Shown here one piece after another: positions 1-62,475 of a stretch of 62,475 nt of DNA. The stretch lies in the IMG/VR virus record IMGVR_UViG_3300023184_000124, positions 1 through 62,475 of that record; one strand, 5' to 3'. The translations under genes and the position numbers were made by a program. This DNA comes from a virus. Lineage: Duplodnaviria > Caudoviricetes. How positions within the stretch are numbered: the first letter of the stretch is position 1; every line of letters begins with the position of its first letter. A model generated the notes under the pieces. The model saw only the letters and a program-made list of their open reading frames with translations. It did no database searches and was not told where the DNA came from.

Positions 1-3000
1 CTGTGCCCGCAGTAGTTGCTGCACCAGTTAATGCACCTGTAAATGTTGTTGCACTTACGTTACCTGCACTGATATTACCTGTTACTGCTAAACTTGTTAA
101 TGTACCGGTACTTGTTATATTTGGTTGTGCCGCAGTTATTACTGTACCTGCTGTAGTTGCATTACCAGTTAATGCACCTGTAAATGTTGTTGCACTTACG
201 TTACCTGCACTGATATTACCTGTTACTGCTAAACTTGTTAATGTACCAACACTTGTAATATTACTTTGTGCTGCTGCAGTTACTGTATTAGCAGTGTCTG
301 CTGCTAAATTAGCAACTACTGTGGTAGAAGAAACTACAAACGGGGAAAGTCCTCCGTTTGCAACATTTGATATAAATCTACTAGCAGTTACATTACCTGC
401 ACCAATATTACCTGATACGGTTAAACTTGTTAATGTACCAGTACTTGTTATATTTGATTGTGCTGCTGTTGTTAATGTTCCTGTTAATAAAGTACTAGAA
501 ACATTTCCTGCACCAATATTTCCAGTTACTGTTAAGGCACCGGGAATTGCTACTGCACCTGTTGTTTTATTAAAAGTAAATCCTGTGTTTCCTTGGAAAA
601 CAGTAGTATCATTAAACTGTATAGCCTGATTAGAACCTCCCGGAGGACTTCCTGCCAACGATGTAAAAGATAATCCTCCGGATCCGTCTGTAACCAAATA
701 AGTAGATGATGTGCCACCTGTAATATGTAAGTTAGATACTGACCCCAGTGATACATTTCCTGTTCCAGTAAAATTAACAAGCCCGGATGCATTACTTACT
801 GCTAATCCAGTTAATGTTCCGGTACCTGGCACAGCAAATGCACCAGTTGTTTTATTAAATGTGAATCCTGAATTACCGTTTAATGCTAAATCATCATTGA
901 ATTGTATTTGTGTGTTACTCCCGCCAGCAACCGCACTATCTACTCCCCATGATAAATTGCCCAATCCGTCAGTTTTTAAATTATATCCTGCTGTGCCGCC
1001 TGATATATGTAAATTTGCCACTGCACCTAAAGTGACATTTGCTGATGTAGTGAAATTAACTATACCGGTTGCATTACTGATAGTTAGTCCAGTTAATGAA
1101 CCGACTGAAGTTATATTTGGTTGTGCATTAGTAGTTACGGTGCCTGCTGTGGTTGCTGCCCCTGATAATGCACCAACGAATGTAGTTGCAGTAATAGCAT
1201 TATTTGCTAAATTCATTGATATACCAGAACTTGTCAACTCAGTAATATTTCCTGTAGTTGCGTTAGCACCTATCACGTAGGCTGTACCGGTGCCAGGCGC
1301 AGTTACATTGATAAAATCTGCTACATTAGCATAGTCAACATTCAAGTTGGCTACCCGTGTAGTAGATGTTACTGTTAGTGGAGCAGTACCAATTGCTATG
1401 TTTGAGATAAAACGAGTGGCTGTTTCTGTTCCAGATGTGTTTATATTACCAAATGTACCATTACCGATTACAGATAAAGTAGTACCTATATTAGCATTAA
1501 AGGCTATATTAGCAAATCCAGCAGTGATTAAATTCCCACCGGTTATATTTCCTGTTGCAACAATCAATCCAGCAGTACCAAGATTACCAACATTAGCATT
1601 ACCGATTACAGATAAAGTAGTGCCTATATTAGCATTAGAGGCTATATTAGCAAATCCAGCAGTGATTAAATTACCACCGGTTATATTTCCTGTTGCAACA
1701 ATCAATCCAGCAGTGCCTAAGTTACCTACATTGGCATTGCCAACTACAGATAAAGTAGTGCCTATATTCGCATTAGCACCTACATTAGCAAATCCAGCAG
1801 TAATTAAATTACCACCGGTTATATTGCCAGTTGCAATGATAACACCAGTAGTGCCTAAGTTACCAACATTAGCATTACCGAGTACTGATAAAGTAGTACC
1901 TATATTCGCATTAGAGGCTATATTAGCAAATCCAGCAGTAATTAAATTACCACCGGTTATGTTTCCAGTAGCAACAATCAATCCAGCAGTACCAAGATTG
2001 CCGACATTAGCATTACCAATTACATTAGCAGTTCCGGGAATGTTAGCCCCGGTTGAAGTAACTACAAATTGTGCGGTTGCATTGCCGGCGGTAAATGTAG
2101 CGACATTGCCATTCGCAGTAAGAGTTATATTGCTATTACCATTTTGTAGTAACCCACTATTGATCGTAGTGATATTACCTGTAGTGATTATTGCTGTTGA
2201 TGTGCCTAAGTTACCAACATTAGCATTACCAATTACCGATAAAGTAGTGCCTATATTAGCGTTAGCACCAACATTAGCAAATCCGGCAGTGATTAAATTT
2301 CCACCGGTTATGTTACCTGTGGCAATAATCAATCCAGCAGTACCAAGATTACCAACATTAGCATTACCTAGTACCGATAAAGTAGTACCTATATTAGCGT
2401 TAACACCAACATTAGCAAATCCGGCAGTGATTAAATTTCCACCGGTTATGTTACCTGTAGCAATCATAACACCAGCAGTGCCTAAGTTACCTACATTAGC
2501 ATTACCAACTACAGATAAAGTGGTGCCTATATTCGCATTAGCACCAACATTAGCAAATCCGGCAGTAATTAAATTCCCACCGGTTATGTTTCCTGTTGCA
2601 ACAATTACCCCAGCAGTGGTTAAATTTCCGCCGGTTATATTACCTGTTGCAACAATCAATCCAGCAGTACCTAAGTTACCAACATTAGCATTACCGATTA
2701 CAGATAAAGTAGTACCTATATTAGCATTAGCACCAACATTAGCAAATCCAGCAGTGATTAAATTACCGCCGGTTATATTACCTGTTGCAACAATCAATCC
2801 AGCAGTGCCTAAGTTACCAACATTAGCATTACCAATTACCGATAAAGTAGTACCTATATTAGCATTAGCACCAACATTAGCAAATCCGGCAGTGATTAAA
2901 TTCCCACCGGTTATGTTTCCAGTAGCAACAATCAATCCAGCAGTGCCTAGATTACCTACATTAGCATTACCAATTACAGATAAAGTGGTGCCTATATTAG

Positions 3001-4555
3001 CATTAGCACCAACATTAGCAAACCCAGCAGTGATTAAATTCCCACCAGTTATGTTTCCAGTAGCAACAATTAATCCAGCAGTACCAAGATTACCAACATT
3101 AGCATTACCAACTACAGATAAAGTAGTACCTATATTCGCATTAGCACCAACATTAGCAAATCCGGCAGTAATTAAATTCCCGCCGGTTATATTACCTATT
3201 GCAATAATTTCTCCAGTAGTGCCTAAGTTACCAACATTAGCATTACCAATTACATTGGCAGTTCCGGGAATGTTGGCGCCAGTAGCGGTTACAGTCAATT
3301 GACTGGTTGCATTACCTGCAACAAAGTGAGAAATATTAGCACCAGATGCAATTGTAATATTACTTGTACCAAGTTGGATCAATCCACTATTGATAGTAGT
3401 GATATTACCGGTAGTGATTATTGCTGTTGAAGTGCCTAAGTTACCAACATTAGCATTACCTACTACTGATAAAGTAGTACCTATATTCGCATTAGCACCA
3501 ACATTAGCAAATCCAGCAGTGATTAAATTACCACCGGTTATGTTACCTGTGGCAACAATCAATCCAGCAGTACCAAGATTACCAACATTAGCATTACCAA
3601 CTACTGATAAAGTAGTACCTATATTCGCATTAGCACCAACATTAGCAAATCCAGCAGTGATTAAATTTCCGCCGGTTACGTTTCCAGTAGCAACAATTAA
3701 CCCAGCAGTGCCTAGGTTACCAACATTAGCATTACCAATTACCAATAAAGTAGTACCTATGTTAGCATTAGCACCAACATTAGCAAACCCAGCAGTGATT
3801 AAATTCCCACCAGTTATATTACCTGTGGCATTTAATGTACCAGCAACATTAACTCCAGTCCCTGTTACAACTAAAACAGTATTTCCAACTACAGTAGTAG
3901 AGATATTACCATTAGCAGTAAGAGTTATATTGCTATTACCATTTTTTAGTAAACCGCTATTGATAGTGGTGATATTACCAGTAGTGATTATAGCAGTTGC
4001 AGTGCCTAAGTTACCAACATTAGCATTGCCGGTTACCGATAAAGTAGTGCCTGCGCTAAGAGCATTAGTAGCAGATACATTAAATGCAGATACATTTCCG
4101 GTAATTACGATGTTTCCACCAAGAGTTATATTACCAGAAATACCTACATTTGCTAAATTTGAGTTACCAACTACGGATAAATTACCTTGAACATTTGCAT
4201 ATCCCGATAAGTTAATATTTGCCACATTTGCTATATTTGCCGGTAAATCAACATATAGAGTTTGCGATGATGCAGTAATTGAGGTATCTAGTGACCCGTT
4301 TGCATCACGCCCAATACTTAATGTACTAGTATGCACCTGAACGCAAGCAATATTTGCAGTAATGACAACATTTCCGGTAGGAGTACTTACGGTAATACCT
4401 GCACCCTGAGTTCTATTAACAGATATAACAGAGCCTACATCAGCACCTTCAAATAGTTCACCAAAATTATCCTGTACTTTTTGAAAGGCTGTTCTAATTG
4501 CGTCTGCGTCCGGATCATCCGGAAATGTACCAAAATCTATATTTCTTTGTGCCAT
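1..4555 (-). CDS. Large repetitive virion/fiber-like structural protein with gp9/gp10-like N-terminus; 3'-partial, >1,500 aa
   Basis: Not in the ORF track because no stop lies inside the window. ATG at 4555 reads MAQRNIDFGTFPDDPDADAIRTAFQKVQDNFGELF, resembling the 'D..R.AF.K.N.NF' baseplate-attachment motif of T4 gp9/gp10-type proteins. The frame reads to base 1 (...VSATTFTGALTGAATTAGT) and is G/N/A/T/V-rich. GATAAATA late motif at 4573-4580. Confidence 0.85.
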   Translation of the reverse strand, partial: MAQRNIDFGTFPDDPDADAIRTAFQKVQDNFGELFEGADVGSVISVNRTQGAGITVSTPTGNVVITANIACVQVHTSTLSIGRDANGSLDTSITASSQTLYVDLPANIANVANINLSGYANVQGNLSVVGNSNLANVGISGNITLGGNIVITGNVSAFNVSATNALSAGTTLSVTGNANVGNLGTATAIITTGNITTINSGLLKNGNSNITLTANGNISTTVVGNTVLVVTGTGVNVAGTLNATGNITGGNLITAGFANVGANANIGTTLLVIGNANVGNLGTAGLIVATGNVTGGNLITAGFANVGANANIGTTLSVVGNANVGNLGTAGLIVATGNITGGNLITAGFANVGANANIGTTLSVVGNANVGNLGTSTAIITTGNITTINSGLIQLGTSNITIASGANISHFVAGNATSQLTVTATGANIPGTANVIGNANVGNLGTTGEIIAIGNITGGNLITAGFANVGANANIGTTLSVVGNANVGNLGTAGLIVATGNITGGNLITAGFANVGANANIGTTLSVIGNANVGNLGTAGLIVATGNITGGNLITAGFANVGANANIGTTLSVIGNANVGNLGTAGLIVATGNITGGNLITAGFANVGANANIGTTLSVIGNANVGNLGTAGLIVATGNITGGNLTTAGVIVATGNITGGNLITAGFANVGANANIGTTLSVVGNANVGNLGTAGVMIATGNITGGNLITAGFANVGVNANIGTTLSVLGNANVGNLGTAGLIIATGNITGGNLITAGFANVGANANIGTTLSVIGNANVGNLGTSTAIITTGNITTINSGLLQNGNSNITLTANGNVATFTAGNATAQFVVTSTGANIPGTANVIGNANVGNLGTAGLIVATGNITGGNLITAGFANIASNANIGTTLSVLGNANVGNLGTTGVIIATGNITGGNLITAGFANVGANANIGTTLSVVGNANVGNLGTAGLIVATGNITGGNLITAGFANIASNANIGTTLSVIGNANVGNLGTAGLIVATGNITGGNLITAGFANIAFNANIGTTLSVIGNGTFGNINTSGTETATRFISNIAIGTAPLTVTSTTRVANLNVDYANVADFINVTAPGTGTAYVIGANATTGNITELTSSGISMNLANNAITATTFVGALSGAATTAGTVTTNAQPNITSVGSLTGLTISNATGIVNFTTSANVTLGAVANLHISGGTAGYNLKTDGLGNLSWGVDSAVAGGSNTQIQFNDDLALNGNSGFTFNKTTGAFAVPGTGTLTGLAVSNASGLVNFTGTGNVSLGSVSNLHITGGTSSTYLVTDGSGGLSFTSLAGSPPGGSNQAIQFNDTTVFQGNTGFTFNKTTGAVAIPGALTVTGNIGAGNVSSTLLTGTLTTAAQSNITSTGTLTSLTVSGNIGAGNVTASRFISNVANGGLSPFVVSSTTVVANLAADTANTVTAAAQSNITSVGTLTSLAVTGNISAGNVSATTFTGALTGNATTAGTVITAAQPNITSTGTLTSLAVTGNISAGNVSATTFTGALTGAATTAGT
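23..247. repeat. Direct repeat, 84 bp identical, period 141 bp (47 aa)
   Basis: 23-106 equals 164-247 (accagttaatgcacctgtaaatgttgttgcacttacg...aatgtacc). Confidence 0.9.
1455..4050. repeat. Coding tandem array of 138-bp (46-aa) units, roughly 15 copies in three blocks
   Basis: ttaccgattacagataaag occurs at 1461 and 1599 (period 138). The unit encodes approximately GNANVGNLGTAGLIVATGNITGGNLITAGFANVGANANIGTTLSVI on the minus strand. Confidence 0.9.
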
Positions 4556-4572
4556 AAATATACCTTATTAAG

Positions 4573-4580
4573 TATTTATC
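4573..4580 (-). promoter_or_regulatory. Late promoter motif GATAAATA
   Basis: Resembles the T4 gp55 late promoter TATAAATA and lies 17 nt upstream of the 4555 ATG. The motif recurs before most virion genes in the window. Confidence 0.7.
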
Positions 4581-4603
4581 ATTTTACCACAAAGAATAAA
4601 TCC

Positions 4604-4628
4604 AAAAAAATACTCAACTAAATTGAGT
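4604..4628 (-). terminator. Possible weak intrinsic terminator
   Basis: On the minus strand ACTCAA-TTTAG-TTGAGT is followed by ATTTTTTT. The 6-bp stem is AT-rich. Confidence 0.4.
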
Positions 4629-4649
4629 TAATATTAACTAAATAGTTAA

Positions 4650-5078
4650 ATGAAACACTGGCAACCATATATTAAAGCAGGGTGGGAAATTGTTATGGAA
4701 GCCCAAGGTAAAAGTCAGGTGTTTTTAGCATCTGATATGGAAGCTTTTCTAGTACATGTTATCGCTCGTACAATAGATAAACCAAATATTTGGGACCGCC
4801 CTATTGCAATTAAAATACTTGGCGCTCAATCACTTAGTGGAGCACTCAGGGCTACCGCGCTACAATCAATTGGTGAAGAATGTTTATTTATTGACGGATG
4901 GCAAGTAAAGCAAGCACGTTGGCCTACCCAAACTTATTTTATAGATATGGGTGAAATTGCTTTTGGAATGGCTAGCATTAGTACTAGGCCGGCTGATAAA
5001 TTGCTTGAACTGGCAAGTAACAATTTTAAATTAATGAGTGCAATCTTAAAAACTGCACGAACATTAAATGTTACTTAG
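4650..5078 (+). CDS. Hypothetical protein (142 aa), lone plus-strand gene
   Basis: Clean ATG-TAG ORF with helical protein-like composition. CTAAATA lies 5 nt before the ATG. Confidence 0.75.
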   Translation: MKHWQPYIKAGWEIVMEAQGKSQVFLASDMEAFLVHVIARTIDKPNIWDRPIAIKILGAQSLSGALRATALQSIGEECLFIDGWQVKQARWPTQTYFIDMGEIAFGMASISTRPADKLLELASNNFKLMSAILKTARTLNVT

Positions 5079-5337
5079 AATTGGCTGTTATTTGCGCTTC
5101 TTTTTCTAACTGTTCTATTAACGCAGGATAAATGTTTTTATAATATTCATTCATTTTATCCCAATCTTGGTTTAGTGTTTTACCCTCAATAACACATTTA
5201 TCTATCTTTTTTTTAGCATAGTCTAGAATGACATTCATTGTTTGTAAGTCTGCGGGTTTAACTTTTTTAGAAACAGTAATTTGTTCATCAATTTGCCCTC
5301 CCGGTTTTCGTATAAATTGTATTAATAAATATCTCAT
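5071..5337 (-). CDS. Hypothetical protein (88 aa)
   Basis: Start overlaps the clamp-loader stop by 4 nt (ATGA), indicating coupling. Confidence 0.75.
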   Translation of the reverse strand: MRYLLIQFIRKPGGQIDEQITVSKKVKPADLQTMNVILDYAKKKIDKCVIEGKTLNQDWDKMNEYYKNIYPALIEQLEKEAQITANSK

Positions 5338-6260
5338 ATTGTAGTCAATTCACATAAAGTTGCTGCTATCGCTATTTCCGGTATACCTACTAGCGGCAAA
5401 GTAGACAATCCATTTCTAATAATAATAATAGCAGCATCTTTACCTTTATTAGTAGATGACCATAAATCCAAATTAGAATATGCCCAAACATAAATTTCTT
5501 CAATTCGGGTAGGATATAAACTTAAATATTGCATTAATTGTTGTCTACCTTCAATAATTTTACCCGATTTAAACAACTGGGTAGCAGTTATCATTAGTTC
5601 ATTTTCACTAGACCCTTCTGCCTGTGGTGATAATAGTTTACCCGAACTACTGTTTACTTGTAATTGATTTAGACACTTACGCAAATCAGGATAAGTGCCC
5701 CTAACATAATTATCTAATATATCTAACTCAAAATCAATATTTTCAGTTGCTAGTACGGTTGCTGCTCTAGCAGTAAATTCATTTCTATCTGTTTTAGCAA
5801 TATGAAATTCATGACACCTACTTTTTAATGCTGGAATAATTTTATGTTGATAATTACATGTTAGTATAAACCTAGCAGTAGCACTATATTCTTCCATGTC
5901 ATGCCTAAGCATTGCTTGACCAGCCGCAGTTAAATAATCTGCTTCATCAAGTAATACAACCTTAAAGGTTCCATATGGCATTGTTTGAACAAACCCTACA
6001 ATTTTGTTTCGTATTACATCCACCCCGTTTTCACGACTAGCATTAATTTCTAATACATCATAACTTTCCACACCCAATTCATTAATTAGAATTTTTGCTA
6101 GTGTAGTTTTTCCTGTGCCAGGATCTCCGCTTAGTAATAAATTAGGGATACTTTCTTGTTTAATCCAATCTAATACTTGACTGCGTTGCCTGTCATCAAC
6201 AAACACATAATCCGCAGTTGTGTTAGGTCTATATTTTTCTGTCCAAAGGTTATTTTTCAT
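5334..6260 (-). CDS. gp44: Clamp loader AAA+ subunit (T4 gp44 / RFC small subunit-like)
   Basis: WTEKYRP, Walker A GDPGTGKT, NASRENG, Walker B LLDEAD and the SRC motif. Confidence 0.93.
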   Translation of the reverse strand: MKNNLWTEKYRPNTTADYVFVDDRQRSQVLDWIKQESIPNLLLSGDPGTGKTTLAKILINELGVESYDVLEINASRENGVDVIRNKIVGFVQTMPYGTFKVVLLDEADYLTAAGQAMLRHDMEEYSATARFILTCNYQHKIIPALKSRCHEFHIAKTDRNEFTARAATVLATENIDFELDILDNYVRGTYPDLRKCLNQLQVNSSSGKLLSPQAEGSSENELMITATQLFKSGKIIEGRQQLMQYLSLYPTRIEEIYVWAYSNLDLWSSTNKGKDAAIIIIRNGLSTLPLVGIPEIAIAATLCELTTI

Positions 6261-6544
6261 TTTTTCAAAAGTTCAAGGGTAATAATATGTCCAATACTTT
6301 CACCTAAGTTTTCATCTGGTCCCACAATATGTAGTTTAGATTGAGTATGATCAGTCTTACGATCAAACATACAACTTTCCACAATCGTTCCACCAGAGGC
6401 AAAATATATATTCAACCGTAATGGATCGGAGTTAAACTCAGTTATACCATGGTTTCCCCTTCTTGCCGATATTACATTTTTCCTATCCATCGGATAGGAA
6501 TTAGTTCCCAAATTATATAGTTGTCTTTTTATCCAATTAATCAT
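6257..6544 (-). CDS. Hypothetical protein (95 aa)
   Basis: Packed between GroES and the clamp loader with overlapping start/stop codons. Confidence 0.7.
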   Translation of the reverse strand: MINWIKRQLYNLGTNSYPMDRKNVISARRGNHGITEFNSDPLRLNIYFASGGTIVESCMFDRKTDHTQSKLHIVGPDENLGESIGHIITLELLKK

Positions 6545-6909
6545 TAATATACCTTATCACTTAATGTTAAATCATCTACTGGCTCATCACTAATTAAAAG
6601 TACATCATCATTGTCTACTTTACGGATAGTGCGTTCACCGTTTTCATCTTCAATTTTAACACCACGAGTCCATCTACCGTGAGTAATTAGGACATATTGC
6701 CCAATTTGAACATCGGTTTGTTTTGGTCCAATAGCGTAAACTCTTGCCCATCTTGGGCGAATTCCTGCACTTTTCATATCATCATTTAACAATACAATAC
6801 CGCCTGACGTAATTCGCTCGTCAAACTTCATCTCATCTACTAATATTGTATCATTAAGTGGAGTTAATGATCGTATTTTATGAGGGGCAAATGCTAGTTT
6901 CTTTTCCAT
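6544..6909 (-). CDS. groES: Co-chaperonin GroES-like protein
   Basis: LTPLNDTILV, mobile loop ERITSGGIVL, VYAIGP, VQIGQYVL and DDVLLI match the Cpn10 pattern. Confidence 0.88.
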   Translation of the reverse strand: MEKKLAFAPHKIRSLTPLNDTILVDEMKFDERITSGGIVLLNDDMKSAGIRPRWARVYAIGPKQTDVQIGQYVLITHGRWTRGVKIEDENGERTIRKVDNDDVLLISDEPVDDLTLSDKVY

Positions 6910-6910
6910 A

Positions 6911-7258
6911 TTATTTTTTCACATCCATAGCTTTAATTTTTTCAACTGCAATATCATCTTCTAATGCATCTTCTAATTCACGCTCCGAAACAGTTAATGT
7001 CTCATTTAATGCGTTTTGTGCAATCGGGGCATCCACATGTATCTGCTCTCGTAATTTGTTAGCCGATTTATTGCCTACCGTTTTTGAATATATAGAATTT
7101 ACCTTAGTGGTCACAGGGACAATAACTTTCCCAGTAGAATCAATGGTATCACCTCTGGCATTGACCTTCATATTCCCTACGGCTCTAGTACGTTCGTTTT
7201 TTGCTTGAAGCGCACTCATATCAACTAATTTACCTTGTGCTGTTCTGTACTTTGACAT
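6911..7258 (-). CDS. Hypothetical protein (115 aa)
   Basis: ORF with a good SD (AAGGA) in a tightly packed operon. Confidence 0.75.
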   Translation of the reverse strand: MSKYRTAQGKLVDMSALQAKNERTRAVGNMKVNARGDTIDSTGKVIVPVTTKVNSIYSKTVGNKSANKLREQIHVDAPIAQNALNETLTVSERELEDALEDDIAVEKIKAMDVKK

Positions 7259-7267
7259 ATATTTCCT

Positions 7268-7777
7268 TTATTTTAAAAACTCATCAATTGACAATTGATA
7301 ATGTAAACTATTTATTCTGTGGATTCCTATTAGGAATAATACAAAACTAGATACACTACTACCTCTACCCACTCCCCATATAATATTATTTTTACGCATA
7401 ACATCAACTAGATATTTTAAATATTGTAATAATGTAAACATATCTCGTTCTTGGAACATAATTAATTCTTCGCCGGCTCGTTGCAACTCAGGTTCAGAAG
7501 TACATTGTTCTAATACCCATTTAGCAATATCCATACTATAATATTCTTTTGGCATAAACCAAGTTGCTTGGCATATAGAATCAAACTGGGTTACTGATAA
7601 ATCTAATTCAGTGTATACCTTTAAATCGGGTATATTCTCTATTGTCAAACATTCGTTGAATGCTATCGGAGAATCTACTAGTACTACATTATTAAAAATT
7701 TTAGTGGGGTCGTTTAAAAATAAATGACACAAATCTGACTCATTTAAAATTGATTGCCCATATCTATCTATTTTCAT
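7268..7777 (-). CDS. Stand-alone fragment of DNA polymerase III alpha (DnaE-like, GRGS region)
   Basis: RAGEELIMF...YLVDVMRKNNIIWGVGRGSSVSSFVLFLIGIHRINSL...EFLK parallels DnaE RL.YEL...G.GRGS..GSLVAY.LGIT..DP...FERFL. The protein ends before the catalytic PDIDxD motif. Confidence 0.8.
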   Translation of the reverse strand: MKIDRYGQSILNESDLCHLFLNDPTKIFNNVVLVDSPIAFNECLTIENIPDLKVYTELDLSVTQFDSICQATWFMPKEYYSMDIAKWVLEQCTSEPELQRAGEELIMFQERDMFTLLQYLKYLVDVMRKNNIIWGVGRGSSVSSFVLFLIGIHRINSLHYQLSIDEFLK

Positions 7778-7783
7778 AGATTA

Positions 7784-7812
7784 ATATTAACACAAGTCTG
7801 CATGAAAAGCAA
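7784..7812 (-). promoter_or_regulatory. Sigma70-type promoter TTGCTT-17-TAATAT with extended TG
   Basis: -35 at 7807-7812 and -10 at 7784-7789, only 6 nt before the ATG at 7777. Confidence 0.55.
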
Positions 7813-7821
7813 TGTATTTGG

Positions 7822-8424
7822 TTATTTGTCAGTAAAAATAATTTGAGATGTGGGTAATGTTTTTTCTTGCCATTCTAAATTTAAATGAGCCCAATCGTTT
7901 GTTTTTTTGACCAATTTAACTATTTTTTCCTTTTTAGTTTCTCTTTTTGGAAAGTCAACAATTTTAGTATTCAGTTCGTTCCACCAATTGAAAATACCAG
8001 TTGTTAATGGAGTATGTTCTAGTGCAGGACTATATAAAAACTTAATACCATCACTTAATCCAGAACTTAAAGTTATATCAGTTATCAACAATCTTCCTTC
8101 AGTAATTATATTTAATTTAGTTAATAATAATATAGCCAGTAACTGATCATATGGCTCATCTGGAGTAGTAGAAACTTTTAAGTTTGCTGCAATATATTTT
8201 TCAATAACCGCAGTTTCAGTTTGGTGGACAAATACACAATTTTGAAAACAGTCTTCTATCATATAATTTATGCGAGACATTGCAATATTTTGTTCTTTAC
8301 TATCTCCGGTAACCACATGCATTTCTAAAGTTATTTCATAGATGTTCATTAAAAATGTCTCTTCAACATACACTGCTGCTTGAAAAGCAAAATGTTGTTT
8401 TATTCTATGACGCATTGTGTTCAA
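7822..8424 (-). CDS. Hypothetical protein, possible degenerate QueD/PTPS-like T-fold
   Basis: 200-aa ORF (alternative ATG at 8415). Motif spacing resembles QueD but the catalytic His residues are absent (see findings). Confidence 0.7.
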   Translation of the reverse strand: MNTMRHRIKQHFAFQAAVYVEETFLMNIYEITLEMHVVTGDSKEQNIAMSRINYMIEDCFQNCVFVHQTETAVIEKYIAANLKVSTTPDEPYDQLLAILLLTKLNIITEGRLLITDITLSSGLSDGIKFLYSPALEHTPLTTGIFNWWNELNTKIVDFPKRETKKEKIVKLVKKTNDWAHLNLEWQEKTLPTSQIIFTDK

Positions 8425-8425
8425 T

Positions 8426-8659
8426 TTACTTATCCTTGTTTATTTGAATTTTATTATGTATTTCTTGTTTTTTAATCAGTTCATCCATTTGACGATTATA
8501 TTCTACTTTATAACTTTCTATAGCCATGCGTAGTTGATGTATTAATGGTTGATTCAAGATTCTATAAGCAAATGACAATTTGCCCGTTAATTCTGATATA
8601 GTTTTTTGCAACTCGTCTACTGACTTGTCTTTAAGATTAGATATGAATGGGTGTTCCAC
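8426..8659 (-). CDS. Small helical hypothetical protein (77 aa)
   Basis: GTG start 5 nt after a TAAATA motif, with a heptad pattern. Confidence 0.7.
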   Translation of the reverse strand: MEHPFISNLKDKSVDELQKTISELTGKLSFAYRILNQPLIHQLRMAIESYKVEYNRQMDELIKKQEIHNKIQINKDK

Positions 8660-8670
8660 TCATATATTTA

Positions 8671-9951
8671 TTACCAAGATGTGGTAACTATTTTTTTCCA
8701 TATATCATTACCAACATATGCTGTTGCAGTAGTAGCAGTTGAATTGGAACTTAAAGTAACTACAGTATCAGCAACTCCATTGGTTCTAGATTGACTAACT
8801 GTAATATTTGGACTAGATATTGCTTTAATATAATATACTGTATTAGCATATATTCCACCTATGTTGGCAGTGAAAATAATCGGAGCATTAACTGTTAAAT
8901 TAGTTATATTATTTAACGTAACAGCATTAGTGGTTACTGTAGTATTGCTAACATTTTTTAAATAACTAGTAGAATTATATGTGTCAGTACATATATAAAC
9001 ATAATTTACCGGATTCCCGTACATTGTACTAGTTAATGACGAATTACCTGCTAAATTAACATTAGCGCCGCCTAACGTAGAAGAAACTGAAAATGTAGTA
9101 GCAGAAACGACATTTCTAACATAATATGTTGTTCCAACTGCAATACTTGCTTCACAGCTGGTGCCGGAAAAAGTAATAGGCATATCAGTATATAATTGTG
9201 TCGTATTTCCTGTAGTAGTAAAATAATCTGCGGCGTTGGAAATAGTTATGGGTAGTTGATCTAAAGACTGACTTGCTACTACAGTACCGGGTACATCTCC
9301 TCGAAATCCAGTTGGGGGAACAAGACGATTATTTTGAATTTGAGTATCTATTCTTGGTCTGTTATAGGGTTCTACCAATAAACTATTTCCACAATCAACG
9401 GTACTTATTCTATAATCAATTTGACTAATATTATACGGAATAGAAACAGTAGCCACACCTGCAATATTTGAAAAATTTTCTAAAGTTGTTACGCCGGTGT
9501 TTTCATTTATTACCATTTCACTAGGGAAAGATATAAATGAATTAGCATTACTTATTGCCAATTGCAGTTGAACATTACTTTGCGTTCCAGTTGGGGCCCA
9601 ATTTCCAAATTGAAATGTTATATTACCTGCAACGGTACCATATTGAACATCTCCTAATGATACATCTACTAATACAGTTCCTGACAGACTATTCCCTAAA
9701 TTATAAGTAGTTGCTCTAAAACTTCTAGTTGCAGCATTACTAATAATTGTATTAGCCATATCGTTGTTTAATGAACTCCCACTCAACGCTGATTTAACCA
9801 CTACTTTATTTTGTAAATCTGTAATTTCAGTGGCAGCGGTGTTTAAATTAGTTTTTATAGATGCAAAATTATCTCTAAATCCCTGACTATTGTTATTAAC
9901 GCCAGGTATTGGATAATTGACATCTAATGCATTAGTATTAATTGTACTCAT
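8671..9951 (-). CDS. Virion structural protein (426 aa)
   Basis: N-terminal YPIPGVNNNSQGFRDNFASIK...EITDLQ attachment-like motif and two 'PITF.G...YYV....FSVS' beta modules. Late motif CTAAATA at 9970-9976. Confidence 0.75.
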   Translation of the reverse strand: MSTINTNALDVNYPIPGVNNNSQGFRDNFASIKTNLNTAATEITDLQNKVVVKSALSGSSLNNDMANTIISNAATRSFRATTYNLGNSLSGTVLVDVSLGDVQYGTVAGNITFQFGNWAPTGTQSNVQLQLAISNANSFISFPSEMVINENTGVTTLENFSNIAGVATVSIPYNISQIDYRISTVDCGNSLLVEPYNRPRIDTQIQNNRLVPPTGFRGDVPGTVVASQSLDQLPITISNAADYFTTTGNTTQLYTDMPITFSGTSCEASIAVGTTYYVRNVVSATTFSVSSTLGGANVNLAGNSSLTSTMYGNPVNYVYICTDTYNSTSYLKNVSNTTVTTNAVTLNNITNLTVNAPIIFTANIGGIYANTVYYIKAISSPNITVSQSRTNGVADTVVTLSSNSTATTATAYVGNDIWKKIVTTSW

Positions 9952-9972
9952 ATTCTATATTCCATGAAGTAT

Positions 9973-12633
9973 TTAGTATTGAGATTCATTTGGTAAAATA
10001 GTTTTATGTGGAAATAATACATGAAAATTTTTACTATTTAATGGATCTGGTACCGGGGTAGCACTTGGCAATCCTGTCCAAGTAGGAGGATTAGTAGTTT
10101 TATCATAGTTATATGTGGTGCTTTTATCCACAGTAAATCTATCAATATTAAAATTAATTTGATTTAATTTATATGCCCAATTGTCATTTATATTATTTTT
10201 AATAGTAATTGCTTTACCTGGTTTGGTATAACAAATAACCCACGCTTGTGTATATCCTAATGTATTACCATTCGCTTGCTGACTGGTCATCCATAGAGGT
10301 AATAAAGAAGAATCATATTGTTGACCCAAAACTGCTGACACTCTGTTACGCATATTAATTAAACTATTTGGATATAACACTCTAGCCGAACCCGGAGTTA
10401 AACTAGTATAATATTCTTGACCAAATATATTTACATAACTAGTATATATATCATCTACACTAGTATACCAAGAACCCTGAAATAGATTAATAGGAGTTGG
10501 CCAATATATTTCACTGCTAACACTTACCCCGCTAGGATTTATTAAATTATCAATGATTTCACTATATACAACCTCATATATAATAGTACCAGCACTATTT
10601 TTAGCAACAGCAGTTTTTAATTCACCCAATGTTACATTTCTCCAATAATGATTTTGTGTAACTGCGGCAATATATTCATCTAAATCGCTAGAAAATACAC
10701 CATATAAATGCTCATATACAACACTAGTTGCTTTACCAAAATATATATCAGTTGCTCTATATAAATCTATAGTAGGAATCAAGGTAGTATTAGTTAACAA
10801 TGAATTTATTATATTTCTATCTGTAATACTAGGTGTAGCGTTAATATATAATATATCTGTTGGTTGATTATATTGTTGTAAAACAGATATAGTAAATGTT
10901 TTATTTGAATTTAATAATGGATGATCAGGAGAGTATGCTCGTATAGTAACAGTAAAATCAGTAGTTTCGTTTAGTATTAAAAATTGATTAGTAGGTTGAT
11001 CCGCAACATATCCGGTTATTTCTCCATTATATAATAATTCTAAATTAGGAGGAAGTGAACCTGACACAATGTCATAATATAGTTCTACTTGAGCAGTTGC
11101 TAATACATTTAATGTACTAATTGTTCCGTTATAAATTGTTCCCATATTAGCTGGAGTAATCCAAGTAACAATACCATCAAGCCCATTACTTATTTTATAT
11201 GAAAACTCAACATATTCACTTATAAACGATCCTTTTAATACAGCAACTGAAAAATTATATTGGTTAATTCCAGTTGACCCTAAAATTGGAGTACCAGTTA
11301 TCCAACCAGTTGTTGTATTCCCTATCATTCCACTTGGTAATCCTGAATAAGAATATGAAATTACAGAATTATCAAAGTCTTTTCCTATTATCTTAAATGC
11401 AAAATAATTATCACTTTGAGTAGTGCCAATAAAAGTTGAAGTAGCAGACGGGGTAGTTAATGTTCCACTTTCTTTGGGCGGTGTAAAATAATATCCATAA
11501 TATTCATTAGTTGGTAAAATATTAAATGTAGTGGGTCTTGTATTTAAAATAACCGGACTTCTTGAATTTGGTATTTTGCCCGGACCCCCTTGGCTTACTG
11601 GAGTATTTTGATTAATAACGGTAAGTTGATATTCAGCCACAGCAGTGCCTAATGCACTTTCTAATTTTAATGTAAAAGATGATGTTCTTATTGTTGGCTG
11701 ACCTACACTAGTAGCCGGTAAAGTAACTGTCATATACCCAGCAGCGTCTGTAACTAAGTAAGTTGGACCGTTTTGGATAGTAGACACCGTAAATTCAGTA
11801 CTATTAATTATACTTTTAACATAATATGTAGTAGTATTTAGTGAAGTAGCAGTTCCGGTACCGGACCCAACTCCTGTTGCAGTAAATAGTACGCCTATTG
11901 AATTAGCAGGTGCACCGATTAAAGTAAAGTCAGTTGGGGTATTACCAATCGTTGTAATTTCATAACTATTTCCTATTATAAAATAACCTGCAGATACTAC
12001 AGCTGTGGATGATATTGTCCCGAACGTAGTGCCTGAAAAAAGTACAATTCTACCCAAAGCAAATCCAGTTGTACTTAAACAAGTTATAATATTTGTTGAT
12101 GCAGTTGTGAGAGAAGCACTTGTTACTATTAACGGAAATGTTATATTAAGTATTGGTGGGTTTGGATATCCTCTAATAATACCTGATTCATTTATTTCTA
12201 GCCCAGACGGCAATAAGCCTTCTTTTAGGGATATAATTACAGTATTGTTAACATCAGGATTAGAATATTGAATTGGAATTTCAACCCAAATACTATCTTG
12301 TACACTTAATAAAGATCCAGTGGGAGTAGTAAACTTTGGAATTGCAGCGCCTAATACAACCATAGAAAATGTTCTATCTCTTAAATTATTTAAATTATCA
12401 GTAACACGTACAGTAAAAGTGCTAGTTGTTGCTAATGTAACTAAAGTGGGAGTGCCGGTTATTAATCCATCTTGATCTAATGATAAGCCTGGCGGTAGTA
12501 CTCCGCATAATAATGCATATGATATTGATGATGCAGGTGACTGTGCAGATGCTGATAATTGAAAAGTAGCCGGTAACAATGATGGAAATGTTCCCAGAGA
12601 TCCGGCGGGGGTGTTCCAAATAGGCTGTGCCAT
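9973..12633 (-). CDS. Virion protein with putative Ig (He_PIG-like) repeats (886 aa)
   Basis: Repeated W.TPAG.LG...G.LP.GL.L...G.ITG.P motifs. Confidence 0.8.
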   Translation of the reverse strand: MAQPIWNTPAGSLGTFPSLLPATFQLSASAQSPASSISYALLCGVLPPGLSLDQDGLITGTPTLVTLATTSTFTVRVTDNLNNLRDRTFSMVVLGAAIPKFTTPTGSLLSVQDSIWVEIPIQYSNPDVNNTVIISLKEGLLPSGLEINESGIIRGYPNPPILNITFPLIVTSASLTTASTNIITCLSTTGFALGRIVLFSGTTFGTISSTAVVSAGYFIIGNSYEITTIGNTPTDFTLIGAPANSIGVLFTATGVGSGTGTATSLNTTTYYVKSIINSTEFTVSTIQNGPTYLVTDAAGYMTVTLPATSVGQPTIRTSSFTLKLESALGTAVAEYQLTVINQNTPVSQGGPGKIPNSRSPVILNTRPTTFNILPTNEYYGYYFTPPKESGTLTTPSATSTFIGTTQSDNYFAFKIIGKDFDNSVISYSYSGLPSGMIGNTTTGWITGTPILGSTGINQYNFSVAVLKGSFISEYVEFSYKISNGLDGIVTWITPANMGTIYNGTISTLNVLATAQVELYYDIVSGSLPPNLELLYNGEITGYVADQPTNQFLILNETTDFTVTIRAYSPDHPLLNSNKTFTISVLQQYNQPTDILYINATPSITDRNIINSLLTNTTLIPTIDLYRATDIYFGKATSVVYEHLYGVFSSDLDEYIAAVTQNHYWRNVTLGELKTAVAKNSAGTIIYEVVYSEIIDNLINPSGVSVSSEIYWPTPINLFQGSWYTSVDDIYTSYVNIFGQEYYTSLTPGSARVLYPNSLINMRNRVSAVLGQQYDSSLLPLWMTSQQANGNTLGYTQAWVICYTKPGKAITIKNNINDNWAYKLNQINFNIDRFTVDKSTTYNYDKTTNPPTWTGLPSATPVPDPLNSKNFHVLFPHKTILPNESQY

Positions 12634-12634
12634 A

Positions 12635-13255
12635 TTATCTTTGCAGCATATCCAATGCTATCTCATAATGATGTTTTCTATCTTCCAATCCAATGGTCCC
12701 ACCATTAATTCTTTTTGTCAGTGTTACAAAATCACCACTGTCACAATATTGATTTAATTTATTATTATCCCAAAACCAGCCAGCACTTGCCACGGCACCG
12801 TTTGGAGTTTCTAAATATGCAACAGTATCTTCAATTGATAAATCTAATGCTAGGGCAAATTTAGTATAATTATCTCTACCGGTTAATTGAATTAATCCCC
12901 TACCACAAAATCGATATCCGTCACCACTGGCTTCATCTCCGTTTTTCATCCTATTAGCATATACACGATTGGCAATCATTTCGGGTTTGCGTTCATATCT
13001 TTTTGCAGTTGCTTCATCATAAAAGTATTTCTTAAAGGTAGTCATTAATCCTTTGGCACTGTAATTTAAATTTTCTTTTACAAAATTAAATCCTCCGGAC
13101 TCATGTGCGATTTGTGCTAAAAACCCTGCTATTCTATTTGTATTAACAAACATGTCATAGTATTCACCTACAGTATTCAACGGTTCAATATATGTAGTTA
13201 GAATACTATCTTTTGTTTTAGGACAAAGGGTGTGTAATAATTCTATTGTAATCAT
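12635..13255 (-). CDS. Glycoside hydrolase family 19 endolysin/muramidase
   Basis: FLAQIAHESGGF, GRGLIQLTGRDNY and TKRINGGTIGLEDR. Confidence 0.93.
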   Translation of the reverse strand: MITIELLHTLCPKTKDSILTTYIEPLNTVGEYYDMFVNTNRIAGFLAQIAHESGGFNFVKENLNYSAKGLMTTFKKYFYDEATAKRYERKPEMIANRVYANRMKNGDEASGDGYRFCGRGLIQLTGRDNYTKFALALDLSIEDTVAYLETPNGAVASAGWFWDNNKLNQYCDSGDFVTLTKRINGGTIGLEDRKHHYEIALDMLQR

Positions 13256-13256
13256 A

Positions 13257-13529
13257 TTAATATCCGCCGGTTAATGTGGCTCTTTTCCATGTATTAGTTG
13301 CAGTACAAACATATATATAATTAGCATCCCAGCATATTTGTCCAATTGTGCCTGTAGCACTAGATGCTTTAGTAGTTAGTGGGGACTGTAATATATTAGC
13401 AAGTACAGTGTTTGCAGTTACATAATCGTTATCAACATTAGTTAATATTGTACCTGATGAATTTACAACCAACGTTGGTGGAATCCCTACAGAGTAACCG
13501 GTTATACTGTTGAATAATTCTGATGACAT
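13257..13529 (-). CDS. Small virion/fiber-like protein (90 aa)
   Basis: C-terminal G..GQICWDANYIYVCTATNTWKR motif typical of phage fiber ends. CATAAATA at 13551-13558. Confidence 0.7.
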   Translation of the reverse strand: MSSELFNSITGYSVGIPPTLVVNSSGTILTNVDNDYVTANTVLANILQSPLTTKASSATGTIGQICWDANYIYVCTATNTWKRATLTGGY

Positions 13530-13565
13530 AAATATTCCATTGTTATATTGTATTTATGCAATAAC

Positions 13566-13590
13566 AAAAAAGGGTGCCGAAGCACCCTCT
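13566..13590 (-). terminator. Intrinsic terminator with C(UUCG)G tetraloop downstream of the major capsid gene
   Basis: Minus strand reads AGAGGGTGC-TTCG-GCACCCT-TTTTT. UUCG-loop terminators are characteristic of T4-like phages. Confidence 0.92.
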
Positions 13591-13618
13591 TTGTTTGACA
13601 AAACAAACAACCCAAATT

Positions 13619-14815
13619 TTATTGGAATGTTAAATTTGCAACAGCTATCTCACCAACGTAATCCGCAGCATTACCAAAACTGCTTGCAGTATTAGTAAGC
13701 TCGATATATCCGTAACGAGTCATAAATGATACGACTGGTTCGAATGTTGTTGGATCAAGAACAACACCAGAACTCATCAACGGAATGTAAGGGCAATAGA
13801 ATGCCGCTGCATCTGTTTCTGAAGAACCTTTATAACCAACCAATACAGGTTGTGTATCAGGTGCATAAGAGTCAACAAATACACGCATAGCGCCGTTTAA
13901 GGTACCAACGAACTTTGTATTTGTTGGTGCTTCAAAAGTACCTTCTGTAGTACGAGCGAATGCAGAAGTTGTAGCACTTTGTAGAACCGTTAACGCTGCA
14001 CTAGATACAACAGCCCAGTTACCTGCTCCACGACGGGTGCGTTGAGCGATCAAGTTAGCAACACGATTGATAAGAACTGCCAATGCAGCATGTTCATCAC
14101 CAACATATGTAGCAGTACCAGATACGGTTGCCTGATTGAATGTAAACTCAGTAGTTGCTAAGGTACGTAATGACAATAGAATTTCCTGGTCAATTTCAGC
14201 TGTAATTTCTTGTGCCAAAGCAGCCATAATTTCTGCTTCAACGTCAATGCCATGCTGGCTTTGTGCGTCTTGAGCAGCTTCAAATGTCCAACGTGCTTGC
14301 AATTTACGTGATTTCGCTTCAACAGCTTGACGTAGAATTTGCACACTGATTTGTTTACCGCCATTGCCTTCAAGGGCAGCGGTATTATTTGCAGTATAGC
14401 TGCTAGTTGAACCTGTTGCTTGTGGAGTACGTGAATACGCCTGAGCAATCATGAACGGACTTAATGCTTCTTGACCAGCGGTAACACTAGTTGCTGCTGC
14501 ACTGTTGTCTGTTAAAGACTGAGCATAGCGAACACGCAATGTATGAATCTGACCAACTGGACCTGTCATTGGCTGAACGCCTACCAATTCGTTAGCGATA
14601 ACGGTTGGCATGACACGACGGATAACCGGAAGAATCACACGATTTAATGTAGCGATGTTTCCAGCTGTTGTAGTACCGGCTGAAGATTCAGCAAGTAACT
14701 GTCTTTTTGTGTTTTCTAAAATAACACCCATTGTTGAACGACGGTTGCCTCTTAGACCTTCTAACAGGGCGTCCTTGGTTTCGTTCCAACGGCCTTCTAA
14801 TAATACTTTTGACAT
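13619..14815 (-). CDS. gp23: Major capsid protein (T4 gp23 family)
   Basis: GVQPMTGPVGQI, VEAKSRKLQARWTFEAAQD, EIDQEI, FYCPYIPL and MTRYG. Probable protease site LAE|SS. Confidence 0.97.
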   Translation of the reverse strand: MSKVLLEGRWNETKDALLEGLRGNRRSTMGVILENTKRQLLAESSAGTTTAGNIATLNRVILPVIRRVMPTVIANELVGVQPMTGPVGQIHTLRVRYAQSLTDNSAAATSVTAGQEALSPFMIAQAYSRTPQATGSTSSYTANNTAALEGNGGKQISVQILRQAVEAKSRKLQARWTFEAAQDAQSQHGIDVEAEIMAALAQEITAEIDQEILLSLRTLATTEFTFNQATVSGTATYVGDEHAALAVLINRVANLIAQRTRRGAGNWAVVSSAALTVLQSATTSAFARTTEGTFEAPTNTKFVGTLNGAMRVFVDSYAPDTQPVLVGYKGSSETDAAAFYCPYIPLMSSGVVLDPTTFEPVVSFMTRYGYIELTNTASSFGNAADYVGEIAVANLTFQ

Positions 14816-14845
14816 TTTATATATCTCCTAATGTATGTCTTTATT

Positions 14846-15946
14846 TCACAGCCCTGCTAGACGTTTAATGTCTATTACGTTATCACGTTCATAGATATCA
14901 ACTTCTTGTTTAGCAGCTTTATTACCAGTAATTTCTGTAATAATAGATTCATTCAAAGCAGATTTTCCAATCTTTTTCTCATTACCATTATTAAGAACTG
15001 CTGGCAAATACTTATCGAAAGCGACTTTCAACTTGTTAGTTTGTACACTTTCTAGTAAGTCCATCATAACTACAGATTTCTCTTCATTGAGAGTAGACAA
15101 TAAATCGCTCATTGTTTTTTCTCTTAGATTTGATTCTTTAATCATGCGAACTTCACGTTCTTTTCCTTCAACCAGTTTTTTAACTGCGTTGACCGATTTA
15201 ATAGACTCTGCTAGTTGAGTTTCTTTTTCACCTAGTTTAGCCATTAATTTGCGAGTTTCAGCTTTATCATTTAAATGAGTTACTGAAAATTCTCCTGCAA
15301 ATGCTTCAAAAAGCCGACGACCAAAATTGTTTTCTCTAGCAATTTTAATGTCTTCTTTTAATTGATGTAGTTCACCCTTTAGATGAGCAGTTACGATTGC
15401 ATTCAATTTACTAGCAGATTCAGCGACAAAACGTGCTTTCAATGTAGTTAATTGTTTACGACCTTCAGCAACTAATTTAACCTTAGATTCAACAACAGCT
15501 TGTTTATCTTGTGCGAATTCTTTAATTTCGCGGGATAAAGCATGAACAATAAATTGTCCTACTTTTTGTTGATTTTCTTTTTGAATACTACGATCTTTAC
15601 GCAATTCTTTGATTTCTTCGGCTAATTTAACAACCATAAAATCATTGAATTTAGTAGCAGATTCATGTAGTTTCATTTTTGCTTTAATTCGGTCTTCATT
15701 CATTGCCTGACGTTCGCTCTGAAATTCTACAATTTCAGAACTAAGGCCTTCAGTAACCATTTTATCTAGTGCTTCTACCATCACGATTCTATCATGCTCA
15801 TAACGATTTGCAAACTCTTCTCTTAGTTCTGTGCGTACTTGCTCTCGTGCTTCAACCAATTTAGAGTCCCAGGCTTCATTAAGTTCCTGCCCGATTTCTT
15901 CATTAATTAATCCACTTTCAAGTAATGGTTTGATAGCATCAAACAT
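14846..15946 (-). CDS. gp22: Prohead core scaffold protein (gp22-like)
   Basis: Long E/K-rich coiled coil with RRLFEAF, located between the protease and MCP genes as in T4. Confidence 0.85.
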   Translation of the reverse strand: MFDAIKPLLESGLINEEIGQELNEAWDSKLVEAREQVRTELREEFANRYEHDRIVMVEALDKMVTEGLSSEIVEFQSERQAMNEDRIKAKMKLHESATKFNDFMVVKLAEEIKELRKDRSIQKENQQKVGQFIVHALSREIKEFAQDKQAVVESKVKLVAEGRKQLTTLKARFVAESASKLNAIVTAHLKGELHQLKEDIKIARENNFGRRLFEAFAGEFSVTHLNDKAETRKLMAKLGEKETQLAESIKSVNAVKKLVEGKEREVRMIKESNLREKTMSDLLSTLNEEKSVVMMDLLESVQTNKLKVAFDKYLPAVLNNGNEKKIGKSALNESIITEITGNKAAKQEVDIYERDNVIDIKRLAGL

Positions 15947-15948
15947 AC

Positions 15949-16590
15949 TTATTCCCCTTTTTTAATTTTGAGATCATTAATTAGGCGTTTAACTTCCTCT
16001 TTAAGAAATCTCTGTACTTTTTTATCGCCTTTAGCATCTTTTGCAATAGTTAAGAGTTTATGACCATGTTTCATGTTGATCATGCCTTCATAAATAGCCT
16101 TAGGGTATGCATTAGGTGCGCTCGGTTGAGCAACGATATCCACTGTGACTATTTCAAAGTCACTGACACGGCCATCAGAGTCGTTAACGTTTCCGCTACC
16201 TCGACTAGATACGCCTAGTTTAACACCACTTTCCAACATGGTAGTTACTAACTGCCCCATTGGAGTTGGTAATATTTTTAATTTACCAAAACCGTTTGCT
16301 CCGTCCATCCACATAGATGTTATCATATGTGATACTCGGTCTAAGTTAATTTTTAAGTCATCTGGGTGATCTACTTCACCTAATACAGAATAACCTTCAG
16401 TAATTTGTTTATTCAAAGTCTCTACTGCACTATCAATTTCAGAAATAGGGTAAACACGCTCGTTTGCGTTTTTTACCCCACCCTGAATGAAAATACCCTT
16501 CATATAAAGGGACTTTGTATTTCCCTCACCTGAACTTTCGAGAACCATACCGGCTTGACCGAAAGTCAGTTGCTCTTTGAGATAAGCCAT
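15949..16590 (-). CDS. gp21: Prohead protease (gp21)
   Basis: GIFIQ...NANERVYP, GEVDHP, VSH, GVSSRGSG and DIVAQPSAPNA. Confidence 0.96.
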   Translation of the reverse strand: MAYLKEQLTFGQAGMVLESSGEGNTKSLYMKGIFIQGGVKNANERVYPISEIDSAVETLNKQITEGYSVLGEVDHPDDLKINLDRVSHMITSMWMDGANGFGKLKILPTPMGQLVTTMLESGVKLGVSSRGSGNVNDSDGRVSDFEIVTVDIVAQPSAPNAYPKAIYEGMINMKHGHKLLTIAKDAKGDKKVQRFLKEEVKRLINDLKIKKGE

Positions 16591-16604
16591 TACTCTCAGA
16601 TTCC

Positions 16605-17504
16605 TTATCTAGTAGTTTTACGTACTGTTCTTCGTGACTCGGCTAATGGGCTTTTGGTATTAACTCCAGCTGCTTGCGTTGTCGTTGGCTTTGGTGCCGC
16701 TGTTAAATCTTGCTTGGCTTGTGCAGGAACATTTTTGAATGAGCCCGCGCCTTTAACTTGCGTTTCACCTTTACTGCCATAATTGCTTGGCCCTTTTGGA
16801 CTTGTTGGTACTGATTCTGATTTACCACCTAGTGCAAAAGGTTTGCTTGCCATACCATTTTGACCCGAATTAAATCTTACGGTGCTTTTTGTTTGCTGAC
16901 CATCGTCACCACCAATTTTAGAACCATATAGTCCTTTAACAGGTTTCAGCGTGATTGCTTCCATCATTTCATCACCTTCTGGATTATCCATGTCATCACC
17001 GCCCGCAAATGCACCGGCTTCATCATCCATGTCATCTAATGACTCTTCGTCACCTCCGCCACCATTCATAATTTCTTCAAACTCAGCCATTAATCTTTCA
17101 AGATTATCTACTTTATCTTCAATATCTACTACTCGGTCTTCAACGGATCCTTCATCATCCATGTCATCCATACCTTCTTCATCAGAATCAAGATCCATTA
17201 TTTCTGTGTCTTCGTCATCATCCATGTCATCTAGGTCCATTTCATCATCTTCTTCGTTCATGCCTTGTTCTTCCATCTCAATTTCGTCCAGCAATCCAGC
17301 GGCTTCGCCGCTTGCATTTACCGGAGGTGCTGATGAATCAGTTGGCGCAACCATTAGATTTTCTTCTAGTGTGTCTTCGTCCATTAAATGTTCATAAATT
17401 TCGCGGGATTTTTCTACCACGATATCGTGAAATAATGCACGGGCTTGTTCTTCATTCTCGTTAATAATTAAATCAATGAGTTGTTCAAATTTTTTGTTAT
17501 CCAT
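16605..17504 (-). CDS. Highly acidic prohead core protein (gp67-like position)
   Basis: D/E/M-rich N-terminal half and basic C-terminal half, between portal and protease. SD AGGAG and CTAAATA at 17538-17544. Confidence 0.7.
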   Translation of the reverse strand: MDNKKFEQLIDLIINENEEQARALFHDIVVEKSREIYEHLMDEDTLEENLMVAPTDSSAPPVNASGEAAGLLDEIEMEEQGMNEEDDEMDLDDMDDDEDTEIMDLDSDEEGMDDMDDEGSVEDRVVDIEDKVDNLERLMAEFEEIMNGGGGDEESLDDMDDEAGAFAGGDDMDNPEGDEMMEAITLKPVKGLYGSKIGGDDGQQTKSTVRFNSGQNGMASKPFALGGKSESVPTSPKGPSNYGSKGETQVKGAGSFKNVPAQAKQDLTAAPKPTTTQAAGVNTKSPLAESRRTVRKTTR

Positions 17505-17633
17505 TGTTTTTTTCTCCTAAGTAATGGCTTGTAAAATTATTTAGCACATATACAATAAAAGAGCGTAATATGTATGCTTTTTTTACATTTTTGGTAAAAT
17601 CTGATGATTTTACAAAACTTTAATTGCTAAAGT

Positions 17634-17864
17634 TTATACTGTCGGCTGTCCTGCTTTTGCTGCTGCGGCACCATATTGTTCATGAACTTTTTTCATATAC
17701 TCTTGTTTTTCATAATTTCTAACATCTAACATTTTTCTTAATTTTCTAATTTGTTTTAATGTTAATTTAGTTTTACGAGATTCTTTCCACTTTGGTTTAC
17801 TATTGTCATCAGCAATATCTTGGTAACCCTGAATTGGGGCATCAAACATTTCAAAAAGTTTCAT
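17634..17864 (-). CDS. Small basic head-module protein (76 aa)
   Basis: MKLFE N-terminus (candidate protease-site pattern) and RKTKLTLKQIRKLRKM. GATAAATA lies 5 nt upstream. Confidence 0.7.
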   Translation of the reverse strand: MKLFEMFDAPIQGYQDIADDNSKPKWKESRKTKLTLKQIRKLRKMLDVRNYEKQEYMKKVHEQYGAAAAKAGQPTV

Positions 17865-17879
17865 TTAACTATTTATCAA

Positions 17880-19661
17880 TTATATTTGACCTGGCGCACC
17901 GCCCGGTACAGCGGCTTGCGAGGTTGCAGATGTTACTGGTCCAGCAACTTCTGGCCCTTCCGCACCTTCTTCAGGTGGATTTTCTAACTCTTGACCAAGT
18001 TGTTCATCCGATTCAATATCCCCAACAGACACCCCTACACTTCGTAAATCACTACCTAGTGGGTCAACATCTTGTTCTTTATCTTGTTCTTCACGCCATA
18101 ATTTTTCATTTTTACTGATCTCTTCTTCAGTTAATCCTAAAAATCTTTCTAAGGCAAATCGTTTACTAATGTATGGATATTGTTCCATAGAAGTAAATGA
18201 TCCTATTCTTGCAGTATCTAATTCACTTTGACGATATGCTGCAAAGTTTTGAGGAGGATTAAAAACTAAAGAAAATATTCCGCTATCTATACTAAATCCT
18301 CTCCAACGTAAAAATAATTTAAATTCTTCATCTAATTTGTGACATAGATAACTTTGCAATCTTTCACAATATTGATTAAATCTAAATTCTTGAATCATTG
18401 CTGTACCAACACGGCCATCACTTAATGGGGTTGTATTATCATCTGGTCCTGTAGGTAGATATGAACTTGGAACTCTTAATCCACGTGCTAGTCTATTATT
18501 AAAATATCTTAAATCGTCTATTTCACCTAAATTTTGCCCACCGGGTAACATCTCAACACTACTGCCTCTACCGTCAGCAGTGACTGGAAAGAAGTAATCT
18601 TCATTCATTGATAATGGATTATATGAAGCATCAACTACACTACCTGCACCATTATATGACGGAATTCGCTTTTGATGAATCTCGTTTTTTATTCGTTCAA
18701 CAAATGCCATGGCCATATGGCTTGGCATATTACCCACATCAATTTTAAACATTCTACGTTCTGGTGCTCGTTGAACACGATATATAAGAACTGCATCTTC
18801 AAGTAATTCTTTTTGTTTATATACTTTGAAAATGTTTTCTAAAACTGATTGGCCAAACGGCCAAAATCTATCCAAACCTTCTGTTAAACTTAAATGTACA
18901 ATATGTTTAGCATCAATTGCTGATTCACTTTGCCCTAATGTAAATCTACTTCCAGTTGTGTTATACGGCATCGACGGTACTGTATATCCACCGCCGCCGC
19001 CGGCGCCACCTCCACCTGTACCACCCAATCCTGTTGCTGGATTAGCAGCAAAATCAGTATTAGTTTTTTGTGCTACAGTTAAATTTTGTAAATTAATGTT
19101 AATGTCTTTTATAACATATTGTTCAGGTTTTTTCCCTTCACTTTCATTAACAATAACTTTAATAATTTTAGTCATATCAACCCAATATAACTTAAAATTT
19201 TCTGGATCTCGCACAAATACTTGATCCCCATATTTTATAGAATTTCTAAATATTTTAAATATTCTACTATCAAATTCATTTAATTTACACCATTGTTGTA
19301 ATTGTTTTTTAAGTAACTCCACTTCATGTTGAGTTGGGTCTTCCTTAAACTCTAAACTAAATGGAGTTTTATTATGTTCATTTTTTTGTGTACTAAATTC
19401 TGATATAATGTCTAAACAGGCATTAACTTCAGCATCTACATCCATCATTTCATATTGATTATATCTTTCAATACGATTTGGATGCCCGGTATATACTTCT
19501 GGTAATCTGCTACCATAATTCTTGTATCCAAATTCTTGATTATTCCATCCACCCTGTGTTGTTCCATCTTGAGCTCCATTCCAAGAACCTTGATTACTGT
19601 TTGCACCGGATATGGGACTAGATACCCCACTTTTATTTAAAAATCGTTTTTTATATGTCAT
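17880..19661 (-). CDS. gp20: Portal protein (gp20)
   Basis: LLEDAVLIYRVQRAPERRMFKIDVGNMP, MNEDYFFP, LPGGQNLGEIDD and LRVPSSYL. Confidence 0.97.
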   Translation of the reverse strand: MTYKKRFLNKSGVSSPISGANSNQGSWNGAQDGTTQGGWNNQEFGYKNYGSRLPEVYTGHPNRIERYNQYEMMDVDAEVNACLDIISEFSTQKNEHNKTPFSLEFKEDPTQHEVELLKKQLQQWCKLNEFDSRIFKIFRNSIKYGDQVFVRDPENFKLYWVDMTKIIKVIVNESEGKKPEQYVIKDININLQNLTVAQKTNTDFAANPATGLGGTGGGGAGGGGGYTVPSMPYNTTGSRFTLGQSESAIDAKHIVHLSLTEGLDRFWPFGQSVLENIFKVYKQKELLEDAVLIYRVQRAPERRMFKIDVGNMPSHMAMAFVERIKNEIHQKRIPSYNGAGSVVDASYNPLSMNEDYFFPVTADGRGSSVEMLPGGQNLGEIDDLRYFNNRLARGLRVPSSYLPTGPDDNTTPLSDGRVGTAMIQEFRFNQYCERLQSYLCHKLDEEFKLFLRWRGFSIDSGIFSLVFNPPQNFAAYRQSELDTARIGSFTSMEQYPYISKRFALERFLGLTEEEISKNEKLWREEQDKEQDVDPLGSDLRSVGVSVGDIESDEQLGQELENPPEEGAEGPEVAGPVTSATSQAAVPGGAPGQI

Positions 19662-19689
19662 ATAATACTTGTTTTAGTATTTAGCGTTA

Positions 19690-22600
19690 TTAACGGGATT
19701 CTCTTAATATTCTTGCTGCTATATCATTGGCTTCTTCAAGTTTATCAATCATCTCATCACATTTATCAGTAAATAAAGATAGAACCTCAAACATCATTTG
19801 TTCTGAATTGTTAGATGCCGTTGCTGCTGCTACTGGGGCTGAAGATGGAGTAATCTTTTTAAGTGCTTCAACAACTACTGGATTTACCGATTCTAAAGTA
19901 ACTTTTGATAGTGTTTCAGACGCTGAAATTGCAGGACGGACCGGTTCTACTTCTGCCGGTGCAAGTGGCATTCTATAATCTGGGCCCTGATTGCCAAGTT
20001 CGCCGGCATTAGGGTCAATAGTTCCAGTCGGCAGCGATGCTTGTATATAAGTAGTTTCAGCATCATTCATCCTTCGATCATTGGGTATATAATCTTCTAT
20101 GCTAAAATTTCCCACATTAGTTTTATTATTACTACTTTTTGCTTCTACTGCAGGGCCAGTATCTTGATCTGCATCTCCAGATTTACCCCTAAGCTTGCTG
20201 GCTGCTACTACTGGGTTTGCTGCTACCGAGGCTGCTGCTACGGGTGCTGTGGTTACTACAGCCGGTGCTGCTGCTACAGGTGCTGCTGCTGCTGTGGTTA
20301 CTACAGCCGGTGCTGTGGTTACTACAGCCGGTGCTGCTGCCACGGGTGCTGCTGCTACGGGTGCTGTTCCAACTTTTCTAAGTAACTCTTTGAAATCAGT
20401 AAACCCCATTGATGTAAATAATTCCTGAGCATTAAATTGAGTATTTTTCCCTAAATTTTTCAATAGGGATGAAAGTTGTTCACTCATTTCACTAGCGAGT
20501 TGTTTACCATCTACCCCATTTTTAAGATCAGATTTTAGTTTTCCTGCATCAATTCCTAAATTAGCGTACCCCTCAGTTGTTTGATCATAACTACCAGTTC
20601 TTGCAACTTTACCAAGAGAGTCTCCCGTTACTTTTCCGTACTTTGCAGACATGTCTGTAAGAAAAGCCACCCTGTTGTCTTGTTCTTTTTGCAATGAGTC
20701 TGCTTCTGCTTTATTTCCCGATGCTCTTAATTCGGATATTTTATCATCTTCTTGCCGTTTGGCAATCAGTTCTTCCAACTCCATAGCCTGTTGCTTTTGC
20801 TCTTCTTGTAATACATCTGCCCCTTTTCCGGTTAATGCTGATAACCGTAATAAATTTTCAGAATATTCTAACGATGCTTTTTTAAGAGTATCAGCATTAA
20901 TTCCTAAATTAGCGGACCCTGCAGTTGTTTGATCATAACTACCGGCTATATATATTTTAGCTTCTTCTTTAGGCAATACTTTTTCGCCGGCATGTAATTG
21001 TGCTACCACATCTTTTGGTTCAACTTCTTTTCCTGTTTCCCCTGTAGTACCATGTGATCTAGTTGCACTAGTATCAGGACCACCCGTAGTGGCAGCCGGG
21101 GCTGCGCCTGAAGCAGCGGGTGCTGATGGAGTGTCCCCTTTCAACCATGCTGCAATTGCATCTCCCCCTATCATATCTATAAGAGAAGCAATAACTTCAA
21201 GTTTACCAACTTTTTTTAGTATTTTAAAAGCAGTTCCAAAGACCGGAACACGTCCGAAAAGTGCTTCTCCAACTGCACCTACAGCAGCGGTCACGGTACC
21301 GGTACCAGCAACGGCGGCGTTGCTAACATTAGGTGCAATATTTGACGGTCTTTCTGCGGCTTTAATTACTGAATCAGGCGCTAAATTTTTTACAAACTTA
21401 AGGAGTTTGTCTTTTGCATCCGTAAAATTTTTTTCAACTAAGGCTGGCCCTTCTACAAATACATTAGCAAGCGCAATAAATCCTTGTTTAGTTAAGTTTA
21501 GACTATTTTCAGTTTCTTTAACATAATTTCTTGCCTCTTGAGCAAAGTCTTTAGCTGCTAACCCTATTCCTTCCTTATTATCATCAAATACTTTTTTTGC
21601 GGCGTCACTTTGTGCTTGATCATTGATACCTATTCTTGTTCCAACTTTTCCAAGTAACTCTTTGAAATCAGTAAACCCCATTGATGTAAATAATTCCTGA
21701 GCATTAAATTGAGCACCTTGACCTAAATTTTTCAACAGTGATTGCATTCCTGATTTAAGTTGTTCACCCATTTCATTAGCGATTTTTGTACCATCTACCC
21801 CATTTTTAAGATCAGATTGTAGTTTTCCTGCATCAATTCCTAGATTAGCAAACCCAGCAGTTGTTTGATCATAACTACCGGTTCTTGCAACTTTACCAAG
21901 AGCCACTGCTGCTGCTTTTCCGTACTTTGCGTCAATATCTTTAATAAATGCTTTCCTGCTTTCTTGTTCCTTTTGCAATGCGGCCGCTTCTTCATTCCTA
22001 TTGGAATTTTTTAATTCGTTTATTTTATCATCTTCTTGACGGGTTGCAATCAGTTCTTCCAACTCCATAGCCTGTTGCTTTTGCTCTTCTTGTAATACAT
22101 CCGCGCTTTTTCCAGTCAAAGCTGATAACCGTAATAAATTTTCAGAATATTCTAACGATGATTTTTTAAGTGTGGCAGCATCTTTTCCTTGACTTACCAT
22201 TGATTTACCTGATGCTGCTTGTATCTCAACATACTTAGCCTGTTGGTCAATTAATTCAGTTTGGCTTACACCCATTCGTTGAAACTCTTGCCGTACCTCT
22301 TTACCAACCTCAGTCATACCCGCAAATGCTTTAATACCGTCAGTAGCATTAGCGCCTAATCCGATTAATCCAGTACCAATTTTTCCTGTTGCATTAGTTA
22401 ATATACCTAAATCTTTAGTAGTTAGACCGGCTTGCTCGCCCATTTTCATTATATCTTTGGTAGTCAATGACCCTGCTGCACCTATTTTAGCAAATTGATC
22501 TGAGGCTTGAAGTAATTCATCAGTTTGTTTAAATATTGCCTGAGAAACCTCAGTAGCTACTTTTCCTAATAGGTTCAATGATTTACTTAAGACGGTCCCC

Positions 22601-22881
22601 GCGGTACCCGTCTTAGTAACTAAAGTACCTATAGCGGTAGTTAACCCTTCTACTGCATAATTATATTTGGAAAAAGTGTGAAGAGAAGTGTTAGATTGAT
22701 CTAAAGCTCTATCAAACTCTTTCACAGTGACTTTAAGATCTTTAAAAAGATCAGTATCCCACCACCGTACGGTTGGAGAGCCAGTGCCCGGAGGGGCCCC
22801 TCCGGGATTGTTTCCGCGTCCCCGCATTTGTTCTTCCGTAAGCTCAATAAGTCTGTCTAGTTTACGGTCCGTTTCACTCAT
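19690..22881 (-). CDS. Tape-measure-like protein (1063 aa) with internal duplication
   Basis: Helical and A/K/E/Q/G-rich, with the AQLHAGEKVL motif common near tape-measure C-termini. Divergent from the gp26/gp51-like chaperone pair. Confidence 0.7.
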   Translation of the reverse strand: MSETDRKLDRLIELTEEQMRGRGNNPGGAPPGTGSPTVRWWDTDLFKDLKVTVKEFDRALDQSNTSLHTFSKYNYAVEGLTTAIGTLVTKTGTAGTVLSKSLNLLGKVATEVSQAIFKQTDELLQASDQFAKIGAAGSLTTKDIMKMGEQAGLTTKDLGILTNATGKIGTGLIGLGANATDGIKAFAGMTEVGKEVRQEFQRMGVSQTELIDQQAKYVEIQAASGKSMVSQGKDAATLKKSSLEYSENLLRLSALTGKSADVLQEEQKQQAMELEELIATRQEDDKINELKNSNRNEEAAALQKEQESRKAFIKDIDAKYGKAAAVALGKVARTGSYDQTTAGFANLGIDAGKLQSDLKNGVDGTKIANEMGEQLKSGMQSLLKNLGQGAQFNAQELFTSMGFTDFKELLGKVGTRIGINDQAQSDAAKKVFDDNKEGIGLAAKDFAQEARNYVKETENSLNLTKQGFIALANVFVEGPALVEKNFTDAKDKLLKFVKNLAPDSVIKAAERPSNIAPNVSNAAVAGTGTVTAAVGAVGEALFGRVPVFGTAFKILKKVGKLEVIASLIDMIGGDAIAAWLKGDTPSAPAASGAAPAATTGGPDTSATRSHGTTGETGKEVEPKDVVAQLHAGEKVLPKEEAKIYIAGSYDQTTAGSANLGINADTLKKASLEYSENLLRLSALTGKGADVLQEEQKQQAMELEELIAKRQEDDKISELRASGNKAEADSLQKEQDNRVAFLTDMSAKYGKVTGDSLGKVARTGSYDQTTEGYANLGIDAGKLKSDLKNGVDGKQLASEMSEQLSSLLKNLGKNTQFNAQELFTSMGFTDFKELLRKVGTAPVAAAPVAAAPAVVTTAPAVVTTAAAAPVAAAPAVVTTAPVAAASVAANPVVAASKLRGKSGDADQDTGPAVEAKSSNNKTNVGNFSIEDYIPNDRRMNDAETTYIQASLPTGTIDPNAGELGNQGPDYRMPLAPAEVEPVRPAISASETLSKVTLESVNPVVVEALKKITPSSAPVAAATASNNSEQMMFEVLSLFTDKCDEMIDKLEEANDIAARILRESR
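20195..20370. repeat. Short coding tandem repeats (15-21 bp) encoding an APVAA/APAVVTT linker
   Basis: gccggtgctgtggttactaca and ggtgctgctgc units are repeated. Confidence 0.85.
20367..22172. repeat. Diverged direct repeat of about 520 bp (20367-20889 vs 21637-22172)
   Basis: Both copies encode TLKKxSLEYSENLLRLSALTGKxADVLQEEQKQQAMELEELIA...QFNAQELFTSMGFTDFKELLxKVGT. Confidence 0.9.
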
Positions 22882-22910
22882 AATATTTTTCTTCCATCAT
22901 GTTTTTACCC

Positions 22911-22931
22911 ACTAAATATATAGTATTTAGT
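22911..22931. promoter_or_regulatory. Pair of oppositely oriented late promoters forming an inverted repeat
   Basis: ACTAAATA-TATAG-TATTTAGT between divergent genes. Confidence 0.7.
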
Positions 22932-22968
22932 ATTGATTTATTAGTACCAAGATTACAAAAGGAACAGT

Positions 22969-23802
22969 ATGCCACTAAACAATAACCCATTAAAACAATA
23001 TTTTCGTCGGCCATCAATTTATTTAAAATTACCAAGTGGTGGCAAATATCCTCCAAATATACTTAATATGCCAGAATCCGGAGAATTACCGGTATATCCA
23101 ATGACGGCAATTGATGAAATAACATCAAAAACACCAGACGCATTGTATAACGGAACTGCAATGACTGACATTATTAAAAGTTGTATCCCGGATATTATTG
23201 ATCCATGGTTGATTTCTAGTGTTGATTTGGATGCTATACTAATAGCAATAAAGGCTGCATCCGGTGGCAATGACTTAGAAATAGAATCTACATGCCCGGC
23301 TTGTAGCGACTCTAGTAAATATGGAATAAATTTACTTTTATTATTAACTACATTAACCGCAGCAAATTATGAAAATACTATGGAAATTAATGAGTTACAC
23401 ATTAAATTTAAATCATTAACTTATAAAGAACTAAATCAAACTAAGATAAGTCAATTTGAAGTTCAAAGAATTCTTGCAGGGTTAGAGTCAAACACTAACA
23501 CAGACGATACTATCCGAATTGAAAAGACTCAATTGGCAATAAAATCTATAGTTGAACTAACTATACAGTTAATATCAAATTCTATTGAATATATTGAAAC
23601 CCCAAACAGTAAAGTTACTGACAAAGAATTTATTATGGACTATTTAACTAATTGTGATAAGCAATCATACATAGCCATTAGAGATTTTAATACTAAACTA
23701 AAAGCAGAAGCAGAAATTAAACCATTGGCAATTAAATGCATTAAGTGTAGTCATGACTATTCACAACCATTTACATTGAACATAACTGATTTTTTCGCAT
23801 AA
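22969..23802 (+). CDS. gp26: Baseplate hub assembly protein / tail chaperone (T4 gp26-like)
   Basis: NPLKQYFRRPSIYLKLPSGG, PMTAIDE, DLDAILIAIK, two CxxC motifs (CPAC, CIKC) and a C-terminal DFF. Confidence 0.8.
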   Translation: MPLNNNPLKQYFRRPSIYLKLPSGGKYPPNILNMPESGELPVYPMTAIDEITSKTPDALYNGTAMTDIIKSCIPDIIDPWLISSVDLDAILIAIKAASGGNDLEIESTCPACSDSSKYGINLLLLLTTLTAANYENTMEINELHIKFKSLTYKELNQTKISQFEVQRILAGLESNTNTDDTIRIEKTQLAIKSIVELTIQLISNSIEYIETPNSKVTDKEFIMDYLTNCDKQSYIAIRDFNTKLKAEAEIKPLAIKCIKCSHDYSQPFTLNITDFFA

Positions 23803-23839
23803 GGCTTCTACACCTTAACACTGAAGGTGTTGAGAAGCT
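23790..23839 (+). promoter_or_regulatory. Programmed -1 frameshift signal: slippery T-TTT-TTC plus stimulatory stem-loop
   Basis: Heptamer at 23790-23796 in the correct phase. Stem GCTTCTACACCTT (23804-23816) pairs with AAGGTGT-tg-AGAAGC (23824-23838). The -1 frame is open from 23790 to 24026. Confidence 0.75.
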
Positions 23840-23849
23840 GATAGATAAC

Positions 23850-24026
23850 ATGGAAAAAGAGTGTCTATCCATTAAGAAAAATGCGATTAGTTTGGCATGG
23901 CACATGCGAGGTGGTGTGTCATATGAAGATGTATTAAATATGTCTGCTGACGAACGAACACACATATACGAATTAATAGAGCATAATATGGAAGTAACAA
24001 AAAAGTCTCAACTTCCATATTTCTAA
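23850..24026 (+). CDS. gp51: gp51-like small baseplate/tail assembly protein (58 aa from ATG; probably also the C-terminus of a frameshift fusion)
   Basis: Below the track cutoff. Reads MEKECLSIKKNAISLAWHMRGGVSYEDVLNMSADERTHIYELIEHNMEVTKKSQLPYF, with the 'S..E..NM...ER' pattern of gp51/GT-type chaperones. Confidence 0.75.
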   Translation: MEKECLSIKKNAISLAWHMRGGVSYEDVLNMSADERTHIYELIEHNMEVTKKSQLPYF

Positions 24027-24059
24027 TCCGTAATTATTCATTTATATAATTCTTTTTGT

Positions 24060-24520
24060 TATTAGAAGATGGGCTATAGCCCATCTAAGAACTTCGCTAT
24101 CGCTCGTTCTTATTTTTCACGGGTACTTACTTTTTTTAAGAGTACCATGTGTTATATATTGCTGCTTGGAGAGCCATGGTAGTGCTAATAAGCACCACCA
24201 TTGGATTTGGGATATTTGCTATGCCCATCGACCATTGTTATCTATTCCCCGTTTAATCAGCTATTTAGGCTATCAAACGCTACCGGTTGTTCTGTAAAGT
24301 TTACGGGACTGTAGTGAAGCTATCACGTTTATAATGATTCTTCCACAACGCACATTCTACTGAATCAAGATAAAATATCAGTAGACTTGTTTAGGGTTCG
24401 CTTTGACGAGAGCCCTATCGGTATTCCATAATTACATATGTAATTACGCTTACTCCAGAATCTGATGGCACAGCACAATCTGTACAACCTCAAGGAGGAT
24501 CGGGGAACCCCAATCACACA
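24060..24520 (-). ncRNA. Unassigned structured non-coding element (putative RNA about 460 nt and/or replication origin)
   Basis: No ORF of 60 aa or more, GC-richer than the flanks, and about ten stem-loops. Three stems have mismatches that become G-U pairs only on the minus strand. Confidence 0.65.
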
Positions 24521-24528
24521 AATTTTTA

Positions 24529-25086
24529 TTATATAATTATATTAGAAGTTTTGATATTTTGTATTGACGTTGTGTCTGGTAATCCTGAATAGGATTTTAA
24601 TAATAGTTTGTTATTTTTGAAAAAATCAATAAATTCAATGATTAACCAATCACCAAATTTATCTGAAGAGTAATATATAAAGTTGTCTGTTACCCAAGTT
24701 GGGCCGCATTGCACGGCAACATAACGCCCTTTTCTATTAAATTTCATGAACAACATACTAATGTCACCTTCAACAGCAACATCCATTAATTGTTCAATCC
24801 ACATATTTATTACTTTACATTCTCCTGATAATAATAAATGAAAAGGAAAATCAGCATAGAACTTACATTCTATATTCATTTTACTAAAACTTTCTCCCGG
24901 AACAATATCGCCCTTAAAGGAACGAATTTGCCCTTCATGTAAGAATTCAGTTCTTGCTTGATTTTTACCACCAACATACGCTCCGGAGCCAGGCGCTCGG
25001 ATAAAACTTTCACCGTATGTATCACTAAGAAATTTTGCAACTTCTCGTTCAAATCCGGATCCTTTAGTTTTCTGTGGTGATGGCAT
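24529..25086 (-). CDS. Holliday junction resolvase-like PD-(D/E)xK nuclease
   Basis: KGSGFERE...R.PGSGA...GDIV...IECK (Hjc-like). Start moved to the ATG at 25086, 5 nt after GATAAGTA. Confidence 0.82.
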   Translation of the reverse strand: MPSPQKTKGSGFEREVAKFLSDTYGESFIRAPGSGAYVGGKNQARTEFLHEGQIRSFKGDIVPGESFSKMNIECKFYADFPFHLLLSGECKVINMWIEQLMDVAVEGDISMLFMKFNRKGRYVAVQCGPTWVTDNFIYYSSDKFGDWLIIEFIDFFKNNKLLLKSYSGLPDTTSIQNIKTSNIII

Positions 25087-25125
25087 GTTAATACTTATCG
25101 TCAATTTTTCTCTTTAAAAAATATA

Positions 25126-26229
25126 TTAATTTGTTAAAAACCCAACCGCATATTCTTCATTTACTGCCGAGCAATTACATTTTTGTTCACATTCTACCCA
25201 GGCTTTTGATTTATCATCAAAACTATTAAATAAGTGAGACCAAATGTCATCATTTAAAATATCCTCTAACCCTCTTAAATTTAAATTAAGTTTCTCTCTA
25301 AACACTTGGTGAAAACTATCTTTGAATTTTATAGTCTTTCGATCGGTATGTAAAGACACATAAGGATAACTAACCCAACTACACGGATGTATTACTCCGT
25401 CAGCACTGACATATAATCCGCGATTACCAATGGTACACATTGGAGTTACAAATTTAGAATATGTAGTGGCTATGCGTTTAAATAACATTAAATTATGCTC
25501 CATATAATCATCGTTAAGTTGTTTTCTACTTGAAATAGCTTGAAAGTGTCTTTCATATCTATGAGTTTTACTAACAAATTCCGGGTTAGGTTCAAGTAAA
25601 TCTTTTTTTCCACCGTATGCTTCACCATACTTACTTCCAAATTTAGTACTGTATGTTAATTGAACCCCGTCACATCCTATTTGTTTTGCTTGTGCGTATA
25701 TATTATCAAGATAGTCTTGATTAAATGAAAATACAATAGTAGCCCAATATACAAATGCTTTACTTTTCTTACACATGATATCCATACCCTGCATAATAGA
25801 ATCCCAATTACTCCCTACACGATACTTATTATTAGATTCATGATTATAGCCGTCGACACTAAAGTTTATGGTGTCATATTCATTACTAATAGCAGCAAAT
25901 CGTTCCCACCATTCTACTTTTCTAAAACTACCATTTGTAATAGTAAACACATGTATTTTTGAATTACATGTTTTAATGTACTCAATTATCTCTAAATATT
26001 GGCTAGCATATATAGGATCACCTATATCACCGCACATTGTAATACGTTTAACTTGTGTCTTTAATAATTCAGGCGTCAATACTTTTTTAAAGAAGTCTAA
26101 CGTTAATTCTTTGTTCATCCATGGAACAGGAGCCATTTCATTTCTAGGACATCGAGGGCATTTGAGTGTACATTTTCCGCTCACTTCAAAATGCCAATGA
26201 TATAATTGCCATGGATAGTTTAATTTCAT
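25126..26229 (-). CDS. Radical SAM protein with SPASM/twitch domain
   Basis: CTLKCPRC, GDIGDP, TNGS, FSVDG, and C-terminal C...LYVSADGVIHPC...CEQKC. Confidence 0.9.
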   Translation of the reverse strand: MKLNYPWQLYHWHFEVSGKCTLKCPRCPRNEMAPVPWMNKELTLDFFKKVLTPELLKTQVKRITMCGDIGDPIYASQYLEIIEYIKTCNSKIHVFTITNGSFRKVEWWERFAAISNEYDTINFSVDGYNHESNNKYRVGSNWDSIMQGMDIMCKKSKAFVYWATIVFSFNQDYLDNIYAQAKQIGCDGVQLTYSTKFGSKYGEAYGGKKDLLEPNPEFVSKTHRYERHFQAISSRKQLNDDYMEHNLMLFKRIATTYSKFVTPMCTIGNRGLYVSADGVIHPCSWVSYPYVSLHTDRKTIKFKDSFHQVFREKLNLNLRGLEDILNDDIWSHLFNSFDDKSKAWVECEQKCNCSAVNEEYAVGFLTN

Positions 26230-26831
26230 GGTGCAATCTCTATAAATTTAATCATGTCATTAAATAACACTTCTTTAATCTTACTAACAACCTCATCAAC
26301 AGTTAAGTGAGAATTTGAATATATATCATTAAATCGTTCTTCATGCCCTTTATATCTATTAGTATTAAAGTTAGTTTTAGTTAGCCCTAATCTTATTTCT
26401 AATATATTTAGAAAAGGATATTCTACTCTAAGCATATTTGTAAATGATTCTAAAGATTTCTTTGTTAAACTGTATGTAAGATTATTTGGATAGTACTGTA
26501 TGTTATTAGTACTTGTTATATTAACAATTTTACAATTAGCATTAAGTTTTAATGCCTTTTGTGATAACAACACAGGAGCAATTAAGTTAGTATTAATAAT
26601 AGTCATAATCTCATTTGTATTATGTTTTGTAAATTCTATTTTACCCCCAATGTCAGTGCCGGCACAATTGATTAACATATCAATTTTTGGCATATTAAAT
26701 TCAAAAATTGCTGAAGTGTTTGATAAATCTAAATTTTCCCGAGTCAGAGCAATAATATCATTTGATTGAGATAATGATAACTTTAATCTTTCTCCTACTC
26801 CACTGCGTGTGCCCGTTATTAATATTTTCAT
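26226..26831 (-). CDS. Short-chain dehydrogenase/reductase
   Basis: ILITGTRSGVG, LINCAG, IVNITS and catalytic YSLTK. Confidence 0.9.
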   Translation of the reverse strand: MKILITGTRSGVGERLKLSLSQSNDIIALTRENLDLSNTSAIFEFNMPKIDMLINCAGTDIGGKIEFTKHNTNEIMTIINTNLIAPVLLSQKALKLNANCKIVNITSTNNIQYYPNNLTYSLTKKSLESFTNMLRVEYPFLNILEIRLGLTKTNFNTNRYKGHEERFNDIYSNSHLTVDEVVSKIKEVLFNDMIKFIEIAP

Positions 26832-28594
26832 TCTATGTCTACAGTGTTATGGTAACTTGTGAAGCCGCCTTCTTTTACAACTTTAAGTACACTTGGTACT
26901 CTGCCAGCAAGTTCTTCTCTATGACTAACTAACCATATAGACTTATGCCGGCGGCGACTCATATCTTTAAAAATAGCAATGGCATTTTCTACGCCCATTG
27001 TATCTAATCCGCTATCAATTAATTCATCAACAAACAACGTATTAATGGGTTTGTATAAATTTTCCCACACATCTCTAAAAGCAAAACTTAATCCTAAAAT
27101 TAATCTATTTCGCTCTCCTCTTGATAAATTATCAAAATCAAGTTCTCTTCCCAACTCAGTAATCTCAACTTGTAAATCATTTTTAAAAATAACTTGGTGC
27201 GGTAATCCAATTTTGTCTAAATAATCGGTCAATCTAGCGTTTAAATAACTTAAGTTTTGGTCAATTATCTTTTTACGAACAAAACTATCTTTACTAGTTA
27301 GTAAATCTAATAAAAATTTTTGATGTTCCATAGTTCGTGTCAATTTATTAATAACTTCAAAATCAATGGATTGTAATGCATGACGTTCCATTTCTATAAT
27401 TTGTTCACTGTACGGATCTACCTCATTGGCTTTGTTTTCTAATTGGGTTACAATATTAGCAATCTCACTAGAATGTTTTACTGCTTCTGCTTCTGTATTA
27501 TAATGCGTAATTGGTAACATCCCTAATGTACCTAACTGTTGTAACAACCCTGTATTTTCAATATATTGAGAATTAGTTGCTAATGCTTGTAATGAAGCTT
27601 CTTGTAATGCTTTTTCTTTATCTGCTAATACTTCTTCATGTTTGGTATCATGCAATTCTTGTCCGCATGCATAACAGGTATGATTTTTTAAATCTGCAAT
27701 TTCTTTTTTTAATTTAGTTATTAACTTTAAATCTTTGGCTTCATCGGTTACACACCTAGTAATTAGCTTAGTTAGTTCATCAATGTCTTTTCTTTTTTGA
27801 ATATATTCAATTAAATCTTTATGTGCTTGTAACTCAGCGATAATGTCAATGTTGGTTAACTCTGTATAGGTAAGAGTTAGTTTTGTTAAATCTAAGTTGT
27901 GTTTATCTTGCCAAAGTTTACTTCTACGTTTAGTAGAATCAATTTGTTCTTTAACACGCTTATTGGCTTCTTCTACTGCCTTAACACGGAATTCTTCAGA
28001 TTGAATACTATCTTTACTATCTCTAACCATATTTTTAACAATATCCGCTTTTTCAGAAAGTAAAGTGATGCCAAGTAATTGTTCAATGATATCACGTTGG
28101 TCATTTGTTTTTAATGCTAAAAACGGTTCACTATAGGTATTCAATGCAACAATATGTCTAAACATATCAGCAGACATTTGTATAACTCGTTCTATTGCTA
28201 TTTGAGTTTCTTTGTTTTCTCCTTGAGCATCATCTGTGTTTTTTTGCAAATCATTGTTTATATAAAATCGCAATAGATTGGGTTTTCTTCCACGCTCAAT
28301 TTTATATTCCAAACCATCAACACTAAATTCTAGTGTAACAAGCATGTTTTTACCATTGGTTCGATTAACTAAATTATCTTTGCGAATTGAGTTAATAGGA
28401 ACGCCAAACAATGCGTAAGATAAGCCTTGAATCAATGAAGTTTTACCCGTACCATTACGAGCGCCATCACCACCTAAATCTAGATTTTCACCTAAAATAA
28501 GTGTTAGTTCTTGTCTGTCAAAGTTGACTGCTTGGGTTACTTGTCCGATTGATAAAAAATTACGAAGGGTGATGTTTTTAAGTGTTATTGCCAT
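26828..28594 (-). CDS. gp46: Recombination endonuclease ATPase subunit (gp46 / SbcC / Rad50)
   Basis: RNFLS, NGTGKT, zinc hook CYACGQ, LSRGE, FVDELIDSGLD and VSH. Confidence 0.95.
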   Translation of the reverse strand: MAITLKNITLRNFLSIGQVTQAVNFDRQELTLILGENLDLGGDGARNGTGKTSLIQGLSYALFGVPINSIRKDNLVNRTNGKNMLVTLEFSVDGLEYKIERGRKPNLLRFYINNDLQKNTDDAQGENKETQIAIERVIQMSADMFRHIVALNTYSEPFLALKTNDQRDIIEQLLGITLLSEKADIVKNMVRDSKDSIQSEEFRVKAVEEANKRVKEQIDSTKRRSKLWQDKHNLDLTKLTLTYTELTNIDIIAELQAHKDLIEYIQKRKDIDELTKLITRCVTDEAKDLKLITKLKKEIADLKNHTCYACGQELHDTKHEEVLADKEKALQEASLQALATNSQYIENTGLLQQLGTLGMLPITHYNTEAEAVKHSSEIANIVTQLENKANEVDPYSEQIIEMERHALQSIDFEVINKLTRTMEHQKFLLDLLTSKDSFVRKKIIDQNLSYLNARLTDYLDKIGLPHQVIFKNDLQVEITELGRELDFDNLSRGERNRLILGLSFAFRDVWENLYKPINTLFVDELIDSGLDTMGVENAIAIFKDMSRRRHKSIWLVSHREELAGRVPSVLKVVKEGGFTSYHNTVDIE

Positions 28595-28625
28595 GGGTTT
28601 TCATTAAATTATTTAAGATAGTATT

Positions 28626-29642
28626 TTAAAGATTGTTGTAAATGTCTAACAAAATCTTTTTATCAAAGCTATTGCTTTCAATACTATTGATTTGAGCAAT
28701 TACAATTTGATCTACTGATTCAAACTTTAATCCGTCTAAGTTTTGTCCTTGTTCTACTTGATCTGCTTTCATGGGTATTAATGTCATTTCTCTTAACTTG
28801 TGTTCTGGAATAAGGGTTTCTCTAATAAAATTGGCTTCTTCATATGATATATCTATATCTAAATGAACACGCACATGGCTATCAATCAATAGTAAGTTTT
28901 CAGGATTTTCTAATACAGCACTTAGTTTATGAACTCTGTATATTGGTTGTCTGGGCCAACTATGAAATTCTGGTTCAGTTCCCCATTCTAAAATCATCAT
29001 GCCTCTAGCATCATCACCTGCGTCAGCATAATTATGCGGAAAGGTATTGCCGATATACCAAATATTATTTCGTGATTGTCGTTTGTGAAAGTGCCCACTA
29101 AATACTTTTTCAAATCCTGCTAAATGCTGTTCATTTATTTCACCATGATCGGGCATAGAAATCATTGCATTCATATAAAAATGAGGTAATTCTAAATGTC
29201 CAAACATATATTTACCACTCATTTTTTTAAGTTTTTTATAATCATCTTGTACTAACCATGGTGCAATAACAACATCATCAATTTTTAAAAAGTCATTAAC
29301 AATTGTAATATTGGGTAAATGTTTTGCCCATTCTACACTATGAATGTCACGGCGGTCACGATAATATAAATCATGATTACCGGGTATAAAAAATATTTGT
29401 TCAAAATTTTTACTTAGTTTTTCTAATGATTGTAACCCAAATTGTAATGTATGGATATTAATAGTGGCTCTATGATGATTCCAATCACCTAAGAAAAAAC
29501 AAGTTTCACAGTTTTCTTTTTTTGCTTTAGCAATAAACCAATCAACAAAATTTACACAGTCTTGATTGTGTTGTAGACTATTGCTTTTAAGTCCATAGTG
29601 AATATCGGTAAAAAACGCTGCTTTTTTAAATAAATTACTCAT
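28626..29642 (-). CDS. gp47: Recombination endonuclease nuclease subunit (gp47 / SbcD / Mre11)
   Basis: TDIHYG, GDWNH, GNHD, GHLE and SGHFH. Start reassigned to the ATG at 29642 (MSNLFKK). Confidence 0.95.
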   Translation of the reverse strand: MSNLFKKAAFFTDIHYGLKSNSLQHNQDCVNFVDWFIAKAKKENCETCFFLGDWNHHRATINIHTLQFGLQSLEKLSKNFEQIFFIPGNHDLYYRDRRDIHSVEWAKHLPNITIVNDFLKIDDVVIAPWLVQDDYKKLKKMSGKYMFGHLELPHFYMNAMISMPDHGEINEQHLAGFEKVFSGHFHKRQSRNNIWYIGNTFPHNYADAGDDARGMMILEWGTEPEFHSWPRQPIYRVHKLSAVLENPENLLLIDSHVRVHLDIDISYEEANFIRETLIPEHKLREMTLIPMKADQVEQGQNLDGLKFESVDQIVIAQINSIESNSFDKKILLDIYNNL

Positions 29643-29648
29643 CAGAAT

Positions 29649-29677
29649 ATTGTAGCATAATACTATGCATATTGTAA
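29649..29677 (-). promoter_or_regulatory. Sigma70-type promoter TTACAA-17-TACAAT with extended TG
   Basis: -10 at 29649-29654, 6 nt before the gp47 ATG. Confidence 0.55.
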
Positions 29678-29692
29678 TATAATACGGATACC

Positions 29693-30604
29693 TTACTCCT
29701 CGTAGACCATAGACCCAGAGCCCGACCCCTGCCGAGACCAACTTGGATTCAATCCATTTAGTTCTAAGATATCATCACGAATATTTTGGCTTCTTTTTTC
29801 AGTATTCAATACTCTACAAAATGAATTTGTAATAGCAGCCGTATAATAAGCAAACGGGTTTGCTGACTTAGCCTCATTAAATCTTAATCCAACATATGTT
29901 AATTGAAGAATAGCAGAATTTCTCATTTCATCGTTGTAAGTATATCCACGCCAATTGTATTTCATAGCATATTTTTCACACATCATAATATACATTCGGG
30001 CAAGTTTGTTTGTAATAGTGCCGTGTTCTTTGCTAAAATTACCAGTAATTAAATCTGTTTGCCAATGACTTTTACCAACACATTTAAAGGTATTAGTGTT
30101 ATCTATCATAAAATGTTGGAACGGTGGAAAATTAACCTTAACATGAACCATATCATCTATTTCGGCTTTGGTTGTATTATCTTCCAAATCAGCAAAAATC
30201 TCATCAGTGTCGGGTTCTATAAATTCAAAGATATCTTTTGCTGTTTTCTTTTTTAAGCTTTTACGCGGTGTTTTAGGAGCAACCGGTATATGTTCCCATG
30301 TCATGATTCTGAATACCAAATCAGTAATAGGAATGGAAAGTGGGTCAACTGAATCTTTAATGCCGGCTTCTAAACTTAATCTAGTTGCTCTTGTTTCCCT
30401 TGCTAGTTGTATTGATTCTGGCTTAATAGCATAGTCAAAACTTTCTGTAAGAGATGACTGGGGCATATCTACTATAAAATCATATCTGTGATATTCTGCT
30501 TTTTCAAAGTAACAATATGCTGATTTGCTTTCGTGAATTTCTTTTAAAATATCTTTGTTGTTGAGGTAGTTAACTGGCTTGCGCGGTGCGGGTAATAATG
30601 ACAT
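29693..30604 (-). CDS. gp55: Late-transcription sigma factor (gp55-like)
   Basis: NYLNNKDIL, NWRGYTYNDEM and RFNEAKSANPFAYYT...NSFCRVLNTEKR. Adjacent to gp47 as in T4-like phages. Confidence 0.88.
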   Translation of the reverse strand: MSLLPAPRKPVNYLNNKDILKEIHESKSAYCYFEKAEYHRYDFIVDMPQSSLTESFDYAIKPESIQLARETRATRLSLEAGIKDSVDPLSIPITDLVFRIMTWEHIPVAPKTPRKSLKKKTAKDIFEFIEPDTDEIFADLEDNTTKAEIDDMVHVKVNFPPFQHFMIDNTNTFKCVGKSHWQTDLITGNFSKEHGTITNKLARMYIMMCEKYAMKYNWRGYTYNDEMRNSAILQLTYVGLRFNEAKSANPFAYYTAAITNSFCRVLNTEKRSQNIRDDILELNGLNPSWSRQGSGSGSMVYEE

Positions 30605-30632
30605 AGGTTCCTTGTTTTAATTATGCTTGAGT

Positions 30633-30664
30633 ATTATAGCATATTTGTTGCTACAAAGCAACAA
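30633..30664 (-). promoter_or_regulatory. Sigma70 promoter TTGCTT-17-TATAAT (extended TG) overlapped by an 8-bp inverted repeat
   Basis: -10 at 30633-30638, -35 at 30656-30661, and TTGTTGCT-acaa-AGCAACAA at 30645-30664. Confidence 0.75.
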
Positions 30665-30742
30665 TTATTTTCGTATACGGTAAAATAAGTATTACTATTT
30701 ATCTACAATCAAAACTTATTCAAAAATCAATATTTTTAAAGC

Positions 30743-30750
30743 GATAAATA
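30743..30750 (+). promoter_or_regulatory. Late promoter GATAAATA for the baseplate operon
   Basis: 20 nt before the ATG at 30771, followed by SD TAAGGA. Further copies at 39121, 39622 and (CATAAGTA) 43017. Confidence 0.75.
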
Positions 30751-30770
30751 GACTATAAGGATAATATTAT

Positions 30771-32930
30771 ATGGCAACAACGGGAGCAAATACCTCAGCG
30801 CAATGGAGTACAGCAGCAGCCAATGCAACAGAAGCTGCGTTTGATGCTGATACCAAGGCCTTTGCTCAAGACATGGCTGTCGTTGAGGCAAAAAATCAAG
30901 TTAAACTACTTCAAGATAGAATGGCGGCGAGTGAGGCACTAGGTATAGACAGTACGCCATTTAAAAAATCATTACAAGCTAAACAAGATAATTTAATAAA
31001 ACAAACAGAGCTTGCCGGAGCGTATAGAACCCAAGCAACTACTGCTGGCGCGGCCGCCGCATCAGCAACCGAGTTAGCAGATAAGAATAGCGGACCTACT
31101 CCAGCAACTACTCCACCTGCCACTACTGCCCCGTCGGAACTTGCTACAACATATACTCCTGCCCCTCCCATACAACAAGTAACAAGTCCTTCGTCAGCAT
31201 TAACTACTAATTATCAAGCAAACGCAACCGTGGTTACTACTACTAATACAAACATTACTACAGTAACTCAGACTTCGGGCGGCAGTAGTACGACTTATTA
31301 TAATTCTGCCCCTATTGATACACCTGCTAGTAAAAATCTTCAAGAACAATCTGACATGGCTTCAAAAGAAGCACAATTATATAGTCTTAATCCAAGAACG
31401 GCGTTTGGGTCAAAAGCATTATATAATAAATATTTGAATGGAGAGATTACAGACTATCAATATACTAAACTTAAAAATTCAAAAGATGACGAAAGATTAG
31501 ATTTAGCCGCTGCAGCCTACGCTAAAGCTAATAAGTTATCTGATCAAGCTAATAAAGAAAGAATTACTGTTCCACCCGAGGTAGTAGTTACTGCCGAACC
31601 TACTACTACTGAAACAAAAGTAGAAGGGGCGCAAACTTTAACAGTAGCAAATACAAAAATTAGTGGAGAAATTGCTGGTACTGGTGTAACGACAGAAACA
31701 ATCGACGGAACAACTTATCAAGTAACACAAAATCCTGCTCAAAACACTACCACTTACACACCTTCAGATAACTCAACTTTTGGAGTAACAGTACCAACAA
31801 CTGGTATTCAAAATGCTACAGCAGCGCAAATTACTGCACCAGAAGTTCAAATTGGTCAAGCGGGTCTTGCACCCCCACTAGCAGCACCTGCAGCAACAAC
31901 AGTACCAGTAGCAGCACCGGCAGCAGCACCCCCAGTTGAAAAATCAACGGGTACACCTTATGTATTTCCCGATGAACGCGGCGGAGCAGGTGGCGTATCA
32001 AATGATGTTCCAATTGCACAAAGACTAGTTCAAGATAATGATCCCGAAGGCACGGCAAATATACAAGAACAAAATGCTGCTGCCGCAAATCAAGCAGCAA
32101 TACAAAATGGACAAGAAAGTGTAAATTTAAACCCACAAGGTATTTCAACAGGAAAAACCGAGGCATTGAATTCAGGGCAAGATTTCAAACCAGTACCTGA
32201 TTGGCGAGTACGATTAAGTTTAGCCCCGGGGGCAAACTATTTGTATAAAGTTGGACCAGGTGCTGCAGGAATACTTAATCCACTACAAAAAACTGAAGGG
32301 GTTATATTTCCATATACCCCGGCAATCTCAGTTGCGTATGCTGCAAATTATACCCCATTTGATCCTACGCATAGTAATTATAAAATATATCAATATACAA
32401 ATAGTAGTGTTGACGCTTTTTCAATTACCTGTGATTTTACAGCACAAGATACTACAGAAGCAAATTATTTATTAGCGGTAATACATTTTTTTAAATCAAT
32501 TACTAAAATGTTTTACGGGAAAGATCAAAATCCAAAACCCGGAACCCCTCCGCCTCTATGTTATTTAAGCGGTCTGGGTGAATTTCAATTTGACAATCAT
32601 CCATTGGCTATTACTGGATTTACATATCAATTACCAATTGATGTAGATTATATAAGAGCGTTGCCTCAACCGGCTATTAGTGGTGCAGGACAAGCCTCCA
32701 CCGTATCTACACAAAGAGGTGTAACTAATGACATATATCCTATAGGTCCTCAGTTTTCTTCTGGAGCTTCTACCGGTAAACCAACATATGTGCCTACTAA
32801 AATGCAAATATCAATTACAGCACATCCAATAGTATCTAGAAATAATATAAGTAACAAATTTAGTTTAAAAGAGTATGCTACAGGACAGTTGTTGCTTGGT
32901 AAAAGTCGTAATAGTGGAGGAATTTGGTAA
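30771..32930 (+). CDS. Baseplate/tail-tube initiator-like protein (gp48/gp54-like C-terminal domain) with long low-complexity N-terminus
   Basis: The C-terminal ~240 aa contain DWRVRL, FPYTP, HSNY, FTAQ, GTPPP and PTKMQISIT. It lies immediately before gp53. Confidence 0.65.
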   Translation: MATTGANTSAQWSTAAANATEAAFDADTKAFAQDMAVVEAKNQVKLLQDRMAASEALGIDSTPFKKSLQAKQDNLIKQTELAGAYRTQATTAGAAAASATELADKNSGPTPATTPPATTAPSELATTYTPAPPIQQVTSPSSALTTNYQANATVVTTTNTNITTVTQTSGGSSTTYYNSAPIDTPASKNLQEQSDMASKEAQLYSLNPRTAFGSKALYNKYLNGEITDYQYTKLKNSKDDERLDLAAAAYAKANKLSDQANKERITVPPEVVVTAEPTTTETKVEGAQTLTVANTKISGEIAGTGVTTETIDGTTYQVTQNPAQNTTTYTPSDNSTFGVTVPTTGIQNATAAQITAPEVQIGQAGLAPPLAAPAATTVPVAAPAAAPPVEKSTGTPYVFPDERGGAGGVSNDVPIAQRLVQDNDPEGTANIQEQNAAAANQAAIQNGQESVNLNPQGISTGKTEALNSGQDFKPVPDWRVRLSLAPGANYLYKVGPGAAGILNPLQKTEGVIFPYTPAISVAYAANYTPFDPTHSNYKIYQYTNSSVDAFSITCDFTAQDTTEANYLLAVIHFFKSITKMFYGKDQNPKPGTPPPLCYLSGLGEFQFDNHPLAITGFTYQLPIDVDYIRALPQPAISGAGQASTVSTQRGVTNDIYPIGPQFSSGASTGKPTYVPTKMQISITAHPIVSRNNISNKFSLKEYATGQLLLGKSRNSGGIW

Positions 32931-33238
32931 TGGCAAATAGTAGGTATCCTTCGACCAGTCCATATTATAATACTGGAATAGTAAATAATGGGTTTTTAGA
33001 TGTTATGATTAATAGATATATACCAATGGTAGCATCTGATAAATATTGGCAAATAACACCTGTATACGAATTTAGGCCAGATATGTTAGCATATGATTTA
33101 TACACTGATCCTAAATTGTGGTGGGTATTTGCACAACGAAATCCCAATAGACTTAAAGATCCTTATTTTGATTTTGTAGTCGGTGTGGGAATATATTTAC
33201 CAAAACCTGAATTATTATCACAATTATTAGGACAATAG
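32930..33238 (+). CDS. gp53: Baseplate wedge subunit (gp53-like, LysM-type)
   Basis: RPDMLAYDLY...LWWVFAQRN...DP. ATG overlaps the upstream stop (TAATG) and follows SD GGAGG. Confidence 0.85.
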   Translation: MANSRYPSTSPYYNTGIVNNGFLDVMINRYIPMVASDKYWQITPVYEFRPDMLAYDLYTDPKLWWVFAQRNPNRLKDPYFDFVVGVGIYLPKPELLSQLLGQ

Positions 33239-33241
33239 TAT

Positions 33242-35692
33242 ATGGCTGATACATGGGCAATAGCAGATGATGATAGAAAAAATACTGCAGGTGAGGACAG
33301 AGATAACACTGACCAGCCAAGTAGCGGTACTACTCCTGCAGCAAAATCCGGCACCGCTGCAGCTTCCCCGGCGTCAACAAGTAATCCCCCACCGGGCGCT
33401 AGATTATCTAATCCACTATCATTATTTGCAAGTTATACATATCAATTATCATTATATATGATAACACCAGATGCATATGACCTGTTTATTGCTTCGGGAA
33501 GAAAAGATATTAATGCGTTAACTAGAGCAGGCGGTCTCGGCGGTGCATATTTACTAGTTCAAAGTGGTGGTATAAATACTACCGGTACTGAGACGGCTCG
33601 TGCGCCAGGCTTTGAATTGGATTACTTTATTGATGATTTGAAAATAACTACTTCCACATCTGCTGCTTCTTCAGGTACTGCCACTAACACCACTGAGATG
33701 TCATTTAGTATATATGAACCATATGGGTTTTCTTTTATGACTAAATTAAAAAACGCAACTGAAGCACTACAGCAATATAGTAAACTACCAAATTTTAAAG
33801 ACATAAAAAATCCAGGCAGACAGTTTTTTATATTAGGTATTAGATTTTTAGGATATGATATTAATGGTAAAATATTAACTGGACAAGAAAATATTGATGG
33901 TACTATTTTAGATAAATTTGGAACTGATAACGGAGTGCTAGAAACATTTTATGATATTTTAATTTCTAGTATGCAGTTTAAAGTTGATGGAAAAGGGTCA
34001 AATTATTCAGTAAAAGCAAATTCTCTTCAACCTCAGATGGCATTTGGTTTAAAACGCGGGTTGCTTACGACAGGCGCCTCAGTTATTGCTGAAACAGTTG
34101 AGCAAGCATTAACCGGCGGAAGTGCATATAAAACCACTACCACCGGAAGTGAATCTACAACCACAGAAATTCCGGGAACATTGGGAATACTTACTAAATT
34201 AAATAGAGAACAGGAAAAGTTGCTGAAAGACGGAAAAATAACAGTTGCAAATGTATATAAACTAGCCTGGTTAGGTAATGCTGATACTATTAAAAATGCC
34301 TCATTACTAACCAAAGCCGATGTGGATAAACGTAAATTACCAATGACAACGGTATCTAATACATCACAAGTTGCTGCCGCAGCAGTAAAAAATATACCGC
34401 CGGACATTACTAAAAAGTTAATTAAATTTAATACTGCTACCCCGGTCATTCAAGCAATTAGTCAAATAATAGCACAAAGTAGTTATCTAGAAAACGCTTT
34501 AACTAAAGTATATACTGATGAAGAAGAGTCGGGTCCTAACGATGAATTGCCAAAAGGCTCCCCAGGAAAAATTGCCTGGTATAATTTATCAGCGAGAGTA
34601 AAAACTTTAGCGTGGGATAAAAAAGTTAATGATTTTGCTGTAGAGATAACATATGTTATACAACCTTATTTGACCCCAGTCGTAACTAGTTCATATGTAA
34701 ATAACGTTTCTAAATATTATGGACCACATAAAAGATATGAATATTGGTATACTGGTAAAAATTCTGAAATTTTATCATATGAACAAACGTTGAATCATGC
34801 ATATGTACAGGCGGCTCTTGACGGCACCAGTAACAAAGACGCTGTTGCCGACATTGCAACAATTCTTCAACAAAGAACAGGCGGTAATAGATTAGGTACA
34901 ATTAACAATGGTTTGGAAGCACAAAATGCATATATAACAAGTTTATCTGACCCCTCTGCTTGGTCTCAGGCAAAAATTAATATTATAGGTGATCCTGATT
35001 ATTTAATTCAAGATAGTCCGGGCTCAATAAATGATACATATAAACAGTTTTACGGACCGGAATTCACTATAAACCCAAATGGAGGGCAAGTGTTTATTGA
35101 AATAAATTTTAGAGAAGCAGTAGATTATAATGACACTACTGGATTAATGGACATCAATGAAAATATCATATTTTGGAAATATCCAAAAGAACTAAACATA
35201 AAGGGAGTTTCTTATCGACTTATTAGTGTTAAAAGTTCTTTCAGTAAAGGTAAATTTACTCAAGATCTAGAATGCCGAATAAATACTTTCCCTGATACTG
35301 CTGAAAGCGCAACTGGAAGAGGAAACCCGGCAGTCACAACCGGAGACTTTGCACGAGCTGACCGCCGAGCTGACCTAGCAGCAACTGCCGGTAGCAGCCA
35401 GACACCCATCACAACAACAACCGGTGGTCCGGGCGCATCAAATTTAATGAAAGACCCAGCGCAGATGGCACAGTCTCTAATAGAAAGTACTCAAAATGCA
35501 TTAACTGAAAATGGATTAGGTGACGTTAAAGGATTGTTATCAGTGATAACAGGAAATGCAAAAAATCTTATAGTAGCCAATGATGATAGCACCGGCGGTG
35601 GTCGATCCGGTACCGCAGCCCGTAACGGACAAGGATTTGGCGCTGAAAATGGTAGAGAGACAGCCGCATCATCAATTGTGGGAGTAAGATAA
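33242..35692 (+). CDS. Probable baseplate hub protein (gp27/late-control-D-like position)
   Basis: Between gp53 and gp5. Contains IYEPYG, INIIGDPDY and YRLISVKSSFSKGKFTQDL, typical of hub C-termini. Confidence 0.6.
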   Translation: MADTWAIADDDRKNTAGEDRDNTDQPSSGTTPAAKSGTAAASPASTSNPPPGARLSNPLSLFASYTYQLSLYMITPDAYDLFIASGRKDINALTRAGGLGGAYLLVQSGGINTTGTETARAPGFELDYFIDDLKITTSTSAASSGTATNTTEMSFSIYEPYGFSFMTKLKNATEALQQYSKLPNFKDIKNPGRQFFILGIRFLGYDINGKILTGQENIDGTILDKFGTDNGVLETFYDILISSMQFKVDGKGSNYSVKANSLQPQMAFGLKRGLLTTGASVIAETVEQALTGGSAYKTTTTGSESTTTEIPGTLGILTKLNREQEKLLKDGKITVANVYKLAWLGNADTIKNASLLTKADVDKRKLPMTTVSNTSQVAAAAVKNIPPDITKKLIKFNTATPVIQAISQIIAQSSYLENALTKVYTDEEESGPNDELPKGSPGKIAWYNLSARVKTLAWDKKVNDFAVEITYVIQPYLTPVVTSSYVNNVSKYYGPHKRYEYWYTGKNSEILSYEQTLNHAYVQAALDGTSNKDAVADIATILQQRTGGNRLGTINNGLEAQNAYITSLSDPSAWSQAKINIIGDPDYLIQDSPGSINDTYKQFYGPEFTINPNGGQVFIEINFREAVDYNDTTGLMDINENIIFWKYPKELNIKGVSYRLISVKSSFSKGKFTQDLECRINTFPDTAESATGRGNPAVTTGDFARADRRADLAATAGSSQTPITTTTGGPGASNLMKDPAQMAQSLIESTQNALTENGLGDVKGLLSVITGNAKNLIVANDDSTGGGRSGTAARNGQGFGAENGRETAASSIVGVR

Positions 35693-35693
35693 T

Positions 35694-38600
35694 ATGGAAG
35701 ACGCAGGCATACCACTAGGTGTCCCCAACTCAAGTAAAGTTACTGCCGGTAAAGCCAATGTAAGATTGGTGCCGGCTTACGGCGTTGTTAAAGACAATGT
35801 AGACCTTACTAGAGCAGGTAGAATTAGAGTTTACATTTCAGATATCAGTGGGTCAAATGCCGATGATGCAGATTCATGGACCACTTTAAATTTCATGTCT
35901 CCTTTTTATGGTAGAACAGAACCTACTGCACCAAGTCTTCCTTCAACAACTCTAGATAATTATGGTAGTTTTAAAGGTAATCCAAGTTCATATGGAATGT
36001 GGTTTAGTCCCCCTGACATAGGCACTACGGTTATGTGTATATTTCCTGATGGAGATATGACATATGGATATTGGATAGGGTGTTTGCCAGAACCAGAGGC
36101 ATTACACATGGTTCCCGCTATAGGAGCAGTTGAAGATATTGTTGCCTTAGCGGGTGAAGCCGCTAGTTATGGTGGGGCACTTAAACTTCCGGTTACTAAT
36201 TTAAATTTTAATAATAAAGCATTAAAAGACAGCAGTGGATTTTTACAAACACCAAAACCTGTGCATAGTTATGTGGCAAGTGTATTGTTTCAACAGGGAT
36301 TAATACGAGATAGTATAAGAGGAGTAATAGGTTCGTCATCACAACGAGAATCGCCTTCAAGATTGGGATGGGGAGTAAGCACTCCGGGTAGACCCATATA
36401 CGAAGGGGGATTTACTGATGAAACTATAGCCGATGCTGCTACTAATCCCAACCAACAAAGCGGATTAAAAGTAGTTGCCCGCAAGGGAGGTCATTCATTA
36501 GTAATGGACGACGGTAATTTAATAGGACAAGATCAATTAGTAAGATTACGCACTGCATTAGGTCATCAAATTTTAATGAGTGATGACGGTCAATGTTTAT
36601 TCATTATTCATTCTAACGGGCAATCTTGGATAGAATTAGGCAAAGAAGGCACTATTGATATGTATTCTACTAATTCTGTTAATATTAGAACACAGGGAGA
36701 TTTGAATTTACATGCTGATAATAATATTAATATTAACGCAAAAAAATCGTTGAATATTCAAGCAGATGAAATTAATATTAATTCAGAAAAAGATATTAAC
36801 TTGTTAACAGGCAATGATTTTAAAGCCTACACAATGGGTAAACACACTCATAAAATAGATGGTGAAATGAGTATGTCTTCAATCGGTGAGGCATCGTTTG
36901 CAAGTTTAGCAATGACATATATAAACGGGTCTAATATAAACTTAAACACTGGTCAAACTAAAACAGTTCCTCTTAAAGTTACTTCTATTACTCAAATCCC
37001 ACATACTGATACATTATTTGATAAGATAAAAGGATATATTGCAGCGCCAGGTAAACTTTTAAGTATAGTTAGTAGAGCTCCTGCACATCAACCATGGGTT
37101 AATGCAGGATTGGGAGTTGATGTAAAAGTTACCAACAATGCCGCGGCTGTGTTGCCCGTTGTGCCCGCAGAAGCCGTTGCTGCAATAAACCAAGAAGCAA
37201 ATACAGCCACTCCACCGGTACCCACTGTTGCTGTTGCATCAACTGTTCCTCCTGTAACAAAAGTAAGTGCAGCCGTAGATAAAAATACCACAGCAGCGAT
37301 GATTTCATCGGCAGCAACAACAGCAGCAACTGGATTAAAAGCGGCTGCTGTAAAACTTGGTACAAACTTGGTCGATGGTGTTGCTTCTATTGGTGCATTG
37401 GGATTAACTCCTACAGCACTAACAGCAGCTGGAAATTTTAAGCCAGGTGCTGATGCATTGATTAATGGATTAACGCAAGGCGGAGCAAATGCCGCAATGG
37501 CAATGACAAATAATTTGATGACCGGCAAACCCGGTGCAGAAACGCTAACTCAACTTACAAATAATATTTCTGCTCAAGTCTCGGCGCAGATATCTAATTT
37601 TCAACAGGCTCAAACCTCATTAACTAGTGCGGGATTACTAACAGGTAAAGAGGCTCCCGGCGCCATCGCTGGCGTAATTATGTCCGGGGCTACTGTGGGC
37701 AATAAAGAAACAATTGATGCTATAAAAACTGCTGCTGCTAGTGCCGGTGGGGCCTTAGAAAGTGCTGCTGCTAAATTAGGAGGTCTGGGTAATGATGTAA
37801 CTAATGCGATTAAATCTGGTAATTTTTCTGCACAATTAGCCGGCACGGTCACAGGTGGTACCGGATCAATTGCTGCTGCTGTAGGAAGTATGGGCATTGG
37901 CTTATCTAGTTTAGCAATTGCATCTAAAGGTGTTGCTGCTGAAGCGTTTGAAGCAATATCAAAATCACTTAAAGGGTTTACCCCCGGGATACCGCAAAAT
38001 CTATTAGATATAGCAAAAAAATCGGCTGAACTAGCACAAAAAATTGGCAAACCAAGTGGCAAGCCGGGCGAAACTGCAATGGCACAAGCAGCAGCCGGCC
38101 CAACACCAGTGTCAGCAACAGCAATATTAGCCGACGCATCAAAATTAATTGGTCCATTAGCAACCAGTACTGGTATTAATGCTACGATATCCAGCGGAAT
38201 AGCAGCATTACCCGGCGGCCTAAATTCAATTTCAACGGTTCTTGATAATGCTAAAGGTGCACTTAATACAATACCAGGTACACAGGGATTAACTAATTTA
38301 ATAAACACTGCAACAACTGCTTCTACAAACGGAATATCATTGTCTGCTTCTACCTTAGCAGAGCAAGCCAAATCATTAACTGGAGTTGCTAGTTCAATGG
38401 GGGTTGATTCTATTACCGGACGAATTCCAGCAATTGATGCTGCATTTGCATCTGGTGGAGTGTCGGGCGGGCTTACTGCGCTTACTGGACAAATATCACA
38501 AGCGGGATTTCCTACTAATCCAGCAGCAATTCCCGGATTACCTGCAATACCCGGAATGCCAGCGACACCCACCTTGCCCACGTATTTAGGATTTGACACA

Positions 38601-39125
38601 TCAAAAATAGGATTGGATAAATTAGCATCATTAACCTTAACAGGATTGCCGGCTGATGCCTCACAAAAATTAAACTCAGCAATAAGTGGATTAAGTGCTG
38701 GAGGAACAATCCCAATAAAATTACCAACTATCGCAATTAATACATTTGATAGAACAGATATTACATCAAGATTCTCATCGTTATTAGGTGATAAAACTAT
38801 TCCTATACCAAATTTTTCAATGAATATGACTGCTACTAATCTATCGTCAGAACAAATTAAAGAATATGATAAAGTTAAAGCTGAAATAGCCGAGTTAGAT
38901 GATAGTAGATTTGATGTTAATAAAGCAGCATTGAATGCTGAATATGAGTTATCTAATGCTAAAAATAATTTACCACAAGGTGATCCTAAAATAGCGTCAT
39001 TACAGTCAGTGGCAACTGAAGCAAGAGCAAAATTAATAGCACTAGATCAAAAAATAACTGCATTAAGAAATCAACAATATAAATCAACTACAGAAGCATT
39101 GTCCGCAACCCCTAACCCAGCATAA
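35694..39125 (+). CDS. gp5: Baseplate central spike (gp5-like OB-fold and beta-helix) with long C-terminal extension
   Basis: GVVKDNVD..RAGRIRV, W...PPDIGTTV, GHSLVMDD, GHQILMSD, beta-helix repeats and RAPAHQPW. Confidence 0.85.
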   Translation: MEDAGIPLGVPNSSKVTAGKANVRLVPAYGVVKDNVDLTRAGRIRVYISDISGSNADDADSWTTLNFMSPFYGRTEPTAPSLPSTTLDNYGSFKGNPSSYGMWFSPPDIGTTVMCIFPDGDMTYGYWIGCLPEPEALHMVPAIGAVEDIVALAGEAASYGGALKLPVTNLNFNNKALKDSSGFLQTPKPVHSYVASVLFQQGLIRDSIRGVIGSSSQRESPSRLGWGVSTPGRPIYEGGFTDETIADAATNPNQQSGLKVVARKGGHSLVMDDGNLIGQDQLVRLRTALGHQILMSDDGQCLFIIHSNGQSWIELGKEGTIDMYSTNSVNIRTQGDLNLHADNNININAKKSLNIQADEININSEKDINLLTGNDFKAYTMGKHTHKIDGEMSMSSIGEASFASLAMTYINGSNINLNTGQTKTVPLKVTSITQIPHTDTLFDKIKGYIAAPGKLLSIVSRAPAHQPWVNAGLGVDVKVTNNAAAVLPVVPAEAVAAINQEANTATPPVPTVAVASTVPPVTKVSAAVDKNTTAAMISSAATTAATGLKAAAVKLGTNLVDGVASIGALGLTPTALTAAGNFKPGADALINGLTQGGANAAMAMTNNLMTGKPGAETLTQLTNNISAQVSAQISNFQQAQTSLTSAGLLTGKEAPGAIAGVIMSGATVGNKETIDAIKTAAASAGGALESAAAKLGGLGNDVTNAIKSGNFSAQLAGTVTGGTGSIAAAVGSMGIGLSSLAIASKGVAAEAFEAISKSLKGFTPGIPQNLLDIAKKSAELAQKIGKPSGKPGETAMAQAAAGPTPVSATAILADASKLIGPLATSTGINATISSGIAALPGGLNSISTVLDNAKGALNTIPGTQGLTNLINTATTASTNGISLSASTLAEQAKSLTGVASSMGVDSITGRIPAIDAAFASGGVSGGLTALTGQISQAGFPTNPAAIPGLPAIPGMPATPTLPTYLGFDTSKIGLDKLASLTLTGLPADASQKLNSAISGLSAGGTIPIKLPTIAINTFDRTDITSRFSSLLGDKTIPIPNFSMNMTATNLSSEQIKEYDKVKAEIAELDDSRFDVNKAALNAEYELSNAKNNLPQGDPKIASLQSVATEARAKLIALDQKITALRNQQYKSTTEALSATPNPA

Positions 39126-39144
39126 ATATAATTAAAGGGATATC

Positions 39145-39594
39145 ATGCCATCATACATTGGATTCAGTACAATTAATATAGGAAAACCGCAAACTACTAA
39201 TTTACCTTCTGGTCCGCAGGGAGGGACCGGCAGTGTATTAAATTCAATCGTGTATGGTAAAAAATATCGTACAGTAGATGAACAATTAGTAATTCAAGAT
39301 TTTATTAATGCGATGAATATTCAGCAAGGACAAAAAGTAGGTAATCCAGGATACGGAACCACACTGTGGTCTTTTGTATTTGAGCCTAATACAGCAGATG
39401 TTCAAATTCAACTAGAACTTGAAATTAGAAGAGTTGCGTCATTAGATCCTAGGATGTTATTAAATAATGTAACAGCATTTCCACATGAACAAGGAATATT
39501 AATAGAAGTTGAATTAGCAATTGTCCCGTTCAATAATGCTCAAACATTAGGAATTTTTCTAAATAATAACAATAATACTGCTGCATTGCAATGA
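39145..39594 (+). CDS. gp25: Baseplate wedge subunit (gp25-like)
   Basis: QGQKVGNPGYGTTLWSFVFEP...DPR. Confidence 0.88.
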   Translation: MPSYIGFSTINIGKPQTTNLPSGPQGGTGSVLNSIVYGKKYRTVDEQLVIQDFINAMNIQQGQKVGNPGYGTTLWSFVFEPNTADVQIQLELEIRRVASLDPRMLLNNVTAFPHEQGILIEVELAIVPFNNAQTLGIFLNNNNNTAALQ

Positions 39595-39646
39595 TGCTTT
39601 AATACCGGTATTTTAGAGTATGATAAATACTTAAAAGAGAATATAT

Positions 39647-42600
39647 ATGGCAACCTCATCACGACAATCAGCTTTATTTGGAGTAAATGACTGGAAAGCC
39701 ATTTATCAAACCTTCAAGCAAGCTGACTTCAAAAGTTATGATTATGAAACGTTACGCAAAAGTTTTATTGATTACTTGCGGGCTTATTATCCGGAAACAT
39801 TTAATGACTATGTTGAAAGTTCAGAATTCATTGCCTTGCTTGACGTTATGGCTTTTATGGGTCAAGGACTTGCATTTCGTAATGATTTAAATACTCGTGA
39901 AAATTTTATAGATACTGCTGAACGTAGAGATTCAGTAATTAAATTAGCAAATTTAGTAAGTTATACTCCTAAACGAAATTTAGCAGGACAGGGATATTTA
40001 AAAATAACTAGCATCCAAACAACACAAAATATAGTAGACTTAAACGGATTAAATTTGGCTAATCTTGCTGTATTATGGAATGATCCTTCTAATTCTAATT
40101 GGTTAAATCAATATAATAGTATTATTAATGCAGCACTAATTAACGCCCAGCGGATTGGACGTCCTGGAAATACTGCATCAATATTAGGCATAAAAACAGA
40201 TGAATATGCCTTAAATATTCCGTCGGATAGTTTACCTATTGTGCCGTTTACTTCAACAGTTGATGGTATAAATATGAATTTTGAATTAGTAAGCGTTACT
40301 AGTGTTAATGAAGATTACATGTATGAATATCCTCCTGCGCCATCCGGAAAATTCAACATGCTATATCGCAATGATAAATTAGGATATGGTAGCCCTAACA
40401 CCGGATATTTCTTTTATTTCAAACAAGGCACTTTACAAAATTTTGATTTTAATTTAGAACAACAAATTTCTAATCAGGTCATAGATATAGGAACCATTGA
40501 AGGTGTTAATAATACTGACACCTGGTTATATCAACTTAGTACCGATAATATTACTAGTAGATTTTTATGGACAGAAGTTGAAAATGTATATGCCGATGCA
40601 TATTTGCAAACGGAATCTAGTCAACGACAGTTATTTTCTGTTGGATCTAGATTTAATGACCAAGTAAATTATGTGTTTGGTGATGGAGTATTTTCTAAAA
40701 TTCCTGTTGGACCGTTTAGAGCATATGTACGTGCAGGCAATGCATTAACATATACAATTGATTCTAGTGAAATGGCAGGGATAAACATTTCTTTTCCGTA
40801 TGTTAATCGTTCAGGTAAAATAGAAACGTTAACGTTTGGTTTACAATTAACTACTCCTGTATCTAATGCACAAGCAAGAGAGTCATTGGCAAATATTAAA
40901 CAACGTGCCCCGGCCCGCTACTATACACAAAATCGTATGGTTAATGGAGAAGATTATAATAATTTTCCGTATACATTATATAGCTCCATTATAAAAAGTA
41001 AAGCTATTAATAGAAGTTCAGTTGGAGTATCAAAAAATTTAGATTTATTAGATCCAACCGGAAAATATTCTAGTACTAATAGTTTTGCAAATGACGGCGC
41101 TTTATATTTAGACAGTTCTGATGGTAATTTAGTATTAACGGTAACATCATCTGGTACTATTATAAGATTTTTATCAGATACTTTATCAGCCGCATTGATT
41201 TCTAATCAAGCCCTGCAATATTATATTCAAAATTATCCAATGTATACAGTTGACACTGGACTCAGTTCCGGAGCAACATATTGGAAAACTAAAACAGTAG
41301 ATGCTAATAGTTTAACCGGGTATTTTTATAATACAACCGGAACAACAGAGATACCAATCCCAGTAGGAATTTATTCAACAACCCCAGTTAAATATATAAG
41401 TAAAGGGGCATTGATACTGTTTACTGCGCCGTCAGGATATTTTTATGATATTAATAATCGTTTGGTGTCAGGCGTGTCCGGTAGACCAACTACACTTTGG
41501 ACTACGGTTTTAACAGTAATAGGTGATGGATATAATTTTGGTACCGGTGGATTTTCTAATGGAACTGGTCCAATTATTTTAAATGGATATGTCCCTGCCG
41601 GATCTATTTTAACAACTATATTACCGGCCTTTGATAATTCATTATCTAATGTAATTATTCAAGAGGCTATCGTTCGAATGGAATTACAACAAAGTTTTTC
41701 TTTGGTGTTTGATAATTCATTAACAATTGATCAAGATAGATGGTCAATTAAACCGTATAATAGTTCTAATTACTTTGTAAACTTTTTAAGTTCAATTACT
41801 AATAATCGGTATACAATTTCTTATAAATCATTAAAATATTATTTTGGCAGTGTTGCTGATACTAGATTTACATTTGAAATTGATGAATTAGTATATGATC
41901 CTTTTTCTGGAAAAATATTACAAGATTTTGTAAACATACTGACTACTAATACTCAACCAAATTCAAGTTATCCTCTTCAAAATAATGTTGAAATTAGTAT
42001 TCTTGGACAAACAGTTCAATCAGATGGCTATATTGATGACTTTGAAGTTGAGGTTGCAAGTATAGATACCAATGATAGAACAATTATTACTAACCCTACA
42101 TTTTTTAATAGTGTGACAGGCTACACTGTGGGTAATGCTAATATTGGTGTATATGTATTTTTTGAATTAGTTGAAGATGCTATAAATTTATCAAGACAAC
42201 AAATTATTCCTACTACAACGGTAGTATATCAATATGCAATTAAATCACAAATTGAAGTGGTAAAATATGAATATGTTGAAGGACAAATATTTTATGCATA
42301 TACTGATAATTTATTTTATACTTCTGTGCAAGATGATACCATTTCAACACCTTATTATAATTTAATAGAACAGCCGCAATATTCTGTAAAACCCGGTAGA
42401 CAAGGACTAGCATTTCAATATAGACACAATAGTAACAACACAACTAGAATTGATCCAGCAACTACTAATATTATTGACCTGTATGTAGTTACACAATCAT
42501 ATTATACTGCATATCAAAACTGGATACAGGATTCTACTAATACAATAGTAAAACCGGCAGTACCTACAATTAATGAATTAGAATCAGATTACAGTAAAAT

Positions 42601-43021
42601 ACAAGATTATAAAATGCTAAGTGACAGTGTTATATTAAACAGTGTAGTATTTAAACCGTTGTTTGGGGCTAAAGCAGAACCCGCGTTAAGAGCAACTATT
42701 AAGGTTATTAAGACTAGCGGAATAAGTGCTAGTGACAGTGAAATTCGTAGTGCAGTGTTAACTACAATGAATAGTTATTTTAATATCAATAATTGGAATT
42801 TTGGAGATACCTTTTATTTCTCAGAATTGAGTGCATATATACATGCTGAAGTTGGATCATTGGTTAATTCAGTAGTATTAGTGCCAAATGACCCAACAAT
42901 GTCTTTTGGAGATTTATATGAGATAAAATGTAGACCATATGAAATTTTTGTTAACGCGGCGTCTTCATTAGATGTGATTGTTATTGCAGCGTTAACTCCA
43001 GCCGAATTACAAATAGCATAA
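39647..43021 (+). CDS. gp6: Baseplate wedge subunit (gp6-like)
   Basis: DYETLRKSFIDYLR, NDYVESS, ENFIDTA, FGDGVF and ES..NIK..AP..YYTQNRMVNGEDY. Confidence 0.9.
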   Translation: MATSSRQSALFGVNDWKAIYQTFKQADFKSYDYETLRKSFIDYLRAYYPETFNDYVESSEFIALLDVMAFMGQGLAFRNDLNTRENFIDTAERRDSVIKLANLVSYTPKRNLAGQGYLKITSIQTTQNIVDLNGLNLANLAVLWNDPSNSNWLNQYNSIINAALINAQRIGRPGNTASILGIKTDEYALNIPSDSLPIVPFTSTVDGINMNFELVSVTSVNEDYMYEYPPAPSGKFNMLYRNDKLGYGSPNTGYFFYFKQGTLQNFDFNLEQQISNQVIDIGTIEGVNNTDTWLYQLSTDNITSRFLWTEVENVYADAYLQTESSQRQLFSVGSRFNDQVNYVFGDGVFSKIPVGPFRAYVRAGNALTYTIDSSEMAGINISFPYVNRSGKIETLTFGLQLTTPVSNAQARESLANIKQRAPARYYTQNRMVNGEDYNNFPYTLYSSIIKSKAINRSSVGVSKNLDLLDPTGKYSSTNSFANDGALYLDSSDGNLVLTVTSSGTIIRFLSDTLSAALISNQALQYYIQNYPMYTVDTGLSSGATYWKTKTVDANSLTGYFYNTTGTTEIPIPVGIYSTTPVKYISKGALILFTAPSGYFYDINNRLVSGVSGRPTTLWTTVLTVIGDGYNFGTGGFSNGTGPIILNGYVPAGSILTTILPAFDNSLSNVIIQEAIVRMELQQSFSLVFDNSLTIDQDRWSIKPYNSSNYFVNFLSSITNNRYTISYKSLKYYFGSVADTRFTFEIDELVYDPFSGKILQDFVNILTTNTQPNSSYPLQNNVEISILGQTVQSDGYIDDFEVEVASIDTNDRTIITNPTFFNSVTGYTVGNANIGVYVFFELVEDAINLSRQQIIPTTTVVYQYAIKSQIEVVKYEYVEGQIFYAYTDNLFYTSVQDDTISTPYYNLIEQPQYSVKPGRQGLAFQYRHNSNNTTRIDPATTNIIDLYVVTQSYYTAYQNWIQDSTNTIVKPAVPTINELESDYSKIQDYKMLSDSVILNSVVFKPLFGAKAEPALRATIKVIKTSGISASDSEIRSAVLTTMNSYFNINNWNFGDTFYFSELSAYIHAEVGSLVNSVVLVPNDPTMSFGDLYEIKCRPYEIFVNAASSLDVIVIAALTPAELQIA

Positions 43022-43044
43022 GTACTATATAAAGATTTAAAAAA

Positions 43045-46000
43045 ATGGCCACAAGAATTAGAACACTAAATTTTCTTCCGGAAATATTTAAAACTCCTAC
43101 CAATTCTCAATTTTTAAAAGCCACGCTTGATCAAATAGTAGCGCAACCAAATACTAAAAAAATACAAGGGTATGTTGGTGGTGATTTTGGTCCTGGAATT
43201 AATCCAAATGATTATTATGTTGTTGAACCTACAAAAACTCGCACCGACTATCAATTAGACCCGGGTGTGGTTTTTACTAAAGCAAATGATGCCACTGCAA
43301 AAGATTTTATTAGTTACCCAGGCATTATTGATGCTCTTAAGGTAGAGGGCGGATTAACTAATAATAATAATAGATTATTTAATAGTGAGTTCTATTCATG
43401 GGATTCCTTTACTAATTTAGATAAAATAATTAATTTTAATCAATACTATTGGTTACCAAATGGACCTAATCCAGTATTAATATCAAATGCAACAGTTTAT
43501 GCTGCTGCCGAGTATACTGTAACTACTAGTAGTACAACTGCTGGGTATAGTATTTCTACAATTCAAGGACAACTTGGTACAACTAATCCATCACTAACTT
43601 TATTACGAGGAGGTACATATACTTTTGCAGTCAATCAAACTAGTAACTTTTGGATACAAGGTGCGCCCGGCGTTACTGGATATAGTCTTACTCAACCCAA
43701 TGTACAAACTAGAGATGTTTTGGGGGTAACTAATAATGGGGCTGAAACAGGATTAATTACATTTACTGTCCCTAATAAAAATGCACAAAATGAATATAAT
43801 TTTTTAGGTAATAATTTAGTTGATGTTGTTAGTACAATCCCGTTTGAACAAGTTAACGGAGCATTACTATCAGATTTGGTAGCAATAGACGGAATAACTT
43901 CGCTTGAAGGGTTAACGGTAATGTTTTATAATACCGGTATACCTGACGAAATTGGATATGTGTCTAACTTTTTTGATTATACAAATTTTGACCAAAATAC
44001 TAATTTAGTGGCTGCATTAACTATATCAGTAACCAATACAACCACCGGTACCAATTTAATAACATGTAATTCTACTGCAGGACTAACACTAAATGATACT
44101 ATAACATTTACTGGAAATATACCATTTGGTGGATTAATACAATATTCTGCAACGATCCCCAATACAATTTACTATATAAAAACAATTAATAGCTCAACAA
44201 CATTTACTATTTCGCAAACATTAGGCGGTGTGGTTTTTCCTTTAACAACGGCCACCGGAACGTTAATTGGTAATATTAATGAGGGGTTGCTAGAAGAAGG
44301 ATATTATACAACAGTCAATGATAATTTTTATACTATCACATATATTGGGTCATCAAGTGATCCAATTATTAGACTTATCCCTGCAGGACAAATACCCACT
44401 AATGAAAAAATAACTGCGGTATACGGAACTGAATGGATAACTAGAAATTTTTATAAAAATATATACGGATATATAAGTGTATATCCTTATCTAAGCGCAA
44501 TATTAGATAAATTATATTATCAAGACGGCACTTCACAAAATAAAGTGGGAGTAATTAACCTTATTGATAGTAATAACACTTACTCGTTAAATGTTGACGT
44601 TGACATATTAGGTAAACAAAATTTTACTTCTACCGGAGGTGTTGTATTTACCAATGGACTTAAAGTAATATTTCGCGGAGATGTATTTCCAAGTTCGTAT
44701 AGAACAGGACAATATTATGTAGAAGGCGTGGGCACTGCAATTGAATTATTAAAGGTGCAAGATTTAATATCTCCTGAAGCATTTACTTCAGGATCATATA
44801 TTCCATATGATAGTACTGCATATGATATTGGAAATTTTGATTCAGAATTGTATATTCCACTAACACCAGATTATATAACAATTGCTAGAAATTCTATTAA
44901 TAAAAATGCCTGGTCAAGAAGTAATAGATGGTTTCATATTGATGTAATCAATGCAACTGCTACTTATAATAATGACCCTGCGTCAATAACAATATCTGCC
45001 ACACAAGAATATAAGGCTAAACGTCCTATTATAGAATTTTATCCAAATATTAATTTATTTAATTCTGGCACTATAGGTAAGAGTCCTATAGATTTTATAG
45101 ATGATAGAACTACTGACGCTTTCTCATTGGTTGCGGGAAAAGAAAACTATTACCCAGATGTAACTAGTTATTCTACTTATAATACTACACTTAATGGAGT
45201 ATCTAGTGATTTGTCCGGTACCAGAACAGCAAGCAATACAACGGTTAACACTAACTTAATCACATTAAGTTTAGGCAATACTGTTGGATTTCAAATAAAT
45301 GATAAAGTTGTTTTTACTGGTTATCCAAATTTTGGTAATATTTTATCCGGTATAACTTATTATATTTCAACGTTAGTATCTACTCCGTCAGCCTTCATCG
45401 GTTTTATCTCAACGAATACACTTACTGTTAATTCTATTAGTGCAGGAAGTTTAAAACTAGGAACTTATATTTCTGGAGTTGGCATAACCGCAGGAACTTA
45501 TATTACGGCATTTGGATCAGGCTCCGGCGGTACAGGAACCTATACAATTAATAGTACGTTAGTAATTACAACGTCTGAGATGGTTGGAAATACGTATGAA
45601 TCATTTACTATATCTGAAGATCAAAACGGAGATACATTAATATTGTCTACCGCTAGCGGAACATTTGATGTTGTTGTAACTCCGTTGTCTACTACTGCAA
45701 CAGTGCTGACAACTGACATAACCGGCTCAATTGCAGTTGGGCAATATATTACAGATTCTACACAGTTATTGCCTAAAAATAGTATTATTACTGCTATTAG
45801 CGGGACAACTACGCTAACAATAACAATGACATGGAATCAACCAACAATATTTGCATCAACTACGGTTGCTTCAATTATAACAACAGATTTACAAGTAGAT
45901 AACTATGCGTTATTTCCCGGAGCAAGAGTTGTTTTTACAGCAGACACAAATGATAATATAAAAAATAAAATTTATGTATCACAATTTTCACTTGTAGCAG

Positions 46001-49000
46001 GATCAACTACTCCTGTTATAACGTTAACCGAAGCAGAAGATGGATTGGTACTGCCCGGTGAGCAAACCGTTGCCTTCAGAGGATATAACTATCAAGGTAT
46101 GGATTTTTACTTTGACGGAACTAGTTGGATAGAATGTCAACAAAAAATAACAGTAAATCAACCTCCATTATTTGATGTTTATGATAATAATGGAATAAGT
46201 TTTGGAAACACAGAGATATACTCAAGTAGTTCATTTGCAGGATCTAAATTATTTGCATACGGAATAGGTTACGGGATTGATGATATTATATTAAGTTTTC
46301 CACTTAGATATAGTTCAGTAGCCAATGTTGGTGATATAAGTTTTGATGTTTCATTAAATAAAGATACCTTTAATTATGTATCGGGAACTACTCCTATAAC
46401 TCAAAAAATTAATACAGGATATGTTGAAAATACCATTTCGTTTGGCTTAACTAAACGTAATTTAGGGTGGCAAACCGCAATTGCCCCTAGTATTCAATAT
46501 CAACAGTTTCAATTTAATTGGGCGCCGGTAGTAGGGACATTGCCAGTTTTTACGTGTGATATAGCAGTAGTTGATTCTGTTGAAGGTAACTGGCCTGTTA
46601 TTAAAGTGTATGTAGATAATATTTTTCAGGCTGCAGATTCTTACACATATACCACTACTACAACTTCTACTATTATAACTTTAAATTCAACTATTATACA
46701 AAGTATAGTAGAGATATTAATATTAAGTGACCAAGTAAGCACTACAGCATATTATAGTATTCCACTAAATTTAAATAATAATCCATTAAACCAAGATTTA
46801 ACAACGGTAAATGTAGGAGATATTCGTACTCAATATCGTAGCATATATCAAAACAATCCTAATATTATCGGGGAAGTTTTTGGGCCTAATAATTATAGAG
46901 ATTTAGGAAATCTAGTTCCGTACGGTAATGCAATCGTACAAAATAGTGCTGCATTAGTATTGCCTGGCGTGTTTTTAAGAAAACAAAATTATAATTTATT
47001 TAATTCGTTAATGTTTAACAGCAGAAGTTACATTACATTTAAAACTCAATTAATAGATACTGTTAATAATACTGCATTTAATGCCTTACCAGAGCCAGCA
47101 GCATTATTAGATAATGCGTTAGATATATTAACTGCTTCTAAAATAGATAGCGAGCCATTCTTTTGGAGCGACATGATTCCTTCCAAATCAGCATACATTA
47201 GTAATACATATTTATTTGCAAATTCATTAGATATTAGTGTATATCAATTAAGTAGGGTATATAATTTTAGTACAGCAAATTATAATGGTGTATTAGTATA
47301 TTTGACTAGAACTACCAATAACACAACAAAAATTACTCAATTAATTAAAGGAGTAGATTATTCTATAAGTGCAGATTCACCATATGTAACCGTTACCTTA
47401 GATTTAATAGCCAATGACATAATAACAATTAATGAATATAATCAAACTTACGGAAGTTATATACCAAACACCCCTACTAAGTTAGGATTATATCCAGCAA
47501 CTATTCCAGGCGTAATACTAGATAGTGCGTACCAAAATCCAACATATTTTATTGTTGGTCACGACGGGTCTTACAATAAATTATATGGTGCATATAATTC
47601 TACAACCAGTACATTAGTTGATTTTAGAGATCAGGTATTATTAGAATATGAAACTCGTGTATATAATAATTTAAAAGTAAGTGCAATTATTCCAATTAAA
47701 GAATATGAAGTATTACCGGGATTTTTTAGAGAAACTGATTATACCAATGATGATATATTACAAATATACTCTGAAACATTTTTAAATTGGGTAGGGCAAA
47801 ATAGAATTAATTATAAAAGACAAATTTATAATACCTATAATCAATCTACTTATAACTATTTTCAAAGTGGAAATAAGATAAACAAAGCTGTAATACAGCA
47901 AGGATATTGGAGAGGAATATTTCAATATTTTTATGACACAACCACGCCGGATAAAACGCCATGGGAAATGTTAGGATATACTAATCAACCTACGTGGTGG
48001 GCTACTAAATATGGTGCAGCACCATATACTAGTGATAACTTCGTATTGTGGAATGATTTAGCAGAAGGAATTGACTGGAATGACGGTAACCCTATTGTAA
48101 TTGCCGCAGCAGTAAGACCTGAATTATTACAAATATTACCGGTCAATAGTGCAGGTGAATTATTATCTGCATTTGATGCTATCGTGGGTAATTACAACAA
48201 TAATTTATTTCAACGTGATTGGAAAGTAGGTGATGATAGTCCAGCCGAACTTAGTTATCGTAGAAGTAGTTCATGGCCATTTGATTTGATGCGTATATTA
48301 GCATTAACTAAACCTGCAGAATTCTTTAATTTGGGAGTTGATTTAGACAATTACAAATTCAATACTGAATTTGGACAATATTTAGTAAATGATAGAAGTC
48401 ATTTGGTTGTAAGTAATATAGAAATATATGGATCAGGTACTGCTAAAACCAGTTATATTAATTGGATTGTAGATTATGCTAAACAAACAGGAGTAGATGC
48501 CACCCAAGATCTATTAGATGTATTAAGAGATTTGGATGTTAGGTTAGTATACCGATTAGCCGGGTTCAGTGATAAAGATTTATTAAAATTTTATGTAGAA
48601 AAGGGCACACCTAATAACACTAATGCTTCTTTATTAATACCTGATGAGAGTTATTCAGTATTGTTGTATGATAATCAACCGTTTGCTAAAGTAATATATA
48701 CCGGCGTTATTATTCAAATAACAACGAACGGATATGCAGTTTATGGTAATTCACAAACACAAGCGTTCTTTAAAACATTTAAACCAATTAATAATGGCAT
48801 TTATGATAATATAGAAGTAGAAACTCTTACTGTTAGGGTTGCTAGTAAATATTCTCCTGTTGAAATTATTATACCGTATGGTACTGAATTTTATACAGTT
48901 CAAGACGTAGCACAATTTTTAATAAGTTATAGCAAATATTTGGAAAGTGAAGGATTAGTTTTTGCTGAAATTGAAAATGGAATAGAAATAAACTGGAGAC

Positions 49001-52000
49001 AAATGACCGAAGAGTTTATGTATTGGGTTCAGTTGGGTTGGGAAGTAGGAAGTATAGTTAATGTAAATCCGGCGGCTACCTATTTAGTTATTTCTCGTGA
49101 CAGTTCAATTGTACAACCTTTAACTTTCCATCAACAAAATTTTGTATTAAATCAAAATTTATATCCAATTCAATCTAGAGATTTGAGCATAGTTCGTGAA
49201 GATACGACCTTTAGCATAAAGACATTAAATGCAGGCGACACTATATCCTACGGACAATTTAATATATATAATTTTGAACATGGCATTGTGTTTGATAATA
49301 TTACGTTATTTAATGATACTATCTATAATTTAATAACTGGGCTACGTCAAGTAAGAATAATATTAAATGGTACTAAAACTGCTGAGTGGAACGGCACGAT
49401 TGATGCTCAAGGATTTATTCTTAATCAAGATAATATACTTGAGTGGAATAAAGAAGTAAAATACACAACCGGTTCTATTATAAAATATAAAAATAGATAT
49501 TGGATAGCAATAAAAATCAGTCAAGCAAAAGAAATATTTGATGAACAAGACTGGAAACTAACAGATTATAACGAAATACAAAAGGGATTATTGCCTAACT
49601 CAAGCACACGTTCATATGAAAGTACCTTATATTACAACTCTAATTATGCTAACTTAGAACAAGATTCTGATTTATTAAGTTTTTCTTTAATAGGGTATCG
49701 TCCTAGAGATTACTTATCCGTTGCGGATTTATCTGATATAACTCAGATTAATGTTTATCAAAATTTAATTAAAGAAAAGGGAACACTAAATGCAGTAAGT
49801 GCCTTTAAGGGTGCAACATTATTGCAAGGCGGAATTAAATATGATGTTTATGAAAATTGGGCTATAAAATCAGGTGAATTTGGCGGAGTACTAAATGATA
49901 ATTTTGTTCAATTTAAATTAAATCAAACTTACTTAACAGGTAATCCCTCTATAGTAGGTCTTACTAATGGTATAGCAAATGAAGGAGTTCAGCAAGAAAT
50001 TCCTATATATTCATTATTTAATTATGGCAGAGTTATTAATGATGTTAATATATTACCTACTATAAATGCAGGCACACAATCAACTGTATTCCCTGACGCC
50101 GGATATGTAAATTATAATGATATTAAAATGTCATCATATTTCTATTTTAATTTACCTCAGGCTGCTAATCAATATGGTAAAGTAATTCCGTTATCTAATT
50201 TTTATGTAAGAGATTATACTTGGCTGGCTAATTATTTAGGCACATGGCAGGTATTTACCCCTGCTTCATTGGGTCAGGTTATATATGCTAAAAATAATTT
50301 AAATGGAACTGTTACAATAACATTTAACCAAACTCATAATTTAGAACAATATCAACCGCTAGCAATAGTTAATTTCAATGATGGTATCAATGGATATTAT
50401 ATCGTAAGTTTAGTAGTAGATCCCAATCGTGTTATTATTAATTTAACATTAAATCCAAGTATTCTTACAGTTACTGGATTTGGAATTGGATTTAAATTTC
50501 AATCACAACGAGTGGCCACCCCGTCTGAAATAATTAATTTACCTTTATTAGACGCTGAATTTATTAAAAATAAAGTGTGGGTAGATACTAATGAAGACGG
50601 TAACTGGGCTGTATTACGAAAAAATATTAATTATCAATATGAATCTGAAATTCTAAAAGCAACAAGTAATACGTTTGGTAGTGCTGTGGCATATACTGCT
50701 GATATTGGTTATTTAATAGGCGATGCCACAGCCGGCAAAGTATATAGATATGTATATAATGAAGTAGATTTTATATATGAAATAGTACAAACTATTACTA
50801 ATGCTTCTTCATTTGGTACAACTATAGTGCATGTTGGAGATCTTATAGTAATATCAGAGCCAACTACTCCTAAGGTCTATATATATCAATTACAACATAC
50901 TGCTGTAATTAATTCTATTACCCCGTATCAAAATACAATAGCATTACCCGGAGATGCTATTGCAATATCAGGCGATCAAAATTGGATATATATTTCTGAT
51001 ACCTTAAATAATAGTGTATCTGCTTATCGTAAATCTCAAAATACAGGAAAATATGAAATTTCATATGTTATAGATGGTAATTCACTTGGATTAACTTCAG
51101 TAACAACTGCCGGTAGTTTTACAATAGGAAATAGTTATGAAATTAAAACGGTTGGTTCAACTGACTTTACTTTAATTGGTGCAGCATCTAATACAATAGG
51201 CGTACTATTTACTGCAACAGGAGTTGGGTCCGGTACCGGAACCGCGTATGCCGGAGATAATTTTGGATATTCTGTTGCAACTGATTACTATGGAGATACT
51301 ATTGTTATAGGTACCCCAAACAAAGATTATAGTGCAACAGTTGATAATTGGGGATATACATACATATTTGATAGAGTAATGCAAAATATAGAAGTGCAAT
51401 ATACTTCTGCATCCCCATCGATACAAACTTATCAATTAGCATGGACTCCTGTCATCCTTACGACAAATATTATTTCTACTACGGCTACTGACACGATTAC
51501 TTGCGCTAGTACAACTGGATTTACTGTACTTACTCCAGCAATGTTTTCTAATACAATGATAGTTGATAGCGGAATATCTGCTGACATAGTGTATTATATT
51601 CGGTCAGTGCCTACCGGTAGCACATTTACTATTGCTGAAAACAAATATATTACTAGCGTTGCGTCTACTATTGCTACCGATAATTTAATTGTAGTTGATA
51701 GTACAACTAATTTTGTTGTAAACAGTCCAATTATTTTTGAAGGTAATGCTGATGTAACTAATATAGTATCCGGTACAACATACTTTATTAAAACAATAAC
51801 TACTGCAGGATTAGCACCGGCTATAACTATATCTGCAACATCAGGTGGCGGAACATTTACTATTGCATCATCAACTAATTCACTATCGTTAACAGCAGTT
51901 ACACTAAGTAGCCCGGTAACAATAAGTACAAAAACTAGAGCAACCATTACTGCCGGGAATTTTTTAATAGGTAGAACCTATCAAATTATAACAGTTGGGT

Positions 52001-55000
52001 CAACTAACTTTATGTTAATTGGTGCAGCATCTAACACAGTCGGCGTAATATTCACAGCAACTAAAGTTGGTTCTGGCAACGGCACTGCATATGCAGTTAT
52101 GACAATTAATGTTCAAACTGAACCTTTATTTATTAAAGTAAACGGCACTTTAATTACTGACAAAAATTATGCAGTTGTGGGAAATAATTTAATAGTTAAT
52201 CAAACTATTAGAGCTGGCGATTTGGTTAATATAAGTGGGCCGTTATTTACGCTAGTACAAACACTTACTACTGAAACTACTCCTAATGTGGGAGTACATT
52301 TTGGACAAAGCGTTGCTGTTAACACATATGCATCAGAACTATTAATTGGTGCTCCATTTGAGTTGAGTACACAGCGAGATGAAGAGGGAGCAGTATTTAG
52401 ATTTACAAACGGTGGTAGTAACTATGGCGTAATTATAGGAACATCAACTTGTACAGTTACTACCGCACGTAATATTTTATTAAATGGATATTTAATTCCG
52501 ATTGTGGCAGGTAATGCGATAGCAGTTGCTAACACAATTAACAATGCTAACGTAACTAATATTCAAGCATCTGCGGTTAATGGCATGCTTATTATTCAGT
52601 TAATAAATGTTGATTTAGCAACAGCAAACGATAAATTAATATTATCTGTTGTTGATTCCGCTACGTTAAGTGAATTAGGAATTAATTTATACACACAAAC
52701 TCAATTTATTAAATGTCCGCATTTATACGGTCCAACTCAATTTGGAAATGTAGTAAAAGTTAACGCTGCTGGGTCTTTTGTTGCAAGTGCGCCGACTGGC
52801 ACCCGATATTTAGCAACTACTTTTGATTTTACTGATGATGAATTCTTAGATAATGACACATTGTTTGATAATAATACTACGCAGTGGGTAGACCCGTTTT
52901 ATAATGCCGGTGCAGTATACATGTTTGATTATTTACCGGTGTACAATGCAAGTTTGCTTAATCCGGGCAAATATATCTATGCTCAAAGTACTAATGCATT
53001 AAATCAAAGTTACGGTGACCAACCCATGTACGGTCACGCTATTGATTTTACAAACGAATCTTTAATTATAGGCACACCAAACTTTAGAGTGGGATATGAT
53101 AACGGTCAAGTTATTACATATTTAAATACTAGTGGGGTACCTGATTGGAGCACATATAGACAATCAGCACCGGTTGTTGACATAAGCAAAATAGCAAATA
53201 TACAATTGTTTAGTGCTGAAACAAATGAAACATTAGACAATTTAGATTATATTGATCCACTTCAAGGAAAAATATTAGGTGCGGCAAGACAAAATATTGA
53301 TATAATTTCTAATAATGATCCTGCAGGATATAACTCTACAACAGCCCCTCGTGCATTAGTATGGGGGACAGGTAAGGTTGGCCAAATTTGGCTTAACACT
53401 AGTAATATGCGATATGTAAATTATCATCAAGATGATATTTCTTATAATAGTCAATATTGGGGTACATTATTTCCAGGCAGTCAAGTGGCAGTATATACTT
53501 GGGTGTTAAGTAATGTCATCCCTGATTTATATTTAGGCCCAGGCACGCCTTTTGATAACACTAAATATGCTACAAACTATACATTAAATGCTACGGGACT
53601 TGTAGTCCCTGTGTATTATTTCTGGGCAAGCAACACTAATATAGTATCTACCGCAATAGGAAAAACGTTAGCAGACTCTACTATTGCCGGATATATTAAT
53701 TTTCCAAAGAATTCTGGGATAAGTTATTTTGCCCCACTATTACCAAATGTGTTTGGATTGTATAATGCTACGCAATCTATAAATGCAAATGATACTGTAT
53801 TAAATATAGGATATTCAACTGGAACAAATGATGATCCTGGACACAACCAATACGCATTAGTACGTGCTAATTATGCCGATGATTTTTTACCAGGCTTCCC
53901 TAAATTAAACACCACAGATTTACCTACTAATTTATATGATAAGTTACTAGATAGTATGTGCGGAGTGGATGAATCGGGGCAAATTGTTCCTAATCCGTTT
54001 TTACCAAAAGCAGTACAAACTGGTATATTAGTACGACCATCGCAAAGTTTCTTTTTTAATAGATTTGGTGCATTAAAAAATTATTTAATGTATGCTAATA
54101 CTGTGTTAGCACAATTTCCAATTACAGAAATTAGAAGAAGTTTATTTTTAACTGCAACCGGACCATTTTATAATACCTCTGATTATTGGATTTATATTAA
54201 TTGGTGGGCTCCAGGCTATAGTGATGCTACAAAATCTGCAACAACCGTTAATATATATGCTGATTTGGCAGCGTTAGAGGTGGTAGCCGGCACTATTGCT
54301 ACAGTAAAACTAAACGGGAACGGTAATTCAGAAACATATATATTAACTTCTTTGGGTAGTTGGACACGCATAGGACTTAATAATGGAACGATTGAATTTA
54401 GTAGCACATTGTGGGATTATTCAATAGATCGATTTGGATTTGGTGATAATTTTTATGACACCACTGACTTTGATTTATACCCATCTGAAGAAACTAGATT
54501 TATTGTTAGAGCATTAAATGAACAACTTTATACAAATGAATTATTAATATTTCGTAATAAAAGTTTGATATTGTTATTTGAATATATTCAAAGTGAGACC
54601 ATTGAATCTCAAAATTATATTCCATGGTTAAATAAAACTTCATTAATTGATGTATCACACACGATACGAGAGTTGGTGCCTATTGATGAATATAAGGCAG
54701 ATAATCAAGAATTTTTAGCAGGTTATATAAATGAAGTAAAACCATACCATGTTGTAATTAAAGAATTTATATTTAAATACACCGGGGTTGATGTATATGA
54801 AGGTGATATAACAGATTTTGATTTACCAGCTGAATATGACATTGAACAAGAACATTATATTAGCCCGCAATTAGTATATGGTTACCCCGGCACTATATAT
54901 CAGTATTCTTATACAGACCCTATATGGACTACTTCTTCATATAATCAATGGTTTACTAACATGGGTGTAAGCATTACCGGAGTATTAGATTATCAAATTA

Positions 55001-58000
55001 CAACCTTAACAAGTTATATATCATTAAATTCTGTTGCATTTTCAGTTGCAAATGCATTTGGATTGCCTACTACCGGTGTATTATTACTGGGTGATGAAAA
55101 AATAGAATATTCAACCGTTGATAGAAATTTAAGTGTGGTCGCAGGACTAACTAGAGGCATAGGTGGCACTACAGTATCTACACATATACCTGGCGAATTA
55201 ATTTATATAGATTTGCCAGCAGTATTATTACTTGACAGCGGAAGATCCTATACTGAACCCCCTAAAGTTATTGCATATATTGACACTACAATTTATCCAG
55301 AGCCAATGGTTTTAGCAGAGTTGGTTGCAGTTATGAATTTAGATAAAGTACTGTCAATTACGGTTGTTAATCCAGGCAAAGGGTATGCAGTATTGCCAAC
55401 TATTATTATAGATTCAGCAGTAATTATCCCGTTTGAAAGTAGTGCAGTTAGTCTTGTTGGCAATACAATTGATGTGTATGCTCCTTTATTAGAAACAGGA
55501 GATCTTATTCAATATAAGGTGTCGGTAGGAAATACTGCAATTGGAGGATTAGTAAACAATCAATGGTACTATGTGAATGTGCTAGAAACTGTGCCAACTG
55601 TTATTGTCGCATTGTATTCTAATTATGGAGATGCTATTAATGGTAATATATATAACAGAATACCCTTTTACAGTGTAGGTTCTGCTACTGGCGGCTCATT
55701 AAATCTAGGGGCAAGAGCATCTTGTGTTTCAACTGCATCTCCAATTCGTCAAAATAATATTACACTTAAGTTTGACCGCACTACCTATAATTCACAAGTT
55801 ACTGATTGGGAAAGTAATGCATTTTATGCATCTCCGTTTGCTGGACTATATTATAATAGTCAAACAGTATCAAGCTCATCTATTACATTAGAAAATACAC
55901 AGCCCAATATTCAATCAATTTTAGCAAGCGGACAGGGAATATCTTTTGAAATAGTTAATGTAACTAATGATCAAATTATTACGTGGTCATCATTTGCTAG
56001 AATTGTTGAAAGAACAATAGCGGCAACTGATATAATAAGATTAACTTTATTAGACAATGGCGCAGGCAATAGTAATGCATCAGGCTCTACTCTTGGCTTC
56101 TATGTAAGTATGCCGATTAAATTTGTAGGGGCAATGATAGGAGGATTGGTAGACGGTACAACATATTATGTACATTCTATTATAAATGATACTGATTTTA
56201 AAATTTCTACCATAGCCGGCGGTGAATTTACTGGTTCAATTTCAACCACTACACTTACTGTAACTACTGTTATTTCCGGTACAATAACCGTGGGAACTGT
56301 TATAACTGGGTTAGGAATAACAATAGGAACAACAATTACTGCATTAGGTACGGGCACTGGCGGTATAGGAACATATACAATTAATAATAGTCAAACTGTT
56401 AGTTCAATTCAAATTAATGGGACCCCTCCGGTATTTGATTTATCCGGATATATAATTCCTGTGGGTGCAGCACCATTAAATTGCTATACTGCTGACGCAA
56501 GTAATACCGCAATATTAACGGTAACGTATCCTGGCATTTCTACAGTTACAGCAACTACTGCAACAACTAATACATTGACTATTCCGTTAAATTTAACAGG
56601 TAGTGGCGGAACTCAGGGTTTCTATATAAATTTACCAATATATTTTACAGGAACAATGATTGGTGGTATAGATGATAATCAAACTTACTATGTAACCACT
56701 GTAGTTGACAGTCAAAGATTTACAATGTCGTTAAATCAAAACCCATTAACTTTGCCTATAACCGGAGCAAATGCAAGTACAGATAAAATTACGTGCGTAA
56801 CCACAGAGTTGTTATCAGATATATTAACAGTTAATCAACCTATCATATTTAATTCAATGATTATATCTGCTGGGTCTTTTGTAATAGGACAAGAATATAC
56901 TATTGTAACAGTTGGAACAACTAATTGGGACACCGTGGCAGGTATTACTAAAACATATATAGTAGGTGATATCTTTATATGTGCTAATTCTGGAGCAATA
57001 TCTGCCGGTAATTATATATTAGGAGAAACTTATATAATTGTTACATTGGGAACAACAGACTTTACTCTAATTGGAGCAGCATCTTCTGCTGTGGTCACTG
57101 GATCAATATCAGGCACAACGCTTAATATTGCCGGTGTTACTTCAGGCATATTAACAATAGGCACATATATTACAGGGACCGGCGTAACGGCAGGAACATA
57201 TATTACTGCATTTGGAACTGGAGTTGGATATTCAGGAACATATACAATTAATAATAGTCAAACAGTGTCCCCGGCAATTACAATTACCGGGCAACCTCTA
57301 GAGGGAACTTCATTTATTGCATCTGGATTAGGTTCGGGTACTGGAACTGCAGGTGCAACCGGTACAGTCGCCGGCACATCTTTTGGCGGTATCATATCGG
57401 GTACAACATATTATATAAGCACGATACAAAATATATCATCTACAATTACTATATCATCTCAGCCTAATAGTGGTGATTTTAATATTACATCTAATGTAAC
57501 CGGTTCTGCATTATTAACTAGTCAAACTGATACTGTTGCACTTACTACTGATGTTGGTAATATGACAATTAATATTTCGTTACCTGTGAGTCCGGGTCAA
57601 GTTAATGGACAACTATTTACTTTGTATGATACATCACAGCAATTTCCAAATATTAGTTCCGGATTAACCGGAGAATTAATACAACGAACTGTTTCTGATA
57701 CTATACCTGCTTCAGTAACTGCAGGCGATTTTATTATAGGGCAAAGTTATACCATTGTTACTGTTGGCACTACTAACTTTGTGTCTATTGGTGCTTCAGC
57801 AAGTACAATTGGAGTGATCTTTACTGCAACTGGTGCCGGATCTGGTACAGGAACTGCTAATTTACCAAATACCGCAGTTGCAGCCGGGTCGTTTGTAATA
57901 GGGCAAACATATGAAATTGCGTACATAGGAAATACAAACTTTATAGTAATAGGTGCTACAGCGCAAACAATTGGATTAGTATTTACTGCTACTGGCATTG

Positions 58001-61000
58001 GGTCCGGTACCGGAACTGCAACTTTGCCTGCTAGTAACAGAATTATTATTGTTAATACCTTAAATGAAATAGGATTAACTAATTTTTATGTTAATATGCC
58101 AATAAAATTTGGTAGCGCCATTGGAGGATTACTAACAACTACTCAATATTATGTATCGTCTATTGGTATAACAAATATTATAGTAACATCAACCTCATCA
58201 ACTGGTAATGTATTAACTTGTAATAATAGAAATGTTTTATCTGAAGAGATGCCACTACTATTCACTGGATATCCGTTAGGCGGGATAGAATTAGATGTTC
58301 AATATTATGCCACTTTTCTTTATAGTGTGGGAAGTTTTATATTAACTAATCAGTATACTATTACTGTTCTAGGGACTACCACACAAGGAAATTGGAATAC
58401 AATTGCAGGAACATCAGCTATTACATATTCTGTTGGTAGTACTTTTACTTGTGCTAATATAGGTACTGGTTTAGGTAACGGCATTGCAAAAAATAATAAC
58501 CCACATACTTTTTCTGTATCTAATACTCCAGGAGGAAGTATCACCGCGGTCACTACCGAATCTGGTATTATGTATGGAACAGGTTCATCATATATACAAG
58601 TTGCTACTACAGTGGGAGGATCAGAGGTAACTGTCACAACAGCAGCAGGCCCGGTTATATTAAATCAAACTCCTATAGGTATAACGCAGGTTGGAAGTTT
58701 TGTAATAAATCAAATTTATACAATTGTAACAGTAGGCACAACAACAACTTTTCAATGGAATGATATTGCCGGAACAACCGGGGCTACTTATATTGCGGGT
58801 ACTACTTTTACTTGTGTAAATGCGGGTGTGGGTTGGGGAACAGGGACAGCAGTAAATTCAGCAATAACTGCCGGCGCTTTTGTTGTTGGTACAACTTATA
58901 CTATTATTTTTCTAGGGACTACTACACAAGGAAATTGGAATACAATTGCAGGAACATCAGCTATTACATATTCTGTTGGTAGTACTTTTACTTGTGCTAA
59001 TGCAGGCACTGGTACTGGAAAGGCTGTTGCATTGCCAGTATTTGATATAAGTTATATCTTAGGCGGATATCGGGCTATAATTACAAATTCTAGTACCGGA
59101 TATGCACTTGATAATACTTTAACTATATCTGGGGTAAACTTGGGTGGACTGAGTCCGGCAAACGATGTACTATTAACTATTTCAGGTATTAGTACTACTG
59201 GAGAAATAGAAAGAGTAATTTGTTCTGGAACGCCAGTTACTGTGTCTCAAAATTATTACTTAAAATCTATTACACTAAATCAGTTTGCAGTATATTCAAA
59301 TCAATTATTGACCGACTCAGTAAGTGGGATAAATTTTGGATTTAATGGAATAATATCTACTACCGTAACAGCCGCAACCGCGTCAACAGATCGATTTACA
59401 GTAACCAGTTCTACTTATTTTGAAATTTCTGATCCGGTAATATTTACTGGAACCGTCTTTGGAGGAATTGTAGTAGGAAGAACCTATTATATTACTACAA
59501 TACCTACCGCAACTACAATAACTATTTCTGAAACTGTTTCGGGTACTACTTTTAATATTATTGCTGATTCTACAGGAACAATGACGATAGCAATGACAGG
59601 AGATTATGCTTTCTTGCTAGAACCAATTACATTTGAACAAAGTATTGTTAAATATAATAATAGAGTTTATGCATGTATTATTAGTAATAATGATACTGAT
59701 TTTGCATTTGGTAAATGGGAATTATTAGACTCAGGCGATAGAAGACTTAATGCATTAGATAGAATTATAGGTTACTATCAACCTACAATTAATATGCCGG
59801 GGGTAGACCTAACTCAATTACTACAGGGAATTAGATACCCTAATAGTACATACTTAGGAAATCCATTTGCTCCTGAGTTTCAATATGAGTTAGACACTGT
59901 ACTACAAGATTTACCGTTTTATCCAACCGATGTTGATAATATATCAATTACTTGGAACGGAACCACTTATTTAGGAGCTTCTAATACTCCTAGTTATTCA
60001 GAAATTATTACTAGTATTGATGGAAGTGAATGGGCTACCGTAAAATTATCTACTAATCCTGTAAATGTAACTGATATAATATATGCAGGTGAATTTTATG
60101 TAGTTACTGCTAATAATGCTGCAACCCCTATATATCGTAGTAATAACGGATCTACTTGGACATCAAATGGCCAATATACTCCGTTTGGGGCAACTCCGTT
60201 TGATGAATTTCCGTATGATTCAACTTCACTTGAGGTAGCATCATTATCATTAAACAGTGTGGCATATTCTGCATCTCTTCTATTATGGGTGGCTGTTGGG
60301 GAAAACATTGTTACTAGTACTGATACATATGCTTGGGCTGAAACATATACTACCCCTGCTAATTATTTAAATGTACAATTAGTTACATCATTTAACGGTG
60401 TTGCTGGAATAAACTCAACTAGTTTTTCCGGAGTTATTTCTGTGGGTAAAGGACAACGTTTGGTTGCCGGATATGCAATAGATACTGATTTAATAGCAAT
60501 TAGTACTAATGGATATAATTGGACATTATTGCCGTCATTGACAACTAAAGGATTTAACGGGATTACTAATAGTAGCAATCTTATTATTGCAGTTGGAGAA
60601 GATGGATTAATCTACTCAAGTGTAAATGGTAATCTATGGCTTGGAGTTTCAGAAACTTTAGTATACGGAACCTTTGTTGCCGGAAATATAGTGTCAGTGC
60701 AAAGTACTGCGGGATTTGTAGTAAACGATGTAGTCAGATTTACAAGTTCATTTGATAATATTGTATTAAGCACCAGTTATTATATTAAGGCTATCGTATC
60801 TACTTCACAAGTTACATTAAGTCTTACTTCAGGCGGAGCAGCAATTACATTAGGTGGAGCAACACCAAATAATGCAGTTACATTAACTCAGATGTATCAT
60901 TACCCTGAATTATATACATTGAATGATGTCTTATATGCTAATTCAATTTATATAGCAGTTGGAAATAACGGAACAATTAGAACATCGTCTAATGGATATG

Positions 61001-62475
61001 TTTGGACTACTAGAACATCAGGCACTGTTGAAAATCTTAACGGTATCTTATATAATACCAATGATTCAGTATGGATAATAGTAGGTGATAATAATGTTAT
61101 ATTGCAAGGAACATCAAATGGTACAACTTGGACAAATATATCAGCTTTCCTTACTAACCCTGCAGCGTATACAGTCCAAGGAGATTCATTTGAATCTGGG
61201 TATGCTCCGGAAGAATTAGTTTCCGGAGTAGTTACGGATTCGATGACAATGACTGTGGCAACTAGACCTGGTACTAATTGGGATGAAACTATATATCAAC
61301 ATGTTGGATATAATGTTGTTACTACAGAACTTACCCCAACATCAAGTAGTCAAACACTATACAGTTTTGCTAATTTAGTTCCCATACCAATAGAAATTGC
61401 TGTTTTTGTAATTGACGGGGCAACTAATCTAAGTACTTCACTTTATGAACCTGCTAATTATACGATCAATTGGATAAATTTTACAATCACACTTGCTTCT
61501 CCTATATCGTTTAGTCCTGTATTAAATAAATTAAGAATTGATGTATATCAAACAGGTAACGGAGACCAGTTGGTTAAAGCCAGTACAAAAACTGACCCTA
61601 TTAGATTAAATTTAGTTACAGGCTGGAATGAAATAGTTGTTAATTGTAATTATAGTGCTACTATATATTCAGGGTCTGGATTAATTCAGCCTGGCACATC
61701 CCCAATATCTGTAATAGCCACATCAACTAATGCATTGGGAGATAGTATCACTTGTGATGATGTTACTGATTTTGTATTAAATGGTCCAATAAAGTTTCAG
61801 GGAGAAGTATTTGGTGGGGTAGCGGAAGACACTACTTACTATGTTAAGACGGTGAGCTTACTTACAAATCGTATAACCATATCACTTACTGCGCCTAGTG
61901 GTGTAGCAGGTCCCACTTTTGAATTGACTACTGCATTAGGTACAATGCGAGTGCAAATTCAATTTCAATACGGTGTTACATGGACTGCCCCGTTAACAAT
62001 TTACAATAGTACTAAATTAGTGTTAGGCACTACAGAAACAGTAACCCGTACTAAAGCAAGTAACAATGCAATTACATGTCACACTACTACAGGATTATCA
62101 GTAAATGATCAAATCGTGTTTAGCGATACTATGTTTGGAAGTATCATTATTCCGCATACAATTTATTATATTAAAACAATTGTAGATGATAACGAATTTA
62201 CTATTTCAACTAGTCCCGGCGGATCAGTGGTTGTATTAAACGATTTTACCGGCGGTGCAAATTTTATAAGTAGAGATTATGCTATTGATATAGCAAGTAA
62301 CGGTACTTCTGCTAAACTTGTTTTTGCAGGAAAATACAATTCATCAACTCCTACAATATTAACTTCATACGATGCATCAGTTGATTATTTGAATTATACT
62401 TTGTTTGGAGAAACTACTCCTACTCAATATGGATATACTATTCCGGAAACACAGTTATTTACTGGTAACGGAGCA
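43045..62475 (+). CDS. Giant multidomain baseplate/virion protein (gp7-like position), 3'-partial, at least 6,477 aa
   Basis: Absent from the track, consistent with no in-frame stop before the window end. ATG at 43045 reads [17 protein letters not shown]. Contains a W...Y..G..IKY...YW motif (~49441), FG-GAP-like blades (~50640-53150), EVKPYH (~54733), S.DG..W propeller repeats (~59960-61140) and many small beta modules. Confidence 0.88.
58367..59001. repeat. 92-bp direct repeat with one mismatch (58367-58458 vs 58910-59001)
   Basis: ttctagggactac(c/t)acacaaggaaattgg...tgtgctaat. The offset of 543 bp keeps the copies in frame. Confidence 0.9.

What the first reader, a model, noticed from the sequence alone, without database searches (positions are those of the whole stretch)
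24060..24520. Large unannotated structured RNA candidate between convergent operons
Seen: the longest non-coding stretch in an otherwise packed window, tiled with stems at 24067-24086 (perfect 20-bp palindrome), 24086-24112, ~24122-24146, 24176-24201, 24209-24226, 24250-24279 (loop CTAAATA on the minus strand), 24356-24385, 24392-24417, 24429-24446 (perfect 18-bp palindrome) and 24498-24515. Mismatches in 24176-24201, 24250-24279 and 24498-24515 become G-U pairs on the minus strand, arguing for a minus-strand RNA starting just after the resolvase gene. It does not match tRNA, tmRNA, RNase P or intron hallmarks that I can recognise. Inference: a possibly new large phage ncRNA, such as a folded replication primer, a nuclease or polymerase cofactor, or a ribozyme.
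Basis: partly seen in the sequence, partly recalled or inferred. Interest (0 to 1): 0.85.

Follow-up and report, generated by a model that had tools for sequence, protein, structure and literature searches.

The report
New large structured RNA in jumbo phages
The gap holds a gene for a large, intricately folded RNA with no match to any described RNA family, shared by a group of uncultured freshwater giant phages and made on the same transcript as a neighbouring nuclease gene; what it does is unknown.

Summary
The 502-nt gap (24027-24528) folds better than every shuffle on both strands. The same element, one copy each, is in all 200 related IMG/VR phage loci I fetched, always downstream of a PDDEXK ('RusA-like resolvase') gene and facing orf58 and gp51. 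A 111-pair model has a 5' domain, a four-way junction locked by two pseudoknots, and a 3' domain. It is 94.7% paired, against 35-46% when partners are slid; 75 pairs show compensatory changes. G-U outnumbers A-C about 4:1, so the RNA is minus-strand. Constraint covers about 360 nt (24159-24519). An unconstrained spacer follows, then two conserved hairpins that look like terminators. Lake metatranscriptome contigs bridge the nuclease ORF and the RNA. Contigs from two studies stop just 3' of the core. There is no Rfam, tRNA or tmRNA match, no hit in 185,579 prokaryote species genomes, and none in five cultured relatives. One oddity: a hairpin loop and the 3'-terminal segment carry the same short sequence and change together by identity, which implies a shared outside partner. 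Function is unknown. I rate it a real, new RNA class of high interest.

The parts
24159..24519 (-). Constrained core of the RNA, about 360 nt. I use q coordinates along the RNA, with q = 24529 - window coordinate; the core is q10-370.
   Evidence: Mismatch rate among 181 close pairs is about 0-5% here (10-19% in P1 and P2a, with pairing kept), against 16-33% in the flanks. Covariation. RNA contigs.
24520..24528 (-). Conserved A/U-rich leader directly after the PDDEXK stop codon. It may be a processing site (inference).
   Evidence: Conserved columns in A1. Close-pair mismatch rate 0.039. In L025 the stop codon lies upstream of the leader.
24498..24515 (-). P1 hairpin
   Evidence: 5 of 5 pairs show changes on both sides (helix 1).
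24453..24497 (-). P2 (CUCC with GGAG, nearly invariant) enclosing the variable hairpin P2a (24468-24485)
   Evidence: helices 2 and 3. One compensatory U-A to C-G change in P2.
24427..24448 (-). P3 hairpin. Most relatives cap it with a four-base G-N-R-A loop; the window does not.
   Evidence: Alignment A1, helices 4 and 5.
24281..24423 (-). Central domain: long-range P4 (24419-24423 with 24281-24285) closes a four-way junction with P5 (24392-24417), P6 (24352-24390) and P7 (24344-24349 with 24286-24291). P7 encloses P8 (24316-24343).
   Evidence: helices 6-9 and 11-14. MI-APC, which uses no energy model, recovers them.
24305..24308 (-). PK1, 5' strand. Pairs with 24246-24249.
   Evidence: helix 15: 98.4% paired, 3 of 4 pairs with changes on both sides. 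MI ranks 22 and 107.
24368..24373 (-). PK2, 5' strand, in the P6 loop. Pairs with 24238-24243.
   Evidence: helix 10: 97.9% paired, 4 of 6 pairs with changes on both sides. MI ranks 10, 20 and 79.
24238..24249 (-). Single strand that supplies the 3' halves of PK1 and PK2
24250..24279 (-). P9 hairpin
   Evidence: helix 16: 10 of 11 pairs with changes on both sides.
24209..24226 (-). P10 hairpin. Its loop carries segment A (24216-24224).
   Evidence: helix 17. The closing pair is only partly supported because the alignment is gappy there.
24174..24204 (-). P11, a 13-bp hairpin that is nearly invariant
   Evidence: helix 18. The divergent L063 shows compensatory changes.
24159..24165 (-). Segment B, the last constrained bases. 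It has the same sequence as segment A and changes with it.
   Evidence: (rank 6)
24112..24158 (-). Unconstrained A/U-rich spacer. It holds the window-specific stem at ~24122-24146.
   Evidence: Close-pair mismatch rate 0.16-0.33.
24087..24111 (.). P13 hairpin. Read on the + strand it is followed by a run of U, so it is probably the terminator of the gp51-orf58 operon.
   Evidence: Sequence. Conserved and covarying (helices 19 and 20). The terminator role is inference.
24067..24086 (.). P14 hairpin (the perfect palindrome). It may be a weak minus-strand terminator.
   Evidence: helix 21: 100% paired, 6 of 7 pairs with changes on both sides. It stays on the RNA side where a gene is inserted in L157.
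24529..25104 (-). Upstream PDDEXK_15 / 'RusA-like resolvase' gene, covered by RNA-library contigs that run on into the RNA
   Evidence: Pfam PF24608, E 6e-25; PHROG 244. Contigs bridge 24528/24529.

Best explanation
This is the gene of a previously undescribed large structured RNA, carried by a clade of uncultured freshwater jumbo phages related to PA5oct, Atu_ph07 and SCTP-2.

Shown. The RNA is the minus strand. Its constrained core is about 360 nt (24159-24519). The core has three parts: a 5' domain (P1-P3); a four-way junction (P4, P5, P6, P7 with P8) locked to the strand after P9 by two pseudoknots; and a 3' domain (P10, P11, segment B). RNA-library contigs cover the core in one piece with the upstream PDDEXK nuclease ORF.

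Inferred. It works as a folded RNA (a ribozyme-like machine or a scaffold for proteins), not as a plain terminator or spacer. Its P10 loop (segment A) and its last constrained bases (segment B) offer the same 7-8-nt sequence to one complementary nucleic acid outside the RNA.

My most specific guess is that this partner is the template DNA strand at the RNA's own 3' end, which is complementary to B by construction. Loop A would then anchor the transcript to the DNA, either to set the 3' end or to start an R-loop beside the recombination genes. This resembles what I recall for the ColE1 RNA II pre-primer.

Odds: real new structured RNA about 0.95; A and B share an outside partner about 0.5; that partner is its own template DNA (R-loop or primer) about 0.2.
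For: Conservation. blastn finds the gap sequence at 68-79% identity (99% in the near-duplicate L003) downstream of the PDDEXK gene in 80 of 80 loci fetched with that protein; a few are cut by contig ends. nhmmer finds exactly one copy in 200 of 200 loci.

Not coding. The longest open frames differ in strand, frame and place among 65 homologues.

Structure. RNAalifold predicts 70 pairs, 44 of them with compensatory changes. Mutual information without any energy model recovers the same helices and both pseudoknots. The 111-pair model is 94.7% paired, against 35-46% when partners are slid. 75 pairs change on both sides. 0 of 500 shuffles reach any of the five measures.

Strand. 304 G-U cells against 77 A-C cells.

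Constraint map. Core about 0-5% mismatch, spacer 16-33%.

Expression. RNA-library contigs from 4 runs of 4 studies lie on the core. X15 record 2 spans 24151-24723, and X17 record 10 (24282-24733) and X18 record 14 (24359-24602) also bridge the ORF-RNA junction. In two studies the contigs stop at 24151 and 24161, 8 nt past and 2 nt inside the 3' end of segment B, with no loose end there. This is a weak hint of a 3' end.

Novelty. 0 Rfam matches at gathering score and nothing consistent at E<=10. 0 tRNA or tmRNA. The core motif has 0 matches in GTDB species genomes and at least 120 in IMG/VR. Model R1 matches once in 5 of 5 large related contigs and in 0 of 5 cultured relatives.

Segments A and B. 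q305 and q364 are G/G in 82, T/T in 31, C/C in 10 and A/A in 4 of 133 sequences. The first two bases match in 127 of 133. On a tree built without these columns there are 18 and 19 changes singly and 20 jointly. Of 10 independent pairs, about 9 go the same way, p about 0.004. Rare lineages replaced the whole 6-7-mer in both places. No complementary partner turns up inside the RNA or within about 4 kb.
Against: No function was tested.

Contig depths on the ORF part and the RNA part are alike (13.3 against 16.9; 8.9 against 10.9; 8.0 against 11.5). So nothing shows a stable processed RNA piling up, though contig depth is a poor measure. Contigs cannot give the strand or true ends, and DNA carried over into RNA libraries cannot be ruled out.

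Nothing supports an origin here. The cumulative GC-skew minimum in the window lies at about 31-33 kb and follows gene direction, not the RNA. A primer or R-loop role would not obviously need 360 nt of pseudoknotted, near-invariant fold.

Segment A has 1-2 extra bases relative to B in most sequences. The longest exact shared run is usually only 5 nt, which other pieces of the RNA also reach fairly often.

The conserved synteny may only reflect one phage lineage, so sitting next to the nuclease gene is weak evidence of a functional link.
Confidence: 0.6

Rival explanations
1. A cis-acting 3'-UTR element of the PDDEXK mRNA. The fold would protect the message from 3' exonucleases, or bind a regulator that tunes nuclease synthesis, and would have no role in trans.
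For: RNA contigs join the ORF and the RNA, with similar depth on both. The RNA starts 10-15 nt after the stop codon in all relatives. I found no convincing promoter of its own.
Against: Roughly 360 nt with a four-way junction, two pseudoknots and many invariant unpaired bases is far more than I know of in bacterial 3'-end stabilisers. It does not explain why segments A and B change together. PDDEXK genes of cultured relatives do without it.
Confidence: 0.15
2. An RNA partner of the PDDEXK nuclease, made from the nuclease's own transcript as in the OMEGA systems (TnpB reRNA, IscB omega-RNA). Segments A and B would act as two identical short guides, for example for the two homologous arms of a recombination junction.
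For: The nuclease ORF and the RNA lie on one transcript. They are adjacent in 102 of 120 loci found through the RNA alone; 16 of the 18 misses are cut by contig ends. RNA-linked proteins run about 25 residues past the part that aligns to cultured homologues (query residues 6-169 of 191). The identity covariation implies base-pairing to an outside strand.
Against: The PDDEXK_15 gene is an ordinary conserved gene in RNA-less relatives. The C-terminal tail is not basic. The locus is not a mobile element. The variable spacer varies at the same rate as the unconstrained sequence beyond P14, so it does not look like a guide. To my knowledge no RNA-guided PD-(D/E)xK nuclease is known (recalled).
Confidence: 0.12
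3. A self-assembling ornate RNA of the GOLLD/ROOL kind: a phage-borne large RNA that forms homo-oligomeric particles.
For: It is in the right size class, has several pseudoknots, is carried by phages and comes from lakes. GOLLD and ROOL form RNA-only multimers (abstract of 10.1101/2024.12.08.627333, seen in the listing).
Against: No Rfam match to GOLLD, ROOL or any other family even at E<=10. No tRNA genes nearby. No self-complementary loop pair stood out in the covariation analysis.
Confidence: 0.08
4. A very divergent member of a known catalytic or housekeeping RNA family: RNase P RNA, a group I intron or free-standing derivative, or tmRNA.
For: The size and the pseudoknot-locked core fit. 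The order of strands around PK1, P7/P4 and P9 recalls the P7-P3-P8 knot of group I introns (resemblance recalled, not tested).
Against: Three cmscan runs give no hit to these families. ARAGORN finds no tmRNA. There are no flanking exons: the upstream ORF ends at a conserved stop, and the downstream gene is on the other strand. The 5' and 3' ends do not pair.
Confidence: 0.03
5. Not an RNA gene: a DNA-level element (origin, recombination site, or a cluster of terminators and palindromes) between convergent operons.
For: It lies between convergent operons. P13 and P14 look like terminators. Both strands fold well.
Against: G-U pairs outnumber A-C about 4:1. Long-range helices and pseudoknots covary. 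RNA-library contigs cover the core. There are no direct repeats or iterons. There is no GC-skew extremum.
Confidence: 0.02

Closest known systems
GOLLD and ROOL RNAs (large ornate RNAs, often in phages or prophages)
   Same: Hundreds of nucleotides long, several pseudoknots, carried by phages, from environmental and lake samples, function unknown.
   Different: No covariance-model match. Smaller. Not next to tRNA genes. Transcribed with a nuclease gene. Oligomerisation not tested.
OMEGA RNAs (IscB omega-RNA, formerly HEARO; TnpB reRNA)
   Same: A structured RNA next to a nuclease ORF and made from the same transcript.
   Different: The nuclease fold is PD-(D/E)xK, not RuvC/HNH. The locus is a fixed part of a phage replication and recombination module, not a transposon. 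No evident guide. RNA-less relatives keep the nuclease.
ColE1 RNA II pre-primer
   Same: A long folded transcript in which an upstream loop has the same sense as the RNA near its 3' end, so that it can pair with the template DNA and start a lasting hybrid. That would yield exactly the identity covariation seen for segments A and B.
   Different: No evidence of an origin. No antisense regulator looked for. The fold is much more intricate and conserved.
ncRNA001-004 of the cultured relative Pseudomonas phage PA5oct (PMC7318152; passages read)
   Same: A related jumbo phage expresses 236-619-nt non-coding RNAs of unknown function.
   Different: Model R1 finds nothing anywhere in PA5oct. None of the four lies near its PDDEXK gene.
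RNase P RNA and group I introns
   Same: Same size class, with a core held together by long-range helices and pseudoknots.
   Different: No Rfam hit. No exons. No pairing of the 5' and 3' ends.

Membership tests
Any Rfam 15 family | Covariance-model score at or above the family's gathering threshold | tested here: not met
   0 matches over the whole window. At E<=10 only unrelated weak hits on 23900-24700 and on 6 short homologous loci, none at the RNA consistently.
tmRNA / tRNA-like | Acceptor and T-arm formed by the ends; tag reading frame | tested here: not met
   ARAGORN finds 0 genes in the window. P1 is a local hairpin and the ends do not pair.
Group I intron | Interrupts a gene, with exons on the same strand on both sides | tested here: not met
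   The upstream ORF ends at a stop codon before the RNA. The downstream genes (orf58, gp51) are on the other strand in the window and in relatives.
Group I intron | Core P3-P7 pseudoknot with guanosine-binding site | tested here: inconclusive
   PK1, P7/P4 and P9 have a similar strand order, but there is no CM match and no catalytic test.
RNase P RNA | Conserved regions and the P4 pseudoknot, as scored by the Rfam models | tested here: not met
   No hit at E<=10.
GOLLD / ROOL | Match to the family model | tested here: not met
GOLLD / ROOL | Homo-oligomeric RNA-only assembly | not testable with these tools
   Needs native gels or cryo-EM.
OMEGA-type nuclease-RNA pair | RNA and nuclease ORF on one transcript | tested here: met
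   RNA-library contigs bridge 24528/24529 in X15, X17 and X18. The strand is not shown by contigs.
OMEGA-type nuclease-RNA pair | RuvC/HNH nuclease inside a transposon, with a guide next to the scaffold | tested here: not met
   The nuclease is PDDEXK_15. Phage synteny is fixed. The spacer varies at the same rate as the unconstrained sequence beyond P14.
ColE1 RNA II-like primer / R-loop RNA | An upstream RNA loop with the same sequence as the RNA at the hybrid site | tested here: met
   Segments A and B change together by identity. That this means pairing to DNA is inference.
ColE1 RNA II-like primer / R-loop RNA | Lies at a replication origin, with an RNA-to-DNA transition at the 3' end | tested here: inconclusive
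   No GC-skew extremum at the locus. RNA contigs of two studies stop at 24151 and 24161, a weak hint only.
Intrinsic terminators (for P13 and P14 only) | G+C-rich stem followed by a run of U | tested here: inconclusive
   The consensus scan reports neither. Read on the + strand, P13 is followed by A then five U. P14 has only a short, broken U-rich tail on the minus strand.

The most novel reading that the evidence does not exclude
The RNA base-pairs with DNA. Its loop A and 3' segment B are two copies of one short 'address'. With this address the RNA would either anchor itself to the template strand to build an R-loop or primer next to the recombination genes, or steer the co-transcribed PD-(D/E)xK nuclease to two identical strands, for example the homologous arms of a junction. 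Either way this would be a new kind of RNA-directed DNA transaction in phages.
Probability: 0.2. Interest if true: 0.95.

Novelty: categorically new. Interest (0 to 1): 0.82.

Why it matters
Large RNAs with intricate conserved folds are rare. In the cases I recall (RNase P, self-splicing introns, HEARO turning out to be the IscB guide RNA, ROOL and GOLLD cages), each one that was understood revealed new biochemistry. This one has strong comparative support: 133 distinct sequences and two covarying pseudoknots. It has no relative in Rfam. It is confined to a clade of about 350-kb freshwater phages and sits on the transcript of a nuclease gene. It also shows a rare kind of covariation, by identity rather than by complement, which points to an outside nucleic-acid partner. 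At about 360 nt it suits cryo-EM and in vitro tests, so its function can be tested directly even without a cultured host.

Tried and rejected
Coding region. Rejected: there is no conserved frame and indels are not in multiples of three.

Repeats. There are no direct repeats in the gap and no second copy in the window or in five large relatives.

GenBank phages. blastn (distant mode) of 23800-24800 found nothing. nhmmer found nothing near the PDDEXK genes of PA5oct and SCTP-2. R1 found nothing in five cultured genomes. The positive control came later.

Own promoter. The T4 late motif TATAAATA is depleted in the window (2 found, about 20 expected). The conserved leader motif is not enriched. The sigma-70 scan gave only background-level hits.

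Reverse-transcriptase template-jump idea for segments A and B. No RVT_1 domain in 5 of 5 related genomes, two of them complete.

Alternative pairing of segment B with the 5' strand of P7. Rejected because B does not follow P7's compensatory changes.

Other partners for B. No consistent partner within about 4 kb. The complement of the window's B 8-mer occurs 5 times in the window against 2.5 expected, which tells nothing.

Longest-common-substring statistic for A against B. It is not discriminating.

Overall conservation. The RNA core is no more conserved than the gene next to it (median identity to the window 72.7% against 71.8%).

Parts without cover. No RNA-library contig lay on 23818-24113 (orf58, P13, P14, part of the spacer). 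Upstream of the PDDEXK gene, the radical-SAM gene had only X17's piece to 25124 and a low-depth X16 contig on 25341-25500. Absence of cover proves nothing.

Literature. Searches found no description of this RNA. Fremin et al. 2023 (PMC10690425; outline and passages read) report only motifs of 30-151 nt from IMG/VR. Pieces of this RNA could be in their supplementary tables, which I could not see. For Weinberg 2010 (PMC2864571) I read passages only. For 10.64898/2026.10.21.760802 I read passages only. The Minerva preprint (10.64898/2026.09.22.753630) I saw only as a listing and abstract.

Full report
Context. The window is a 62-kb fragment of a virus record; CheckV estimates 18% completeness. 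It carries T4-type core genes. On the minus strand these are the portal gene gp20 (17880-19661) and, further along, the gp55 late sigma factor, gp47/gp46 (SbcD/SbcC-like), a short-chain dehydrogenase, a radical-SAM protein and a PDDEXK_15 / 'RusA-like resolvase' gene (24529-25104). On the plus strand lie a gp51-like baseplate hub gene (22969-23802) and a 58-aa ORF (23850-24026). The nearest cultured phages by portal and PDDEXK protein are the jumbo phages PA5oct, Atu_ph07, Phosso, XaC1 and SCTP-2, at about 39-55% amino-acid identity. Near-identical DNA is held by lake and freshwater metagenome runs from 11 studies besides the possible source run.

The observation. The gap 24027-24528 is 502 nt and lies between the 3' ends of convergent genes. 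It is the longest stretch without an ORF that I took as a gene. It folds with z = -5.14 on the minus strand and -4.07 on the plus strand; 0 of 100 shuffles fold as well.

Conservation. I fetched 80 IMG/VR loci with the PDDEXK protein. All 80 carry the gap sequence downstream of that gene at 68-79% nucleotide identity, or 99% in the near-duplicate L003. A degenerate pattern taken from the most conserved core bases matched 0 stretches in one genome from each of 185,579 prokaryote species.

Synteny. Among the 120 loci found through the RNA pattern alone, the PDDEXK gene lies upstream on the same strand in 102. Sixteen of the 18 misses are cut by a contig end, and two (L125, L196) had room but no hit. 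orf58 and gp51 lie downstream on the other strand in 110. The radical-SAM and dehydrogenase genes come and go. A few loci carry an extra gene between the terminal hairpins and orf58.

Not coding. The longest open frames differ in strand, frame and place among 65 homologues. Indels are not multiples of three.

Structure. RNAalifold on 65 sequences predicts 70 pairs, 44 of them with compensatory changes. A mutual-information scan with average-product correction on 133 sequences, with no energy model, recovers the same helices. It also recovers two pseudoknots. PK1 joins 24305-24308 to 24246-24249. PK2 joins the P6 loop at 24368-24373 to 24238-24243.

My 111-pair model has 21 helices. On alignment A1 it is 94.7% paired, against 35-46% when the 3' partners are slid by 1-3 columns. 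75 pairs change on both sides, and 0 of 500 shuffles reach any of the five measures.

- 5' domain: P1, P2 with P2a, and P3. P2 is a nearly invariant CUCC/GGAG helix. Most relatives cap P3 with a four-base G-N-R-A loop.
- Central domain: long-range P4 closes a four-way junction with P5, P6 and P7. P7 encloses P8. After P9, one strand forms PK1 and PK2 back to back.
- 3' domain: hairpin P10, the 13-bp hairpin P11, and segment B.

Many unpaired bases are invariant across all 65 sequences.

Strand and limits. G-U cells outnumber A-C cells 304 to 77, so the RNA is the minus strand, the same as the PDDEXK gene. Among 181 pairs of close relatives the mismatch rate is about 0-5% from 24159 to 24498. 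It is 10-19% in P1 and P2a, where pairing is kept. It jumps to 16-33% in the spacer 24109-24158, falls to 1-3% in P13 and P14 (24069-24108), and rises again beyond. So the constrained core is about 360 nt. It is followed by an unconstrained A/U-rich spacer and two conserved hairpins. Read on the plus strand, P13 is followed by a run of U, so I take it to be the terminator of the gp51-orf58 operon. P14 may be a weak minus-strand terminator. Both roles are inferred.

Expression. Six metatranscriptome runs from six studies hold 23-58% of the sampled words of 23850-24700. I laid four of them. Their contigs cover the PDDEXK ORF and the RNA core. Contigs bridge the junction between the two in X15, X17 and X18. 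Contigs in two studies stop at 24151 and 24161, 8 nt past and 2 nt inside the 3' end of segment B, with no loose end there. The tool rates this as a weak hint of a 3' end. Depths on the ORF part and the RNA part are alike. Contigs do not show strand or true ends.

Identity of the RNA. Rfam 15 gives nothing at gathering score over the window. It gives nothing consistent at E<=10 on the gap or on six short homologous loci. ARAGORN finds no tRNA or tmRNA. A covariance model of the central domain (R1, 193 positions, 45 pairs) matches once in each of 5 large related contigs, two of them complete at 349 and 364 kb. It matches nowhere in PA5oct, SCTP-2, Phosso, Atu_ph07 or XaC1. PA5oct's four published ncRNAs lie elsewhere in its genome (PMC7318152, passages). 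The IMG/VR motif survey of Fremin et al. reports only motifs of 30-151 nt and dropped strong matches (passages). The whole RNA is therefore not described there, though I could not see its supplements.

An unexplained feature. The first base of the P10 loop region (q305, window 24224) and a base 59 nt downstream (q364, window 24165) are the same in 127 of 133 sequences while varying through all four bases: G/G 82, T/T 31, C/C 10, A/A 4. The bases that follow also match: the P10 loop reads N-C-(A-U)-R-G-C-A-A and segment B reads N-C-R-G-C-A-A. Rare lineages have replaced the whole 6-7-mer with a different one in both places at once. On a tree built without these columns, q305 changes 18 times and q364 19 times, but the pair changes only 20 times. 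Of 10 phylogenetically independent contrasts, about 9 go the same way (p about 0.004).

Changing together by identity, not by complement, means the two segments do not pair with each other. The likeliest reading is that both must match one complementary strand. I found no such strand inside the RNA or within about 4 kb. The one complement that always exists is the other DNA strand at segment B itself.

How it may work. It is established that this is a constrained, pseudoknotted RNA that RNA-library contigs cover in one piece with the nuclease ORF. I infer that it acts as a folded RNA whose loop A and 3' segment B address one outside nucleic acid.

- My most specific proposal, at about 0.2, is that loop A pairs with the template DNA strand where B was just transcribed. 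That would fix the 3' end or seed an R-loop next to the gp46/47-resolvase module, as I recall for ColE1 RNA II. The GC skew gives no support for an origin here.
- Alternatives are a cis-acting 3'-UTR element, an RNA partner of the PDDEXK nuclease made from its own mRNA as in the OMEGA systems, a self-assembling RNA like ROOL or GOLLD, or a ribozyme.
- A reverse-transcriptase template-jump reading is disfavoured, because none of five related genomes has an RVT_1 domain.

Verdict. This is a real, expressed large structured RNA with no match to any described family, confined to a clade of uncultured freshwater jumbo phages. Its function is open.

Noticed in passing
window 43045-62475 (+): A single open frame of at least 6477 aa runs off the end of the window. 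A second frame of at least 1518 aa (2-4555, minus strand) runs off the other end. Neither was annotated here.
   Followed up: no
window, upstream of the genes at 8671-9951, 17880-19661, 19690-22881, 39647-43021 and others: A recurring CTAAATAC-like motif lies 20-45 nt upstream of several structural-gene starts. The T4 late-promoter motif TATAAATA is strongly depleted (2 found, about 20 expected). This may be the phage's late-promoter variant.
   Followed up: partly
L157:1998-2741 (-), L176:1938-2456 (-); also L126, L128, L163, L190: Some relatives carry an extra gene of about 0.6-0.7 kb (a DUF6071 protein in L157, no Pfam family in L176) between the RNA's terminal hairpins and orf58. The hairpins stay on the RNA side.
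   Followed up: partly
L203:2479-3141 (PA5oct record 76517-77179): PA5oct has a 663-nt unannotated gap between its baseplate-hub region and its PDDEXK gene. It folds with z = -7.0 (20 shuffles, + strand of the locus only). It has no similarity to this RNA by nhmmer or R1, no Rfam match at gathering score, and is not among the four published PA5oct ncRNAs.
   Followed up: partly
L205:1990-3003 (Sinorhizobium phage Phosso): A 1014-nt unannotated gap lies directly upstream of the Phosso PDDEXK ('Holliday junction resolvase') gene, next to an RNase HI gene. It has no Rfam match at gathering score and R1 finds nothing there.
   Followed up: no
window 25126-26831 (-): The radical-SAM and short-chain dehydrogenase genes between gp46 and the PDDEXK gene are present in only some relatives (radical-SAM hits in a minority of loci). 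They look like an accessory module.
   Followed up: no
window 24453-24456 and 24494-24497 (-): Helix P2 pairs an invariant Shine-Dalgarno-like GGAG with an invariant anti-Shine-Dalgarno-like CUCC, followed by UUGAG. Both strands are fixed far beyond what pairing needs, which hints at a sequence-specific role.
   Followed up: no
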